Under the pieces are notes generated by a model. That model saw only the letters and a program-made list of their open reading frames with translations, had not been told where the DNA came from and searched no databases. Positions 1 through 64,000 of a stretch of DNA of 64,000 nt are shown in pieces. Both the position numbers and the translations under genes were made by a program. This DNA is from Candidatus Spongiisociaceae bacterium (GTDB lineage: Bacteria > Actinomycetota > Acidimicrobiia > Spongiisociales > Spongiisociaceae), in NCBI GenBank assembly GCA_965219685.1, contig CBDCOH010000002.1, forward strand, positions 3,136,001 to 3,200,000. The letters run 5' to 3'. Positions within the stretch are counted from its first letter, which is position 1; the number at the start of each line of letters is the position of its first letter.

Positions 1-222
1 AACCACGCCCTCGCAGCAGCCGACATCCGCGATCCCGACCTCGGCGACCAGCACCTCACCGCCGCCCGAGCCCTGCGCGACCTCAACCGAATCCGCCGCC
101 ACCAACTCACCGCCAACCGCCGCCGAATCCAGGTCACCAGCCGGCGCAGCCCCCTGCAAACCCGAATCCTCACCGCCATCGGAGCAGACACCCGCACCTG
201 GGACAACCCCACCATCACCTAA
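1..222 (+). CDS. Transposase C-terminus, probably IS1634 family (partial, cut by window edge)
   Basis: Frame +1 reads ...ARALRDLNRIRRHQLTANRRRIQVTSRRSPLQTRILTAIGAD...* (stop 220-222), resembling IS1634-type C-termini. Confidence 0.55.
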   Translation, partial: NHALAAADIRDPDLGDQHLTAARALRDLNRIRRHQLTANRRRIQVTSRRSPLQTRILTAIGADTRTWDNPTIT

Positions 223-517
223 CCCCCTAACCCCACCACCGGCCCCCCACACCGCCCATGTAGTGGAAACACCCCACCGCCAAACCCCCTCTGACCAGGC
301 AAAACGCAAAACACCCGCCAAATTCGGGTCAGACAAAGCCCTGCCCGCCGCGGCGAGCAACCAGCCCCGATACTCACACATCAGAGCCACCCAACAAGGT
401 AATGGGGGCTTGGCGACGGCACCATCGACAGCCTCTGGCCCGGACTCGTCACGACCTCCGCTCACACATGAGCGTCTTGACCGCATCGGCTCCGACGTGT
501 GGGCTGGCTCGTTTGGC

Positions 518-3500
518 CTAGTCGGCTGGCGGAGGCCCCGCACGGCCGGTGGCCTGCTCGGACCAGTCGCTGGAGGGATTGCCGGCGCCGTAGCGGGCGC
601 GCACGATCACCTTGTATTCGGCGCCCGCTACGAGCCCGGTGACGGTGAGGCTGGTGTGGCGGGTGAACGCGTTGCGGGTCGGCCCGCCGAGCTTGCCGCC
701 GAAGTCGCCGCCCACGAAGCTGCCGTCGACGGGCGCGATAGCCACTCGGTAGGGCTGGGTGGGCTCGGCGGGGTGCGGGTTCCAGCGGATCACTAGCTCG
801 CCGGGGGCGTCGCCGGGCTCGACGGTTACGCCGGTGACCGGCGAGGATGCGCTCGGGGGGTCGTCGGAGGACTCGGGCTCGGATTCCGCCTGGCTGCGGG
901 TGACTGTGAGCGCATAGGTCCGGGTCGTGTTGGCGTCCTCGGAAGTGACGGTCACTGTGATCGGGTTCTCGCCCACCTCGAGTTCGGCAGTCGCCGCTTC
1001 GGCTGTGACGGTGCCCGTTGCGGTCTGTACCGACACCGACGCGCCGAGGTGGTTTCTGGCGGCGGTCACCGTCACCGACTCGACGTCGTTGGCGACGCTG
1101 GCGGTGTACTCGATGGTGTCGGACGCGAAGGCCGGGGTCAACGCGACCACAGCGCCGTCGGGGTCTGTCAGCTCGAGGGCGCTCAGGGTCGCGTCGGGTG
1201 ACAGTTCCGCGGTCGCCGGCGACGCTGTCGGTTCTGTGCCGTTGATCGAGATCCTGAGCGCTTTGGAGCGGCCGCACGAGGTGATCGAACTCGAAGAGTC
1301 CCGCTGGTCCAAGCAGACGGCTTTGATCAGCCACCCCGGTGTGCTGACGCTGTCTTGGCCGTCGGCCAGGGTTGCGGCCAGGTCAAGCGAGCCGGCCAAG
1401 ACCTGTACCCTGACCAAGTAGGATGTGTCGGCGCTGAGCGCTATGGGGGATCCTTCGGGGGCTTCGAAGCGGGCTTCGCGACGCCTGGACAGCCCATTGG
1501 GTGCGGTTAGCGTCAAGGATTGGTCGCCCAGAGGGCTGTCAACCTTTTCGTAGATCCGGACGTCGAGTACTGCGTCGCTGCTGACGCGGTCGGGCTTGCC
1601 TAGCGTCACGCTGTCGATCAGCGCGCCTTTCTCGCCGGTGCGGAATCCCTGATAGATGATGGTGTCCTCGTTGTACCCGCCGACGTAGACCCAGACGTTC
1701 TTGGCCGGGTCCTGTTCCAGGTTGCTCACCAGCATCGTGCCGGTTTCGCTGTCGGGACGCGCGAACACGGCGGGCGTTTCGGCGCTGGCATGGTTGCTCT
1801 CGTCGCTGTGGCTGAACGCGTTGCGTGCTCTGATGAGGTAGAGGTAGGAGGTGTTTGGGGTGGTTTTCGTGTCGGTGTAGGTCGGGGCCGCGCTGGCGGT
1901 GTTGCTGGCGATCCGCTGGAAGTCGGGCGTAAGGGAGGCGGTGTAGGCGGTATAGGCGGTGTTGGCGCGCCAGACATGGTAGCCGGTCACCGCGGGGTCG
2001 CCCGGGTCGTCCCACGCGAGCGTGACCGTGCCGTCGTCGTGTGCGGTCGCGGTCAGGCCCTGGGGGGTTGCGGGCGGCGACAGATCAGCGGCCAGCACTT
2101 CGATCCCTTCGATCGAGACCCGCAGCGCTTCAGCGGACCCGCAGTCGGCGTAGCTGTCCGTCGCTCCTGCTGTGGCACGGCAGGCGTCGTCGAGTCGCCA
2201 GCGGGGGGCGCTGTCGGCGTCCTCGCCGTCGGAGTGGGTGGCCGACAGGCCCACAGTGCCCGAGACGCGGTCGACTTTCACCCAGTAGGACGTGTTCGCG
2301 TGGAGACGCGCGGTGGCGTCGTCTGCGACGGCGAAGGTCGCGTCCTGCCCTGAGCTCAGCGTGGCCGACAGCGACAGCGCAGCAAGCTGGGCCGCTGGTT
2401 GGCCTTCCGCGTCCTGGGCGTGTATGGCCACGCTGAGCTCGGCGTCGGTGCTGAGCTCGCCGACATCGGCCAGTGTCACGCCGCCGAGCAGCACGTCGTG
2501 GCTGCCTGTCGTGAAGCCCTGCAGCAGGCTCGACGGCTCCCCGTCGCCGCCCACCGACACGGCCAGGGTCTGCTCGGGATCCTGGCCGGCGTTGGCGACC
2601 AGGATCGTGCCGTCGCGTCTGGTCAGCACCATGACGCGGTTGCTGCTGGCGCTCAGGCCGTTGGCGTTGCGCGCTTTGACGTGATAGGCGTACACCGTGC
2701 CCGGTTTCGCCCGGGTGTCCGCGAACGACGCGGCGGCGGTTTCGGTGTCGTCCGTGAGCACGTAGCTGGTGCCCGCAAGATCCTCGCCGGGGCGGTGGCG
2801 CAGTATCTGGTGGCCGGTGATCGACTGGTCTGCGGGGTCGTCCCACACGAGCGACACGGTGCCGTCTTCGAGCGCGGCCGCGGTGAGGCCCTGCGGCGCG
2901 GCGGGGGGCAGCGTGAGATCGGCGTCGTTGTTGAGGATCGTGCCGGTCGCGGCCGCGACCGGGCCCAGGCGGGCGTTGTGGGACAACACGCCGAGCGTCA
3001 GCGTGAACGTCTCGTCGGCTTCATAGGCGGTGTCGTCGCCGGTGGGCACGCTGATCGTGGCCGCGGTCTCGCCCGCTGGGATCGTCAGCGTGCCCGCCGA
3101 CACCGGGGAGTAGTCGGGGCCGTCTGGTGCGTCCGGGTCTGCTGTCGCGGTGCCGTCGCTGGTGCTGTAGCGCACGGTGACGGCGTCTTGGGTCGCATGG
3201 CTCAGGGTGACGGCGAACTCGACGGCGGAGCCTTCGGCTGCGGCGGACCGTCCGTCGGACAGGCTCAGAAGCGGCAGCGGGGCAGTCCCCTCGTAGCCGT
3301 TGATCGAAAGTCTCAGCGTCCCGGAGAACGCGCAGTCGATGTGCTGCGCGCCGTCCTCCAGCAGGCATGTGTCGTCCATCAGCCAGCCCGGGGCGCTCGC
3401 AGCGTCCTCAGCGTCGGACACGGTGGCCGACAGCTCGAAGATGTCGGCGCCGCCTCCGATCCTCACGAAGTAGTGGGTGCTCGCGCTCAGTTCGACCGCA

Positions 3501-6500
3501 CGGCCGCCTGCGGCGGCGAACCTGGGCCGCTGGTTGTGGACCAGCCTGCGGGGGGCGGCGAAGGTGTGCAGCAACTCGCCGGGTGTTCCGTCCTTGGCAG
3601 CTGCCAGTATTTCCACGCTGATCCACGCGTCCGAGTTCACGCCTTCGACGCCGAACAGTGTGATGCTCTGCACTGCTGTGTCCCGACTTCCGGTCGTGAA
3701 TCCCTGCAGATATGTCGTCTCGACCGCACCTACCGACAAGGTGGCAAGCGGACGCTGCATCGCGTTGGTCAGCACCGTCGTCTCGTTGGGTCCGCTCCGC
3801 ACCGCAGCGCTTTCGCTCGGCCCGCTAGGTCCGTCGCCGTTGCGGGCCCTGACGCGGTACTCGTACTCGGTCCACGCGTCGACGCCGGTGTCCACGAACG
3901 CGGTCGCGGCGCTGCCGGTGTCGTTCACCAGCGTCTCGAACGCATCATCGGGGTCCTCCGCGGGTCTGCGACGCAGGATCTGGTAGCCGGTCACGGTCGG
4001 GTCGGCCGGGTCGTCCCAGCTCAAAGCAATCGCGCCATCCGCAGTCTCGGCCGCGGCGAGTCCCCGCGGCGCGGCCGGCGGCTGCGCTCCTGCGGTCTCG
4101 TTGCTGACAGCCAGGCCGCTGAACGGCTGGGCCGGCAGACCGAGCGCGCCGGCCCGGACGTAGTCGGGCCCTGAGGGCTGCTGGTAGCTGACCCGCACGC
4201 TCTGGCCCGGCTCTACAGGCGAGGCCAGTGCCAGCACGACCTCGCTGCCGGCGACGGTGGCGTCTTCGACAGGTCGGTCGCTGCCGTCGGCAGCGACCGT
4301 GAACGCGGTCGGGGGCAGCGTGACCGACGGATCCAACATCTCTGCCCAGGTGAGGACCATTTCGTCCCGGTCGACGGTCGCCTGGTGCAGCCTCACATAG
4401 GCCATGGCCACCGGGGCGGTGGGATCGCTGGTAACTGTCTCGTCGACGCCGCGGTCGTCGGCGAAGCTCACTCGCACCGCGACGGCATGGCCCGCGTCCG
4501 CGGCGTTCGGCGTGTACGCGGGACCGGTCGCGCCCTCGATGTCGGTGTGGCCGGTCTCGGAGTCGTCGTCTGCGCGGATCCATTGGTAGGCGAACACGGC
4601 GTTGTCCATTCCGCCGGGGTCGTAAATGCTCGACGTGTCCGCTCGCAGCGTCTCCCCGGCCTGGGCGATGCCGCGGATCGTCGGCTTGCCCGTCGCGGGG
4701 CGGTTCGGCCGCGGCGTGACGGTCGGTGTGGGATCGCTGGTCAGCGACTCTTCGTTGCCGCGGTCGTCGGCGAAGCTCACTCGCACCGCGACGGTATGGC
4801 CCTCGTCGGTGTCGGTCAGCGTGTAGTCGGCGCCGGTCGCGTCCGCGATGTCGACTGCGCCGGTCTCGGAGTCGCCGTCGATGTGGACCCATTGATAGTC
4901 GAAGGTCGCCTTCTTCAGCCCGTCCGCGTCGGAGATCGCCTTGGTGTTCGCCCGCAGCGTGTCCCCCACCCGGGCCTTGCCGAGTATCGCCGTGCCCGAC
5001 CACCAGGCAGGACTGTTGACCCCATTGACCGACCGGAGTCCCACGTCGGAGCCGGCGAAGGTGTCGCTGGTCAGCGACTCGGCGTAGCCGCCGCGGTCGA
5101 CGAACGAGACGCGGACGCTGATCGAGCGTGCGGTGTAGGCTTCGGTCCAGATGTAGGTGGGCAGGGTCGCGCCGTCGATCTCGGTCTCGACGCCGCCGTC
5201 TGAGGCGATCCACTGGTAGCGGAAATGGACGCTGTCGAGTCCGTCGGCGTCGTCGATGCCTGCGGTGTCTGCCCACAGCGTGGCGCCGGTCCGGGCCTTG
5301 CCGCCGATCACGGGCGCGCCTGAAGCCGGCCGATTCGCCGCCCTAGGCCGTCTGCCCGAGGCGTACTGGCTGGTCGCGTTCATGCTCTCGATCGGTGACC
5401 AGGCCGAGACGCCCTGGTCGTTCGAAGCCCGGACACGGAACCAGAGCGTGGAGTCCGGGTCCAGACCGCTGATGATCGCGCCCTCGCCGTAGAAGGCGAT
5501 CTCGACGCCGTCGCCGGGCAGGTCAAGCCAGCCGCCACGCCAGACCTGCACGTCGTAGGAGAAGGCGCCCGACACCGCGTCCCAGGAGAGGTCGACCCCG
5601 CCGACGAACACCGCCGTGGCGTCAGGACGGCCAGGCACCTCCGGCGCGGTCAGCGAACGAACAGACGACCTCTGGGAATTACGGGACTTCGGTGCCAGCG
5701 GCTGCTGGTCGTCACGAGACCTCTCCTCCGCCTGAACCGGCACCTGTAGGCCGAGGCTGGTCGTGAGCGGCTCGTTGTCGGCGGTGCACAATGCGCCGCC
5801 GTCTTTGCCGCAGCTTCCGCCGCCCATGAGCATGATCGAGACCGCGGCCGCGCCGTCGGGCCGGATGGTCAGTTCCCAGAGATCCAGGCGGCCGTCCACC
5901 TGGGCCACGTCGCTCAGCGTGCCGCCTGTCAGCAGCAGCCGCTCGCGCAGGCCCTCGGCTGTGGTCTGCACGTCGTGGCTGAACTCGATCCGGACACGGA
6001 ACTCGGTTTCGCCGTCGTGCGACCCGGGCGCCTCGCTGAAGCTCGCCGTCAGTTCGCCGCTCGCCGATTCCCCGAGAACGCTGTTGCCGATGCTGTTGCC
6101 GATGCTGTTACCTCCGTCGGGCAGCGCGTAGGCGTCGATCCTGCCAATGGGGTTGGTCACCCAGATCGTCTCGTTGTCCGACCAGATACCGCCCGGGGGC
6201 ATGGAGCTGACATTGCGCAGCTTGATGTCAAGCAAAGGGCGGCGCTCGCCCGTGTCCAGAACGTAGGCCCGCAGCCAGTCGCGGCTGGCTGCCCACATCG
6301 TCGTGCCGTCCGACCAAATGCCGTACGCGGGGAAGTGGCCGAAGCGATCAGACTCCGCGATCGTGCGGGTGGCCACATCCAGGGTGTAAATCCCGCGAGG
6401 TTGCTGCCCGCTCAACAAGACACCGCTCAACCAGATAGTCGAACCGTCCGACCAGATGCCATTCACGTGCAGACCCCTCAGGTTGTAGTCCATCGCGGCC

Positions 6501-8914
6501 CTCCGCGCGAACGGTGTGTTGAACGTCCGGTCCGATGTCACCGGCTGGTTCTGATTATTGATCGACGTGATCTCCTGCCATTCGCATTCGCCGGCCGTGG
6601 TTGAGCCACGCTCGTAAGCCTCGAGCCGGCGTTGGGTGCCGTTGGCGACCCAGATCGTCGTGTCGTCGCCCCACATCTGGGTCAAGTCCGCGTTGCCGGA
6701 TCCGTCGCCCAACGCGGTCGGGCTCAAGTGGCAGCCGTAGTTGAAGCGGTAGTCGAGGTCGGTTGCCGTGGCCGGCAGGTGACGTTCGATCTTGCCCTGC
6801 TGCAGCGCCGACAGCTTCAGCGGATGAATCCCGAAGTGCGGAGGGTCTACGACCCAGACAATGTCGGAGTCGGCGTCGCCCCAGATCCCGGTCGGCTGCC
6901 AGAAGTCTGCGAGAACCGCGATGTCCGCGTAGCCCGGCTCGGCGACGATGACATTGCCGTCGTCGCCGAATCGCAAGCGGACACTGCCTTCAGCCCAGAG
7001 ATAGGCTGACAGCTTCTCGGCGGGTAGCAGGCTGGAACCGACCGCCGGCGCGATCCTGCGCCGGTGATAGTTGACCGGTTCGGTGTCGTCCACGTCGACG
7101 ACCAGCGTGCTCTCGATCTGGTTGAACCGCTCGTCCGTGCTGGACGCCGTATGGACCACAACGTAGGACCCGTTGGTCCGGTCCGCGTCGGGACGGGCCG
7201 ACGCATAATTCTGTTGCTCACGGTTCCAGTTCTGCGGAGTGAACGTGTACTCAAAATCGGTGAGGTCTAGGTTCACGGTAGCGTCTGGGAGGGTGATTCC
7301 CAGATAGGAAACCGTGATCGTTACGTCGTCTGTCGGTTGCTTGTCCAGCTTGATCGTGTATCCCGCGGTGTCTCGGCCGTTGTCCACAATATGCAGATGC
7401 TGCTCGGAGAGCAGAATGCGGCCCGGCTTGGTCAGCCGGTAGATTCCCAGCGTGTAGTCTGTGGTGTCACCGTTCTCGGCCGTGACCCGCAGTTTGATCG
7501 TGTTGGTCTGGCCTTCCACCAGATCGAACTGGAACCGCCTCGCGTCGGGGTCCGCGTCGCTAAGTTCGTTGCCGTCGCCGTCCAGATACTGGAGCCGGGC
7601 GTGTATGTCGCTCGTCTCAGCCGCGAAAGACACGAATGTGCTGCCGAACGGAACCGTTGCCGAGTAAGAAAGATCGTTGGCGTCGAACCCGCCGATATCT
7701 ACCGGATCGCCGTCCTTCTCGTTCACCGCCAAGCTGCTCAGCGTGGCGACATCCGACGCCTCCCGTGCTATCCCGCGGATTTCCATCCTAACAGGCGTAG
7801 ATGAATTAACGACCCAGTTACTATGAACGATGTTATAAGAATAGAAGTCGTTCGCCAGAGACCAACCCGACTCACCACTCTCGCCTCGCTCGTCAACCAA
7901 TCGGACTTCCGGCCTCGTGTCAATTGGGACAATATTCTCGTTGATTGTGATCCAATAGACCGTGTTCGCCGCCAGTCTCACCGGGTCCGCAGGGGCGGTG
8001 AACACATTGACGCTGTTCGACGTCAGCGAGGACGGATTGGTCAGCGTCGCCAGCACTCTGTCGGGAACGTTGTTGTTGCTCCCGTCGAGCCTGCTGTTCC
8101 TGATCATTACTCTCGTATTCTTGCCGCTCGTGTCTCCCAGTTCGATCAGCACTGCGGAAAGCGTGTACAGATCGGAACCTGTCGTGAAACGTTGAGCGAC
8201 AATATGTGTTGAATTGCTGCGTGTGCCCGGGGTGAGCAGATTGCTGACTAGCTTGGTGTCGTCCCCTATTTCTGTTCCTCTAACCCGCATCGCGAAAGAG
8301 CTAGTGCTGGTTGTATCCCACGCGTCTGCTTCTTGAGCCTTGAAAATGTGACTGTCGCCTATGCTCCAGCCGGCTGCGCCCGTTTCGTCATCCGCACCGA
8401 ATAGTGCCACCTGGGGGCGGTCTGCTGTAGCCACTCCTTCGTTGACCACAACCCAATATGTCTTGTCCGGTTCGAGAGTGACATCAGTCTGAGCCGTAAA
8501 CCGGTTGACACTGTCGCTCGACAGAGACGAAGGACTTGCGAATACGGCCACATCGGTGCCTGGGACGCCAGCATTGTCTTCCTTCAGCTTGACCGAACCA
8601 GTCTTGTCCTGGGCTGTGTTGAACCTGACTTCGATCTCTGAGACCCGGTACCCCGCAGGATGCGCTCCAGTGCGGATGGTCTGGGCCACAACATTGTTGG
8701 AGACAACGGTGCTGGTTCTGATGTTGCCCACAAGCTCGGGAAAGGAAGCAACCTGCGCCCCCAGCGGGTAAGCACCGAATGTGGCAAAGCCCGCCAGCAG
8801 CAGCACCGCCAGACTCACCTTGGCGAGCAGACGGACGCGCCCGCCACCCGCGGGCGACACAGCCGACCCGGCCCCCTCCCCGGAAGGCACCGACCATGAC
8901 ATCTGTCTCGACAT
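518..8914 (-). CDS. Giant (~2800 aa) secreted/surface modular protein with choice-of-anchor R-like, fibronectin type III, cadherin-like beta-sandwich, Calx-beta and SwmB-like domains
   Basis: Single 2849-codon ORF; likely ATG at 8914 with GAAGGTGGGG RBS; hydrophobic signal segment (KVSLAVLLLAGFATFG). Repeated LVSN...QGFTTG modules (~5), FnIII modules (PAAPxGLTA...LxWDDP...GYQI...YxVRARN), TLSxL...F...Y.A.V modules, a Calx-beta (VEFAVTLS...VTVRYSTSDGTA) and three GxTLxADT...DxDG repeats. Confidence 0.85.
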   Translation of the reverse strand: MSRQMSWSVPSGEGAGSAVSPAGGGRVRLLAKVSLAVLLLAGFATFGAYPLGAQVASFPELVGNIRTSTVVSNNVVAQTIRTGAHPAGYRVSEIEVRFNTAQDKTGSVKLKEDNAGVPGTDVAVFASPSSLSSDSVNRFTAQTDVTLEPDKTYWVVVNEGVATADRPQVALFGADDETGAAGWSIGDSHIFKAQEADAWDTTSTSSFAMRVRGTEIGDDTKLVSNLLTPGTRSNSTHIVAQRFTTGSDLYTLSAVLIELGDTSGKNTRVMIRNSRLDGSNNNVPDRVLATLTNPSSLTSNSVNVFTAPADPVRLAANTVYWITINENIVPIDTRPEVRLVDERGESGESGWSLANDFYSYNIVHSNWVVNSSTPVRMEIRGIAREASDVATLSSLAVNEKDGDPVDIGGFDANDLSYSATVPFGSTFVSFAAETSDIHARLQYLDGDGNELSDADPDARRFQFDLVEGQTNTIKLRVTAENGDTTDYTLGIYRLTKPGRILLSEQHLHIVDNGRDTAGYTIKLDKQPTDDVTITVSYLGITLPDATVNLDLTDFEYTFTPQNWNREQQNYASARPDADRTNGSYVVVHTASSTDERFNQIESTLVVDVDDTEPVNYHRRRIAPAVGSSLLPAEKLSAYLWAEGSVRLRFGDDGNVIVAEPGYADIAVLADFWQPTGIWGDADSDIVWVVDPPHFGIHPLKLSALQQGKIERHLPATATDLDYRFNYGCHLSPTALGDGSGNADLTQMWGDDTTIWVANGTQRRLEAYERGSTTAGECEWQEITSINNQNQPVTSDRTFNTPFARRAAMDYNLRGLHVNGIWSDGSTIWLSGVLLSGQQPRGIYTLDVATRTIAESDRFGHFPAYGIWSDGTTMWAASRDWLRAYVLDTGERRPLLDIKLRNVSSMPPGGIWSDNETIWVTNPIGRIDAYALPDGGNSIGNSIGNSVLGESASGELTASFSEAPGSHDGETEFRVRIEFSHDVQTTAEGLRERLLLTGGTLSDVAQVDGRLDLWELTIRPDGAAAVSIMLMGGGSCGKDGGALCTADNEPLTTSLGLQVPVQAEERSRDDQQPLAPKSRNSQRSSVRSLTAPEVPGRPDATAVFVGGVDLSWDAVSGAFSYDVQVWRGGWLDLPGDGVEIAFYGEGAIISGLDPDSTLWFRVRASNDQGVSAWSPIESMNATSQYASGRRPRAANRPASGAPVIGGKARTGATLWADTAGIDDADGLDSVHFRYQWIASDGGVETEIDGATLPTYIWTEAYTARSISVRVSFVDRGGYAESLTSDTFAGSDVGLRSVNGVNSPAWWSGTAILGKARVGDTLRANTKAISDADGLKKATFDYQWVHIDGDSETGAVDIADATGADYTLTDTDEGHTVAVRVSFADDRGNEESLTSDPTPTVTPRPNRPATGKPTIRGIAQAGETLRADTSSIYDPGGMDNAVFAYQWIRADDDSETGHTDIEGATGPAYTPNAADAGHAVAVRVSFADDRGVDETVTSDPTAPVAMAYVRLHQATVDRDEMVLTWAEMLDPSVTLPPTAFTVAADGSDRPVEDATVAGSEVVLALASPVEPGQSVRVSYQQPSGPDYVRAGALGLPAQPFSGLAVSNETAGAQPPAAPRGLAAAETADGAIALSWDDPADPTVTGYQILRRRPAEDPDDAFETLVNDTGSAATAFVDTGVDAWTEYEYRVRARNGDGPSGPSESAAVRSGPNETTVLTNAMQRPLATLSVGAVETTYLQGFTTGSRDTAVQSITLFGVEGVNSDAWISVEILAAAKDGTPGELLHTFAAPRRLVHNQRPRFAAAGGRAVELSASTHYFVRIGGGADIFELSATVSDAEDAASAPGWLMDDTCLLEDGAQHIDCAFSGTLRLSINGYEGTAPLPLLSLSDGRSAAAEGSAVEFAVTLSHATQDAVTVRYSTSDGTATADPDAPDGPDYSPVSAGTLTIPAGETAATISVPTGDDTAYEADETFTLTLGVLSHNARLGPVAAATGTILNNDADLTLPPAAPQGLTAAALEDGTVSLVWDDPADQSITGHQILRHRPGEDLAGTSYVLTDDTETAAASFADTRAKPGTVYAYHVKARNANGLSASSNRVMVLTRRDGTILVANAGQDPEQTLAVSVGGDGEPSSLLQGFTTGSHDVLLGGVTLADVGELSTDAELSVAIHAQDAEGQPAAQLAALSLSATLSSGQDATFAVADDATARLHANTSYWVKVDRVSGTVGLSATHSDGEDADSAPRWRLDDACRATAGATDSYADCGSAEALRVSIEGIEVLAADLSPPATPQGLTATAHDDGTVTLAWDDPGDPAVTGYHVWRANTAYTAYTASLTPDFQRIASNTASAAPTYTDTKTTPNTSYLYLIRARNAFSHSDESNHASAETPAVFARPDSETGTMLVSNLEQDPAKNVWVYVGGYNEDTIIYQGFRTGEKGALIDSVTLGKPDRVSSDAVLDVRIYEKVDSPLGDQSLTLTAPNGLSRRREARFEAPEGSPIALSADTSYLVRVQVLAGSLDLAATLADGQDSVSTPGWLIKAVCLDQRDSSSSITSCGRSKALRISINGTEPTASPATAELSPDATLSALELTDPDGAVVALTPAFASDTIEYTASVANDVESVTVTAARNHLGASVSVQTATGTVTAEAATAELEVGENPITVTVTSEDANTTRTYALTVTRSQAESEPESSDDPPSASSPVTGVTVEPGDAPGELVIRWNPHPAEPTQPYRVAIAPVDGSFVGGDFGGKLGGPTRNAFTRHTSLTVTGLVAGAEYKVIVRARYGAGNPSSDWSEQATGRAGPPPAD

Positions 8915-9109
8915 CCCCACCTTCAGCACGTTGATCAGAATCACGCTTGCTCGATACACGAAGCAGGCCAGCGAACTGTAACACCCATAGCACGCTGCAA
9001 CCCGGCCAACAACATGTGTATCCGTGACCGTAGCCTTTAAATCGACGTGTAGAAAAGTGTCGGTCACGGATTCTTCAACGTGGAGCCCCTCTGTGGTGGC
9101 GGGTGTTCC

Positions 9110-9645
9110 CTGAGCGGATGCTCCAAGAAGGCCACCTCGAGGTCAGCGGCGAGCCCTCGGCGCTGGTTGATGATCCGGTCCAAGTCGGCGGCGAGATCGC
9201 CGATTGCCTCGCCCCAGGTCGCCTCGGCTGCCACGGTGACGGTCTGGGAGCTGAGCCGCAGCCCAGGTCTGGTCGGTGAGATCTTTGGCGGCGCGGGGGG
9301 ACCGTTTCGCCATCTGGGTGCGCACTTGGGCTTTGCCGGCCGCTCGCAGCGCTATGGGGGTTGGGTATTTCACCAGCGCGGCTCTGAGACCCCGTATCGA
9401 CACCAGCCTTTCTCCCACAGCGCGTTCCAACGCCGGGGAAACAGCCAATAAGGCGTCACGCAGCCGGTTTTACGGTTCTAGTCGCGTCAGCCCCCAGGTC
9501 TGTGTCCCGACCGTTGAGGATCCGCAGACGAGCCAACAACTCATCGGTTACCCCCACCCAACTCAGACGATCCGCGTTACGCCGGGCGTAGTCAGCCAGC
9601 ACCTGAGCGTCGGTGGGGTCGGTCTTGGCCACACCCGCGTAAAGG
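9110..9645 (-). pseudogene. IS110-family transposase fragment (frameshifted, truncated by ISL3)
   Basis: AKTDPTDAQVLADYARR motif, then after frameshifts ...LAVSPALERAVG...KYPTPIALRAAG and DLDRIINQRRGLAADLE. Confidence 0.75.
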
Positions 9646-11081
9646 GGCTCTTCGGATTTCACGGGGGAGTGACCGATGGGAGTAGGTCCCAGTTGGGCGT
9701 CCCCGCATACAGGAGTGCCCGTATTCGGTAGTTCGCGAAGTTGGGTAACCCGAACGCTGCCCGTTTGATCCTTTTGATGAGGTTGTTGAGGGCTTCGGTG
9801 GGTCCGTCGGTTACCTCGGGTGATGTGCCAGTTGCAGATCTGGGCGCACCAGCGGCTGATGGTACGACCGAGCTGGTTGATCTCCGGTGGGCAGGAGGGG
9901 TCTTGGAGGTCATCGGCGAGCCGGGTGGGTGTATTGGAGGCCGAGGACGGGACTGTCGATGTCGTAGATGCCCCGGACGGTTTCGGTGGCGTGGCTGGCG
10001 GTGCGTACCTCGCCGTGGGGGTCACCGGCGTCGAGGAGGCCACGGAGGCGTGTCCGACCGCGGTCGCTGATGCGTTCATGCGCAGCGGTGAGGAGACGCC
10101 GTGCCCCAGACAGTGGGTCGCCTTTGCGGCCCCGATGTCCCAGGGTTTCGTTCTGGACTCTTCGTCGTACTTCGTCGAGACGCTGGTTCGCTAGTCGGGT
10201 GACGCCGAACGGGTCTGCGACTTGCAGAGCGTTGGGCAGGACCCGGTCGTAGGCTGTCCGGTAGGGGCCTGACATGTCGAGTACGGCCCAGCGGATCCCG
10301 TCGAGCCAATCTGCGGGCTGTGACCGGAACCAGGCTTCGGCGCTATAGGCTGTTTTACCTGGGACTATGTCGATTAGTTGGTGGTTCCTGACGTCTACGA
10401 CGGACGTGCACCACTGCTTGGTCCGGTACTTTCCGCGCCGCCAGAACAGCGTCTCGTCTACCCCGACAGCCTCAACCTTCCCTACCCGATCGGTGTCTGC
10501 TTCCAGCAGTGCCTCACCCCAGCGGCGTACCTCGTCGTTGACCGTGTGCCAGTCGCAGCCCAGTTCTTCGGCGACTTCGTCGACCGAGCGACCCAGCTTC
10601 CCGACCTGGCTGGTGACCCACCGTGCTGCCCGGGATGTCAACAACGCCCGCGGAGGGGCAATAGCCGGGTCTTGTTCGACGAACGACCGGCGTGCACATC
10701 CACGATCCGGGCACCTCCAGCGGCGCTTCCGCCACCGCAGCCGCACCGGCCGGCCGAACGCGGGAAGGTCCACCAGCACAGCTGTCCGATAGCCCTTGGA
10801 CCACACTCCACCACCGCAATCCTCACAGGTCGGGCGGGGTTGGCGGGACCGGATCACCACCACAAGCGGCCCGTTCTCGCCCCGCTCGTCGATACCCTCC
10901 AGGTCAACGTCGCCGAGGCCTACCAGCAGCTCGCACATACGCGTAGGATCAACTTCCACAGGGGTCCTCCTGCCTCGGATGTCATCTTTCAACAGCCGAT
11001 TATGGAGGACCCCTCCTCACTTCTGGTGGATTACGACCCCCATCCCATATCCCCCTTCTCCCCCCTCATTTCCGAAGAGCC
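9646..11081 (-). mobile_element. ISL3-family insertion sequence with frameshifted transposase
   Basis: Terminal inverted repeats GGCTCTTCGGA at 9646 and TCCGAAGAGCC ending at 11081; no matching target duplication in the flanks. Confidence 0.85.
9659..10992 (-). pseudogene. ISL3-family transposase (two frameshifts near C-terminus)
   Basis: CxxC zinc finger, LRWRKRRWRC, VGVDET, DMSGPY, VADPF; the C-terminal GPTEALNNLIKRIKRAAFG lies in a different frame (9659..9913). Confidence 0.85.
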
Positions 11082-11585
11082 CGTTTTCACGTGGCGCGGT
11101 GGTTCACCGAAGGCTTGACCCTGGTGCGGCGGGAACTGCAACGCCGCGACCCCGAGGAGCGGCCCCCCACGTTCGAGCCGGACCTGTTCCGAGCCCGGTT
11201 CACTCTCCTGCGGCGGGCGGATCATCTCACAGACGGGCACCAGAAGCATCTGGATCGCCTGTTCGACGCGTATCCGCGGCTCCGCACTGCCTGGGACGCG
11301 CTCCAGGAGCTCTACCAGCTCTACGAAGCCGAAGACCTCGACGGCGCCAACCAGGCCCTGGGGCGGTTCGCCGACCTCTACGCCACAGGCCAGATCCCCG
11401 AATACCACGACATCGTGGACACCATCATCGCGTGGGGAGAAGAAATCCTGGCCTACCACCGCAGCAGACGAGCAACCAACGGACCCATCGAAGGGATCAA
11501 CAACCTGCTCCAAGTCCTACGCCGCGTCGCTCACGGATTCACCAACACCAACAATTTCGCAGCCCGAGGAGTGCTCGTAACATGA
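11082..11585 (+). pseudogene. ISL3-family transposase, C-terminal fragment of a second element
   Basis: ATNGPIEGINNLLQVLRRVAHGFTN motif; N-terminus cut off at the first ISL3's end; terminal ...CGCGAAGCC follows. Confidence 0.8.
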
Positions 11586-11720
11586 CCCCCACACACCGAC
11601 AACAGCAGCCCTACCCCACGTTTTCGCGAAGCCTCAACAATTTCGCAGCCCGAGGAGTGCTCGTAACATGACCCCCACACACCGACAACAGCAGCCCTAC
11701 CCCACGTTTTCGCGAAGCCT
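11549..11720 (+). repeat. Perfect 86-bp tandem duplication of the ISL3 right end
   Basis: 11549-11634 is identical to 11635-11720 (caacaatttcgcagccc...ttttcgcgaagcct). Confidence 0.9.
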
Positions 11721-11881
11721 CTGTTCCTCCTGTGCCAACATGGGCGGTGGGGCTCCCTCTCCTCGCTGCCGTACCTAGCAGTCAGCAGCTTGGAGAGGAC
11801 CCCCCTCACCGCCTGGTATTTGGGGTCACAGGGTGGGGAATTTCACTGATCGAGAGTGGGGAATTTCACTGATCGGCAACA
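11721..11881 (-). mobile_element. IS21-family left end with the first codons of istA (truncated)
   Basis: Minus strand begins TGTTGCCGATCAGTGAAATTCCCCAC, with 20-bp internal direct repeats (11833-11852, 11856-11875), then MLAQEEQ..., which resembles actinobacterial IstA starts. Confidence 0.7.
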
Positions 11882-12243
11882 GCGGAGCGGTTACGGCGGC
11901 TCCGATCGTCACTTTCGGGCTCGGTTACCCGTTGGGCGCTTTTCTACGCCGGGTGGAGTTGTATGGGTGGTCGAGGGAAGTGGCCGCTGCGGATCTGTTG
12001 CTGGGTTCATCTTTGATGAGGTTGACCCGATTGAGTGAACGCTTCCGGTAAACCAAGTGCGGTTCAACTTGACAAACACTCAGGAGCATCCGGGTGACCA
12101 TCACTCAGCCAAACCTGGCGGGATTCACATTGGTGGACTCCAACCCCCCTGTCGGATCCCCTACTCCGCACCATTTCACGAAGGCCCCAACGTCTCAACG
12201 ATCCACCCATCTACGGTGCCGTGGCTATCGATCGTCTCTGTAG

Positions 12244-12948
12244 CTACACCAAAGCTCCATCAGGCTCTTCGTCCAGATACCTGACCATGTCACTTTGCTT
12301 AACTACGTTCAAATAAAGGCTAACGAAGAACGCAAACACGACGAATACCAGCCAAGTTTGAAAGAACACTCTCGCGTCGTAAACGTTTCGACATGCCGTC
12401 CCACACGCAGTGAGAGAAGGTTCAATCACGAAGAAGTAAACTAGAGCTATGAAAGCTAGACTTACAAGCCCCAAAATATATGGCCACATTGTAGATATAG
12501 CAGCTAGTCTCCTAAGTCTACCTTTGGAACTTCTTATCAAGTAACCCTTCGACAGATTGTGTGATCGCCAGTTATTGTACTCCACAAGAAAGGGTCTATG
12601 GGGTAGAGGGTACAGTTCAGATTGTTCCAATCTTCGTACGATATACCTCTTCACAAGAGATCCAATGTACGAGCGCCGTACATGCTCCAACCAAGCAATA
12701 CATAGTGCGCTAATGGTCGCTAAGATCACAATGTTACCTACGGCACTAAAGAGGAGGGAGTTCGGAAGTGTGGGAAAGATCGAAAGCGAACCCCCCAGTA
12801 AGAAAAGGGTGAGTATTACAGTCGTAAAGAACTTGTCCACCGTCAAACGTCGTTCATCGTAGCGGTCAGCAGACTCCAGCACTAACTGATACTGTCTCAA
12901 CAACAGCCTTCCTTCGTCTAGAGTAGAAGGATCATGTGAGCCATACAT
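12244..12948 (-). CDS. Low-GC multi-pass membrane protein, RipA-family octameric membrane protein-like (candidate defence effector)
   Basis: LLRQYQLVLESADRYDERRLTVDKFFTT, two TM helices, LCIAW...K...VRRLEQ...LPHRPFLVEY, two further TM helices; clearly AT-richer than its surroundings. Confidence 0.6.
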   Translation of the reverse strand: MYGSHDPSTLDEGRLLLRQYQLVLESADRYDERRLTVDKFFTTVILTLFLLGGSLSIFPTLPNSLLFSAVGNIVILATISALCIAWLEHVRRSYIGSLVKRYIVRRLEQSELYPLPHRPFLVEYNNWRSHNLSKGYLIRSSKGRLRRLAAISTMWPYILGLVSLAFIALVYFFVIEPSLTACGTACRNVYDARVFFQTWLVFVVFAFFVSLYLNVVKQSDMVRYLDEEPDGALV

Positions 12949-13057
12949 ACTAGGGAACCTCCTATAGATTTCTCAGTCGACTCAACTTACTCTAGAGGGA
13001 AGGGTTGTTCGAAGCAAGAGTAGGAACAGGCCAATCTGACCGGATGGATCTCTTTAG

Positions 13058-13095
13058 GGCTCTTCAGAGACGAGTAGAGATAAGGGGGATCTGCC
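13058..13095 (+). mobile_element. Isolated ISL3-type terminal inverted repeat
   Basis: ggctcttcagagacgagtagagataagggggatctg aligns with the reverse complement of the ISL3 end at 11046-11081. Confidence 0.6.
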
Positions 13096-13099
13096 AGGG

Positions 13100-13550
13100 T
13101 TGTTGATGAGCGCGTTGCACATCTGGTTGCTGTGCCGTTCCAAGGCCCATTTCAGGTTCTGTTGTGTCCTAGCCAGTGCTGTGGTACCGTTCACTTCAGC
13201 GCTGCCGGTGGCCACCGGGCGATGGTTGTCACGGTCGGTGCGTACCAGATCGGCTAACACCTAGGCGTCACAACGGTCAGATTTCGCTTCGCCCAGATGA
13301 TAAAGCGCCCGCCAACAGGGACACGGCCTTGGGATTGATCGCATACACCTGATAGCCCGCTGGGGCCAGGCTACTAACCCAGAGGCCACGATCCGTCTCG
13401 ATGCCTATCGCCACCTCGGCCAGCTCCGACTCCGATACGTGCACCCCAACCATCTCATGCAAACGGCCAATCCGCTTGATCCATCCCTGGAAGCGAGAAA
13501 GACCCAGCCGGACTCCGTGATCTTCCATAAGATGCACATCGTGGTCGCCA
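13100..13550 (-). pseudogene. Degenerate IS110-family transposase N-terminal fragment
   Basis: HDVHLM...VAIGIETDRGLWV...GYQVYAINPKAV, then AKSD..DA*VLADLVRTDRDNHRPV with a frameshift and an in-frame stop. Confidence 0.75.
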
Positions 13551-13557
13551 GCCGCGG

Positions 13558-14463
13558 TTAGCTTTTTTGGAGGGAGACGATTGAGGGTGCGGGGGGGCGG
13601 AGCCTGTTCTGGGGATTCTTCTGGCACCGGTCGGTGAGGAGGTGGGGTGTGCTGGTGGGGATGTCGAAGAGGATTCTGGTTTTGAATGGGTCGTGGGATT
13701 GCAGTAGTTCGAGGCTGGTGTAGGAGGCGCTGAGCAGCCGCTGGTTGTCGTCGATGTATTGGTCGGCCTCGGCGGCGCCGCAGAGGTGGCGTCCTCGCCG
13801 GTCGGCAGCTTCGGGCAGCATGTTGTTGTCGAAGACGAACAGGGTGGGGGGGAACCCTGTGTACCAGTTTTGCCACAGGAACTGTGGTCGGGGGGTGTTG
13901 TCGGTCTTTTTCTTGGGTGGGGTGTAGTAGCGGAGTTGCATGTATGCCTTGAGTTTCGCGACGAGTGTTTGGATGGGTTCGGTTCCCCGGTCGAACTCGA
14001 TGAAACGGACGATGCTCCCGACCCCGGCGGGACCGAAGTCGACTGCGTAGTGGATCACCGCGTCGGTAGCGAGGGACTGGTTTTCGCTGTAGGGATGCCC
14101 GACCTCTACCTCCCAGGAGCACTCATCGTCGGGGTAGGTGGCTGCGAGCTGGCTGAACGCGACGCCCACCGTGTTGGTTCCTTGTAGGTGCGGGTTGGGT
14201 TGGTCGTGGGGCCTGTAGGGACGTGGACGCACCCCGAAGGTGGCGATGGCCTGTTGGTGGCCGTCGGCGGTGAGCATCCACGAGGAGTGTTCCTTGGGGG
14301 CCCATACGTTCCAAGCGACGACGCCGGATTTGCGGAGGTGCTGCAGGGCGCGGGCTATCTGGCTGTCCGAGACGTGGGGGAACCGGGCTCGCAACTGGCC
14401 GGAGGTACCGGTGCGGCACAGGTACAGGTGGCGGTGTATGCGTCGTCGGAGGTCGACGCTCAT
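13558..14463 (-). CDS. Replication-relaxation (Replic_Relax) family protein
   Basis: N-terminal winged HTH (RALQHLRKSGVV...WMLTADG), HLQGTN, SWEVE, LATDAVIHY, FIEFDRGTEPIQTLVAKLKAY; ATGA overlap with the upstream ATPase stop. Confidence 0.8.
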   Translation of the reverse strand: MSVDLRRRIHRHLYLCRTGTSGQLRARFPHVSDSQIARALQHLRKSGVVAWNVWAPKEHSSWMLTADGHQQAIATFGVRPRPYRPHDQPNPHLQGTNTVGVAFSQLAATYPDDECSWEVEVGHPYSENQSLATDAVIHYAVDFGPAGVGSIVRFIEFDRGTEPIQTLVAKLKAYMQLRYYTPPKKKTDNTPRPQFLWQNWYTGFPPTLFVFDNNMLPEAADRRGRHLCGAAEADQYIDDNQRLLSASYTSLELLQSHDPFKTRILFDIPTSTPHLLTDRCQKNPQNRLRPPAPSIVSLQKS

Positions 14464-17320
14464 AGGTTTCCTATCCATCGCGGTCCGTCCCGGCTGTCCG
14501 GCGGGTGTTGTTTCCGGCTGCCCGGTGGGGGAGGTTTGAGGTGGTCGCGGATACGTTCGGTGAGGCTGTCGAGAGCGTCGAGGGTGTCCCCGACGTTGCG
14601 GTAGCCGCTGTTTCGGGCGATGCTCTTGGTGAGCTGTTCGGTGTCGGCGTCGTCGTTGCGGCGGTGTGCCCAGAGTGCATCGATGGGGACGGAGCCGACC
14701 TTGAACGGGTCGGTGCGTGAGCCTCGCAGTTGGACCTGGCCGACGAACGCGAATTTGGCGAGACGTTGCAGGGTTCGGGGGTTGACGTGGCCTGCCCGCT
14801 GCGTGGTGAACTTGCGGGCTCCTTCGTCGTCGACGGCGGAGGTGATGAGATGGCTGCGGTTGGTCATCATCGCGGTGAGTGTGAGGGTCGAGAGGCGCTG
14901 TGGGGCTTGGCACATGAGGTGGAGGCGTCCGCCGAACTTGCGGCTCTGCTCGGCGAGGGCGGCGGTCATCTGCCGTATCGCGTCGTCGACTATCTGCGCC
15001 TGGTCTACCCAGACATGGCAGGGACGGCGCTGGTCTTCGGGGATGTCACGTCGGGAGAGGAGCGCCTCTAGGACGCTGTACACCATGAGGGCGGCTACGA
15101 GCTTGTCTGTGTCGCCGGTACCGCGGAGACGGACCAAGATGATCCCGCCCCGGTCGATCGCCTGGCGGAGATCGAACGTCGGCTCCGACGCGCCGAGCAG
15201 CGACGCTATGGACTCGGCGGTGCGGAGACGGTCTACGAGGGACATGAGCGGTGTGAACTCGGATCCTCCGTAGGCGAACCGGGACCAGTATTCCTTGGTC
15301 TGTTGGGACAGGTGGGCGGTGACGATTCCTCGCCATTCTTCGTCGCCGAGGAGCGGCCCTAGTTGGAACACGGTCGGTTTCATACCGGGGGGGAGGATGA
15401 GCGCCGACTCGAGGAGCGTGCGGACGGAGTTGACGGTGATACCGATGGCCCGGTTGTTGATACCGTGCCGCCACCCGACCGCGGCGGCGAGAGCGTCCGA
15501 GATCGAAGCCATCCGTTCTTCGAGCTGGTCACGGTGGGTGATAGCGAACGGGTTCCACGCGGTCTGTTCGGGCTGTCCGAGTTCGAGTGAGAGCTCGTAG
15601 ACCCGATGGTGGTAGTAACCGAGGAAATCTTTGAGCCGTGTGATGCCGGTGCCGTGCGGGTCGACGAACACGACGCTATGCCCAGCATCCGCGGTAGCCA
15701 GTATCCGTCCGAGGGACGACTCGGTTTTGCCGCACCCGGAAGCTCCGCAGCAGAGCGTGAACAGCGTGTCGTCGAGGGGAACCGCCCCGAGGAAGGCTTG
15801 TTCCCTGCGGTTGCTGACAGTCCCGAGCGGCCAAAGCTCCGCGTCGGGCTGCCAGCGGGGAAGGTGGGCGGGTGGCGGAGCGACGATCCCGTCGGAGCGG
15901 ACAACGTTGGTGGAGGGACAGTTCACAGTGGGAGGTATCAACAGCCCGGCGATAGCGGACGCGTTGACCCGGTTCAGCCGCCGCCGCGTGACGCGTCCTC
16001 CGTCGAAGCGACGGTCGAAGTCCTCGCGGCGGCGGATGGAAGAGTCAGCCCCTCGGGGGAAGCCGAACAGCCGCCAGGAGCGGACCTTCCACCAGTTGTA
16101 CGAAGACCCGTACACGTCGAACGCAGCCACAGCAGACTGGAGCATCTGTGGTGGCCGTCCCTCCACCGGCGACTCCGCCTTGACGAGGATCTGAGCGAGG
16201 AACTGAACATCCGCGGTGGACATCTGCGACCAGGCCGCGTTGATCCGATCAGACGTGGCCCGTCTGCGTAGCCGCCCCTCCTGTCTGCGGGTCGCCGTGG
16301 CCGGGTCCCGTTCCCACCGGGAGCCGCGGGTGAACTCGTCACGGAACTGGTCCCGGATGTTCGGCTTCGGTGACGACCCGTCTTTCTTCTCGAAGCGGGC
16401 TATCGCCTCCTCTCCCACCGGCGTCGGGCTGCGGGGGTGACGGGAATGAGGTCGACGACGACATCGAGCGATTCGTCGGGGTCCACATTGGACATGGCGG
16501 CGACCAGCGGGGTGAGAGGATCAGGGTCGAGCGGGGTCGAGTGCAGCGGCCAGAACGCCTCGTTAGCGAGGACCATCTCCGCCCTCGCCGTGAACCGGCA
16601 CGGCGGTTCACCGCTCAGAGGGTCGGGTTCCGGTTCTGGGTCCGGCGGTGGGTGTAGGTCCACCGCGGTGTTTGCCTGCTGTTCCGACCAAACAGGCTCG
16701 GGTTGGCTGCCGAACCCAGCGAGGAGCCGCTCAGCAGCGGCCCGGTCGGCGCCGGGTTCCCTGTCCCCTCGGGGAACAGCCGCGCGCAGCCCCAACAAGT
16801 CAGCCGTCACATCCAGGAACCCCACAAACCCAGAGGGGGGACCTGACGGAGAGGGGGCTCCTCGCGGGGAGGAGGGACCTGACGGAGAGGGGGGTAGGGC
16901 AGCGGCGGAAAGGTGGGGCAGGGGCGGAAAGGTGGGGCAGGGGCGAAGGGGCTGTCGACGCCGAGAGCGGCGAAACGCTGGCCGTGGCCAGTGAGGGATC
17001 GGAGACGGGTGGTTCAGGGCGGAGTCCTTCACCCACCGAGCTGAGAACTTCTTGGGCAGGGAGAAATTCGGTTTGGTGGTACACCGCGGCCCGGAGAGGA
17101 CGCAATCGGTCCTCGGTCGTCGTAAGGGTCATGAGGCATAACCCTTCCGCTACCGCGCGGAACCGGACGCGTACACGGTCCGACTGGCGTCGGCGGAACA
17201 ACCCCACGTTACGAGTTCGTGCAAGCTGCCTCGCGAAACGCAGCACGGACTCGGGGTCCGGGTCGAACTCGTCGGTCGGCAGCAGAGCAAGCTCGACCAG
17301 TTGAGGATCTCTCACCATGG
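14460..17320 (-). pseudogene. VirD4/TraD-like (HerA/FtsK superfamily) coupling ATPase, split by two frameshifts (~16420 and ~16920)
   Basis: Walker A GASGCGKT, FVDPHG, AWNPF, Walker B-like VWVDQAQ, EQSRKFGGRLHLMCQ in ORF 14460..16418; the N-terminal part continues in ORFs 16400..17032 and 16800..17471. Confidence 0.7.
16906..16943. repeat. 19-bp tandem duplication at a frameshift in the ATPase gene
   Basis: cggaaaggtggggcagggg twice (16906-16924, 16925-16943). Confidence 0.85.
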
Positions 17321-18198
17321 CATGGCTCCTATAAGGTCTGGCCTTCGGCCAGCCCGCATTAAGAGACGGTCGGCTGACTGCCAGCGGCGCAGCGCGTGGT
17401 CGGTGACGGCAAAACGCCTGCAAACCGGCGGTTTGACGACCAGGCGACCACAGGCGATACGAAACATGCAATCCACGCTCGCACCACGCCTAGCACCTCA
17501 TCTATAGGCTCCCCTAAGCCTCGATCTAGAACTCGACCTAGAACATCCCCTAAAATCCGAAGGTTGGGGAACAACGCCAGGTGGCCATAAGGCGCGCGCC
17601 ACCGCCCGTCGGGGCCGTGGACCCACCCTGCTCGAAGCCGACCAGCCCAATCCTGTCGTGAACAGTACCGGGACCGACAGTTCTCAAACGAGTGTTATCG
17701 AACTCGGTCCGACTCGGCTGCCCGCCAAGCTCGGGTCGTATCAGTGTGCGGACGTGGATCACGGTAGGTCGGCTGTGATAGTGGTCCGGTCGCTGCTGGT
17801 CGGGAGGTCAAGGGTCGGGACCATTGAAACGGCGAATGATGGGGAGCGGATGTCCCTGTTGTGGGCCACGAGCCAGTTGGTGAGCACCCGCAATCCGGAC
17901 CCGCTGCGATTGGTGATCTGTTCCCTTCCTCGCCCGGTGATGGCTCCCTGATTGCCACTTTGGCTGTCGCGTAGCGTTTCTCAATGGTGCCCACGGTCAC
18001 CCGCGCGCGGTAGGTAACTACCACCCTGCGCCGAGCGATTTGTCATATCGGCCAGCGTAGGGTAACGCTAACCTTTGTCGTTTACTGGCACAACCGCCTG
18101 AGGCTGGCTACTATCGCGGCAGTAGCAGCCAGTTGCGGCAGCCTTCGGGGTGTCTCATGTCGTCGCCGGCGGTGCCGATTGGCAGAGGGAGGAGGCCA

Positions 18199-18402
18199 AT
18201 GGACCAGAAGATGCTTCGAACTAGCGAGGCCTGCGCCTATTTGAGTGTGTCGCGCACCACGTTTTGGCGCTGGCGGCGAAAGGGGATAGTGCCCGACGGG
18301 AGGCTCGTCGGCCGAGTGGAGTTGTGGCTTCCCTCGGAACTGGCAGCCGCTTTGGAGAAGTACAAGCGGCAGCGGCCCCGTAGGAACCCCCCAGATGCGT
18401 GA
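18199..18402 (+). CDS. AlpA/excisionase-like helix-turn-helix DNA-binding protein
   Basis: MLRTSEACAYLSVSRTTFWRWRRKGIVP...LW; GGAGG RBS before the ATG at 18199. Confidence 0.8.
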   Translation: MDQKMLRTSEACAYLSVSRTTFWRWRRKGIVPDGRLVGRVELWLPSELAAALEKYKRQRPRRNPPDA

Positions 18403-18540
18403 TTCCCTGCGGGACTGGATTGGGAGGTGCGCTCGGAGGTAGCTCATGTCGGTAGTGGGAATAGCGGACGCGGAAACGAGTCCCGATGGCAGCGGGACTC
18501 GTTTCTTAAGAGCATCTCTTGGTGAGTGCTATTGGCGGTG

Positions 18541-18570
18541 AACCCGCTGCTCGTATGGTAGCGGGTTTTT
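18541..18570 (+). terminator. Putative intrinsic terminator in the leader of the rep-dnaB operon
   Basis: aacccgctgc / gtagcgggtt stem (one G-U pair) ending in a T run. Confidence 0.55.
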
Positions 18571-18722
18571 CGGCGGCGTCTGCACTTTGAGGAGAGGAGT
18601 GAGTTACGCCGTTCCCGTTTCGTGGGGTTGCTGCCCCATCGTTGGTTGACCACGGTCCTGTTCCCGGTTCGTCGGCGGGTCGGGCTGGGGTTAGGTGGCG
18701 GAGCGAAGGTGGTGCCCGTCGG

Positions 18723-20168
18723 ATGCGTCCGGTGGGTTTGTTGGACCGTCTGCGGTGGGCTGATAGCGATGGACGGCTGGGCTGCTCTGGTTTGGCGCTG
18801 GCCGGTTTGGTCATCGCGTTGGTGGTGGAGGACACCGGCTTGTGGGGCCGCGGGTTCGTGCCGGTGCGGTATCGGCGGCTGGCAGCGGAGTCGGGCTACT
18901 CGCGGTCAACGGTGGCCCGCCGCCTGCCAGTGGTGCTGCAGCGACTCGCCGCGGTGGGCGTCGTCGACTACCGGCGCCGTCCGGGGGAGGCCTATCGGGT
19001 GCGGCTGGTGGTGGAACTCGACGTGTTGCAGCGTTGGGGGGTGGCGTGGGTGCCGTGGCCTCTGGCTGACGCGTCGCATCGGCTCCATCCGGGGGGGTGG
19101 TCTCACACGGACCGGGCCCGGGCCGCGGCCTGGTGGAGCTTCGCCAACTGGAATGGTGACATCAACGGTGCGGTGGGTGTCGAGGGTCTCGCCGCCCGCG
19201 TGGGGCTACGTCCCTCCACTCTCAAGCGGGGTCCGACTCCGGAGGGTCTGTGGTCAGACCCAGGCAAGTGTCTCTCGGTTAGCGGCTGGTCTGACGCTGG
19301 TCTGGGTGCCCATCGGCGGGATGTGCGCTATGAGGATTATCGGTGCGCGGTTGCGGCCCGCTCAGGTCGGGAGGGGGCATCGGTCCGCCGGGACGAACAC
19401 GTCCCCAATTCCTCAGCGGCGCTAGACGGTTTCGCCGAGGACCACAGCGGGGCTGATCTCTGGGAACGGTGGGGTGGTCTCATCGACGGATCCCCCAACC
19501 CTGTTGATACAACCACCAACTCTCGTACATCTTCGGCTGCGTCGTTCTTGAACTCCGGTGAAGGGATCGAAGATCACAACCAGGTGCAGAGACCGGCCGG
19601 TGGGACCTGTGGTCCGGCACGGCGGAGGACTCGCCGCACTCCGGACCGGTGGCGTTACGAAGCCGCCACCACGTCAGCCCGGTGGGAGGGGCCTGCCCCG
19701 GAGCACGTGAGGGGTCTGGCTCGACGGTTCGGGTGGCATGTCGCCGAGCAGGCCGCCCTGGAAACGCATCGGGTGGTGACGTTGGGTCGCCCGGTCCGCT
19801 CGGCTAAGGGGTTGGCTACCCATTTCGCGGTGTGTTTCGCCCGTCCCGGGTCGTGTTCGGGCCAGCATTCGGGGCCGTGCGGTCGGCTGCGGCTGGACCA
19901 GCACCGGGCGCGGCGTCTCGACGAGGAACAGGACCAGACCACCGCAAACCTCAACACGTCGGTCCGGAACCCGACCCGGACGGATCCGACCGTTGAAGGG
20001 GCGGCGGCTGCCCGAACCGGTAAGGAAGACCGGCCGGCCGATCCGGCTGCGGCCCTTGCCGAAGCCGCAAAGGATGCCTCCCCGCGGCTAAGGGCTCTCG
20101 CGGCGCGGGTCAGCAAACGGTTCGCCAGCACAACACCCGATTGCATCGGAACGGAAGCTGGTCCATGA
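18723..20168 (+). CDS. Putative replication initiator with HTH motifs
   Basis: HTH-like YRRLAAESGYSRSTVARRL and GLAARVGLRPSTLKR; stop overlaps the dnaB start (ATGA); start uncertain (ORF opens at 18642). Confidence 0.5.
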   Translation: MRPVGLLDRLRWADSDGRLGCSGLALAGLVIALVVEDTGLWGRGFVPVRYRRLAAESGYSRSTVARRLPVVLQRLAAVGVVDYRRRPGEAYRVRLVVELDVLQRWGVAWVPWPLADASHRLHPGGWSHTDRARAAAWWSFANWNGDINGAVGVEGLAARVGLRPSTLKRGPTPEGLWSDPGKCLSVSGWSDAGLGAHRRDVRYEDYRCAVAARSGREGASVRRDEHVPNSSAALDGFAEDHSGADLWERWGGLIDGSPNPVDTTTNSRTSSAASFLNSGEGIEDHNQVQRPAGGTCGPARRRTRRTPDRWRYEAATTSARWEGPAPEHVRGLARRFGWHVAEQAALETHRVVTLGRPVRSAKGLATHFAVCFARPGSCSGQHSGPCGRLRLDQHRARRLDEEQDQTTANLNTSVRNPTRTDPTVEGAAAARTGKEDRPADPAAALAEAAKDASPRLRALAARVSKRFASTTPDCIGTEAGP

Positions 20169-21595
20169 CCTTGGTGTCTCCGCAGCAGGTCTCAGGTCCC
20201 GGGAGCCCGAAAGTGCCTCCACACAGCGCAGAAGCGGAGGAATCGGTGATCGGTGCCCTGCTCCGGTCACGGACGGTCACCGACGATGTGTTCGACCGGC
20301 TGGCTGCCGAAGATTTCTACGTTCCCTCGCACCGCCGCATCTTCTCTGCTATGCGTGGTCTCTACGACGGGAACCAGCCGATCGACACCGTAACCGTGGT
20401 CGACCGGCTCCACCGCGCAGACAAGCTGCAAGCCGTCGGCGGTCCCGTAGCGGTGACCAAATTCTGGGACCAGGTACCTTCCGCCGCGAACGTCGGCTAC
20501 TACACCCGGGTAGTGGAGGAACACGCGCTGAGGCGGCGGATGCTGACCGCGGCCTACTGCGCCATCGAGTTGGCTACTGACCTCTCAGGCGAAATCGACG
20601 CGGCCCTAGAGGGGGCGGAGCGGGCCATGCTGGCGGTCGGGGAGCGGCGAGCCGGCGGCGACCTCCCTCTGTTGGGCGACCTCATACCAGGAGTCCTCGA
20701 GGACCTCGAGCGGCTTGAGACCCAAGGCCGCGACGTTGCGGGTGTTCCCACCGGCCTGCCGGATCTCGACCTCATGCTCGGTGGCCTACAGCCGTCCACG
20801 CTGGTAGTCGTGGCAGGCCGGCCCGGGATGGGCAAGAGTGCCCTAGCCATGAACATCGCCTCGTTCGTGGCGATCCATCACGGACCGGTAGCGTTCTTCT
20901 CCCTCGAGATGTCCTCCCGCGACATGGCAAGACGCTGGTTGGCCTCCGAGGCGGGGGTGGACTCCATGACGCTACGAACCGGTCGGGAACCCGGAGGGCA
21001 ACAAGGGGATTCGCCACAGACGTGGGCGGCGCTTATCCAGGCTGCCTTCGGCCTCGAGGGGGTGCCCCTCCACATCGACGAGTGGTCACGAACAGTCGGG
21101 GAAGTCCGAACCAAGACCCGCCGACTCAAACGCAACCAAGGACTCGAGCTGGTAGTGGTGGACTACATGCAACTCATGGTGGCGTCGGGTCGCCGAAGGG
21201 AGAACCGCCAACAAGAAATCGCGGAGATCAGCCGCAACCTCAAAGGGCTCGCCAGCGAACTGGCGATCCCGGTGATCGCGGTCTCCCAACTCAACCGGGC
21301 GCTCGAGTCCCGCCACAACAAACGGCCCCAACTGGGTGACCTGCGCGAGTCCGGAGCGATCGAACAAGACGCCGATGTGGTACTGATGGTTTACCGCGAC
21401 GACTACTACCACCCGAAAACCACAGAGCCGGGCATCGCCGAGATAATCGTGGCCAAGCATAGGTCCGGACCCAACGGTGTGATCAAGACCACCTTCTCCG
21501 CCGAACACACCCGCTTCGGCACCCAGCCCCACCACAGCAGCCGCACGGCACAGCCCAAGGATCCCGACCCCGGCGGACCCTGTACCGACGCGTGA
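20165..21595 (+). CDS. dnaB: Replicative DNA helicase DnaB (element-encoded)
   Basis: PPHSAEAEESVIGALL, AGRPGMGKS, FFSLEMS, VVVDYMQLM, SQLNR, DLRESGAIEQDAD, AKHRSGP. Confidence 0.93.
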   Translation: MTLVSPQQVSGPGSPKVPPHSAEAEESVIGALLRSRTVTDDVFDRLAAEDFYVPSHRRIFSAMRGLYDGNQPIDTVTVVDRLHRADKLQAVGGPVAVTKFWDQVPSAANVGYYTRVVEEHALRRRMLTAAYCAIELATDLSGEIDAALEGAERAMLAVGERRAGGDLPLLGDLIPGVLEDLERLETQGRDVAGVPTGLPDLDLMLGGLQPSTLVVVAGRPGMGKSALAMNIASFVAIHHGPVAFFSLEMSSRDMARRWLASEAGVDSMTLRTGREPGGQQGDSPQTWAALIQAAFGLEGVPLHIDEWSRTVGEVRTKTRRLKRNQGLELVVVDYMQLMVASGRRRENRQQEIAEISRNLKGLASELAIPVIAVSQLNRALESRHNKRPQLGDLRESGAIEQDADVVLMVYRDDYYHPKTTEPGIAEIIVAKHRSGPNGVIKTTFSAEHTRFGTQPHHSSRTAQPKDPDPGGPCTDA

Positions 21596-21798
21596 CGACC
21601 GGACGATCCCGACCCGTGGAGAACCCCCGTGGTCGGCGGGCTCGGCGCAGCCAATAGCCACTCCGTCTTCCCGCCGGCGGTGTACCGACCAGGTCGACGC
21701 TGTGGGCAGCCACACACGGACAGGACAGAACCGGTCCGTCGTCAGCGGCTAGGCGCAGAAAGAGGAGACGCTCGCGGAGACTCTAGATTCGATGCTGT

Positions 21799-22092
21799 TT
21801 GGAATGCCTGCACAGGATCCGGCTGGCGGCGGTTCAACAGTTCGGGACTCTCCTACCCTGCCACAGCTCGAAGGCCCTGAGCAAAGCCCGCGAGCGGCTG
21901 GCCAGACGGGGACTGATCGAGCACCGCCGACTGAGGCCGGGTCACACCGCTTGGGCACTCACACCAAAAGTGCACCTCCACCTGACCGCGACCGGTCATC
22001 TACCAGCCCTCCGGTCCGTCGAGATCGACGGTCTCAACAAGCCCTCACACCCCGCGGTACTGCCGAAGTCATCACCACCCTCGCCCGTCTAG
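21799..22092 (+). pseudogene. Truncated winged-HTH protein resembling a Replic_Relax N-terminus
   Basis: LHRIRLAAVQQF...ERLARRGLIEHRR...WALTPK resembles the N-terminus of 13558..14463; it ends just before the IS3. Confidence 0.4.
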
Positions 22093-22167
22093 CCAACACC
22101 GCATCGAGCGCCTCACACTCATCCTCCAGAAGTGCATTGAACCGCCCCGGGTTTGCCGGAGAGTGTT

Positions 22168-23408
<1,241 letters not shown>

Positions 23409-23558
23409 GACTCCATTATCTCCCAACTAATCGAGTCTCCGGAGAAACCGGGGCGGTTCACATACCGCGGACCCCAACCCGGGGATTGAGAATAGGTCGC
23501 AACCCGCTCCTGCGGCCACCCCGCTCCAACCAAGACTGCACCTGTTGGGCTACTTGAG

Positions 23559-24695
23559 TCAGCTCACATATCGAGCCCAAGCCTCCATCAGTCGGCGGCG
23601 ACGTTCCAGCAGGTCACTCCTCGCGTAGGCCTGTTCAGCAGCCGACCCCACCCGATGCGCTAGACAAGCCTCGGCCACCTCCCGCGCCACTCCCGTCTCC
23701 CCGCACCAATCTCGAAACGAGCTTCTCATCCCATGCAATGTCCCCCCCAGATCAAGCCGTACAGGTAGCTTCGTCAAAACCCACGAACCGATCTCCCCAC
23801 CCGACACCGACGGGAACACCCAGCCTCTGGGACCCTGCGAATAGCGGCGGGCTTCGGCCAGCACCTCCACCGCCCGCCCCGACAGCGGCACCCTGTGCTC
23901 GCGGCCGGATTTCATACGATCGGCGGGAATCGTCCACGTCCCCGCCTCGAGATCGATCTCCTGCCACACCGCACACCGGACCTCGGCTGAACGGGCGGCG
24001 GTCAGCACCAAGAACTCGAACGCCAACTGAACGGTCGGATAAGTACCAGACGCCCGCACCTTGGCCAACGCTTCGCTAACCCGGCGATGCGGGAGAGCAC
24101 GATGATGTCTCTTAGCTCCGTTCTGTTTCGGCAGCGCAGCAGTAACCGCGTCACCCGCCGGGTTGTCCTGCCGATACCCCTGAGCGATGGCCCACTTCAT
24201 GACCGCCGCCACACGCTGCCGTACCCGCCGCGCCGTTTCCGGCTTAGTCGTCCAGATCGGAGACAAACAGGCCATCACGTCCGCCGACGTGACCTCATCA
24301 ACCCGCTTTGAGCCGATAACAGGCAACACATAGGCAGCCAAAGACGACCTCCACTGCCCCTCAGACTTCCCACCCGGTTTCCACTTCCCCGCGTGCAGGG
24401 CGATCACCTTCTCAACCGCCCCCCCAAACGTAGGGACAGCACCAGAGCGCAACCGCACCGGATCATCACCCCCCAGCGCCGCTCTGCGGTACTCGAACGC
24501 CTTCGCCCGAGCCTCCGCAAGACTCACATACGGGTAACGACCCAACCCCAAATCCCGTCGCTTGCCGTTCACGGTTCCCCGCCAGATCCACGCCTTCGAA
24601 CCAGACGGCTGAACCCGAAGCATCAAACCATGCTCATCGCCATACTTGCCCGCCCTGGACACCGAACGCACAAACGCGGCTGTCAACTTTGGCAA
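23559..24695 (-). CDS. P4-type tyrosine integrase with N-terminal arm DNA-binding domain
   Basis: KLTAAFV...GLMLRV...GLGRYPYVSLAEAR arm domain; catalytic LTAARSAE, MKSGREHRVPL, HGMRSSFRDW, LAH, AYARSD; TTG start after a purine-rich RBS. Confidence 0.92.
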   Translation of the reverse strand: MPKLTAAFVRSVSRAGKYGDEHGLMLRVQPSGSKAWIWRGTVNGKRRDLGLGRYPYVSLAEARAKAFEYRRAALGGDDPVRLRSGAVPTFGGAVEKVIALHAGKWKPGGKSEGQWRSSLAAYVLPVIGSKRVDEVTSADVMACLSPIWTTKPETARRVRQRVAAVMKWAIAQGYRQDNPAGDAVTAALPKQNGAKRHHRALPHRRVSEALAKVRASGTYPTVQLAFEFLVLTAARSAEVRCAVWQEIDLEAGTWTIPADRMKSGREHRVPLSGRAVEVLAEARRYSQGPRGWVFPSVSGGEIGSWVLTKLPVRLDLGGTLHGMRSSFRDWCGETGVAREVAEACLAHRVGSAAEQAYARSDLLERRRRLMEAWARYVS

Positions 24696-24894
24696 TTCCC
24701 TCTCCCTCCCCGTCCCACAGCGTACCACTAAGCGTCCCACACACAAATGCAACTACCCGGAACCGAAGGGAGGGTCAGGAAACAGCCCTGGCCTGCTGTT
24801 CGCTAAGGGTGAGCTGATAGAAGGGCTAGATAAATACCCGTTGACCTGGGTGTATGGTCACTTCTGAAACGTGGAGTGACAACCAGCAACGTCG

Positions 24895-24967
24895 TGGGCC
24901 CGGAGGGAATCGAACCCTCGACCTTCGGATTAAAAGTCCGCTGCTCTGCCGACTGAGCTACAGGCCC
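24895..24967 (-). tRNA. tRNA-Lys (anticodon TTT)
   Basis: GGGCCTGTAGCTCAGTCGGCAGAGCAGCGGACTTTTAATCCGAAGGTCGAGGGTTCGATTCCCTCCGGGCCCA folds as a cloverleaf; CCA not encoded. Confidence 0.96.
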
Positions 24968-25041
24968 ACCTGTCAGGGTAGCGGCGAGCGGGTCTTCTCA
25001 TTGCGAGGGGCTAGCGGCACCGGGGACGATAGGCTCGGTGG

Positions 25042-26847
25042 GTGATCGGCTACGGATACTCGGGGATGCCCACCTCAGGGATGGCCGACGGCGCCTTCCT
25101 CGACGGGCTGGAGGAACGGGGCCACCAAGCCTTCGAGTTGGCCTTCACAAGAGGGTTCCCCTGGAACGAGAGGAGGTGTGCCCGGTTCGGCCGGGCAGCC
25201 GCTGATCGGGGAATCGGGCTCTCGGTCCATGCCCCGTACTTCGCAGTGCTCACGGTTGCCGACGAGGACCGGGCCAAGCAGTGCAGGGGAGCATTGGAGC
25301 ACACGCTGAAGCTGGGCGCCGAGTTGGGCGCCCGGATCGTCGTCTCTCATCTGGGACCGCGGAGGGAGGAGGATCCCGAGGTATTGCTGGACCGGATGTG
25401 CGAGCACCTCGGTTGGATCGGGTCCAAGGTGGCAGGACTGGGGGTGTCGCTCGGATTGGAGACCACGGGCCGGGCCCGCCATATGGGCAGCCTCGGAGAC
25501 ATTGCCCTGCTCTCCGCCGAGTTCCCATTCGTCCGGCCGGTGGTCGACTGGGCGCACGTGCACGCCATCAGCCAGGGCGGATTGGTGTCCCCCGAGGCCT
25601 TCTCCGCTGTGTTCGCGTTCCTGCGGGACAACTTTCCGGCTTGGAAGGTGGATCCACTCCATACCCAATTCAGCGACGTGTTGTACGGGGAGATGGGCGA
25701 GATCCGCCACCTCCCCTACGGTGAGGGGACCCTTCGAGCCGAGCCTCTGGTCAAGGCCGCACGGGAGGCCGGGATACGCATGACGGTCATCTCCGAGTCC
25801 CGCGATATGCGGTCGCACGATGCCATCCACTCCGAGATAGCCGTGGCCCTCCTGGCTTCGGAGCCTGAAACTACGGGTACTCGCCCGGTGGCGAGCGGCG
25901 CTATCGAGTTCCCTGTAGCTCCGCGGGTTCGGGACACCGCCGAAGGGTTCGCCCTGGCCGGGTACCAGCGCCGGCTACGCCTCTCGAACCTCGACAAGAG
26001 ATTCTTCCCCGACGGCTACACGAAAGGTGATCTGATCTCGTACTACGCCTCGGTGGCCCCGGTACTGCTCCCGCATCTGGACGACAGGGCGATAGTGATG
26101 TCCAGGTATCCGGACGGCGCCGAGGGAGATTCCTTCTACGAGAAGCAGGCACCCGGTCACCAACCGGACTGGATGCCGCTCGCCCCTCTCGGATCGAGCA
26201 CCAAGGGCGGGGCCATCGATTACGTCACGGCTCTGGATGCCGAGTCGCTCATGTGGCTCGCCAACATGGGCTGCATCGAGATCCACCCGTGGCTGTCCCG
26301 TCTACGCGATATCGAATCCGAGGACTTCGCGGTGTTCGATCTCGATCCCGCCGAAGGGGCCGGCTGGGAGCAGGTCGTGTCGGTGGCCAAGCTGCTCGGG
26401 GTGGCGCTGGACCGGCTGGGATTGCGCGGCTATCCGAAGACCTCCGGATCCCGCGGGATACACGTGTACGTCCCGCTGGAACCCGGGCACACGTACCGGA
26501 GGGTGCGGCGTTTCGTCGAGCGGGTCGGGCAACTGCTGGCCGCCGCCGACCCGGAAGGCGTGACCATGGACCGGCATATACCCAACCGCAAGGGAAAGGT
26601 CTTCGTCGACGCGGGCCAGAACCGGGCAGGAGCCACGATCGCCTCCGTGTACTCGGTGCGACCCCGCCCGGGTGCACCTGTCTCCACGCCGGTGCGCTGG
26701 GAAGAACTCGATCACGTCACTCCCGGGGACTTCACCGTGGCCACGGTCTGGGACCGGATCTCCCGTCACGGGGACCTCTTCTCTCTCGTGCTGGAAGGAG
26801 GCCAAGTCCTCGACCATGCCGAGGAAGCCATGGGGATTTGTTGTTAG
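25042..26847 (+). CDS. Fusion of endonuclease IV-like TIM barrel and LigD-type primase-polymerase (PolDom) domain
   Basis: N-terminal HAPY, SHLG, GLETTGR, VDWAHVHA, FSDVLYGEMGEIRHLP, VISES; C-terminal LSNLDK..F, TKGDLISYY, RYPDG, FYEKQ, FDLDP, KTSGSRGIHVYVP, VYSVR, PVSTPVRWEEL. Confidence 0.88.
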   Translation: MIGYGYSGMPTSGMADGAFLDGLEERGHQAFELAFTRGFPWNERRCARFGRAAADRGIGLSVHAPYFAVLTVADEDRAKQCRGALEHTLKLGAELGARIVVSHLGPRREEDPEVLLDRMCEHLGWIGSKVAGLGVSLGLETTGRARHMGSLGDIALLSAEFPFVRPVVDWAHVHAISQGGLVSPEAFSAVFAFLRDNFPAWKVDPLHTQFSDVLYGEMGEIRHLPYGEGTLRAEPLVKAAREAGIRMTVISESRDMRSHDAIHSEIAVALLASEPETTGTRPVASGAIEFPVAPRVRDTAEGFALAGYQRRLRLSNLDKRFFPDGYTKGDLISYYASVAPVLLPHLDDRAIVMSRYPDGAEGDSFYEKQAPGHQPDWMPLAPLGSSTKGGAIDYVTALDAESLMWLANMGCIEIHPWLSRLRDIESEDFAVFDLDPAEGAGWEQVVSVAKLLGVALDRLGLRGYPKTSGSRGIHVYVPLEPGHTYRRVRRFVERVGQLLAAADPEGVTMDRHIPNRKGKVFVDAGQNRAGATIASVYSVRPRPGAPVSTPVRWEELDHVTPGDFTVATVWDRISRHGDLFSLVLEGGQVLDHAEEAMGICC

Positions 26848-26897
26848 TTAATAGTATCTATTTGATAGGTAGGGTTAGGTCAGCGTAGTGTCCGCTA

Positions 26898-27536
26898 TCA
26901 GTTGTGCTGTCCGTGTCCCATGTCCCCCGTGGGAGAAGGGTCGGCGTGCGGTTGGGCGGCCAGGCCGTTCCAGACCGTGTCGACGGTCTGTTCAATGCGT
27001 CTCCTAGATTCGGAAGCCCCGAAGATGTGCCTTGTGAAAACCGCCCCGACCATTGCCTGGACAGCTGCCTCAAGATCGACGTCGGCCCGGATCTCTCCCC
27101 GGTCCACACCGCGTTGCAGCACCGAGATCGCCTCATCCCTCCGCGGGCGTAGGAGCCGTTCCCGTAGCAGTTCGAGGAGTTCGGGACTGCGGCTCTCCTC
27201 GACGAGCAGGGCGCCGATCAGCGCGAAGCCCGGACCCCGCTGGAGGGCACGCCGGTTCTGCAGGATCATCTCGACGATGTCGGAACGTATGTCGCCGGTG
27301 TCCGGCAGCGGGCCCAGATCGTCTCTCAACGCTCCGAGCGCGGCGGCTACCAACTCCTCCTTGGAGGAGTAACGGCGGTAGATGGTGGTCTTTCCGACAC
27401 CGGCCTTGGAGGCCACCCCCTCAACGGACATTCCCGCATATCCCCGATCAGTCAATAGCTTCAGGGTTGCTCGGAGGATCGCTTGGTCGGTCTCCGGATC
27501 ACGGGGCCGGCCGGGCTTCGGGTCTTCCCGCGTCAT
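26898..27536 (-). CDS. TetR/AcrR family transcriptional regulator
   Basis: GRPRD...GYAGMSVEGVASKAGVGKTTIYRRYSSKEEL. Confidence 0.93.
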   Translation of the reverse strand: MTREDPKPGRPRDPETDQAILRATLKLLTDRGYAGMSVEGVASKAGVGKTTIYRRYSSKEELVAAALGALRDDLGPLPDTGDIRSDIVEMILQNRRALQRGPGFALIGALLVEESRSPELLELLRERLLRPRRDEAISVLQRGVDRGEIRADVDLEAAVQAMVGAVFTRHIFGASESRRRIEQTVDTVWNGLAAQPHADPSPTGDMGHGQHN

Positions 27537-27545
27537 GGGAGTAGC

Positions 27546-29102
27546 CTATTCGCCGGGGTTCCGGGATCCTTCGTCCTTCGGAAGATGGCGCGGCGGCATG
27601 AACTTCGCTATGAACACCGAGCCTGTCAGCGCCACGCCGGCCGCCACCAGGACCGCCACGCCGAGCGCATCCGAGAAGGCGGTCCTCGCCGCATCCGCCA
27701 ACCGCATCCCGACGTCGGCAGGCAACATCGCAGCTATCTTCGACGCCGCCCCCACCGAGTCGCGGGCGGCGCTCGCCGCCTCCGAGGGCAGTCCGGTCAC
27801 GGCGTCGTCCATCCTGGCTCCGTACACGGTGTTCATCACGGAGCCCATCACCGCCACGCCGAACGCCCCCGCCACCTGCCGGGTAACGTCGTTCATCGCC
27901 GAGGCCACACCGGCGTTCGCCTCAGGGACCGCTCCCATAACGGAGTCGGTGGACGGGGCCATCACGTTCCCCATGCCGAAGGCCATACAGAAGAACGTCA
28001 GGCCTATGATCCAGTACTCGGTGTTCGGGTCCCAGAATGAGATCGAGATCAGCACCGCGCCCAGCACCACGAGACCCGGTGCCACTACCTTGTTGGTGCC
28101 CAGCCTGCCAACCAGCCGGTGGCTGAGACCGGCGCCGACCGCGATCCCGAGGGCCACGGGGACCATCCGTAACCCGGCTTCCAGCGGGGTGTAGCCCTGG
28201 ACGAACTGGAGGTACTGCGTCATCCCGAACACCATCCCGAAGAGGGCGAAGAACCCGATCGAGATAGCCCCCGCACCTGCGGAGAACCTCGGGTTACGGA
28301 AGAACGCGAGGTTCAGCATCGGGTGTTCGGTCCTGATCTCCCAGTAGACGAAGATCCCGACCAGGAACGCTCCAACCGCGAAACCGGCCAGCACCAAGCC
28401 TTCCGTCCATCCCCGCACCGGGGCCTCGATGATCGAGAACACCAGAATCGTCACAGCCGAAATCGACAGGACCGCGCCGGGAACGTCCAACGGAACCGGC
28501 TCCGGATCCCGGCTCTCGGGCACCAGCAGGACCCCTGCAACCAGCGCCACGACAATGATCGGGATGTTGATGAAGAACACGGAGCCCCACCAGAAGTGCT
28601 CGAGGAGCAGGCCGCCGGCCAGGGGACCGAGACCCACACCCAGCCCGGAAACCCCGGCCCAGATCCCGATCGCCTTGCCTCGTTCTTCTCGCGGGAACAC
28701 ATTGGTGAGGATCGAAAGGGTGGACGGCATGATGAGCGCTCCCCCGACTCCCATCAGGGCGCGAGCCGCGATCAATTGACCACTCGAACCGGCCTGCGCC
28801 GCGAACAGACTCGACAGGCCGAAGACAACCAGGCCCACTTGGAGAGCGAGCCTTCGCCCGTAGCGGTCGCCCAAGGATCCCATCGTCAACAGCAACCCGG
28901 CGAAGACGAGGATGTATGCGTCCACCATCCACTGGAGGGAAGTGGCGGACGCGCCGAACTCGGTCTGCAGGGTAGGGATGGCGACATTCAGGATGGTGTT
29001 GTCCAACCCGATGATGAGAAGGCTCGTCGAGAGAACCCCGAGCGTCCACCATCGCCGCCGGTAAGCGACAGAATCTGTCGACACCGACCCCGGACTCGAC
29101 AT
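27546..29102 (-). CDS. MFS DHA2 (EmrB/QacA) family efflux transporter
   Basis: LDNTILNVAIPTL, GSLGDRYGRR, WGSVFFINIP; 14-TM pattern. Confidence 0.92.
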   Translation of the reverse strand: MSSPGSVSTDSVAYRRRWWTLGVLSTSLLIIGLDNTILNVAIPTLQTEFGASATSLQWMVDAYILVFAGLLLTMGSLGDRYGRRLALQVGLVVFGLSSLFAAQAGSSGQLIAARALMGVGGALIMPSTLSILTNVFPREERGKAIGIWAGVSGLGVGLGPLAGGLLLEHFWWGSVFFINIPIIVVALVAGVLLVPESRDPEPVPLDVPGAVLSISAVTILVFSIIEAPVRGWTEGLVLAGFAVGAFLVGIFVYWEIRTEHPMLNLAFFRNPRFSAGAGAISIGFFALFGMVFGMTQYLQFVQGYTPLEAGLRMVPVALGIAVGAGLSHRLVGRLGTNKVVAPGLVVLGAVLISISFWDPNTEYWIIGLTFFCMAFGMGNVMAPSTDSVMGAVPEANAGVASAMNDVTRQVAGAFGVAVMGSVMNTVYGARMDDAVTGLPSEAASAARDSVGAASKIAAMLPADVGMRLADAARTAFSDALGVAVLVAAGVALTGSVFIAKFMPPRHLPKDEGSRNPGE

Positions 29103-29119
29103 GGAGTACCTCCTTATGA

Positions 29120-29170
29120 AAACGATACGGTAGCGTTTCTATATTCTAGCGACATCTCGGAACCTGTCAA
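29120..29170 (-). promoter_or_regulatory. Sigma70-type promoter and putative TetR operator of the MFS-tetR operon
   Basis: Minus strand TTGACA (29170-29165), 16 nt, TAGAAT (29148-29143); imperfect palindrome aaacgatac-g-gtagcgttt (29120-29138). Confidence 0.6.
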
Positions 29171-29211
29171 ACCCGCTCAAGGGACCGCTTCGGTCGCTAG
29201 ACGAGCACTTC

Positions 29212-29446
29212 CAAGGGATCTGACCGGGAGCGACCGCACTCTAGATCGCTACACAACGGTGCACAACACATCTACAACTCGTGTGCACCTGCGCCTGGAC
29301 TCGGACGGCTGGACGGTAATTAGTGAAGAGCCCCCCCCCGGCGTAGACGCGAGCCCCAACAGTTGCTATCGAGGCTGGCAAGTACTCCAATCTACTGAGA
29401 CATCACTCAATCCTATGGTAACAACGGCATACCAACTAACAACTAG
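29212..29446 (+). repeat. Dispersed intergenic element, copy A
   Basis: Aligns to the reverse complement of 49663-49896 (~80% over the first ~80 nt by manual alignment, lower beyond); ends in caactaacaacta. Confidence 0.8.
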
Positions 29447-29487
29447 GCCCTGGGAACTACTGAGCAACTACTCCTAGAGTGTCGGCT

Positions 29488-30231
29488 ATGGCGGATGCGG
29501 ATCGTCTCACGTACCGGGTGGAGGAGTTGGCTGCCGAGGCAGGGATCGGCGTGGACACCGTTCGCTACTACCAGGGTATGGGGCTGCTCCCGCCCACCGG
29601 CCGTGAAGGGCGATCTGTCGTCTACGAGACCGTCCACCTGACCAGGCTCAGAACGATCCGCGCGCTGGCCGACGACGGCTTCACCCTGGCCCAGATCAAG
29701 CGGCTACTCGACGACTCGGGACATCCTCTCCTCGTGTCGCTGGCCGGGAAGGTGGTCGGACTGACACGGGAGGAGTTGGCCGAGCGTTCTGGGCTGGCTC
29801 CACCGCTGATCGACATGGCCGCATCGGCAGGCCTCATCGAACCGCTGGGCGGGAGCGACGAGGAACGGTTTTCACCTGATGTGGCGCCGATGCTGGCAGC
29901 CGGGCTCTCGCTGCTCGAGGCCGGGTTCCCGCTCGACAGGCTCGCGGCGTTGGCCGCCCGGCACGCCACCGGCGTGGAAAGCGTGGTTGACGAAGCCATC
30001 GACCTCTTCAAGGATCATGTTCGGTCGGGCCAGTCCGACAGTCCCGAGGATCTGGCCGGGCTGTTCCGGACGTTGGTGACCCATGTGACCAGGCTGGTGG
30101 CCCAGCACTTCCACCACACCGTGGTCAGCCGGGTGAAGGAACGCCTCGAGGGATCCGAGGACGTGGCGCTGGTCGTAGCACTCGAGAAGGCCGGCAAGCA
30201 GCAGTTCGTCGTCTCCACCGAGTGGCGATGA
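29488..30231 (+). CDS. MerR family transcriptional regulator
   Basis: YRVEELAAEAGIGVDTVRYYQGMGLLP...HLTRLRTIRAL...GFTL. Confidence 0.88.
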   Translation: MADADRLTYRVEELAAEAGIGVDTVRYYQGMGLLPPTGREGRSVVYETVHLTRLRTIRALADDGFTLAQIKRLLDDSGHPLLVSLAGKVVGLTREELAERSGLAPPLIDMAASAGLIEPLGGSDEERFSPDVAPMLAAGLSLLEAGFPLDRLAALAARHATGVESVVDEAIDLFKDHVRSGQSDSPEDLAGLFRTLVTHVTRLVAQHFHHTVVSRVKERLEGSEDVALVVALEKAGKQQFVVSTEWR

Positions 30232-33200
30232 GTGACCGGAAGCAGCTTGAAGACCGGATCGGCAAAGCCGTAGCCCGGGCGCGGATCTCCGCGCAGCCAT
30301 CGGTCATCACCCTGGCTGCCCGAGCGGGCGAGGTCGATTCCCTCGCCTTCGTTCTGGAGGCAGGGCCTCCGTTCGCCTTCTGGGAGAGGCCTGGCTGCGG
30401 GTTCTCGATCGGCGCGGTCGGGGAGGCGGTCACCATCGACCCGGGGCACGGGCCGGGAAGGTTCGGTCGCGCCTCCTCGGCCTTGCGGTCACTGGCCGCT
30501 CGAACCCATCAGCTCGCAGTCGACGGCTCGGACCGCATGCCCCTGCTGATAGGCGGCTTCTCCTTCTGGCCGACGAGCACCTGGCCGCGGTTCCCTTCCG
30601 GACGGCTGGTGCTTCCGGACCTGGCGCTGATCTGTCGCTACCCGGGCCGGGGTGTGTGGGTGGCGGCAACCGAGGTGAGCGCCGATGACGACCCGCACGC
30701 CGTGGCCGATCGACTGACGGAACGGATCAGTGCGTGCCGCAACAGGCGCCTGGCCCTTGTAACTCCGGAGGTCATCGACCACCCGGCTGCCGGGACGGTC
30801 GACCTCGGCGATCCGGGGTTCCTGGAACGGGCGGCGGCGGCGATCGCCTCCATTAGACGGAGGGACCCCTTCCCCTCGGCGCCGCCGCCCGGGATCCGCG
30901 GCTCGGAAGAGCCGACTCCGGCGGGGACTCGGCAAGGGGAACTCAAGAAGGTCGTCCTTGCCCGCCATCTCGATGTGGAGCACCGTCCCGAACTCGGGCC
31001 GTTCCTGGCCGCGCTCCGCCACATCCACGACCGCGGCGCTGTCTTCGCCTTCGGACGGCGGGACGGTTCGATCTTCTGCGGAGCGACACCGGAGCTCCTG
31101 GCCCGGGTCGACGGGGTGAAAGTCTCCGCGCTCGCTCTTGCCGGAACCGCTCCGCGCGGGGCAAGTGCCGCAGAGGACACGCTGATCGCTGACCGTCTCC
31201 GCAACCACCCGAAGGAACTCGAGGAACACCGCTACGTGGCATCCGAAATCTCGCAGCGGCTCGAGGCGAGAGGGTTCGCGGTGGGGGATCGGGTCCCGAC
31301 CTACGTCATGAGACTGCCCGGCATCCAGCATCTGGCCACCCCTGTCAGCGCCGTGGCACCCGTCGGAACCAACGTGCTGGACGTGGTGGGCGCCCTCCAC
31401 CCCACCCCGGCCGTGGCCGGCGTTCCGCGCGACCGGGCATTGGACTGGATCTCGGAGCACGAACCCCTGCAGAGGGGCTGGTACGCGGGTCCGGTCGGGT
31501 ATTGCAACCTGGCTGGAAACGGCGAGTTCCACGTGGCGCTACGGTCCTGCCTGATCGAGGACGGTCGCACCCGGCTCTTCGCCGGCGCAGGGATCGTGGG
31601 CACCTCCTCGCCGGACGGGGAACTCGAGGAGACGAACCTCAAGCTTGATACCGTGCTGTCCTCGCTGTTCGGTATGAAGGATCATCGCTGGCGCTCCTAC
31701 GCGACCGCCGACGCCCTGGTGGCGGCCCTACGGTCGGGCTGCCCGGGAGGGGTGGTGATCTCACCTGGTTCCCGCTCCACCCCGCTCGCGCTGGCCGCCG
31801 CGTCGGGCGGATTGCCGGTCCGGGTGGTGCTGGACGAACGTTCGGCCGGCTTCGTCGCCCTCGGGATGGCCAAGGCCTCGGGGCGGCCGGCCGCTCTGAT
31901 CTGCACCTCCGGCTCGGCGGCGGCCAACTACCTGCCCGCGGTGGCAGAAGCTGACCGGGCCCGCACACCCCTGGTGGTGGTGACGGCTGATCGACCGCCC
32001 GGTTTCCTGGCTAGGGATAACCCTCAGACCATCGACCAGGTCGGCTTGTACGGATCGCGCGTCAGAGCGGCCTCCAACCTGGGGGTCGCCCACGAGTGCA
32101 ACCCGCAGGAGGTCAGAGACGAAACCCTTCGCCTGCTCGAAGCCGCCCGGTCGCCTCACGCCGGTCCTGTGCACATCAACGTCCCGTTCGCCAAGCCACT
32201 CGAGCCGCCCGACGGCCACCGAATGCGGATCGACGCCATCCCGCCCGAAGCACCCGTGCGACAGGCCGCCGACTCCACGGCGGTAGCGGTGCTCACCGAC
32301 TTCATCGCGCGGGCTCAGCGGGGGCTCATCGTCGCGGGACCTCGCGCCACCGACCCGGCCGAGAGGGCGGCGCTCGTACGGTTTTCGAAGGCGGCCGGTT
32401 GGCCGATCATGGCCGACGGGATGTCGGGTATGCGTTCCTCGAGCCACGAACATCTCGTCACCACCGGGGACCTCCTTCTACGGGACATGCGCTTCGCGGC
32501 GGGACACACGCCTGACGCGATCCTGCGGATCGGCGCCACCCCCACCGGTACCATCACCCAGAACTGGTTGGAGGCCCTCGAAGCTCCCACGGCCTTCCTC
32601 GATCCCGACTACCGCTGGACGGCCCCGGGACCCGCGATGGTGCTGCGAGACCCGATCGCCGCGTTGCTCGAGGCGGTGTCGCCGACTCCTCTCGATCCGG
32701 CATGGTCGGAGTCATGGCGCGCGGCGGAGGCACGGATAGGCGGGCTCCGCAGGCGGGAAGGCTCCCACTACCCCGACACCGAACTGGCGGTGACAGCTGC
32801 AGTACTCGAGTCCGAACGGCTGGTGTGGACCGCTTCGAGCATGCCGGTTCGCCACGTCGACGCGATGATGGAACCGGGATGCGGCGCGCTGGTGCTCGGC
32901 AACCGGGGCGCCTGCGGGATCGACGGAACCATCGCCTCGGCCGCCGGCGCCGCCCTGGCTTTCGGCCGGCGGGTGACCGCACTGGTCGGCGACCTCGCCT
33001 TTCTGCACGATGCCGGATCGCTCGTCGCGGCCCGCCAGCTACGCGCAGACCTAACAGTGGTGGTACTCGACAACGGCGGCGGCGCCATCTTCGAGATGCT
33101 CCCTTACCTCCGGTCGCTACGTGAAGCGGATGACCACGAAGCCCTCGCCCAAGCGAGGGAACTCTTCGTCACCCCCCACGAGCAGGATCTGGCCGCGGTG

Positions 33201-33356
33201 GCCGCGGGATTCGGTGTCACCGCCGAGCGTGTCTCACCACGGCGGATCGGGGACGCTCTAGCCGGGGCTCACGAGCAGTCAGGTCCCTGCGTGTTCGTCA
33301 TCCCGAGCGATCCATCCGCCATGTTCGCCGCGTACGACCGGTTGTCAAGCCTCTAG
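30228..33356 (+). CDS. menD: Fused isochorismate synthase (MenF) / SEPHCHC synthase (MenD)
   Basis: KKVVLAR, GATPELL, ALAGT, KELEEH, LHPTPAVAG, RGWYAGPVG, FAGAGIV (MenF); then SPGSRSTPL, DERSAGF, CTSGSA, TADRP, NRGACGIDG, GDLAFLHD, NGGGAIF (MenD) in one ORF. Confidence 0.92.
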   Translation: MSDRKQLEDRIGKAVARARISAQPSVITLAARAGEVDSLAFVLEAGPPFAFWERPGCGFSIGAVGEAVTIDPGHGPGRFGRASSALRSLAARTHQLAVDGSDRMPLLIGGFSFWPTSTWPRFPSGRLVLPDLALICRYPGRGVWVAATEVSADDDPHAVADRLTERISACRNRRLALVTPEVIDHPAAGTVDLGDPGFLERAAAAIASIRRRDPFPSAPPPGIRGSEEPTPAGTRQGELKKVVLARHLDVEHRPELGPFLAALRHIHDRGAVFAFGRRDGSIFCGATPELLARVDGVKVSALALAGTAPRGASAAEDTLIADRLRNHPKELEEHRYVASEISQRLEARGFAVGDRVPTYVMRLPGIQHLATPVSAVAPVGTNVLDVVGALHPTPAVAGVPRDRALDWISEHEPLQRGWYAGPVGYCNLAGNGEFHVALRSCLIEDGRTRLFAGAGIVGTSSPDGELEETNLKLDTVLSSLFGMKDHRWRSYATADALVAALRSGCPGGVVISPGSRSTPLALAAASGGLPVRVVLDERSAGFVALGMAKASGRPAALICTSGSAAANYLPAVAEADRARTPLVVVTADRPPGFLARDNPQTIDQVGLYGSRVRAASNLGVAHECNPQEVRDETLRLLEAARSPHAGPVHINVPFAKPLEPPDGHRMRIDAIPPEAPVRQAADSTAVAVLTDFIARAQRGLIVAGPRATDPAERAALVRFSKAAGWPIMADGMSGMRSSSHEHLVTTGDLLLRDMRFAAGHTPDAILRIGATPTGTITQNWLEALEAPTAFLDPDYRWTAPGPAMVLRDPIAALLEAVSPTPLDPAWSESWRAAEARIGGLRRREGSHYPDTELAVTAAVLESERLVWTASSMPVRHVDAMMEPGCGALVLGNRGACGIDGTIASAAGAALAFGRRVTALVGDLAFLHDAGSLVAARQLRADLTVVVLDNGGGAIFEMLPYLRSLREADDHEALAQARELFVTPHEQDLAAVAAGFGVTAERVSPRRIGDALAGAHEQSGPCVFVIPSDPSAMFAAYDRLSSL

Positions 33357-33409
33357 GCGGTCCAGGTACCAGTTACCAGGTCGGTCGTCGCGTACCCTCA
33401 AGAGTTACC

Positions 33410-33479
33410 ACCATTCACCACTCACCATTCACCACTCACCACTCACCACTCACCATTCACCACTCACCACTCACCACTC
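33410..33479. repeat. Heptamer tandem array (ACCAYTC)x10
   Basis: Counted directly; overlaps the pncB stop codon. Confidence 0.95.
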
Positions 33480-35007
33480 ACGCCTTGAAGCCGGCAATCA
33501 GGTCCTGTTTCAGGTCGGAGAGCTCCTGGCTGAGGGATACGTGGTAGGTGTGGGGATTGACCAGTCTCCGCACGCCGGGATCGAGCCGTGCGAGATCGGC
33601 GGACCGGCGGCGCCGGGCTGCCCCGATGTCCCCCACGTCGCCGGGTACCCTCCCACCGTCCTCCAGCACCTTGACCCGGAGGGACTCGACCTCGGAGACC
33701 TGGTAGTGGCTGAGCGTCCGGGTCACCTCCGGGTAGCTGGGATGCACCAGGCGGATGGGACGTTCGTAGGGATCATGATCGTCGAGGGTGACCATGTCGG
33801 CCGTGGCGGTCCCGCGACTGTCGTAGATGCGCCAGAGCCGCTTCCGACCGGGGTTGGGCACCTTGGCCCGTGACTCGGAGATCTTGATGGCCGGGGACCA
33901 CTCGCCGTCGGCGCCCTCGATCGCCACCAGCTTGAAGACCCCTGTCGGGCTCGGATAACCGTGGGACGTGGCCAGGCGGGTTCCCACCCCGTACACGAGG
34001 CGTTCGAGCAGCCTTTCGGCGTCGACCCGGTACCGGGGAGCTTCTTCGAGGATCTGGTTACGCACTTGCCAGATGGTCAGCTCATCGAGTTCCGACGACA
34101 GGACGATCGACACGTCCGGGAAGCCCGCCTCGTCGAGAAGGGCCGCCGAGCGGATGGCGAGGTGCGCCAGATCGCCGGAGTCGAGCCGGATACCCACCGG
34201 CCTGTGCCCGCGGCCCCGTAGTTCCTCGAACACCGTGATGGCGTTGGGTATACCCGAGTTGAGGGTGTCGATGGTGTCGACCAGGAGCAGGCAGTCGTCG
34301 GGGTATACCGCGGCGTAGGCCCGGAAGGCCTCGAGTTCGCTACCCGAGTCCGCCATGAACACCTGAACCATCGAGTGGGCGTGGGTTCCCTTGGAAGGGA
34401 ATCCGAAGCGGTAGGAGGCGGCGAAGTTGGAGGAACCTACGGCACCGCCCACCAGGGAGGAGCGGGTAGCCACGTTGGCCGCCGCATCCGGGGCCCGACG
34501 CATTCCGAACTCCATCACGGCGGCGCCACCCGCGGCCTCCACCACGCGTGAGGTCTTGGTTGCGATCAGGGTTGCGTAGTTGAGACGGTTGAGGAGGGGG
34601 GTCTCCAGTAGTTGGGCAACGGCCAGCGGTGCTTCGACGGTGAGAATCGGCGTGTTGGGATGGACCACCCTGCCTTCGGGCACCGCCCACATCGAGACGG
34701 CTCCGAAACCTCCCGAACCGGCGACCCAGTCGATGAACGACTCCTCGAACAGGCGACCGCCCACGCTTGTCCTGATCTCGCGCAGGGCCGCCATCTCCTC
34801 GTCGCCGAACCAGGTCCTGTCCATCCAGTCGAGCAACGGCCCCAGCCCGGCGGTTATGCAATAGCCCGCCTGGTGGCTCCCGTAGTCCGGGTACGAGCGG
34901 AAGTAGTAGTCGAACTGCGCGGTGCGCTCGGCCAGCCCGTAGCGGTGGTAGAGCTGCGCCATCGTCAACTGGTAATGGTCCGTGAAGAGAATGCCCTCGG
35001 TAAGCAC
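33478..35007 (-). CDS. pncB: Nicotinate phosphoribosyltransferase
   Basis: LFTDHYQLTM, EFGMRRA, GTHAHS, LLVDTIDT, GIRLDSGDL, YGVGT, GVFKLV. Confidence 0.93.
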   Translation of the reverse strand: MLTEGILFTDHYQLTMAQLYHRYGLAERTAQFDYYFRSYPDYGSHQAGYCITAGLGPLLDWMDRTWFGDEEMAALREIRTSVGGRLFEESFIDWVAGSGGFGAVSMWAVPEGRVVHPNTPILTVEAPLAVAQLLETPLLNRLNYATLIATKTSRVVEAAGGAAVMEFGMRRAPDAAANVATRSSLVGGAVGSSNFAASYRFGFPSKGTHAHSMVQVFMADSGSELEAFRAYAAVYPDDCLLLVDTIDTLNSGIPNAITVFEELRGRGHRPVGIRLDSGDLAHLAIRSAALLDEAGFPDVSIVLSSELDELTIWQVRNQILEEAPRYRVDAERLLERLVYGVGTRLATSHGYPSPTGVFKLVAIEGADGEWSPAIKISESRAKVPNPGRKRLWRIYDSRGTATADMVTLDDHDPYERPIRLVHPSYPEVTRTLSHYQVSEVESLRVKVLEDGGRVPGDVGDIGAARRRRSADLARLDPGVRRLVNPHTYHVSLSQELSDLKQDLIAGFKA

Positions 35008-35133
35008 GTCCGCACCTTAACCGTCTACTGCTTCCCCCCATAGAAGGGCGACAACCCGGCACAACCGTTTCCGGTCGTCAACGGTCGTGCAACACCACGC
35101 ACCGGCGGGCCTTGCGACTAACCTCCCTGGACC

Positions 35134-35721
35134 ATGACGACGTATGACAGCGGGACGGCCCTGGTGGTGGTGGACGTCCAGAACGATTTCGCCGATCCGT
35201 CGGGAAGCCTCTATGTCCGGGGAGGGGATACGGAGGTAGTCCCGGCCGTCAACCGGGAGGTCGGCGAGGCAGTCGAGGCGGGTGCCAGCATCTTCTACAC
35301 GCAGGATTGGCACCCCGAGCGGACACCCCACTTCGCGATCGACGGCGGGATCTGGCCGGTGCACTGCGTCGGCGGCTCGAGCGGGGCGGACTTCCATCCC
35401 GACCTACGGGTCGAGGGTCCGAGCGTGCACAAGGGCGCCAACGGCGAGGACGGCTACTCGGGCTTCACGATGCGGGATCCCGTATCCGGCGAGACCATCC
35501 CCACTCCCCTGGCCTCGATGATCCGGGACGCCGGTTGCGGGCGGGTCGTCGTGATCGGGCTGGCGCTCGACTACTGCGTGAAGGACACCGCCCTCGACTC
35601 GGCACGGGAGGGTTTCGACACGACGGTGCTGCTCGGCGCCACCGCCGCCGTCAACCTGGCCCCGGACGACGGCGACAAGGCCATCGCGGAGTTGCGACAG
35701 GCCGGGGTGACAGTCGGATAA
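35134..35721 (+). CDS. pncA: Nicotinamidase/pyrazinamidase (isochorismatase family)
   Basis: VVDVQNDF, TQDWHP, WPVHCV, GYSGF, GLALDYCVKDTALD. Confidence 0.9.
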   Translation: MTTYDSGTALVVVDVQNDFADPSGSLYVRGGDTEVVPAVNREVGEAVEAGASIFYTQDWHPERTPHFAIDGGIWPVHCVGGSSGADFHPDLRVEGPSVHKGANGEDGYSGFTMRDPVSGETIPTPLASMIRDAGCGRVVVIGLALDYCVKDTALDSAREGFDTTVLLGATAAVNLAPDDGDKAIAELRQAGVTVG

Positions 35722-35728
35722 GCGGGAC

Positions 35729-36589
35729 ATTTCCTCCATCCGCGCCGAGATCATCCCCCACATCGACGACATCGGCGTGACGCTCGGCTCGGTGACCGCG
35801 ATGGACGAGTTGGCCGGGGCCGGTTTCGTCACCTCCGGTTCCCTGATGGCCCCCTGCCCCTGGTTCCCGGATGTGGCTGCGATGGCCGCCCGCCGTCCCG
35901 GCTTGGACCTGGGACTGCACCTAACCCTCACTTCGGAATCTGCGCGGATGAGGTGGCGTCCCATGTCGACCGCTTCCATGGCCTCTGGCCTGATCGACGA
36001 CGACGGCTTCATGTGGTCAACCGTCCCGGCGCTGCGCGCCAACGCGCATCCCGGCGCGGTCGAGGAGGAGCTGGAAGCCCAGATCGCCGCCGCCCGGAGT
36101 GCCGGCATCGTGCTGACCCACCTCGATCACCACATGGGTGGGGCCTTCGCGCCGGAGTTCGCCGAGACCACCATCAGGGTCGCCGGGCGGCACCGTCTAC
36201 CGTTCCTCCTCCCGCGGGATCCGGCCGCATATGCGGCTGTCCTCAACTGGGGTCCGGCCGATCTCGAGATCCTGCGCGGTCTCCGGGATGACGCCGTGAC
36301 GGCAGGGGCGATCCCTACCGATCGTTTCCTGATGGGGCTGACCTTCCAGGACGAGGATCCCGCCACGGTCTACCGGCGGTTCATGGAGGAAGCCGCCGGC
36401 CTGTCATTCCTGTCCATGCACTGCAACGCACCGGGCGAAGTGTGGGCCGTACATCCCAACGACGCCGCCTGGCGGGTGGCCGAGTTCGAATGGGCGCGGG
36501 ACGGAGCGACCGGGATCCCGAGCGACGTGTCCCTCTCGGATTTCCGGAAGGTGGGCTCGAGGTGGGGATGGAACACACCGGACCGGTAG
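35729..36589 (+). CDS. YdjC/ChbG-family carbohydrate deacetylase (start uncertain)
   Basis: HIDDIG, SGSLMAPCPWF, GLHLTLTSE, THLDHHMG; first canonical start is 35777 but the motif begins upstream. Confidence 0.8.
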   Translation: MSSIRAEIIPHIDDIGVTLGSVTAMDELAGAGFVTSGSLMAPCPWFPDVAAMAARRPGLDLGLHLTLTSESARMRWRPMSTASMASGLIDDDGFMWSTVPALRANAHPGAVEEELEAQIAAARSAGIVLTHLDHHMGGAFAPEFAETTIRVAGRHRLPFLLPRDPAAYAAVLNWGPADLEILRGLRDDAVTAGAIPTDRFLMGLTFQDEDPATVYRRFMEEAAGLSFLSMHCNAPGEVWAVHPNDAAWRVAEFEWARDGATGIPSDVSLSDFRKVGSRWGWNTPDR

Positions 36590-36819
36590 GCGCCGAGGCC
36601 CGCTAGGGCTGATCGCGGGGATCGAGCGCCGTCGGGCCCCCCACGACCGAGCCGGAGTTACCCGGCCCTGCCAGCGAGTTCGGTCTCGGCCAAGACTGCA
36701 CGCACCGGTTGCAAGACTTCTTCATGACCGCCGGACTCAGTTCTTGCTGCTTAGTCTGATTGGTATAACAGAAGGGATGGCGTACTATTACTTATGCTTA
36801 GAAGACAGGGTGTCAGGCG

Positions 36820-37311
36820 GTGACAGCGCAATTGTGGCTAAACCCGCTGGTCTATGTGCTGATCCTGGCAGTTGCTACAGCCTTGATCAGGGCGGGAATG
36901 TGGGTAGGAGGTGTCAACGAGCACAAGCGCGTCGTAACCGACTTCATGGCCGAGATCCGCGAGGACATCAAGAAACTGCTGCGCCGGAGCGGATCCGCTG
37001 GCGTCACCGGCGACAGCCCACTGAGGTTGAACGAACTCGGTGACGCCATCGCAGCCGAGCTGGACGCAGCCTCATGGGCACAGCAGACCGCGGCCCGCGT
37101 TCGAGACCGGGTGGAAGGCGAGCGTCCGTACGAAATCCAGGAGTTCTGCCTCGAATACCTCGACTCCGAAGAGTTCCGGCCATCCGAGGAGTTCACAGTC
37201 GCGATCAGAACCTGTGCCTACGATCACGGTCTCGACGACGATCAGGTCCGGTTCGGGTTGGCGATCGTGCTCCGGGATGAGCTGCTGGCAACCACCACGG
37301 TCCACTCGTAA
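36820..37311 (+). CDS. Hypothetical protein with N-terminal TM helix
   Basis: 163-aa ORF with a TM segment, a coiled-coil and an SPLRLNELG motif. Confidence 0.65.
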   Translation: MTAQLWLNPLVYVLILAVATALIRAGMWVGGVNEHKRVVTDFMAEIREDIKKLLRRSGSAGVTGDSPLRLNELGDAIAAELDAASWAQQTAARVRDRVEGERPYEIQEFCLEYLDSEEFRPSEEFTVAIRTCAYDHGLDDDQVRFGLAIVLRDELLATTTVHS

Positions 37312-37489
37312 CAACCGTGTTGTCGCACGTCCGAGACGAAGTTGTATCGAGCAAGTACATCAGTCGACTCTTGCCGACAGGCGCGCTCCTCACGAGGGCG
37401 GATTGGTAGATCCACGGTCCGACTCCGCGGGTTGAGCACAGCGCGGCCACGAAGCTGCGCACGTCCTCGGCCAGCTCATCTACCGACGC

Positions 37490-38335
37490 TCAGGTTGGTC
37501 GGCCCGGCTCCGGTCCGGTCGCCACAGGGAAACCCGCGGTGGACCAGTCGGACCAGGAGCCGGGGTACAGGGTCGCCTCCGGCCACCCGGCCAGCTGCAG
37601 GGCCAGGATGTTGTGGCATGCCGTCACCCCGCTGCCACAGGAACTCACGACAGGAACGCGAGGATCGAGACCCAAGTCCGCGAAGCGCCCGGCCAGCAGG
37701 TCGGGTGACTTGAACAGGCCGTCCCCGCCGAGGTTTCCGTCGGTAGGCGCGGAGATGGAAGTCGGTATGTGGCCGGCGGCAGGGTCCACCGTCTCGTTCT
37801 CGCCCCGGTAGCGGTCCGCGGGCCGGGCGTCGATCACCTGGACGGTTCCCAGGCAGGCGCGAAGGGCGTGACGATCGATCGTCGGCGTGAAACCTCGGGC
37901 TGCCAGGAACTCTGTGGATGGAACCTCCGGCACGTCCGTCGTGGTCGGGTGACCCTCGGCGGTCCACTGCCCGTAGCCGCCGTCCAGGACGCTCACGTCG
38001 CCGTGGCCCACGCTCCGCAGCATCCACCACAGCCGGGCCGCGATCGCACCCGGCCCCTGGTCATAGACCACGACGTGGTGGAGATTGCCGATCCCGTGGC
38101 GACCCATCAGAGCACGGAAGTCCTCGGTTGCCGGGAGCGGGTGGCGTCCCGGCCCGGTGGGAGCCGAGAGGTCCGTGTCGAGGTCGAGGAACACCGCGCC
38201 CGGTATGTGACCCTTCTCGTGCTGATGCCGCCCTTCGCCCGGCTCCAGCAGGTACCAGCGGGTGTCGACCACCCGGATACCGGGATCGTCCAGCCATTCC
38301 GCCAGCCACGCACAGGAGACGACCGGGGTTGTCAT
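37490..38335 (-). CDS. Sulfurtransferase (rhodanese, SseA-like)
   Basis: GHIPGAVF, AARLWWML, LDGG, IDARPADRYRG, CGSGVTAC, LYPGSWSDW. Confidence 0.92.
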   Translation of the reverse strand: MTTPVVSCAWLAEWLDDPGIRVVDTRWYLLEPGEGRHQHEKGHIPGAVFLDLDTDLSAPTGPGRHPLPATEDFRALMGRHGIGNLHHVVVYDQGPGAIAARLWWMLRSVGHGDVSVLDGGYGQWTAEGHPTTTDVPEVPSTEFLAARGFTPTIDRHALRACLGTVQVIDARPADRYRGENETVDPAAGHIPTSISAPTDGNLGGDGLFKSPDLLAGRFADLGLDPRVPVVSSCGSGVTACHNILALQLAGWPEATLYPGSWSDWSTAGFPVATGPEPGRPT

Positions 38336-38850
38336 CCTCCGGGACCGGAGGGCAATGCACCCGGCCGGTAGCGGGTGCCCAGCATCGGTCCCACCGACGA
38401 GAAAGAGAAGGCCATCCGGATGATCACGTACCATGCCAGCACCACCGACTCCATTGGAACCTGCATCTGTGCGTGAAGGTGCATCCGCCTGGTCGTCCAC
38501 ATCAGCAACTCCGCTACCTCGGCTCCCGGAGGCCCGAGAGTCCACCTTCCCTTGAGCCCCGATCGGTTGGTCAACTCGTAGCTGGACCGGCTACCGGACA
38601 GACCCCAGCGCCGGCCCCAGGGATCGAGCCTCTCGGCGGACAGGAGCACCCGGTCTGCCTCCAGGAGGCTAAGTCCGTCGGCCCCGTCAGGGAGGATCAT
38701 CCAGACGGTGCCGCCCGGAAGGTCCACCCGGGCGCTACGGCGTCGCGCCGGGACTGCCCTGGCCAGGGTTCCGGCCGGAGAGTGGAATCTCCAGACAGGG
38801 GCTGGACCCCGGCGGGAGATGGTCATCACCTCGGGCGCCTCCGGCGTCAT
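38332..38850 (-). CDS. Hypothetical protein
   Basis: 172-aa ORF with 4-bp overlaps to both neighbouring genes. Confidence 0.55.
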   Translation of the reverse strand: MTPEAPEVMTISRRGPAPVWRFHSPAGTLARAVPARRRSARVDLPGGTVWMILPDGADGLSLLEADRVLLSAERLDPWGRRWGLSGSRSSYELTNRSGLKGRWTLGPPGAEVAELLMWTTRRMHLHAQMQVPMESVVLAWYVIIRMAFSFSSVGPMLGTRYRPGALPSGPGG

Positions 38851-39191
38851 CGAGCTTCCGCTTCGTCCGGAGCGCGGCGTTGCCGGGCGCGGGCGGCTGT
38901 GCTGCAGGCGACATCCCGCACGGTCACATCGATAGCGTCCGCAAGCGATCCGAAGGCCTTCCTGGCGGCGGCGCGTATCTCAGGATCAGTCACGGTCCCG
39001 CCCAGCGCCTGGCCCAGGCCCTGGGCCGCCCCCGCGAACTCGCTCCAAGCCCGGCGGAGCTCCCCCCTCGTCGTCTCCCTGCTCCCCGGATCCGCGAACC
39101 CGGATCGCAGTAGGTCACCCAGTTCCGCGAAGCCGGCGGCAACCTCCTCCCACGGAGCATCAGGTTCACGGTCGCCTCTAACATCGTCCAT
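38847..39191 (-). CDS. Hypothetical helical protein
   Basis: WEEVAAGFAELGDLLR...ALGGTVTDPEIRAAARKAFGSLADA; coupled to the downstream gene. Confidence 0.55.
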   Translation of the reverse strand: MDDVRGDREPDAPWEEVAAGFAELGDLLRSGFADPGSRETTRGELRRAWSEFAGAAQGLGQALGGTVTDPEIRAAARKAFGSLADAIDVTVRDVACSTAARARQRRAPDEAEAR

Positions 39192-40097
39192 GTGAACCTC
39201 CACCTGCTCGATGCTACCTACGAACTGTTCCGAGCCTACTTCGGATTTCCGAATAGGAGAGCACCCGACGGACGGGAGGTAGGGGCGGTCTACGGGATCA
39301 TCGACACCACCCTCCGCCTGCTGAGACAGGAAGGCGTCTCGCATCTGGCGGCGGCGACCGATGCCGTCATCGAGTCGTTCCGCAACGACATGTTCGAGGG
39401 ATACAAGACGGGAGAAGGGGTCGAGCCGGATCTGTTGCAGCAGTTCCCGCTGGCCGAGGAGGCGCTCGAGATCATAGGGGTGACGGTATGGGCCATGCGC
39501 GAGTTCGAGGCCGACGACGCTATCGCCACCGCGGCCCTTCGCTGGGCCGACGATGTGGACAGGGTGGTGATCCTGAGTCCGGACAAGGACCTTATGCAAT
39601 GCGTGATCGACGACCGGGTGGTGACCTACAACCGTCGAGCGCGCAAGCAGTTCGACGAGTCGGGAGTCGTGGAGAAGTTCGGGGTTCTCCCCACCTCGAT
39701 CCCCGACTACCTGGCTCTGGTGGGGGACTCGGCGGACGGCGTACCGGGGATCCGCGCTTGGGGACCCAAGTCGACATCCACGGTCCTGGCCCGGTACGTG
39801 CGCATCGAGCGCATCCCGGACTCGGCCGCGTCATGGGACGTGAAGGTGAGGGGAGCAGCCCGGCTGTCGGCCAACCTTGAGGCATCCCGGCCTGAGGCCC
39901 TCCTCTACCGGACCCTCACCACCCTGCGCCGTGACGTCCCGCTCGCCGAGTCGCTGGAGGAGCTCGAGTGGAAGGGCGTCGACCGGGAGCGCTTCATGGA
40001 CCTGTGCGACCGGCTCGGGTTCGGCAGGATCCGGCGCCGTCCGCACCGTTGGGCTCCCGGCAATGCCGACCCTTGGACCAGAAAAGCGAATGCCTGA
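39192..40097 (+). CDS. Stand-alone 5'-3' exonuclease/flap endonuclease
   Basis: LHLLDATYELFRAY, SFRNDMFEGYK, FEADDAIAT, SPDKDL, LVGDSADGVPGI. Confidence 0.92.
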   Translation: MNLHLLDATYELFRAYFGFPNRRAPDGREVGAVYGIIDTTLRLLRQEGVSHLAAATDAVIESFRNDMFEGYKTGEGVEPDLLQQFPLAEEALEIIGVTVWAMREFEADDAIATAALRWADDVDRVVILSPDKDLMQCVIDDRVVTYNRRARKQFDESGVVEKFGVLPTSIPDYLALVGDSADGVPGIRAWGPKSTSTVLARYVRIERIPDSAASWDVKVRGAARLSANLEASRPEALLYRTLTTLRRDVPLAESLEELEWKGVDRERFMDLCDRLGFGRIRRRPHRWAPGNADPWTRKANA

Positions 40098-40660
40098 GGC
40101 GAGCGCGAACTGATGTGTTCGCCATCCGGGTAGGGGAGAGCGAAGACCCTCTCGCCGCTGACCGGACCGCGCGGCATGGGTTATTACCTTGACGTTTGGC
40201 CTGTTTTGTGCTCTACTTCCCGGGAACACGACGCGCTCATCCAGAGCGGTGGAGGGACAGGCCCTGCGAAGCCGCGGCAACCGTCACGAGCGGTGCCAAT
40301 GCCTGATCGATGAGTCTGCCGAAGCGGATTTCCGCTCGCGGCGCTCGAGGAGCGCGTAGCCGGCGAGAGGAGAACTGCCACATGGACGCCCTGCACATAC
40401 CCACCGCCCCGCAGCGCGAGGACATGTGTTGTCCCGGCTCCCGGGTGGCCCACCCGGGCGGGACCTCTCACCGCCCGTAGACAACGCCACCACCCGGGAG
40501 CGACTGGAGGCCGGCAGGCCGCGGCGTTTGATCGGATCGACCGGGAACCCTCTCGATGGAATCTCAGGGAGGATCCCACGGCCGGATGCCCATCTCCGGG
40601 ATGAAGATCAGATAACAGTCACGAAGACTCGAGCAACCAAGAGAACCAGAAGGAGAAACC

Positions 40661-41218
40661 ATGAGTAAAGGTGAGATCAACGGAGTGGACACGGACCACT
40701 TGCTGTTCGCGCGGGGCGTCGTCGGCGACACACCGGCGGCCGGCGACTACACGTGGCGGGCCTCCAACGAGTGGACCCGCGGAACGCATAGCAAGACGAC
40801 CATCGGCGGCTACTTCGGCCTCGGCGAGGAGCGCAACCACAAAGGGACCTACGAGTTCGAAGCCGACCATCCTCTGGAGTTCAACGCGGAGGACAACGCC
40901 GCCACCCCGGTCGAGATCGTGCTGGCCGGTCTGGCGAGTTGCCTGACGGCCGGCGTGGCGGCGGTGGCCGAGAACCGCGAGATCAAGCTGCGTTCGGTGA
41001 AGGCGACGCTCGAAGCCGACATGAACATCGGAGGCATCCTCGGATCGGATCCCGATGTCAGGAACGGGTTCAGCGACGTGCGCGTCAACTACGAGGTCGA
41101 CGCCGACGATACGAGCCAGGCGGACCTCGAAGCTCTGGTGGCCCAGTCGCAGAAGATCTCGGCCGTGTTCGACATCCTGACCAATCCCACCAACGTGACC
41201 GTCGGGGTCAGTTCGTAA
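40661..41218 (+). CDS. OsmC family protein
   Basis: ADHP...TPVEIVLAGLASCL...RNGFSDVRV...SAVFDILTNPT; AGGAG RBS. Confidence 0.85.
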   Translation: MSKGEINGVDTDHLLFARGVVGDTPAAGDYTWRASNEWTRGTHSKTTIGGYFGLGEERNHKGTYEFEADHPLEFNAEDNAATPVEIVLAGLASCLTAGVAAVAENREIKLRSVKATLEADMNIGGILGSDPDVRNGFSDVRVNYEVDADDTSQADLEALVAQSQKISAVFDILTNPTNVTVGVSS

Positions 41219-41228
41219 GAGGGACCTG

Positions 41229-42482
41229 GTGCGTACTACCACCGTCGTGATCGGGGCCGGGCACACTGGCCTGGCGGTCAGCTACCTCCTCTCCCGGCGC
41301 TCGATCGACCATGTGGTCCTCGAGCGCGGGGAGGTAGCCAACACGTGGCGGACGGAGCGCTGGGACTCCCTGCGCCTCCTGACCCCGAACTGGCAGACCA
41401 GATTGCCCGGCTTCGCCTACGACGGCGACGACCCGGACGGGTTCATGACCATGCCCGAGATCGTCGCCTTCATCGACAGGTACGCCCGGCTGGTGGACCC
41501 GCCCCTCCACACCCTCACCACTGTCACGTCCGTACGGCGAGACGGCGAGGAGTACGAGGTGGTGACCGACCGCGGCGTCTGGTCGTGCCGCTCGGTGGTG
41601 CTGGCCACCGGCGGGTTCAACCTGCCCAAGGTGCCGCCTATCGCCGCGGCGCTCCCGGCCTCGGTCGACTCGGTTACTCCCATCGACTACCGGCGCCCGT
41701 CGGACCTCCGGGAGGGGGGCGTGCTGGTAGTGGGCGTGTCGGCCACCGGAGTGCAACTCGCCGACGAGATCCACCGTTCGGGACGACCGGTGACGGTATC
41801 GGTGGGCGAGCATGTACGGATGCCCCGGGTCTACCGGGGGAAGGACATCCGGTACTGGTTCGAGGCCACCGGCCTCGCCGACGAGCGCTACGACGAGGTC
41901 GACGACGTCCTGAGGGCCCGGACGGTTCCCTCCCCGCAGTTGGTCGGAACGCCGCAGAGGTTGATGCTCGACCTCAATGCCCTGACCGACCAGGGTGTGC
42001 GGATGGTGGGCCGCCTGGCCGGGATCAGGGACGGGAAGGCGCAGTTGTCCGGGTCGCTCCACAACAAGTGCAACCGCTCGGACCTGAAGATGGGTCGGCT
42101 CCTTCTCACGATCGACGAGTGGATCACCGAGAACGGCCTGGACGGCGAGTTCGACCCGCCCCACCGCTTCGACCGGACCCGGGTCGAGAAGTTACCGCCC
42201 CTGGGTCTGGACCTGGCGAGCGGGGAGATCAAGACCGTGGTCTGGGCCACCGGCTACCGGGCGGACTACTCGTGGCTGCATCTGCCGGTCCTCGACTACA
42301 AGGGTCGCCTCCGCCACGACGGAGGGATCGTGACAGAGTCCCCGGGGTTGTACCGGATCGGGCTGAACTTCCTGCGGAGGCGCAAGTCGAGCTTCATCCA
42401 CGGCGCCGAGGACGACGCCCGCGACATAGTCGACCATCTGGCCGCCCACCTGTCGTCGCGCATCCCGGTTCGGACCGCCTAG
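41229..42482 (+). CDS. FAD-dependent oxidoreductase (flavin monooxygenase-like)
   Basis: VIGAGHTG, RWDSLRLLTPNW, VVLATG, VVWATGY. Confidence 0.88.
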   Translation: MRTTTVVIGAGHTGLAVSYLLSRRSIDHVVLERGEVANTWRTERWDSLRLLTPNWQTRLPGFAYDGDDPDGFMTMPEIVAFIDRYARLVDPPLHTLTTVTSVRRDGEEYEVVTDRGVWSCRSVVLATGGFNLPKVPPIAAALPASVDSVTPIDYRRPSDLREGGVLVVGVSATGVQLADEIHRSGRPVTVSVGEHVRMPRVYRGKDIRYWFEATGLADERYDEVDDVLRARTVPSPQLVGTPQRLMLDLNALTDQGVRMVGRLAGIRDGKAQLSGSLHNKCNRSDLKMGRLLLTIDEWITENGLDGEFDPPHRFDRTRVEKLPPLGLDLASGEIKTVVWATGYRADYSWLHLPVLDYKGRLRHDGGIVTESPGLYRIGLNFLRRRKSSFIHGAEDDARDIVDHLAAHLSSRIPVRTA

Positions 42483-42769
42483 CCAGCCGCTCACGCGAGG
42501 GGGTTGACCCTCCCGGGATCCTGTTGCGCACTGGTACTGGCCGTAATCACCACCGGTCCGCTCCGACGTCACGCGGGCCGTGGCAGGGATCATCACGTCC
42601 GGAGCGATCCTCTCAGGGTACGGAGGTACGCGCTCGGACCCTCGGAGGTGGCGGTGGGAAAGGGCCCTCGGAGGGGGTCAGCCCCCCCGTTTTGCGTTCT
42701 TCGGCAACGGTTCCGCTCGGTGACCAGCAGCCGGGCTTGACGTGTCGCTCTCTACCGAATAGGAGCTAT

Positions 42770-43259
42770 GCAAGCTCTTCATCTCTCCCGGCCACGCGGG
42801 TACTCGCGGATGGCAGCTTGGGTGCGTTCGCGCCGCACATGCCGTGAACGCCGGGGCCGGGGAGGTGTGGCCGCCGAGCATTGGTACACGCCGGGAATGC
42901 CCGTCCGGTACGGGTTGAGGAGTGGACCGGGCCGCCCGGCACAGGCGTATAGACCCACAGAGTGTGCCTGCCGGCCGGAGCTCTGCTCCTGTCGAACAGA
43001 CTCTGCTGCCCGACGAGCACGAAGGGTCGTTCGGGAACCCCGCCCGCCTCCACCGTCCGGGTAGCCTCCACTACTTCCGCGTACGTCCCTCTCAGGTGGA
43101 GCGGAATCCCGGAAGTGTGACCTCATCTGTGCGGGTTCCCCCGCCGACGGTGCTGCGTGCCTCGAGCACCGCCACTCTGTATCCGTGCTCCGCGAAGACC
43201 ACCGCCGCCGCCAGGCCGTTGGGTCCCGACCCGACAACCACGGCATCGTACGAGCCCAT
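42770..43259 (-). pseudogene. Internally deleted phytoene dehydrogenase-like FAD oxidoreductase
   Basis: [16 protein letters not shown]...[14 protein letters not shown]; then RPFVLVGQQSLFDRSRAPAGRHTLW, PYRTGIPGVYQCSAATPP and GVHGMCG in shifting frames. Confidence 0.8.
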
Positions 43260-43261
43260 CG

Positions 43262-44641
43262 TCAGTGGGCCGGACCCCCCTCCGCCCGCGACGGCTCCCC
43301 GGTCTCGGGCGCGGTACGCAGCACCAGGTAGCCGAGTACCCCGGCGATGATCGAGCCTAGGAAGATACCGATCTTGGACAGGTCGATGGTGAGGTGATCC
43401 GTGTAGGCCAACTCCGCGATGAACAGCGCCACCGTGAACCCGATGCCCGCCAGCATGGCGGTACCGGTCATATGCCGCCATCCGACACCGGAAGGAAGTC
43501 GACCCAACCCGAGTTTGACCACCAGCCAGCCGAATCCGGTGACCCCAACCGTCTTGCCCACCACCAGGCCGACGGCCACGCCCAGCGCGACGTCGGACGT
43601 GATGGCTTCGCCCAGGTCTATCCCGGCAAAAGACACGCCTGCATTTGCCAGGGCGAAGATGGGAACGATGACGAAAGCGCTCCAACCGTGTAGCAGGTGC
43701 TCGAGGCGGGAAAGCGGGGCGATGGACTCCCTGGCTACGTCGGACAGCAACCGGGCCTCGTACTCGACCTTCTCACGGAAGTACGGCTCGGGCGAGTCGG
43801 CCGGGAAGATCTCGACGATACGGCGAGCGGCCCGATCGAACTCCTTGGCGTCGTAGAGGGGTCGGGACGGGGTGATGAAACCGAGTATGACCCCGGCGAT
43901 GGTGGCATGGACACCCGACTCGAGGAAGCCGAACCAGGCGATCAGCCCCATCGGCACATAGAACATGTACGAGCGGATGTTGACCCGCGCGCCGATGGCG
44001 ATCAGGCCGAGCGTGCCGATCCCCAGCCCCAGGTAACCCAAGCTGAGATCAGAGGTGTAGAAGATGGCGATGACGGCGATGGCCCCGATGTCGTCGGCGA
44101 CGGCCACCGCTAGCAGGAATAGGCGAACGCCCACCGGTGCCCGGGAACCGACCAGCGCCAGGACACCGAGTGAAAAGGCAATGTCCGTCGCCATCGGCAC
44201 TCCCCACCCGCGGAGGGCGGCTGCATCGCCGGCATTGAACGCCACGTAGATCAGGGCCGGGACGACCATTCCGCCCAGAGCGGCGAACACCGGGAGGGCG
44301 GCCTTGCGCGGGTCCCGGAGCTCCCCCAGCACCAGTTCCCTCTTGATCTCGAGTCCTACCACCAGGAAGAAGATCGTCATCAACCCGTCGTTGACCAGGT
44401 GTTTCAGGTCCTCCTGCAAGTGGACCGGGCCGAGAGACAGATCCAGGTGGAGGTCGTGCCAGAAGGTGTGGTAGGAATCCCCGAAAACCGAGAGGTTGGC
44501 CCAGAGCATTGCGATCACCGCGGCTATCACCAGAACGATCCCCGAGGCGGCGGACCGATGGGTCAGTTCCAAGGCCGGGCGGACGAACTTGCTCGGTATG
44601 AACCGGTCGGAGGAAATCCAGTTCTTCTTTTCGGATGTCAC
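43262..44641 (-). CDS. nhaA: Na+/H+ antiporter NhaA
   Basis: [63 protein letters not shown]. Confidence 0.95.
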
Positions 44642-44734
44642 AGCCCGGCGAGACTAGCAAGCCCAGGATTACGACCGGCGAACCGGCGGTTTTCCGACTC
44701 TCTGTTGCAACCAGATCTGGTTAGCGTCCTCGAC

Positions 44735-45151
44735 ATGGCCGGACTGGTTAGGAATAGGGCTCTGCGGGTCTTGTTGATGGGACTCGGCCTGATCTTTGTG
44801 GGGATCGGGTTCGTGGGTGCCTTCGTTCCTCTCATCCCGACGACAGGACCAGTCCTGCTGGCCGCTTTCCTGTTCTCGATCTCGTCAGAGCGCTTCGATC
44901 AGTGGTTGACGAACCACCGCATATTCGGTCCGGTCGTGCGGGACTGGCGAGCCGGACGAGGATTCACTATGCGTCTCAAGATGATCGCCGTGGTAGCCAT
45001 TGCAGTCACGTTCACCATCACAGTCGGCTTCGCGATCGACAGCACGGTGGTCCGGGTCCTGCTGATCGGGTTGGCGGTCGGCCTAGTCGTCTACATACTG
45101 CAGTTGCCCACCAAGCACCCCGAGTCCGCAGTTGTAGCCGGTGATCAGTAG
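44735..45151 (+). CDS. YbaN (DUF454) family membrane protein
   Basis: GIGFVGAFVPLIPTTGPVLLAA...SSERFDQWLTNHRIFGP. Confidence 0.88.
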   Translation: MAGLVRNRALRVLLMGLGLIFVGIGFVGAFVPLIPTTGPVLLAAFLFSISSERFDQWLTNHRIFGPVVRDWRAGRGFTMRLKMIAVVAIAVTFTITVGFAIDSTVVRVLLIGLAVGLVVYILQLPTKHPESAVVAGDQ

Positions 45152-45206
45152 CCGGTTGCCGGTTGCCAGTTGCCAGTTGCCAGTTGCCAGTTGCCAGTTG
45201 CCAGTT
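45151..45206. repeat. Heptamer array (GCCRGTT)x8
   Basis: Counted directly; starts at the ybaN-like gene stop codon. Confidence 0.95.
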
Positions 45207-45280
45207 GCGCCGGTGAACGGCTACCAGACCGGGGCCGTTGCGGCCCAGGCCCAACTCGTCAAGCGACTACCCTAAACAGT

Positions 45281-45329
45281 CACTCACCACTCACCACTCA
45301 CCACTCACCACTCACCACTCACCACTCAC
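45281..45329. repeat. Heptamer array (CACTCAC)x7
   Basis: Counted directly; abuts the stop codon of the convergent permease gene. Confidence 0.95.
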
Positions 45330-47971
45330 TAAAAGTGAGCTATCGCCTCGATCACGTTGAGCTTGGCAGCGCGCCGGGCCGGGAAAACCGCGAATACGAC
45401 TCCTAGTACGCCGGTAGCCACCAACCAGAACACCAGGCTCCCGAGAATCCCGCCAACGGTGGCGGAACTCGGCAACCAGGGAATCACGAAGTTCGAGAAC
45501 CCGAGATCCGCCAGAGCTCTGATAAGGGCCCAGCCGAAGAATATCCCGAGGCCGATGCCCATGAGGGCGCCGAACACCGAGACGATCGACGCCTCGGATC
45601 GGACCATCCACCTGGTGGTCCGGCGATCCAGCCCCACGGCGCGGAGGAGCCCGATCTCGCGGGTCCGTTCGAACACCGAGAGGGCCATGGTGTTGGTCAC
45701 GCCCAGCATCCCGATGACCACCGCCAATGCCAGCAGGGCCAGAATGAAGTTGAGCAACCCGTTCAGCTGGGCCTCGGCCTCGCTCTGCAGGTCCTCGAAG
45801 GTCTGAACCGCTATGTTCGGATAGTCGGCGAGCAGAGGCTCGATGGCGGCTTTGAGTTCGTCGGCGCCGGCACCTTCGGCCGCCTTCACGTATACCTGAG
45901 CGTGTTGGTCTATCCCGTAGGCCGATATCCAGTCAGCAGCCGGAATGGCGATGATTCCGGCCCACGCGCGACCCTCGGCAATTCCAACCAGGGTGAAGGC
46001 ACGCCGACCGGTCTGTTCGAACTCGATGACCAACGAGTCGCCCAACACGTATCCGGCGTCCTCCGCGATGGCTGCGTCGATGATGAGCTCGCCAGGGCCC
46101 GGACGGAGCGTCCCCTGGAACGAGTCGGGCGGGATGAAGTCGGCGAGGTTGGGCTCGGCGCCGGTTATGAACGTCTCGAGGACGTCGGCCTGGGTTTCCC
46201 CGTCCGAGATCTCGGTCTCGGAGACGATCATTCCCCATCCCGCCTGGATCCGGGTCAGGTCCTCGACCCCATCCAGCTGTTCGACCCGATCCGCGATCTC
46301 GGATGTGAACCCTTGGGTCGGATCACCGAACTGCCCGCCCGGACGGACTATGACCTCCGCATCCACATCGTTGGCCAGCACGTCGTCGATTGTTCCACGA
46401 ATGGACCCGGTGAGGGTCGATGCCAGCGCGACCAGCGTGATGCTGATCATCACCGCGGCTGCGGTGGCCGCGGTCCGTCGGGGGCTTCGCATGGCGTTGC
46501 GCCTGGCCAGCTTGCCCGAAGTCCCCGTCAGACGCTCAAGGAGCATTCCGATCAGGTTGGTGACCGGTCGGGCAGCCAGCGGGCTGAGGACGAAGATGCC
46601 CAGGAAGATCACCGCAGTCCCGACCCCGACATACACGACGGGGCTCGGTCCTGAACCGGTGTCCCCGTACAACCCGAAGAAGAGCGCCGCCAGCCCGACA
46701 CCGGAGATCCCAGTGCCGAGGAGGGTGCGCCGGAGGATCCCGGCCTGTTGCGGGCCGGCGGCGTCCTCTCGGAGGGCGGCCATCACCGAGACCTTCGAAG
46801 CGCGCCGGGCAGGGACCACGGCGGCGACCAGGGTGATCCCCAGCCCCGCCGCCAGGCCGACCAGCACGGTGCGGGGTTTGATGTCCAGCGACGCCGTAGG
46901 CAGCTCGATGCCCACCGCGGGCAGTATCTGCTGGAGGCCGAAGGCGATCATCACGCCGAAGGCGATCCCGAGCACGGCTCCGAGGGTGCCGATGATCGCA
47001 GCCTCGAGCAGGACGATCACCCGAACCTGGCGCCCCGCGGCTCCCAGAGCCCGGAGCAGGGCCAGTTCCTTCGTTCGCTGGCTCACCACGATCCTAAAGG
47101 TGTTGTAAATCAGGAATGAGCCGACGAACAGGGCGACCCAACCGAACACCGACAGGAAAATGGTGAAGAACGAGAGGGCGGCCTGGATGTCGGCGGCCTC
47201 CTCCTCGGCCGCGTCCTGGCCGGATACCACCGTGGCATGGTCGGGTAGCAGGGCCTCGATTCGGGCGATCACATCGTCCACCGGGGTTCCCGGAGTGACC
47301 TGCACCGATCCTCCCGACAGCTTGCCGGGACGCTGCAGGAGGGCTTGGGTGGTGGGAAGGTCGAAGAACACCCACTTGGTGCCTCCAAGACTGTCCTGCT
47401 CGCCGAACACGGCGACTCCGGCGAGCGTCAGTTCCAGCCGGCCCTCCAGATCGGAGATCACCGTCACCGGATCGCCGATCTCGAAGCCGCCCAGGTCCGC
47501 CGTGCCGCGGTCCAAGGCCACCTGGTCCTTCCCAGCGGGATAAGCCCCTTCGACGATAGTGAACTCGCCCGGGTTGTCGGAGGAGCCCGTTTCCGAGGGT
47601 TCCGAGAGGCTGGACACGAATGTGGGAGGCCCCGGACCGCCGGCGAGCATCTCCCCGTCCGTGTCCAGGATGGTCACTCCCAGGCCTGCCAGGAAAGGAA
47701 AGACCTCCTCGACCCCGTCGACACCCTCGATCAGCTCGAACTCCGACTCGTCGAGGTAGGTGCCCTCACCGAGGGAAAAGTCGGACTCGGTGCCGACCAC
47801 GATGTCGATCCCTCTATAGACATCGGCGAAGATCCCGTCGAAGGCCTTCCCGATGGTGTCGGTGTACACGTAGACACCGCTGATCAGACCGACCCCGAGG
47901 ATGATCGCCAGTCCGGTCAGGAGAAGACGGACCTTGTGGGCCCATACGCCTTTGAGGGAGACCCGGAGCAT
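45329..47971 (-). CDS. ABC transporter permease, double FtsX/MacB-type
   Basis: IYNTFRIVVSQRTKELALLRALGA and NTMALSVFERTREIGLLRAVG. Confidence 0.92.
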   Translation of the reverse strand: MLRVSLKGVWAHKVRLLLTGLAIILGVGLISGVYVYTDTIGKAFDGIFADVYRGIDIVVGTESDFSLGEGTYLDESEFELIEGVDGVEEVFPFLAGLGVTILDTDGEMLAGGPGPPTFVSSLSEPSETGSSDNPGEFTIVEGAYPAGKDQVALDRGTADLGGFEIGDPVTVISDLEGRLELTLAGVAVFGEQDSLGGTKWVFFDLPTTQALLQRPGKLSGGSVQVTPGTPVDDVIARIEALLPDHATVVSGQDAAEEEAADIQAALSFFTIFLSVFGWVALFVGSFLIYNTFRIVVSQRTKELALLRALGAAGRQVRVIVLLEAAIIGTLGAVLGIAFGVMIAFGLQQILPAVGIELPTASLDIKPRTVLVGLAAGLGITLVAAVVPARRASKVSVMAALREDAAGPQQAGILRRTLLGTGISGVGLAALFFGLYGDTGSGPSPVVYVGVGTAVIFLGIFVLSPLAARPVTNLIGMLLERLTGTSGKLARRNAMRSPRRTAATAAAVMISITLVALASTLTGSIRGTIDDVLANDVDAEVIVRPGGQFGDPTQGFTSEIADRVEQLDGVEDLTRIQAGWGMIVSETEISDGETQADVLETFITGAEPNLADFIPPDSFQGTLRPGPGELIIDAAIAEDAGYVLGDSLVIEFEQTGRRAFTLVGIAEGRAWAGIIAIPAADWISAYGIDQHAQVYVKAAEGAGADELKAAIEPLLADYPNIAVQTFEDLQSEAEAQLNGLLNFILALLALAVVIGMLGVTNTMALSVFERTREIGLLRAVGLDRRTTRWMVRSEASIVSVFGALMGIGLGIFFGWALIRALADLGFSNFVIPWLPSSATVGGILGSLVFWLVATGVLGVVFAVFPARRAAKLNVIEAIAHF

Positions 47972-48702
47972 CAGCGCTCCAGTTTCTTGATGCGGTCGAG
48001 CACGCGGTCGGGGGTCGGGTCAACCATGGTGTCAACCACCCGTCCGTCGGCCAGGAACACGATCCGGTCGGCGTAGCTGGCGGCCACCGGGTCGTGGGTC
48101 ACCATGACGATGGTCTGGCCATGATCTCTCACCGCGCTCTGGAGGAACTCGAGCAACTCGGCACTGGCGACCGAGTCGAGGTTTCCGGTCGGCTCATCGG
48201 CGAAAATAATGTCGGGTCGGGAGGCCATCGCCCGGGCCGCGGCTACGCGCTGCTGCTGGCCGCCCGAGAGTTCGGTGGGTCGGTGCGCCAGCCGCTCCGA
48301 CAGGTCGAGGGTCCCGACGACCTCCTCGAACCACGCGGGGTCCGCCTTGCGGCCGGCAAGGTCGAGGGGAAGGGTGATGTTCTCCCGAGCGGAAAGGGTG
48401 GGGACCAGGTTGAAGGCCTGGAATATGAACCCGATGCGCTCCCGCCGGAGCTTCGTGAGCTGCTTGTCGCTCATAGCCGAGAGGTCCTCGTCCCCGACGT
48501 AGACCGTGCCATTGGTCACTTCGTCGAGTCCGGCCATGCAATGCATCAGCGTCGACTTACCTGAGCCGGACGGCCCCATGACCGCCGTGAACCGCCCGCG
48601 GTCGAAGGACACGGTCAACTCGTCGAGGGCCTTGACCCTGGTGTCACCCCATCCGTACACCTTCGTGATGCCCTCAGCCCGGGCCGCGGCGTGGTTCATC
48701 AT
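47971..48702 (-). CDS. ABC transporter ATP-binding protein (LolD/MacB type)
   Basis: [33 protein letters not shown]. Confidence 0.94.
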
Positions 48703-49005
48703 GGAGGTTCCTTTCGGGGAGTCACTACGTCGACCGGCGCATCCGAACGAACTGGTCCCGGTACAGCCTTCACTGTCCCTCATGGCGGGCAGCATGTCTA
48801 TGGGGGATCACCCTGCCAGACCCCTGACCACATCCCGGGGATGCGGGGAGACCCCGACCTGACCATAATCATCCGCCATTGCTAAGCAACACCGCCGAGA
48901 GCGACCGGCGGGACAACCCGCCGCGGCGCCCGACGGATGGAGGCCGAGCCTTGCCCGATCCAGAGGGTTCTCGCCTGCGGCTGGATGGTTATCCTGCCCG
49001 TCACG

Positions 49006-49665
49006 ATGCGCCTGGTGATCGCAAGCTGTTCCGTTGACTATCGAGGCCGTCTCACCGCGCACCTCCCGGCTGCCACCCGTCTCATCATGGTCAAGGCGGA
49101 CGGGTGCGTGGCGATCCACGCCGACGGCGGCGCCTACAAACCGCTCAACTGGATGAATGCCCCCAACACGCTGGTGGAGGATGATGGCCGCTGGCTTGTG
49201 ACCAACCCGAAGGGCGAGCAGCTTGACATCCGTATCGACGAGATCATCTCCGACACCCGGTACGAACTGGGAGTCGATCCCGGTCTGGAGAAGGACGGCG
49301 TGGAGTCGCACCTGCAGGAATTGCTAGCCGCCAAACCGCGCGTCCTCGAGGAGGGACTCGAGTTGGTCCGCAGGGAGTACCCCACCGACATCGGGCCCGT
49401 GGACCTCCTGTGCCGCTCACCGGACGGGGACACGGTGGCGGTGGAGGTCAAGCGGAAAGGCGAGCTCGACGGGGTGGAGCAACTGACGCGCTACCTCGAT
49501 CGGCTGGGGAACGATTCCCGCCTCCATCCCCTGCGCGGGATCCTGGCCGCGGTGGCCATCACCCCGCAGGCAAGGGTGCTGGCGGGTGCCCGGGGAATCC
49601 GCTGTGTTGAGGTCGACTACGAGGAGTTGCGCGGTATCCCCTCCAACAATCTCCGGCTATTCTAG
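49006..49665 (+). CDS. nucS: Endonuclease NucS/EndoMS
   Basis: [59 protein letters not shown]. Confidence 0.95.
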
Positions 49666-49896
49666 TGGTTAGTTATTAGTTGTTAGTCTTTAGTTGGTGA
49701 TCGGTGGTTAGCGTTAGATCGGGTCTCTTCCCGGGCTTGCCGCCGCTGCTCGGGTTCGCGGCCGCCCCGGTGGGGGCTTTCGCAAGGTAGAAGAAGACGG
49801 GATTCGAGGCAAGCGACAGATGCACACGAGTAACAGATGTGTTGTACATCGTTGTGTACCAATAGTACAGCGCAGCCGCTCCCGGTCGATCCCTTG
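49663..49896 (-). repeat. Dispersed intergenic element, copy B, with degenerate heptamer tail
   Basis: Reverse complement homologous to 29212-29446; tail TAG TGGTTAG TTATTAG TTGTTAG TCTTTAG begins at the nucS stop. Confidence 0.8.
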
Positions 49897-49920
49897 CAAC
49901 AACCCCTCTAGGAGGGCGCC

Positions 49921-50385
49921 ATGTTCCAGGTAGTCCTGTATCGCCCTGAGATACCTCCCAACACCGGCAACGTCATCCGTCTGTGCGCCAACACGGGGAC
50001 GGCCCTCCACCTGGTCCGCCCTCTCGGGTTCTCGATGGACGACGCCCGGCTGCGCAGGGCCGGCCTCGACTACCGGGAGTACGCCGACGTCGAGGAACAC
50101 TCCAGCTTCGGCGCGTATCTGGAGGCTGGGCTACCTGACCGGCTCTTCGCGTTGTCGGGTTCGGGATCGAGGTGGTACGCGGACCGGAGCTTCCGGCGCG
50201 GGGACGCGTTCCTGTTCGGACCGGAGAGCGAGGGTCTGGACGATCACCTGCTCGACCATCGGGCCGTGACCGACGTCCTCCGCATACCGATGCTCCCCGA
50301 GCGCCGGAGCCTCAACCTGGCGAACTCGGTGGCCATCGTCCTGTTCGAGGCTTGGCGCCAACTCGGCTTCCCAGACGGGGTGTGA
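49921..50385 (+). CDS. trmL: tRNA (cytidine/uridine-34-2'-O)-methyltransferase
   Basis: PEIPPNTGNVIRLCANTG, LRRAGLDY, FGPESEGL, RSLNLANS. Confidence 0.93.
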   Translation: MFQVVLYRPEIPPNTGNVIRLCANTGTALHLVRPLGFSMDDARLRRAGLDYREYADVEEHSSFGAYLEAGLPDRLFALSGSGSRWYADRSFRRGDAFLFGPESEGLDDHLLDHRAVTDVLRIPMLPERRSLNLANSVAIVLFEAWRQLGFPDGV

Positions 50386-50417
50386 GAGGACGGGTCCCTC
50401 CGCCCGCTCCGGGCTGT

Positions 50418-51755
50418 TCAGCCGGCCATGAGCCTCAGAGCCACCGCTTCGGCCAGCGTGCTCCGGTGGAGTTCTCCCAGGTCGAGGCTCTCGTTCGGTC
50501 CGTGGATGTGGCTGGCCGGGTCAGAGGCGCCGGTGAGCAGCAGATCCGCCTCCGGATAGGCCTCTGAGAAGGCCTGCACGAACGGGATCGATCCGCCCAC
50601 GCCCTTGTCGACAGGGTCCATGCCGTAGGCCTCCCGGAACCCGGCCCGGAAGGCGTCGTAGGCGGGCCCGGTGGTGTCCAGCGACACGGGATGGGCGATG
50701 GCGCCCGGTGACATGTCGACGCTCGCGCCCCAAGGTACCGACGCTCTCAGATGGGTCAGGAGAGCCTCCATCGCCCGATCCGGGTCATCCCCCGGGGCCA
50801 GGCGGAGCGAGACCTTGGCCCGGGCCGACGGCACCAGCTGGTTGATGGGCTGGGACACCGGAGGAGCATCGACGGCCAGTATCGAGACGGCGGGACCCAG
50901 CCACAGCCGCTCCGTTATCGAGCCCTCGCCGATCATCTCCACCCCAGCCAGGACCCCTGCCTGGGCGCGTGCTGACACCTCGTCGAGTTCGATGGGCGAA
51001 CACCCTCCCCGCGCCAATCCGGGCACCGCCACCCGGCCCCGGTCGTCGTGCAGCGTGGCCAGGGCGCGCACCAGCACCGACAGGGCATCCGGGAACACCC
51101 CGCCCCACATCCCCGAGTGGACGCCGGCCTCGAGCGTGCGAACCTCGATGACGCAGTCGACCAGGCCCCGGAGCGACGTGGTGAGGGCCGGGACCCCGAC
51201 ATTCCAGTTGCCGGCGTCGGCCACCACGATCGCATCCGCCGCCAGGAGATCCCGGTGGGCGGCCAGGAACCCCTCAAGGTGGACGGACCCTACTTCCTCC
51301 TCGCCCTCGAGGAGGACCTTGACCCCGACCGGCGGCTGCCCCTCGAAGGCGCGAACCGCGCCCGTATGGACAACGATCCCGGACTTGTCATCGGCGCTGC
51401 CCCGGCCGTACAGACGACCGGCGACCTCGACCGGTTCGAACGGCGGCGTCCTCCACAGTCCCTCCGGCCCGGGCGGCTGGACATCGTAGTGGGCATAGAG
51501 GAGAACGGTGGGCGCACCGGTCGATGGAGGTGGTATCTCCCCGTAGACGGCGGGATGGGCGTCGCCGACTTCGAGGAGTCGAACCTCCCGGAGTCCGGCC
51601 CGCTCCAGCTGGGCCGCCGAAACCATGGCGCAGCGGCGTACCGCGGCCGGGTCGAACCCGACCGCGCTCACCGAGTCGATCCGGACCAACTCCTCCAGGT
51701 CGGCCCGCATGACAGGCCGCAGGCCTTCTACTGCGGATGCGAGATCGTCGAACAT
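50418..51755 (-). CDS. M20 family dipeptidase
   Basis: LLYAHYDVQP, GRGSADDK, EGEEE, HSG, GGSIPF, HGPNES. Confidence 0.92.
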   Translation of the reverse strand: MFDDLASAVEGLRPVMRADLEELVRIDSVSAVGFDPAAVRRCAMVSAAQLERAGLREVRLLEVGDAHPAVYGEIPPPSTGAPTVLLYAHYDVQPPGPEGLWRTPPFEPVEVAGRLYGRGSADDKSGIVVHTGAVRAFEGQPPVGVKVLLEGEEEVGSVHLEGFLAAHRDLLAADAIVVADAGNWNVGVPALTTSLRGLVDCVIEVRTLEAGVHSGMWGGVFPDALSVLVRALATLHDDRGRVAVPGLARGGCSPIELDEVSARAQAGVLAGVEMIGEGSITERLWLGPAVSILAVDAPPVSQPINQLVPSARAKVSLRLAPGDDPDRAMEALLTHLRASVPWGASVDMSPGAIAHPVSLDTTGPAYDAFRAGFREAYGMDPVDKGVGGSIPFVQAFSEAYPEADLLLTGASDPASHIHGPNESLDLGELHRSTLAEAVALRLMAG

Positions 51756-51761
51756 CGCCTC

Positions 51762-52181
51762 TCAGACCGAGGCGGCCCGCCAGAGCCGGTGTGCCTCCGC
51801 TGCGAACATGACCGGGAGGACGGTGTCGACCACATGCCAGATGGTCCAGTTCTGGTTGTGCCCCCACGCCGCCTCGAACCAGTTGGGCACGAAGGCGAGC
51901 GCCAAGAGGACCGTCCCGTAGAACATGAGATTGGAGCGGAGCCACGGCCGCACGTCGGCCTGTCCATCGGCCCCGTGGCGTCGCTTCTCCCTGCATGTGG
52001 TCACCGCCATCAACATCAGGCCGGCAGCCATGAACCAATCGAGCACGTGCCACACGTCGAGCGCGGAGCCCAGGGTCTCGCCGGCGGAGTCGTAGGCATA
52101 GAGGGGGAACACCACGAACTGCACCGCCACCGCGACTGCGACCGATGCCAGGTAGAGGCTGATCAACCTGTGCACACCCAC
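51762..52181 (-). CDS. Hypothetical membrane protein
   Basis: Four hydrophobic helices; ends 6 bp upstream of the dipeptidase start. Confidence 0.7.
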   Translation of the reverse strand: MGVHRLISLYLASVAVAVAVQFVVFPLYAYDSAGETLGSALDVWHVLDWFMAAGLMLMAVTTCREKRRHGADGQADVRPWLRSNLMFYGTVLLALAFVPNWFEAAWGHNQNWTIWHVVDTVLPVMFAAEAHRLWRAASV

Positions 52182-52350
52182 TGCGAACTCCCTTCCCTAA
52201 TCGGCTGTCCAAGCGACCCGGATGACTGCTTCCGGTCGGATCAGTCGTCGTAGGGTACCTACCGGGGCGGCGGCCACCCTCGTCATGCTTCGGCCAGTCG
52301 TCGGCCGGCCGGTACACTGGCAACTCGTTCGGCACTCAGGAAGGTGAGTC

Positions 52351-53583
52351 GTGGACCAGATCCTGGAAGATTCGTTCACGCTGCCGGACACCGTGTTCCG
52401 CTTCGCGAGCCCCAGCCAGATCCTCTACGGCAGAGGTGCTGCGACCCGCTTCGCGGAGCCTTTCAGCCAACTGTTCGGTGAGCAGGTGAACGGCCCGGTG
52501 CTGGTCGTGACCGACGAGATCCTGATATCGGTGGGTATCACGGGACCGGTGATCGAGGCACTGGCTGGCATGGACCTGGATGTCGAGGTCTTCGCGCGCC
52601 GGCCCGAAGAGCCCACCGCGGAGGCGGTCAATGCCCTGGGTACCCAAACGGCGCGCCTCGACCCGGTGGGGATCGTCGCCATAGGGGGCGGGGCCACCAT
52701 GGACTCCGCCAAGAGCGCCCGCGTCCTGCACCAGTTCGGGGGAAGGATCGAGGATTACGAGGGGATCGGAACCGTTCCCGCACCTGCCACCATCCCGCTG
52801 GCCGCCATCGCCACGACATCGGGAACCGGATCGGAGACCGGGTACGCGGCGCTGTTCACCCATGAGGAGACGTTGACCAAGCGGTTCGTGGGATCACCCC
52901 ACATGGTCCCGGACCTGGCGGTGGTGGACCCGGACCTGACCGCCTCGGTTCCCTCGGCCACGACCGCCCATACCGGTATCGACGCCCTCGCCCAGGCGAT
53001 CGGACCCTTCCTGTCACCACTGCGGCATCCGATCACGGACGTGTTGGCCCGGGAAGCCGTCCGGCTCTTGGGCGGCAACCTTCTGGCCGCCTACCGGGAC
53101 GGTACCGACATGACCGCCCGGTCGGCAATGGCCTACGGCAGCCTGATGATGGGCCTCGCCATGAACAACGCCGAGTGCATCGGCGAACACTTCTTCGCCG
53201 AGATCGTCGGACCGCGCTACGCGATACCGCACGGGGTCTCCGTGGGGATGTTCCTCCCGTACATCCTCCAATTCAACCGGGATGTGTCGGCCGGGCGCCT
53301 GGCCGCGCTGGCGTCGCTCTTCGTCGAGGATCCCGCCGAAGACGACCAGGCTGCCATCGACCAGTTCGTCGGATTCACCAATGCCCTACTCGGTGAGTTG
53401 GAACTCCCCACCCTCAGAGACATCGGCGTCCGGTCCCGCCACCTCGATGAGCTCACGGACCACATCTACGGCCACATCGGGATAGAACTGGACCTCAACC
53501 CGCGGCCCATGAACCGGGACGACTGCGCCCGGATCCTCAGGGCCGCCTACGACGAGATACCCGCCCTCGAAATGGCGGTGTGA
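52351..53583 (+). CDS. Iron-containing alcohol dehydrogenase
   Basis: AIGGGATMDSAK, TTSGTGSE, VVDPDLT, TGIDAL, PHG. Confidence 0.9.
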   Translation: MDQILEDSFTLPDTVFRFASPSQILYGRGAATRFAEPFSQLFGEQVNGPVLVVTDEILISVGITGPVIEALAGMDLDVEVFARRPEEPTAEAVNALGTQTARLDPVGIVAIGGGATMDSAKSARVLHQFGGRIEDYEGIGTVPAPATIPLAAIATTSGTGSETGYAALFTHEETLTKRFVGSPHMVPDLAVVDPDLTASVPSATTAHTGIDALAQAIGPFLSPLRHPITDVLAREAVRLLGGNLLAAYRDGTDMTARSAMAYGSLMMGLAMNNAECIGEHFFAEIVGPRYAIPHGVSVGMFLPYILQFNRDVSAGRLAALASLFVEDPAEDDQAAIDQFVGFTNALLGELELPTLRDIGVRSRHLDELTDHIYGHIGIELDLNPRPMNRDDCARILRAAYDEIPALEMAV

Positions 53584-53982
53584 GCCGGGTCGACGCTCGA
53601 CTGCTGACCAGCGGAACCTCGCAGAGTTCCCGAACCGCTCAGCCCGAGGATAAGCCTGCCGGCCCGCTTGACGCACCGCGGCTGATGGAGTCCTTCATCG
53701 CGGGGGTTGTCCGTGTCACCGCCCCGTTGCATACTGGTCGGTAGCCGCAAACACCAACGGTCCGTCTCTCGGTGCCGGCCGGACCGGGGCGGGGATAGTC
53801 TTGTCGGAACCGAGCCCCGATGGGGAGGGTGGGACGCGTCCGGGATTCAAGGAGGTGGCGGTGGGGGTGGGCCCTCGGGAGGAGACCGCCGCCAGGTTTT
53901 TCGCGACCTCCGTGTTCTCGGACTTGCGGTCTGATGCTCCGCAGATTCCGAGCATCCATACCGAGCCACCGGAGTCGGACGG

Positions 53983-54774
53983 CTAGCCCCCTCCAGAAGC
54001 GTCAACCCGGAACAACGTCTGCCGTATCGCCGGGTTGGGCGGTCCCAACCTTCGGAGGGCTGCCCACATGGTGACCTGGTTGGCGGCCAGCACCGGCTTC
54101 CCGAGCTCCTCCTCGAGATCGGGGATCAGGTCCAAGGTGCGAAGGTTGGTACAGCTGAGGAACAGGGCTTGCGCTTCGGTGGTGTCCGCGCGCCGGGCCA
54201 GCATCCGGATGGTGGCGGCGGACGCTTCCTGGATGTCCCGGTCGAGGGCCAGGTAGGCGACTGACGGCACCTCCAGCCCCGCCTCCTCCAAGAAGGCCAC
54301 CAGTCCTGCCGCAAGGACCCGATCATGGGGGGTGGCTACCGCTAGCCGGGAGGCGCCGACCGCTGCGGCCGCCTCCAACAGCGCCCCGCTGGTCGTCACG
54401 GCATCCGATCCGGTTGCCGTCGAGATCGTCTCCCGGAGCGAACGCTCCCCCTCCACACCCCTCATGTAGCTGCCCGTCGTGCACCCGTACACAGTCACCT
54501 CCGGGCGGGCGGCGGCGACAGCGGCGGCGGCTTCCCGCACTACCCGTTCCCCGCTGACCTCTTCGACCAGATCGGCGTCGATCAGACCTTCCCGTGCCGG
54601 TGTGCGGGTCACATGGAGGCGAACCCCGGCAGGGAGGTAGGCCCACAACTCGTCGTCGAGAGCGAAGTCGAACGGGACCACCACCCCGATGCCGTCCGGC
54701 CTCCGCTCTCGGGAGGCAGTGCCTTCCACACGGGCATAGGTGGTTCTGGACGGAGAGACTCGTACCATCGACAT
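53983..54774 (-). CDS. Maleate cis-trans isomerase / Asp-Glu racemase family protein
   Basis: GIGVVVPFDFALD, YGCTTGS, FLSCTNL, KPVLAANQVTMW; start uncertain. Confidence 0.85.
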   Translation of the reverse strand: MSMVRVSPSRTTYARVEGTASRERRPDGIGVVVPFDFALDDELWAYLPAGVRLHVTRTPAREGLIDADLVEEVSGERVVREAAAAVAAARPEVTVYGCTTGSYMRGVEGERSLRETISTATGSDAVTTSGALLEAAAAVGASRLAVATPHDRVLAAGLVAFLEEAGLEVPSVAYLALDRDIQEASAATIRMLARRADTTEAQALFLSCTNLRTLDLIPDLEEELGKPVLAANQVTMWAALRRLGPPNPAIRQTLFRVDASGGG

Positions 54775-54823
54775 ACGGATCGTAGATCGGTCCGAACCGA
54801 TCCACCGGCGGTACGCTTTCCTG

Positions 54824-55972
54824 ATGGTTAGCACAACCCGGTCCGCATCCCTTGTACCGGCTTTGGCCGCGTACGGAGCCCTGACCCTTACCTTCGACAT
54901 CGTCCCCCTTCTTGTTCCGTCGACCGTCGAGGGATACGGGGTGGCGCTGTCCTCGGGCGCATGGCTCTACGTGATGACCGACTTCGGATTCGGGATCGCG
55001 GCCTTCTGGTACGGGATACGGAGCATACGTCGGAGAAGGTTGCTACTGCTCGGTCTGGGAGGGGTGGCGCTTGCCAACCTCGCCGCGGCGGGAGCGCCCG
55101 ACTTCTTCACCCATCTGGCGGCCAGGACCCTCGCCGGATACGCCATGGGGACGATGGTGGCCGGCGCGATGGGGCTGGTGGTCGACGGCGCCAACATCCC
55201 CAGACGGGTGGGAACCCTCACCGCCGTGATGCCGGCCGCTTCCGTGCTGATGCCACTCGCCGGCTGGGTGACGGAAGCGTACGGCTGGCGCACAACCCTG
55301 GTGGGTCTCGCGGGTGTCGCCCTGGTGGCGCTGGTCATCGCTTCTCCGATGCCGGAGCAGCAGTCTCGGGAGGAGCGAATCAACCCGGCCCGCCTGTTCA
55401 ACCGCTCGGCAACCATCGGAATCGTCTCGGGGGTCTTCTGGGCTCTCGGGTCCATGGTTCCCTGGGTGTTCATCGGCGCACTTGCCGAGGGTCCCGTCGG
55501 CGGGGATGCCACCTTGAGCGGCGTCGCGCTCGCGGTGAGCGGTCTGGCGGGATTCGCCGCCGCGCTGGCAGCCGGCCGGCTCACCTTCCGCAACCGCACC
55601 ACAGGTCTCCAGTGGGGCTTCGCTGCCTGCGGGCTGTCGGTACTCTGGCTCGTGGCCACCCGGGATGTCACGAGCTTCCTGCTGTCCATAGCCGCATGGG
55701 CCTTCTCCCACTGGTTCGTGTTCGTCGTGTACCAGGGCCTGTTCTCCGAGTCGGTGGCTGTGGAGAGCCAGCGCGGGATACTTACCTTCGCAGCCCTGCC
55801 GCTCCAGGTCGGATACGGCCTCGGGGCGGTCGTGGCCTCCTTCGTCTTCCGGGCGTGGAGCTTTGCGGGTCTGGGCTGGGTATCCGCCGCCCTGATGGTG
55901 GTCTCGATGGCCGGTGCCTGGTGGGCGTGGAGGGACAGGATGTCGGCGGCTTCGGAGACCCGGAGCCGCTGA
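54824..55972 (+). CDS. MFS transporter
   Basis: 12-TM pattern, ARTLAG, YGWR. Confidence 0.75.
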   Translation: MVSTTRSASLVPALAAYGALTLTFDIVPLLVPSTVEGYGVALSSGAWLYVMTDFGFGIAAFWYGIRSIRRRRLLLLGLGGVALANLAAAGAPDFFTHLAARTLAGYAMGTMVAGAMGLVVDGANIPRRVGTLTAVMPAASVLMPLAGWVTEAYGWRTTLVGLAGVALVALVIASPMPEQQSREERINPARLFNRSATIGIVSGVFWALGSMVPWVFIGALAEGPVGGDATLSGVALAVSGLAGFAAALAAGRLTFRNRTTGLQWGFAACGLSVLWLVATRDVTSFLLSIAAWAFSHWFVFVVYQGLFSESVAVESQRGILTFAALPLQVGYGLGAVVASFVFRAWSFAGLGWVSAALMVVSMAGAWWAWRDRMSAASETRSR

Positions 55973-56209
55973 CCCGGGAAGCCGCCGACGAGCCGTTGGC
56001 CGGAACCCCTGCCAGGTCCGGCAAGGGTTTCGAGGCCCCGGGTGCCGGACAGGTCGACCGGTGTCCGCAACTGGAAGGAAACGCCGTCATCCTCCTCAGT
56101 CCGGCCACGCGAAGCTCGATGGTGTTAGCCTTCGACGGACGCCCTACCGTCCGGGCGTGGTCGCCGAATGGCCGGTAGGCGAGCTTTGCATAGCAGAGGA
56201 GGAGGCAAA

Positions 56210-57646
56210 GTGTCCGGACGCAGGCAGAACCCGGTTTCGGCAGGCTCACCGAGAGCATCCCAGATCTACCGAAGACTCTACACCCGCCGCCAGATTCTAA
56301 AGGCGGGCGCGTTGGGCACCGCCGGATTGATGGTGGGGGCCTGCGGGGACGACGAGGTTCCCGCGACCACCGCCGCACCCGCCACCACCGCCGCACCCGC
56401 CACCACCGCCGCGGCCGCGCGTCGCACCGTCCCGGTGTTGTTCGACTACGGCTACGCGGGCATTCCGGGGAGCATGGGCCAGTTCTGGGAGGAGGTCACG
56501 ACCCGGGCCGCCGCGGAGGGAATCGACGTCGAAGGAACCGAGGTCGCCCTCGAAGACCTGGCCATCCGGATCGAGGCGGCACATGCCGCCCAGGCCGGTC
56601 CCTCCATTGAGACCTTCTATGCCAACTACAGCACCTACGAGTTCCTCGAGCAGGGCGCCATCCAGCCGCTGGACCCGCTAGTGGGAGGGAACGCGGAGAT
56701 AGACCACTGGCTCTTCACCAGCCAGCGGTTCAACGGCATGCAGTACAACTCGCCCCTCTTGGCCGAGATCTCGATGCTGGTCGCCAACCGGGACATCTTC
56801 AACAGCGCGGGGGTTGACCTACCCGATCGCTTCGCATCGTGGGACGACATGATCTCGGCCCTCCAGAAGGTCAAGGCCGCCGGTGAAGTGCCGGTGATCA
56901 TCGGCTCGGCAGACGGGTTCAACTCGGAGAAGTGGGTGATGGCCTCGGAGATGGGGTTCCTGGACCGCACCACCGATCTGACCGAGTGGAATCTGGGCCT
57001 TCGCAGCATCGACGAGCCGCTGGCCTCGGGGTGGATAGACAACATCGCCCAGTTGAGGGCCGACCAGCTGATGAACGACGACGCGGACAAGATCACCGAG
57101 CACCAGGCCTTGGAGCGGTTCACCGCAGGCGAGGGCGCCATGATGATGCTCTATCCCGGGGCGGTGTTCGCTCTCGAGGAGGGGCAGTTCGACGTGGTCG
57201 GCTACTGGCAGGGCCCGGGAGCTGCATCCGCCCCGATGGCGGTGGCCGGGAGCGGGATGGTCGTCACCACCTTCGCCGAGGACGCCCAGGCCGCCGGTGA
57301 CCTCATCGCCTTCCTGCACCGTCCGGAGCAGTTGGCACTGTTCAACGAGGTGACATCGGAGCTTCCGTGCGATGACCGCTTCGACGCGAGCGGGCTCGGC
57401 ACGCTGGCATCGCGCACCTGGGGACTGATCACCGATCCCAACCTGCCGGAGCCGTTCTGGGTCCACGACTTCATGCACTACGACGTGATCTTCTCGATCA
57501 TCTACCCGCTCGGCCAGGAGGCCGTGGCGGGCACCCCGCCCGACGAACTTCGCCAGAAGTACAACGAGCAGATGGAGGCATGGCGCGAAGGCAACGAGGA
57601 AGCCATGGGCCGTGTGCAGGGGTTCTACGACGCGGCGACCGCCTAG
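56210..57646 (+). CDS. Carbohydrate-type ABC transporter substrate-binding lipoprotein (Tat signal)
   Basis: TRRQILK Tat motif, lipobox VGAC, PATTAA x3 linker, ANRDIFNSAGV...SWDDMI, FTAGEGAMM. Confidence 0.88.
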   Translation: MSGRRQNPVSAGSPRASQIYRRLYTRRQILKAGALGTAGLMVGACGDDEVPATTAAPATTAAPATTAAAARRTVPVLFDYGYAGIPGSMGQFWEEVTTRAAAEGIDVEGTEVALEDLAIRIEAAHAAQAGPSIETFYANYSTYEFLEQGAIQPLDPLVGGNAEIDHWLFTSQRFNGMQYNSPLLAEISMLVANRDIFNSAGVDLPDRFASWDDMISALQKVKAAGEVPVIIGSADGFNSEKWVMASEMGFLDRTTDLTEWNLGLRSIDEPLASGWIDNIAQLRADQLMNDDADKITEHQALERFTAGEGAMMMLYPGAVFALEEGQFDVVGYWQGPGAASAPMAVAGSGMVVTTFAEDAQAAGDLIAFLHRPEQLALFNEVTSELPCDDRFDASGLGTLASRTWGLITDPNLPEPFWVHDFMHYDVIFSIIYPLGQEAVAGTPPDELRQKYNEQMEAWREGNEEAMGRVQGFYDAATA

Positions 57647-57779
57647 TCGAACACCTTGTGGAGCTAGGGCCCGGAGGCGGGTCTCATCACCCGTCGCCGG
57701 GTCCGAGATCCCGAAGATAGGACTGTGATGAGTCCGGGATTCCCCCCGGCTTCGAGGGTCCGCGGGCGGTGGTAGCGGG

Positions 57780-58709
57780 ATGACGACTCGTGTCCGCACG
57801 CCCGTGCTCCCCCGACCTCGAAGGATCGGCGCCGGTCTGCGCCGATCGCTCCCCGTGCTGGGATGGCTACTGCCAGCGCTGGTGGTGATCGCGTTCGTGA
57901 TCGGCTATCCGGTGATCCAGGTCATCATCGACAGCTTCACCAGCAAGACCAGGTTCGACCCCGGCGAGTTCGTCGCTCTCGACAACTTCGCGGAGTTGAT
58001 GACCGGAGGCGACCAGGACCTCTTCTGGTTGTCCTTCCGCAACAACCTGGTGCTGTTGGTCAGCATACCTGCGACCATACTGGTCGGGCTGGTCGTGTCC
58101 TCCATCCTGTACCGCGGGATCAGGGGGTCGAGGCTGTACGAGGTGTTCATATTCCTGCCCTTCCTCCCGGCGGTGGCGGCCATCTCGGTGATCTTCATCT
58201 ACCTGCTGGGTTGGGAGGGACCGCTCAACGAGACGATCCGGGCGCTCAGCCTCGAACCCCTGGCCCAGGCCTGGCTGACCGATCCGGGGCTGGCCATCTG
58301 GTCGATACTCGGGGTCGTCACCTGGAAGCGCCTCGGTTTCGTGGTGCTGCTCTTCATGGCCCGGATGCTCAGCATCGACCCCGACCTCCTCGATGCCGCA
58401 GCCGTGGACGGTGCAACCTGGTCACAGACGGTTCGCCACGTGGTGGTGCCGGAGATGAGGGCGATCATCCGGTTCGTCGGGATCCTCGGATTCATCGAGG
58501 TCTTCTCCTTCACCTTCGCCTACGTTTTCGTGCTGACCCGAGGCGGCCCGTTCAAGAACACCTACACGCTGGAGTACCTGCTCTTCAGCATCATGTTCCG
58601 GCGGAAGTTGGTGGGTCTGGCTTCGGCGGTGGCGGTGCTGCTACTGCTACTCGCCGTAGCAGTAGCGGTCTATCAGATGCGCCGCGCCCGGGCGAGGGTT
58701 GCGACATGA
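57780..58709 (+). CDS. Carbohydrate ABC transporter permease
   Basis: EAA-loop variant DLLDAAAVDGA; YVFVLTRGGP. Confidence 0.9.
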   Translation: MTTRVRTPVLPRPRRIGAGLRRSLPVLGWLLPALVVIAFVIGYPVIQVIIDSFTSKTRFDPGEFVALDNFAELMTGGDQDLFWLSFRNNLVLLVSIPATILVGLVVSSILYRGIRGSRLYEVFIFLPFLPAVAAISVIFIYLLGWEGPLNETIRALSLEPLAQAWLTDPGLAIWSILGVVTWKRLGFVVLLFMARMLSIDPDLLDAAAVDGATWSQTVRHVVVPEMRAIIRFVGILGFIEVFSFTFAYVFVLTRGGPFKNTYTLEYLLFSIMFRRKLVGLASAVAVLLLLLAVAVAVYQMRRARARVAT

Positions 58710-59611
58710 TGTCCCTCCTCCGACCCGGACGGCGGGCAGGACCGGCCGGAGATCGGTCCCGGAGTGCTCGGCGTCACGTCTGGAAGGAAAGCGGGCTGAT
58801 CAGGGTCGTCCAGCAGGTGTTGATCCTGCTGGTCGTCTTCGTGTCGCTCGCCCCGCTCTACACGGCAGTCACCACGTCCTTCACGCCGCAGGGAGAGTTG
58901 AGCGGCGGCGGCATCATGCCTCCCCGGAACCCGACCTTCGAGAACTACCGGGTGGCCTGGAGCGACCTCGGCTTCCAAGGCATGTTCTCCAACAGCACGA
59001 TCCTGGCGGTCGCGGCCGCGCTGGGCACCACCCTCCTGGGTGCGGCCGGCGCTTTCGCGCTGGTCAGGTTCCGCTTCAAGGGCCGGAGGGTTCTGCTGGT
59101 GGCCATAATCGGCGCCATCGCCGTACCGCCCATCGTGATCATCATCCCGCTGTTCCTGACGATGAGCGACCTCGGATGGGTCAACACCTATCACTCCGCC
59201 ATCATCGCCGAGATCGGGCTGCTGCTGCCGTTCGCCATCTTCCTGCTGTACAGCTTCATGAGGGACCTTCCGGAGGATCTCTTCGACGCGGCTGCTCTGG
59301 ACGGCGCCGGTTCGATCGGCCAGTTCTGGCACGTGGCCCTGCCGCTCTCACGTTCTGCCCTGGTGACCACCGCCATCGTCTCGGGCGTCTTCGCCTGGAA
59401 CGAGTTGCTGGTACCCATGATCCTCTGGCAGGAGGGCAAGTTCGAGACCCTGATGATGGGCCTGGCCACCCTGGGTCCGGGACGGACGGGGGTCCGGTTC
59501 GTCCCCCTCCTCATGGCAGGCGTCACCATCACGATCGTCCCGCTCGTCCTCCTGTTCGTCGTGGGGCGGCGCGCCCTGATCAGGGGCCTCACGGAGGGAG
59601 CCCTCAAGTGA
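58706..59611 (+). CDS. Carbohydrate ABC transporter permease
   Basis: PTFENY, LPEDLFDAAALDGA, AWNE; ATGA overlap. Confidence 0.9.
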   Translation: MMSLLRPGRRAGPAGDRSRSARRHVWKESGLIRVVQQVLILLVVFVSLAPLYTAVTTSFTPQGELSGGGIMPPRNPTFENYRVAWSDLGFQGMFSNSTILAVAAALGTTLLGAAGAFALVRFRFKGRRVLLVAIIGAIAVPPIVIIIPLFLTMSDLGWVNTYHSAIIAEIGLLLPFAIFLLYSFMRDLPEDLFDAAALDGAGSIGQFWHVALPLSRSALVTTAIVSGVFAWNELLVPMILWQEGKFETLMMGLATLGPGRTGVRFVPLLMAGVTITIVPLVLLFVVGRRALIRGLTEGALK

Positions 59612-60375
59612 GCCGGGGCGTCATCGTCACCGGGGGCAGCACCGGCATCGGCCTCGCGGTGGCCCGCCGCTTCGCCCGGTCCGGGGACCGCGTGATGATC
59701 ACCGCCCGGTCCGCCGACGCCCTCGACACGGCCCGGTCTGCGCTGGCGGCCGAAGCACTCGAGGTGGTGACGGCCCCGGGGAGCGTCGCGGACCTCCAGG
59801 ATGTGCGCCGTGTTCTGGACGAGGCGATGGAGCGGCTCGGCTCGGTCGACGTGGTGGTCAACAACGCCGGCATCTGCCACGAGGCGGCGGTGGTCGACAC
59901 CGACGACGAGACATGGTATGCGCTGGTGGCGACCAACGTATCGGGGGTGTTCCTGATGAGCAGGGAGGCGGCCAAGGTCATGATCGAGCAGGGCACCGGC
60001 GGTGTCATCATCAACACCTCGTCGGTCAACTCGACGATGGTCGAGCCGCTCTACGTCCCCTACAGCGCCACCAAGGCAGCCGTCGACGCGTTCACGAAGG
60101 GCATGGCCCTGGAGTTGGCCCCTTTCGGAATACGCGTGGTGGGTGTGCGGCCCGGCTACATCGAGACGCCGATGATCGGCAAGGTCCTGCAGGATCCGGC
60201 CGGCGCCGACGAGTGGCGGGAGGCCGTATCCGGGGTGGTGCCATTGGGCCGCATGGCCTATCCCGAGGAGTTGGCCGGGACCTACCTGTTCCTGGCTTCG
60301 GACGACGCCTCCTACATCACCGGCACCAACGTCGTTGTCGATGGGGGTCGCGTAGCGTCTCCGGGCGCCACGTGA
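59608..60375 (+). CDS. SDR family NAD(P)-dependent oxidoreductase
   Basis: TGGSTGIG, NNAG, YSATK, PG, YITG. Confidence 0.92.
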   Translation: MSRGVIVTGGSTGIGLAVARRFARSGDRVMITARSADALDTARSALAAEALEVVTAPGSVADLQDVRRVLDEAMERLGSVDVVVNNAGICHEAAVVDTDDETWYALVATNVSGVFLMSREAAKVMIEQGTGGVIINTSSVNSTMVEPLYVPYSATKAAVDAFTKGMALELAPFGIRVVGVRPGYIETPMIGKVLQDPAGADEWREAVSGVVPLGRMAYPEELAGTYLFLASDDASYITGTNVVVDGGRVASPGAT

Positions 60376-60385
60376 CGAGCGGCCC

Positions 60386-61174
60386 GTGACAGGACCCGCA
60401 GAGACCCTCGACGGCCGGACCGCGCTGGTCACGGGCGGAGGATCCGGAATCGGTCGGGGGATCAGCGAGGAACTGGCCCGAGCCGGCGCCCTCGTGCTGG
60501 TGGTGGACATGCGGGCGGGGAGCGCCTCAGACACCGCCACTTCGTTGGTTCGCAGGGGTCTCGCGGCTCGGCCGATCACGTTGGACGTGACCGACTCCGC
60601 AGCCATCGGCGAGGTCCGATCGATGCTCGAGGCCGAGGACTCCATGCCCGACGTGCTGGTGAACAACGCGGCGATCTTCGAGATGGGCGCCCTGGAGGAC
60701 ATCGATCCCTCTTCGTGGGACCGGATGATCGAGGTGAACCTCAAGGGCCCGTTCCTGATGATGCAGGCCTTCATCCCCTGCATGGTCGACCGTGGGTGGG
60801 GGCGGGTGATCTCCATCTCCTCGACGGCGGGCAAGACCGGTGAGGCATACGCTTCCCACTACTGCGCTGCCAAGCGGGGCCTGATCGCACTCAGCCAGTC
60901 CGCTGCCGCCGAGGTCGCGCCCGTCACCGTGAACTGCATCTGCCCCGGGTTCGTGGAGACACCGATGACCCGTGTCGAGACCCGTTTCTGGCATTCCATG
61001 GATCCGTCGGTGAGCGAGCAGCAGGTCGTCGAAAGGATGCGCGATCAGATCCCCCTCGGCCGGATGGGCCGGCCAGAGGACATCGCCAGGGCGGTCAGGT
61101 GGATGAGCCTCCCGACCAACGACTACCTCACCGGACAGGCCGTGAACGTCGACGGGGGTCTCGACTTCCACTGA
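60386..61174 (+). CDS. SDR family NAD(P)-dependent oxidoreductase
   Basis: TGGGSGIG, NNAA, YCAAK, CPG, NVDGG. Confidence 0.92.
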   Translation: MTGPAETLDGRTALVTGGGSGIGRGISEELARAGALVLVVDMRAGSASDTATSLVRRGLAARPITLDVTDSAAIGEVRSMLEAEDSMPDVLVNNAAIFEMGALEDIDPSSWDRMIEVNLKGPFLMMQAFIPCMVDRGWGRVISISSTAGKTGEAYASHYCAAKRGLIALSQSAAAEVAPVTVNCICPGFVETPMTRVETRFWHSMDPSVSEQQVVERMRDQIPLGRMGRPEDIARAVRWMSLPTNDYLTGQAVNVDGGLDFH

Positions 61175-61260
61175 TCGTCGCTCGTTCGACGTCGATGCCC
61201 GCCACGACCCGTCGGAGCACCGGGACAGGCTACCTTTGGACCAGACGCGCAGGAGTGGCC

Positions 61261-62436
61261 ATGACCGATATCGCCGACGTACCCGCTTACGACATCCCCT
61301 TCGACCAGACGGAATACGACGAGCGCCTCGATCGGCTGCGCCGGGCCATGGAGGAACAGCGCCTCGACGGTCTCATCCTCACCGAGCCGTCCGACATCTA
61401 CTACCTGAGCGGCTACGACACGCAGGGGTTCTGGGCCTACCAGGCAATGATCATCCCGGCGGACGGCCCACTCACACTGGTGTGCTTCGTGGAGGAGGTG
61501 CTCCATGCGGAGGCGCGCGGGCTCCAGCATGCCGGGTACGCTTTCGGGGGCGACCACATCCGCATGACGGTCGAGACGGTCGAGCGGTGCGGCCTGGGCA
61601 ACGGTCGCATCGGTGTGGACATCTGGGGCCGTTACCTCCCCACCGGGGTCTTCCAGGAGTTGGAACGGGCCCTCACCGCCGAGCTGGTCGACATAGCCGG
61701 GATGGCCGAGAGGCAGCGCCTGGTCAAGTCGCCTGCCGAGGTTGCCTACATCCGCGAGGCGGCCGCCATCTCCAACGAGGTGATGGGCCGGGTCTACGAC
61801 GCTTTGCGGATCGGGATCAACGACCGAGAGGTAGCCTCGATCCTCGGCTGCGACTCTATCCGCCTCGGCTCCGACTACTTCGCCATGGGTCCCTACGTCC
61901 GGTTCGGTCCCACCATGGTCGAGGGCCATCTCACCTGGCAGGGAAGAACCTTCGATCCCGGCCACGTGGCGGAACTCGAGGTGGCCGCGGTCCGGAGGCG
62001 CTACAACGCCCCCATCCTCCGCTATGCGGTGGCCGGGCCGATCGAGGGTGACCTGGCCGTCTGCGCCGAGGCAGTCCAGCTGGGCATGGAAGCCGTCCGG
62101 GCGGCCACCAGCCCGGGTGCGGTGGGCAGCGAAGTGAGGCAGGCGGCGTACGAGGTGGGCACCGATCACCTGCGTCGCAACGGCGTGGAAGCCACCTACC
62201 TGCCGGGGGGCTACTCCGTGGGGATCGGATACCCGCCGGACTGGACCGAGGCCGACATCATCACCGCCTCCAGCGACTACGTGCTCCAGCCGAACGTCCT
62301 GTTCCACTTCGTCTCGTTCTTCCAGCTCCCCGAATCCCGCATCGGGACCAGCGATGTCGTGCTCGTGACCGAGGACGGATGCGAGTTCCTCAACACCCTG
62401 CAGGCAGGCCCCGTCTCAGTCCAGGACACAGCCTGA
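61261..62436 (+). CDS. M24/creatinase-family hydrolase (ectoine hydrolase DoeA/EutD-like)
   Basis: PFDQTEYDERL, IYYLSGY, RLVKSPAE, RYNAPILR, GYSVGIGYPPDW, NVLFH. Confidence 0.8.
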   Translation: MTDIADVPAYDIPFDQTEYDERLDRLRRAMEEQRLDGLILTEPSDIYYLSGYDTQGFWAYQAMIIPADGPLTLVCFVEEVLHAEARGLQHAGYAFGGDHIRMTVETVERCGLGNGRIGVDIWGRYLPTGVFQELERALTAELVDIAGMAERQRLVKSPAEVAYIREAAAISNEVMGRVYDALRIGINDREVASILGCDSIRLGSDYFAMGPYVRFGPTMVEGHLTWQGRTFDPGHVAELEVAAVRRRYNAPILRYAVAGPIEGDLAVCAEAVQLGMEAVRAATSPGAVGSEVRQAAYEVGTDHLRRNGVEATYLPGGYSVGIGYPPDWTEADIITASSDYVLQPNVLFHFVSFFQLPESRIGTSDVVLVTEDGCEFLNTLQAGPVSVQDTA

Positions 62437-62542
62437 GCAGGAGGCCGCCCGCGGCAGAAGGGAACCCTTAGCCATACGATGGTCCCGACCCGGCACCATC
62501 CCACGCGATAATGTCGGTCGGCTACGGATAGGAGATACAAGC

Positions 62543-63361
62543 ATGCCCGGCTCGGCATCGACGACAACGAACTACACGATGGGCTATGACGAGGACTTCC
62601 TGCAGATGCTCAGGTGGCGCAGTGTGGAGACCCACGCCAGACACCTGCTCCCGCACCTCGAGCCCGGACTCAGCGTGCTCGACTTCGGCTGCGGGCCCGG
62701 AACCCTGTCTGTCGGCCTCGCCAGTGCGGTGGAGCCCGGCGAGTTCCACGGTATCGACATCGAGGAGTCTCAGATCGACCTGGCTCGTGCCGCGGCCCGA
62801 GCCGGCGGTCATGCCAATGCTTCTTTCCGGGTGGGGGACGTTACGGATCTCCCGTACGATGACGACACCTTCGATGTCGCCCACTGCCATACGGTGCTGA
62901 ACCATGTTCCGGACACCGATGCTGTCCTGAGCGAGGTCAGGAGGGTCCTGAAGCCGGGCGGGATCATATCCTGCCGCGAGTTGGTGGCTGCATCCTGCTT
63001 CTCGGAGCCCGCATACAGCCTGGCCGAGGCATGGGCGGTGTTCTCGACGTTGGTGACGGCCAACGGCGGGCACCCTCAGATCGGGAAGGAACTCAAGACC
63101 AAGTTGGTGGAGGCCGGATTCGCGGACATCCGGGCAACCGCTTCCTTCGACACCTTCACCAGCCCCGAGGGCATCGCCGTTCTCGACAGTGTGATCACCG
63201 AGTGGTTCTTCTCACCAAAGGTGATGACCGCCGCCACGACGTACGGGTTGGCAACCGAGGAGCAGTTCGACCAGTGGCGGATCGACCAGGAGAAGTGGAA
63301 GAAGCATCCGGGAGCCGTAGGAGCCATAGCCTTCGGAGAGGCCATAGCCTCCAAGCCGTAA
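62543..63361 (+). CDS. Class I SAM-dependent methyltransferase
   Basis: VLDFGCGPG, GIDIE, GDVTDLPY..DTFD, RVLKPGG. Confidence 0.92.
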   Translation: MPGSASTTTNYTMGYDEDFLQMLRWRSVETHARHLLPHLEPGLSVLDFGCGPGTLSVGLASAVEPGEFHGIDIEESQIDLARAAARAGGHANASFRVGDVTDLPYDDDTFDVAHCHTVLNHVPDTDAVLSEVRRVLKPGGIISCRELVAASCFSEPAYSLAEAWAVFSTLVTANGGHPQIGKELKTKLVEAGFADIRATASFDTFTSPEGIAVLDSVITEWFFSPKVMTAATTYGLATEEQFDQWRIDQEKWKKHPGAVGAIAFGEAIASKP

Positions 63362-63638
63362 CGCCTAGGCGGTCACGACTTCCCGACCAACGGTCGGCTT
63401 TGGCGCGGCCTCCCCGGTCTGCAAGGTGATCGATCATCATGGTTGCAGCGCGACTAACGGCCTAGGGGGGCCGGATCCCCGAGGGAGTCAGCAGTCTCCC
63501 GCCGCTGCCGGCGCTGGCAGGACAGGTCTTTGGGCTTTATCTCCGAAGGAGTCCCCGACAGTGGGCATCGATGGCTCTGCACGTAGACCTCGGAGAGTTA
63601 GTGGGTGTTGTGCCCAAACCCTTCTCCCGGCTGGCTGC

Positions 63639-64000
63639 TCAACTGATGGCTTGACCTGAGAGCACCCGGGCCGGGTTGAGGCGCAGCATCCGATCGATCT
63701 CTTCGTGCGACACGCCGCTCAACCGCAGCCTAGGGATGATCCGGCTGATGAAGTGGTCGTAGCCGTGGCCGCCGTAGGCACCCAGTTCGTGCTTGAAGCA
63801 GATGTCCTGGGCAGGGAAGATGTGGTCCACCAGGCCCGCCTCGATGAGCGAGACGATTGCCGACACGCGGACGTCGTCCGTTGGGAGTTGCCGACGGCGG
63901 CCCCGGTAGTACAGGTGGCGACCGAAGGTATCGAGACCCAGGTTGGCGCCCATGTCCGCCACGCGCCGGTACTTGTCGACGTCGGTGCGGAACCGGTCGT
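63639..64000 (-). CDS. Phosphotriesterase-related protein (C-terminal part, cut by window edge)
   Basis: GANLGLDTFG, AQDICFKH, YGGHGYDH, NPARVL. Confidence 0.85.
   Translation of the reverse strand, partial: DRFRTDVDKYRRVADMGANLGLDTFGRHLYYRGRRRQLPTDDVRVSAIVSLIEAGLVDHIFPAQDICFKHELGAYGGHGYDHFISRIIPRLRLSGVSHEEIDRMLRLNPARVLSGQAIS

Follow-up and report, generated by a model that had tools for sequence, protein, structure and literature searches.

Bacterial end joining has been described through three LigD modules, a polymerase, a phosphoesterase (PE) and a ligase, and the endonuclease IV family is known for incision of abasic (AP) sites and removal of 3' blocks. The accessible part of a comparative census of bacterial end joining counts only LigD polymerase, phosphoesterase and ligase modules (PMC7719229). 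In mycobacteria, the available sections of PMC5663958 describe endonuclease IV, Prim-PolC and LigC as separate proteins acting in the order of 3' cleaning, filling by an AEP polymerase and sealing by a separate ligase, with Prim-PolC binding LigC1 and not Ku; the same order of chemistry would apply to the protein described here. Archaeal proteins PF0258 and MJ1311 are stand-alone (~270-290 aa), and excerpts of PMC2770678 ascribe AP-endonuclease and 3'-5' exonuclease activity to P. furiosus PF0258 (PfuAPE), which is 13.5% identical to Nfo, and list MJ1311 as the M. jannaschii endonuclease IV homologue.

The gene analyzed here lies within a window of 64,000 nucleotides (the whole stretch of DNA that was analyzed) and encodes an endonuclease-IV-like TIM barrel joined, in contrast to the archaeal proteins, to a LigD-type primase-polymerase. 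As in LigD, a putative 3'-processing module and a polymerase share one chain, and genomes with the fusion usually have Ku; the polymerase family, the catalytic Asp triad and the lack of the Prim-PolC element Loop 3 are common to LigD, to the split archaeal-type sets for non-homologous end joining (NHEJ) and to the fusion. Unlike LigD, however, the fusion has neither ligase nor PE, its processing module is an unrelated endonuclease-IV-type TIM barrel, and its gene is not linked to Ku as in LigD and split NHEJ systems. Barrel and polymerase on one chain probably clean and refill broken or gapped DNA. An earlier sequence-only reading was aware of no characterization of this architecture, and our literature searches likewise returned no paper on it. 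PMC10140301 describes an RMMBL-LigB fusion in a text without the terms 'TIM barrel', 'xylose isomerase', 'AP endonuclease' or 'Nfo', and both 'endonuclease' and 'fused' are absent from the text of PMC8656161.

A single reading frame encodes both domains

The ORF listing and translation confirmed that one unbroken frame of 601 aa runs from a GTG start at 25042 to 26847 on the + strand, as had been read from the sequence, and this start agrees with homologue lengths of 599-605 aa. The features of the gene are as follows.

25042..26847, + strand: whole gene, endonuclease-IV-like barrel plus LigD-type primase-polymerase, including the stop codon (ORF and Pfam)
25042..25857, + strand: TIM-barrel domain, residues 1-272 (AF2 model, VIA-align, PF01261)
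25228..25797, + strand: span of the nine predicted metal-ligand codons (family-profile HMMER alignment to T. maritima Nfo 2x7v)
25228, 25348, 25459, 25546 and 25555, + strand: predicted ligand codons H63, H103, E140, D169 and H172
25660, 25699, 25708 and 25795, + strand: predicted ligand codons H207, E220, H223 and E252
25237 and 25666, + strand: further barrel residues within the ligand span, Y66 and Q209
25858..25968, + strand: inter-domain segment, residues 273-309 (conservation profile and full-length model)
25969..26811, + strand: LigD-type primase-polymerase domain, residues 310-590 (PF21686, TIGR02778, structure alignments)
26338, 26344 and 26608, + strand: predicted catalytic D433, D435 and D523; the domain also holds K319, K328, F365, Y366 and K368
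26812..26844, + strand: short C-terminal tail without a Prim-PolC-type Loop 3 extension

Pfam bore out both domain identities and the completeness of the polymerase, with PF01261 (AP_endonuc_2) at residues 24-257 (4.7e-26) and PF21686 (LigD_Prim-Pol) at residues 327-580 (3.9e-89; 299 bits, model positions 1-254 of 254). No ligase or phosphoesterase family was matched in the protein (no PF01068, no PF13298), in agreement with the sequence-only reading, and the motifs it had listed are present in the barrel (HAPY 63, ETTG 140, DWAH 169, LHTQFS 206, GEIRHLP 219, ISES 250) and in the polymerase (DLD 433, KTSGSRGIH 466). PF01261 also includes many isomerases. The linker is the least conserved region (conservation 0.47-0.56 across residues 261-300), with low confidence at residues 271-280 in the full-length model (pLDDT 64, rising to 88-91 thereafter) and short predicted beta strands at 280-282, 295-299 and 302-306. 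The full-length model as a whole (mean pLDDT 92.2, pTM 0.84) suggests a defined two-domain body. Databases name the protein 'non-homologous end-joining DNA ligase', close to the 'ligD' label that had been anticipated. Because the protein has no ligase domain and falls below the TIGR02776 (LigD) cut-off (245.4 bits against 373.2, the polymerase part alone matching), this name is a misnomer and a systematic mis-annotation.

The barrel is nearest to endonuclease IV

The AF2 model of residues 1-295 (mean pLDDT 94.3) contains eight beta/alpha units, the last helix spanning residues 256-272. As Foldseek E-values alone did not discriminate endonuclease IV from sugar epimerases, a VIA-align comparison was added, in which the top eight rows were all endonuclease IV chains (Z 25.9-27.1; 260-268 residues aligned, rmsd 2.5-2.8, identity just 16-17%). 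The best of these was 4hno (Z 27.1, rmsd 2.8, 267 aligned), with E. coli Nfo chains at 25.9-26.7. MJ1311 (3wqo) ranked ninth at Z 25.8 and the remaining sugar epimerases and isomerases reached at most 24.1, so that the margin to endonuclease IV is small. A profile of the barrel family searched against solved structures gave MJ1311 first (9.4e-19), then Nfo chains from 1.6e-18 to 9e-11, UVDE at ~1e-9 and epimerases no better than 3.5e-6. Both fold and profile place the barrel closest to endonuclease IV, and the first place of MJ1311 fits the archaeal-type motif pattern previously proposed for it. The structure entry of MJ1311 is titled D-tagatose 3-epimerase-like.

Bacterial Nfo (E. coli 1qtw/1qum, T. 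maritima 2x7v/4hno) provides the best fold match, and its nine ligand positions, whose roles in the three-metal site were reportedly laid out by Hosfield in 1999, align to H63, H103, E140, D169, H172, H207, E220, H223 and E252. All nine are His, Glu or Asp in the window protein, with E220 in place of an Nfo Asp, and eight are invariant in 122/122 fused proteins; position 207 is His in 93 and Gln in 29. Y66, at what we take to be the position of the AP-site-sensing Tyr72 of Nfo, is Tyr in 117 and Phe in 5 of the 122. The beta-7 motif distinguishes the fused family from Nfo by its variable His. The form LHxHFS, stated earlier to be usual, holds for the wider barrel family (HxH in 76 of 90 rows of alignment A1), as it does for MJ1311, but not for the fused proteins, where HxQ is commonest (68/122), followed by QxQ (29) and HxH (25). 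With Gln at position 207 in 29/122 and at position 209 in 97/122, one of the metal sites may not be the same as in Nfo.

The barrel might alternatively be no nuclease at all but an isomerase- or epimerase-like unit for sugars or sugar phosphates, a nucleotide-modifying unit or a structural or DNA-binding scaffold, which would make the protein a polymerase with an accessory domain. The breadth of PF01261 across isomerases, the undivided Foldseek E-values, the narrow VIA-align gap (27.1 against 24.1, with the epimerase-like-titled MJ1311 between them), a TIGR00587 (nfo) score of 20.3 bits against a cut-off of 129.65 and the Gln that replaces the beta-7 His in many members all lean this way. Sugar epimerases with this fold have four ligands, however, whereas nine positions of the barrel fit the Nfo three-metal set; profile E-values for endonuclease IV are over 10 orders of magnitude better than those for epimerases, and the barrel is partnered with a DNA polymerase in both domain orders (see below). 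We consider a barrel without nuclease function improbable.

The polymerase is of the end-joining type

The polymerase exceeds the TIGR02778 (ligD_pol) cut-off (244.5 bits against 214.7, model positions 2-244 of 245) and gave full-length alignments to 5dmu, 5op0 and 2iru, in which D433/D435 align with the DxD and D523 with the VFVD of 2iru. D433, D435, D523, K319, K328, F365, Y366 and K368 are invariant in 122/122 fused proteins, and polymerase residues including the lysines presumably correspond to the 5'-phosphate pocket of M. tuberculosis PolDom.

The sequence-only reading had likened the protein to mycobacterial Prim-PolC, an analogy that did not hold. According to the accessible parts of PMC5663958, Prim-PolC is defined by a conserved C-terminal extension with Loop 3, which is proposed to adapt it to continuous-template gaps. 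The fusion polymerase lacks Loop 3 and its YPKM motif, ending 11 residues past the modeled domain and 21 past the Pfam match, and it scores no better with Prim-PolC (5op0 180.6 bits, 6sa0 180.3) than with an NHEJ polymerase (5dmu 182.9). In a polymerase tree, a branch with 100% SH-aLRT support divides it from Prim-PolC-like rows. It groups instead with PE-Pol, Pol-PE and PE-Lig-Pol proteins, with 84% support only, while the branching order among barrel-Pol, PE-Pol and LigD polymerases lacks resolution. By sequence, we assign the fusion polymerase to the NHEJ type and not to Prim-PolC.

Among the closest non-fused polymerase relatives found are four PE-Pol or Pol-PE proteins from other Acidimicrobiia orders (L090, L091, L092 and L095; 43-47% identity), which share the broad tree group of the fusion. 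They too are two-domain and ligase-less, with the accessory domain N-terminal in three, as in the fusion, but that domain is the LigD 3'-phosphoesterase PF13298 where the fusion has a TIM barrel. Six close relatives from other orders, selected for long open frames and hence not a fair sample, include three PE-Pol proteins, one Pol-PE protein and one bare polymerase encoded right after Ku.

A predicted complex of a Ku dimer with the polymerase domain scored 0.37 (runs 0.37, 0.41 and 0.34; best of three controls 0.00), with contact agreement of at least 83% and partner pLDDT of at least 84, although this prediction differs from the calibration set in using its own alignments and two Ku copies. 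In that calibration, the mark was reached by 116/157 solved complexes and 2/215 mismatched pairs, and scores of 0.60 or below comprised just 18/157 solved complexes but both passing mismatches. The prediction gives weak support to binding of the polymerase domain by a Ku dimer.

The fusion is conserved within one order of Acidimicrobiia

One-genome-per-species contigs yielded 147 related loci. In a sample of the class, the full-length fusion occurred in 28/37 genomes of one order and in none from other orders. By tblastn, 80/80 kept related loci match across both domains, bar some truncated at contig ends, and among the matches listed at least 120 close homologues each carry both Pfam domains. 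The fusion is therefore real and widely conserved in uncultured Acidimicrobiia, and no assembly accident; it has spread vertically through one order.

A protein with reversed order, Pol-barrel (P0131), was found in another actinobacterial class, and its barrel is the best full-length barrel match outside the window's family (169.5 bits). Two independent fusions, one for each domain order, are not claimed, given that the P0131 barrel is the closest outsider and the polymerase tree lacks resolution.

Ku was found in 25/28 fusion and 4/9 non-fusion genomes of the order, and PE in 6/28 and 3/9, leaving 22/28 fusion genomes without PE; these counts come from related genomes and are not independent. 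In the three PE-positive non-fusion genomes PE lies beside Ku and a polymerase, in two of them as a single PE-Lig-Pol frame (G110, G142) and in the third with broken ligase pieces (G038). Of the 25 genomes with both fusion and Ku, 15 have a ligase-domain match no more than 3 kb from Ku; these Ku-adjacent ligase frames measure 314-470 aa, and Pol and PE matches lie elsewhere in those genomes. Ku was not found in three fusion genomes (G028, G078 and G126), nor was an ATP-dependent ligase in two of them, G078 (~100% complete) and G126 (~95%). Three fusion genomes that were looked at have an extra stand-alone LigD-type polymerase (L128-L130). Since six fusion genomes have PE and three an extra polymerase, the fusion is neither always the sole polymerase nor a strict replacement of PE.

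Gene neighborhood

ORFs from 80 related loci were grouped into clusters, and twelve of the recurrent neighbor clusters were scanned through representatives. No repair gene recurs beside the fusion in the clustered loci, and linkage to Ku or a ligase was absent from 76 loci. The commonest neighbor is a HisA-like barrel (next downstream in 24/71 loci, anywhere in 34/76), and an aldehyde dehydrogenase and MerR also recur.

An adjoining integrated element (integrase, IS3, DnaB-like helicase) raises the question of whether the gene is that element's primase-polymerase. The integrase lies ~290 bases upstream, on the far side of a tRNA-Lys, and its family neighbors the gene in 8/76 related loci. The tRNA-Lys separates the two, however, and because this tRNA has its 3' end towards the integrase, the island would extend leftwards, away from the gene. 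Moreover, the gene is inherited vertically within one order, the downstream MerR and a 1019-aa family (presumably a MenF-MenD-type protein) recur in relatives without the integrase, and the polymerase is LigD-type and belongs to no mobile-element primase-polymerase family. Membership in the element is accordingly very improbable.

Other repair genes and the excision-repair alternative

No Ku gene lies in the window, as had been noted, and the only Ku match of the source genome, at C2:1489890, is ~1.67 Mb away. The earlier suggestion to look for ku and ligC elsewhere in the genome thus turned up both, the LigC-type ligase gene lying ~1.4 kb from a Prim-PolC orthologue (319.5 bits to 6sa0 against 126.6 with an NHEJ polymerase; YPKM Loop 3 at residue 333). 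This orthologue and the fusion are the only LigD-family polymerases found. A separate short endonuclease-IV-like gene (252 aa) scores 111.5 bits with TIGR00587, below the cut-off of 129.65. PE (PF13298) was not found anywhere in the genome (96.7% complete); no ligase gene lies beside the fusion, and a search for ligases returned LigB-type and LigC-type enzymes, none of them Ku-adjacent or LigD-type.

These genes bear on whether the fusion acts in Ku-independent excision repair, along the lines of the sequence-only reading, in which the barrel would incise AP sites or remove 3' blocks left by a lyase, the polymerase would fill one to a few nucleotides and any ligase (LigA, LigC or LigB) would seal. 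In the available parts of the mycobacterial study, endonuclease IV was the most effective nuclease for preparing gaps for Prim-PolC/LigC repair synthesis and co-purified with LigC (PMC5663958), and AP and dRP lesions are also substrates of LigD-family enzymes according to accessible passages of PMC4770248 and PMC6547435. The archaeal PF0258, as excerpted above from PMC2770678, shows that a protein this distant from Nfo can both incise AP sites and act as a 3'-5' exonuclease. The near-invariant Tyr at position 66, presumably that of Nfo Tyr72, the retention of the fusion in G078 and G126 and the missing Ku linkage in the 76 loci point in the same direction. Against this, the polymerase lacks the loop proposed for continuous-template gaps, the genome already encodes Prim-PolC, a LigC-type ligase and a separate endonuclease IV, Ku is present in 25/28 fusion genomes, and the PE carried by some polymerase relatives is an end-healing module, not an AP-incising one. 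We regard excision repair as possible but less probable than end joining.

A proposed end-processing and fill-in module

Our preferred reading, to which we assign a probability of roughly one half, is that the fusion processes and fills in DNA ends within a split, Ku-dependent NHEJ set in which the barrel stands in for PE. What enzymatic activities it has, whether Ku is its partner and which ligase it works with are all matters of inference. The barrel would be an endonuclease-IV-type multi-metal phosphodiesterase occupying the place of PE in LigD and some related polymerases, and would clear 3' blocks, for example 3'-phosphate, 3'-phosphoglycolate or unsaturated aldehyde; trimming of 3' nucleotides or ribonucleotides, and incision of abasic sites near a break to leave a 3'-OH, could also fall within its range. 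With Ku, encoded elsewhere, holding the ends, the primase-polymerase would bind the 5'-phosphate and close the gap that spans the annealed break, with rNTPs as the probable substrate, before a separate ATP-dependent ligase would seal.

End joining is favored over stand-alone base-excision repair because of the co-occurrence with Ku and the pattern of PE. It is further favored by the likeness of the barrel to endonuclease IV in structure, profile and ligand positions, by an NHEJ-type polymerase without Loop 3, by an excision set (Prim-PolC, LigC-type ligase and endonuclease IV) encoded separately in the genome, by some close polymerase relatives that carry PE where the barrel sits and by the reversed Pol-barrel protein in another actinobacterial class. 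Several observations count against end joining, namely a gene that is beside neither Ku nor a ligase, three fusion genomes without Ku, a source genome without a Ku-adjacent or LigD-type ligase, PE in six fusion genomes and an extra polymerase in three, and a barrel below the nfo cut-off whose beta-7 His is often Gln.

A bolder and more doubtful version is that an endonuclease-IV-type three-metal nuclease displaced the LigD PE, so that one chain could incise abasic sites, strip 3' blocks and resynthesize, constituting a new class of break-repair enzyme for 'dirty' ends that could work with Ku at double-strand breaks and, where Ku and all ATP-dependent ligases have been lost, by itself with LigA; Gln for His would then mark a changed metal or substrate preference, e.g., for trimming 3'-ribonucleotides. 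Either way, an order of widespread marine, sponge-associated and soil Acidimicrobiia has linked a LigD-type polymerase to a different, unrelated candidate end-cleaning enzyme. If the predicted activities are true, the fusion would represent a natural non-orthologous replacement of the PE domain, would physically connect the processing of abasic sites with the repair of breaks and, as a compact enzyme with two activities, might find use as a reagent.

Exceptional loci

A few loci departed from the common arrangement. G086, at first a candidate split gene, is really a polymerase-only orthologue in which the barrel was lost, because polymerase, linker and the downstream HisA-like gene remain beside an unrelated upstream protein of 828 aa. 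The 610-aa frame of L093 was rejected as evidence of an additional N-terminal domain; residues 1-330 are Arg/Gly/Pro-rich and match no Pfam family, and we attribute them to spurious extension of the frame upstream, the genome being high in GC. The fusion ORF also appeared to be missing from L013, L024, L030 and L081, yet the tblastn matches of all four cover at least residues 1-590, and the apparent absences are taken as an artefact of ORF picking that favored longer antisense frames, such as the one at 5989-7854 on the minus strand of L024.

Conserved fusion of an EndoIV-like barrel with a LigD-type polymerase

The gene at window positions 25042-26847 (+) is likely, at a probability of about 0.75, to encode a "clean and fill" enzyme, conserved among relatives, that combines an endonuclease IV (EndoIV)-type nuclease and a LigD-type polymerase in one chain. 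ORF listing and translation confirmed one unbroken frame of 601 codons, GTG being the start, and all motifs quoted in the sequence-only reading were found at their expected places. Pfam assigned residues 24-257 to PF01261 (xylose-isomerase-like TIM barrel, 4.7e-26) and residues 327-580 to PF21686 (LigD primase-polymerase, 3.9e-89, model positions 1-254 of 254); as previously claimed, the scan gave no ligase or phosphoesterase family. Against NCBIfam, the C-terminal half scored 244.5 bits on ligD_pol, above the cut-off of 214.7, and the N-terminal half 20.3 bits on nfo, under the cut-off of 129.65. The full-length model (mean pLDDT 92.2, pTM 0.84) was weak only at residues 271-280 (64) and placed short strands inside the "linker", an indication that the two domains form one defined body and are not strung together like beads.

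A word-indexed homologue search returned 3825 proteins at E ≤ 0.001 from 8000 candidates, and both Pfam domains were present in 120/120 of the matches listed (59-100% identity, 588-681 aa). Where sources named these homologues, they used "non-homologous end-joining DNA ligase" or "bifunctional NHEJ protein LigD", the kind of ligD label that had been anticipated from automated pipelines. Relatives were encoded in 147 stretches of one-genome-per-species contigs, and in the 80 loci kept the match spanned both domains except where cut by a contig end. These loci were labelled Actinomycetota (68, including 61 Acidimicrobiia), Acidobacteriota (7), Pseudomonadota (2) or nothing (3), the labels outside Actinomycetota being those of metagenome bins and treated with caution. 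Among 151 genomes sampled evenly across the class, 37 of them from the window's own order, full-length matches (query 1-4 to 598-601) occurred in 28, including the window's own genome, and all 28 belong to that order; genomes of other orders matched with the polymerase half alone among the matches listed. Since the two-domain frame is conserved across homologues, loci and genomes, the linker is not broken by a stop or frameshift, and relatives are not always two separate genes. In one genome of the order (G086), a polymerase-only orthologue (L088:1760-2746, 328 aa, 55% identical) retains the linker and the HisA-like downstream neighbour, indicating that the barrel was lost there; the gene upstream of it encodes an unrelated, repeat-rich protein of 828 aa.

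No published account of this architecture was found in the main texts of the open-access papers searched, in line with the sequence-only reading, which knew of no characterisation of it. The words "endonuclease" and "fused" are absent from the text of a LigD structural review (PMC8656161), the accessible portion of a census of NHEJ takes no combinations into account but those of LIG, POL and PE (LigD 3'-phosphoesterase) (PMC7719229), and that of a metagenome survey of repair enzymes describes another fusion, RMMBL-LigB (PMC10140301).

The barrel is closest to endonuclease IV

When 1.84 billion representatives were scanned in full with the barrel (residues 1-295), 736 reached E ≤ 0.001, comprising fused proteins, many stand-alone proteins of ~260-300 aa (27-39% identity; named "deoxyribonuclease-4" or "TIM barrel protein" by their sources) and one 600-aa protein of reversed domain order. 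For all 18 hits put through NCBIfam, mostly stand-alone, nfo models were best or nearly best, yet every score was under the cut-off (18.6-65.9 bits). Weaker NCBIfam matches were to the cobamide phosphodiesterase CbiR, and UvdE was weakly matched in 3 of 21 hits scanned with Pfam. The AlphaFold2 model of the barrel, built from a 90-row family alignment, was confident (mean pLDDT 94.3, pTM 0.90). Foldseek E-values did not discriminate inside the superfamily. VIA-align ranked endonuclease IV chains at the top (4hno, Z 27.1; 2x7v, 27.0; E. coli Nfo, 25.9-26.7), followed by MJ1311 (3wqo, with an epimerase-like title; Z 25.8) and the remaining sugar epimerases and isomerases (≤24.1). When the family profile was compared with all PDB sequences, the order was MJ1311 (9.4e-19), EndoIV and APN1 chains (1.6e-18 to 9e-11), UVDE (near 1e-9) and epimerases (3.5e-6 or worse). 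MJ1311 is given as the M. jannaschii EndoIV homologue in the available part of PMC2770678, which also reports AP endonuclease and 3'-5' exonuclease activity for the archaeal Nfo homologue PF0258, whose identity to E. coli Nfo is just 13.5%. Going by that example, low identity is no bar to nuclease function; fold alone is no proof of it.

HMMER aligned H63, H103, E140, D169, H172, H207, E220, H223 and E252 to nine positions of T. maritima Nfo; these positions bind the three metals of Nfo, as reported by Hosfield 1999. The fusion differs from that enzyme in having Glu for Asp at one of the nine and Q209 at the Asn of the Nfo HLND motif. Across 122 fused proteins, eight of these nine predicted ligand positions never vary; residue 66 is Tyr in 117 of them and Phe in the other 5. 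The beta-7 pair (residues 207/209, within LHTQFS) is H/Q in 68 fused proteins, Q/Q in 29 and H/H in 25, whereas it is H/H in 76 of the 90 alignment rows, which are mostly stand-alone relatives; from this variation, the fused lineage appears to have shifted one predicted metal site.

The polymerase groups with NHEJ-type LigD domains

Compared end-to-end with solved structures, the fusion polymerase scored 182.9 bits on 5dmu ("NHEJ polymerase"), 180.6 and 180.3 on the Prim-PolC structures 5op0 and 6sa0, 147.6 on the M. tuberculosis LigD polymerase 2iru and 140.9 on 2fao. D433, D435 and D523 align to the DxD and VFVD motifs of 2iru and, with K319, K328, F365, Y366 and K368, are invariant in 122/122 fused proteins; their presumed roles follow those in the PolDom literature. 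The consulted part of PMC5663958 confirms 5op0 as Prim-PolC and argues that NHEJ polymerases are able to anneal breaks because they have no Loop 3, a C-terminal Prim-PolC element. The fusion extends 21 residues past its Pfam polymerase match, and the YPKM motif of Loop 3 was not found in its protein sequence. The second LigD-family polymerase of the same genome (354 aa, 34% identical to the fusion polymerase) carries YPKM at residue 333. Its score is 319.5 bits on 6sa0 versus 126.6 on 5dmu, and it lies ~1.4 kb from the gene of a 380-aa ligase with adenylation and OB domains only (LigC type). These two genes (C2:1261883-1265213; L003, L005) are convergent and pair a true Prim-PolC orthologue with a LigC-type ligase, as in mycobacteria. 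In a quick maximum-likelihood tree of 35 polymerase domains (SH-aLRT support only, one frameshift-shortened row excluded), a 100% branch parted the two Prim-PolC-like rows from all others, and the fused proteins joined PE-Pol, Pol-PE, PE-Lig-Pol LigD and the reversed fusion in a group with 84% support and no internal resolution. The missing YPKM, this branch and a score on 5op0 that is no better than on 5dmu speak against the analogy to Prim-PolC that had been drawn from the sequence.

Six of the top-scoring polymerase-only matches from other orders (40-47% identity, open frames of 541-775 aa) comprised three PE-Pol proteins, one Pol-PE and two bare polymerases, a set that is not a fair sample as it was picked for long open frames. 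One bare polymerase lies directly downstream of Ku and the other has a spurious upstream frame. The four with PE (L090, L091, L092 and L095, from other Acidimicrobiia orders) are ligase-less. Judging from the PE-Pol relatives, the slot N-terminal to the polymerase is occupied by PE in other lineages and by the EndoIV-like barrel in the window's order. The reversed protein P0131 has 600 aa (polymerase 30-281, barrel 347-581), and three members of 600 aa are known from Actinomycetota bins. With both domain orders represented, the two domains thus travel together. A Candidatus Aquicultoria genome holds a copy 85% identical to P0131 (L089:5001-6802), split into frames 5001-5768 and 5765-6802, whose overlap points to a frameshift or assembly error.

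Repair gene sets and the pathway of the fusion

The window's own genome (96.7% complete) has one Ku, two LigD-family polymerases, and a LigB-type and a LigC-type ligase, which answers the earlier call to look for ku and ligC elsewhere in the genome; no PE domain was matched in it. It also has a separate EndoIV-like gene (252 aa, C2:3813507-3814265, 111.5 bits on nfo), which together with the Prim-PolC paralogue and the LigC-type ligase makes a mycobacterial-style set independent of the fusion. Besides the fusion, no NHEJ-type polymerase was found to accompany Ku in this genome. Among the 37 order genomes, Ku was matched in 25/28 with the fusion and 4/9 without, PE in 6/28 and 3/9, and an ATP-dependent ligase in 34/37, counts that are descriptive only because these genomes are kin. 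In the three non-fusion PE genomes, PE lies beside Ku and a polymerase, as a single PE-Lig-Pol frame (G110, G142) or with broken ligase pieces (G038). Of the 25 fusion genomes that have Ku, 15 show a ligase-domain match ≤3 kb from it in open frames of 314-470 aa, with Pol and PE matches elsewhere.

We favour, at roughly even odds, a role in NHEJ with the barrel substituting for PE, because the polymerase lacks Loop 3, an EndoIV, Prim-PolC and LigC set exists separately, Ku and PE are distributed as described, and some relatives are PE-Pol proteins; this pathway is less sure than the "clean and fill" core. Ku-independent incision and filling by the fusion is the less likely alternative, and what speaks for it is the lack of gene linkage, the mycobacterial precedent in which EndoIV pairs best with AEP gap filling (in the part of PMC5663958 consulted), and the fusion genomes without Ku or ATP-dependent ligase. 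Ku was not matched in three fusion genomes; two of these, G078 and G126 (~100% and ~95% complete, one genus), carry the full fusion, yet no ATP-dependent ligase was matched in them either. The NHEJ and Ku-independent roles are not mutually exclusive, and LigD enzymes with Ku are described as also acting on abasic sites at breaks in the accessible parts of PMC6547435, PMC4770248 and PMC4245934.

Complex prediction for two Ku chains and the polymerase domain scored 0.37 (runs 0.37, 0.41 and 0.34; best of three controls 0.00), with at least 83% of contacts agreeing between runs and partner pLDDT of at least 84. The calibration mark was passed by 116/157 solved complexes and 2/215 mismatched pairs, and at ≤0.60 it was reached by only 18/157 solved complexes and both passing mismatches; the prediction departs from this calibration in using its own alignments and two Ku copies. 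It lends weak support to a Ku dimer with the polymerase domain of the fusion.

Gene neighbourhood and adjoining element

The fusion gene lies outside any repair operon. Recurrent neighbours in 76 related loci are a HisA-like barrel, an aldehyde dehydrogenase, MerR, a 1019-aa family and sometimes an integrase. The HisA-like gene (PF00977, ~357 aa, e.g., L066:7848-8918) directly follows the fusion in 24/71 loci and is nearby in 34/76; in the window no HisA-like gene follows, and a TetR/MFS pair lies directly downstream (26898-29102, -). The following features lie upstream:

20141-21595, +, DnaB-like helicase
22168-23088 and 23085-23426, -, IS3-family transposase in two frames
23559-24752, -, tyrosine integrase with Arm-DNA-binding domain
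24894-24967, -, tRNA-Lys(UUU), 75 bases upstream of the fusion gene

The integrase, IS3 and DnaB-like genes belong to an integrated element (20141-24967) adjoining the tRNA, which stands between them and the fusion gene with its 3' end facing them, so the element runs away from the fusion gene. A 508-aa ORF at 18642-20168 was without a match in the Pfam scan. Further downstream (30222-33356), a 1044-aa protein combines chorismate-binding (isochorismate-synthase-like) with MenD-like TPP-enzyme N and C domains. A family of similar size (with a median of 1019 aa) is found again in 15 of the related loci, and this neighbour family is taken to be the MenF-MenD-type protein of the window.
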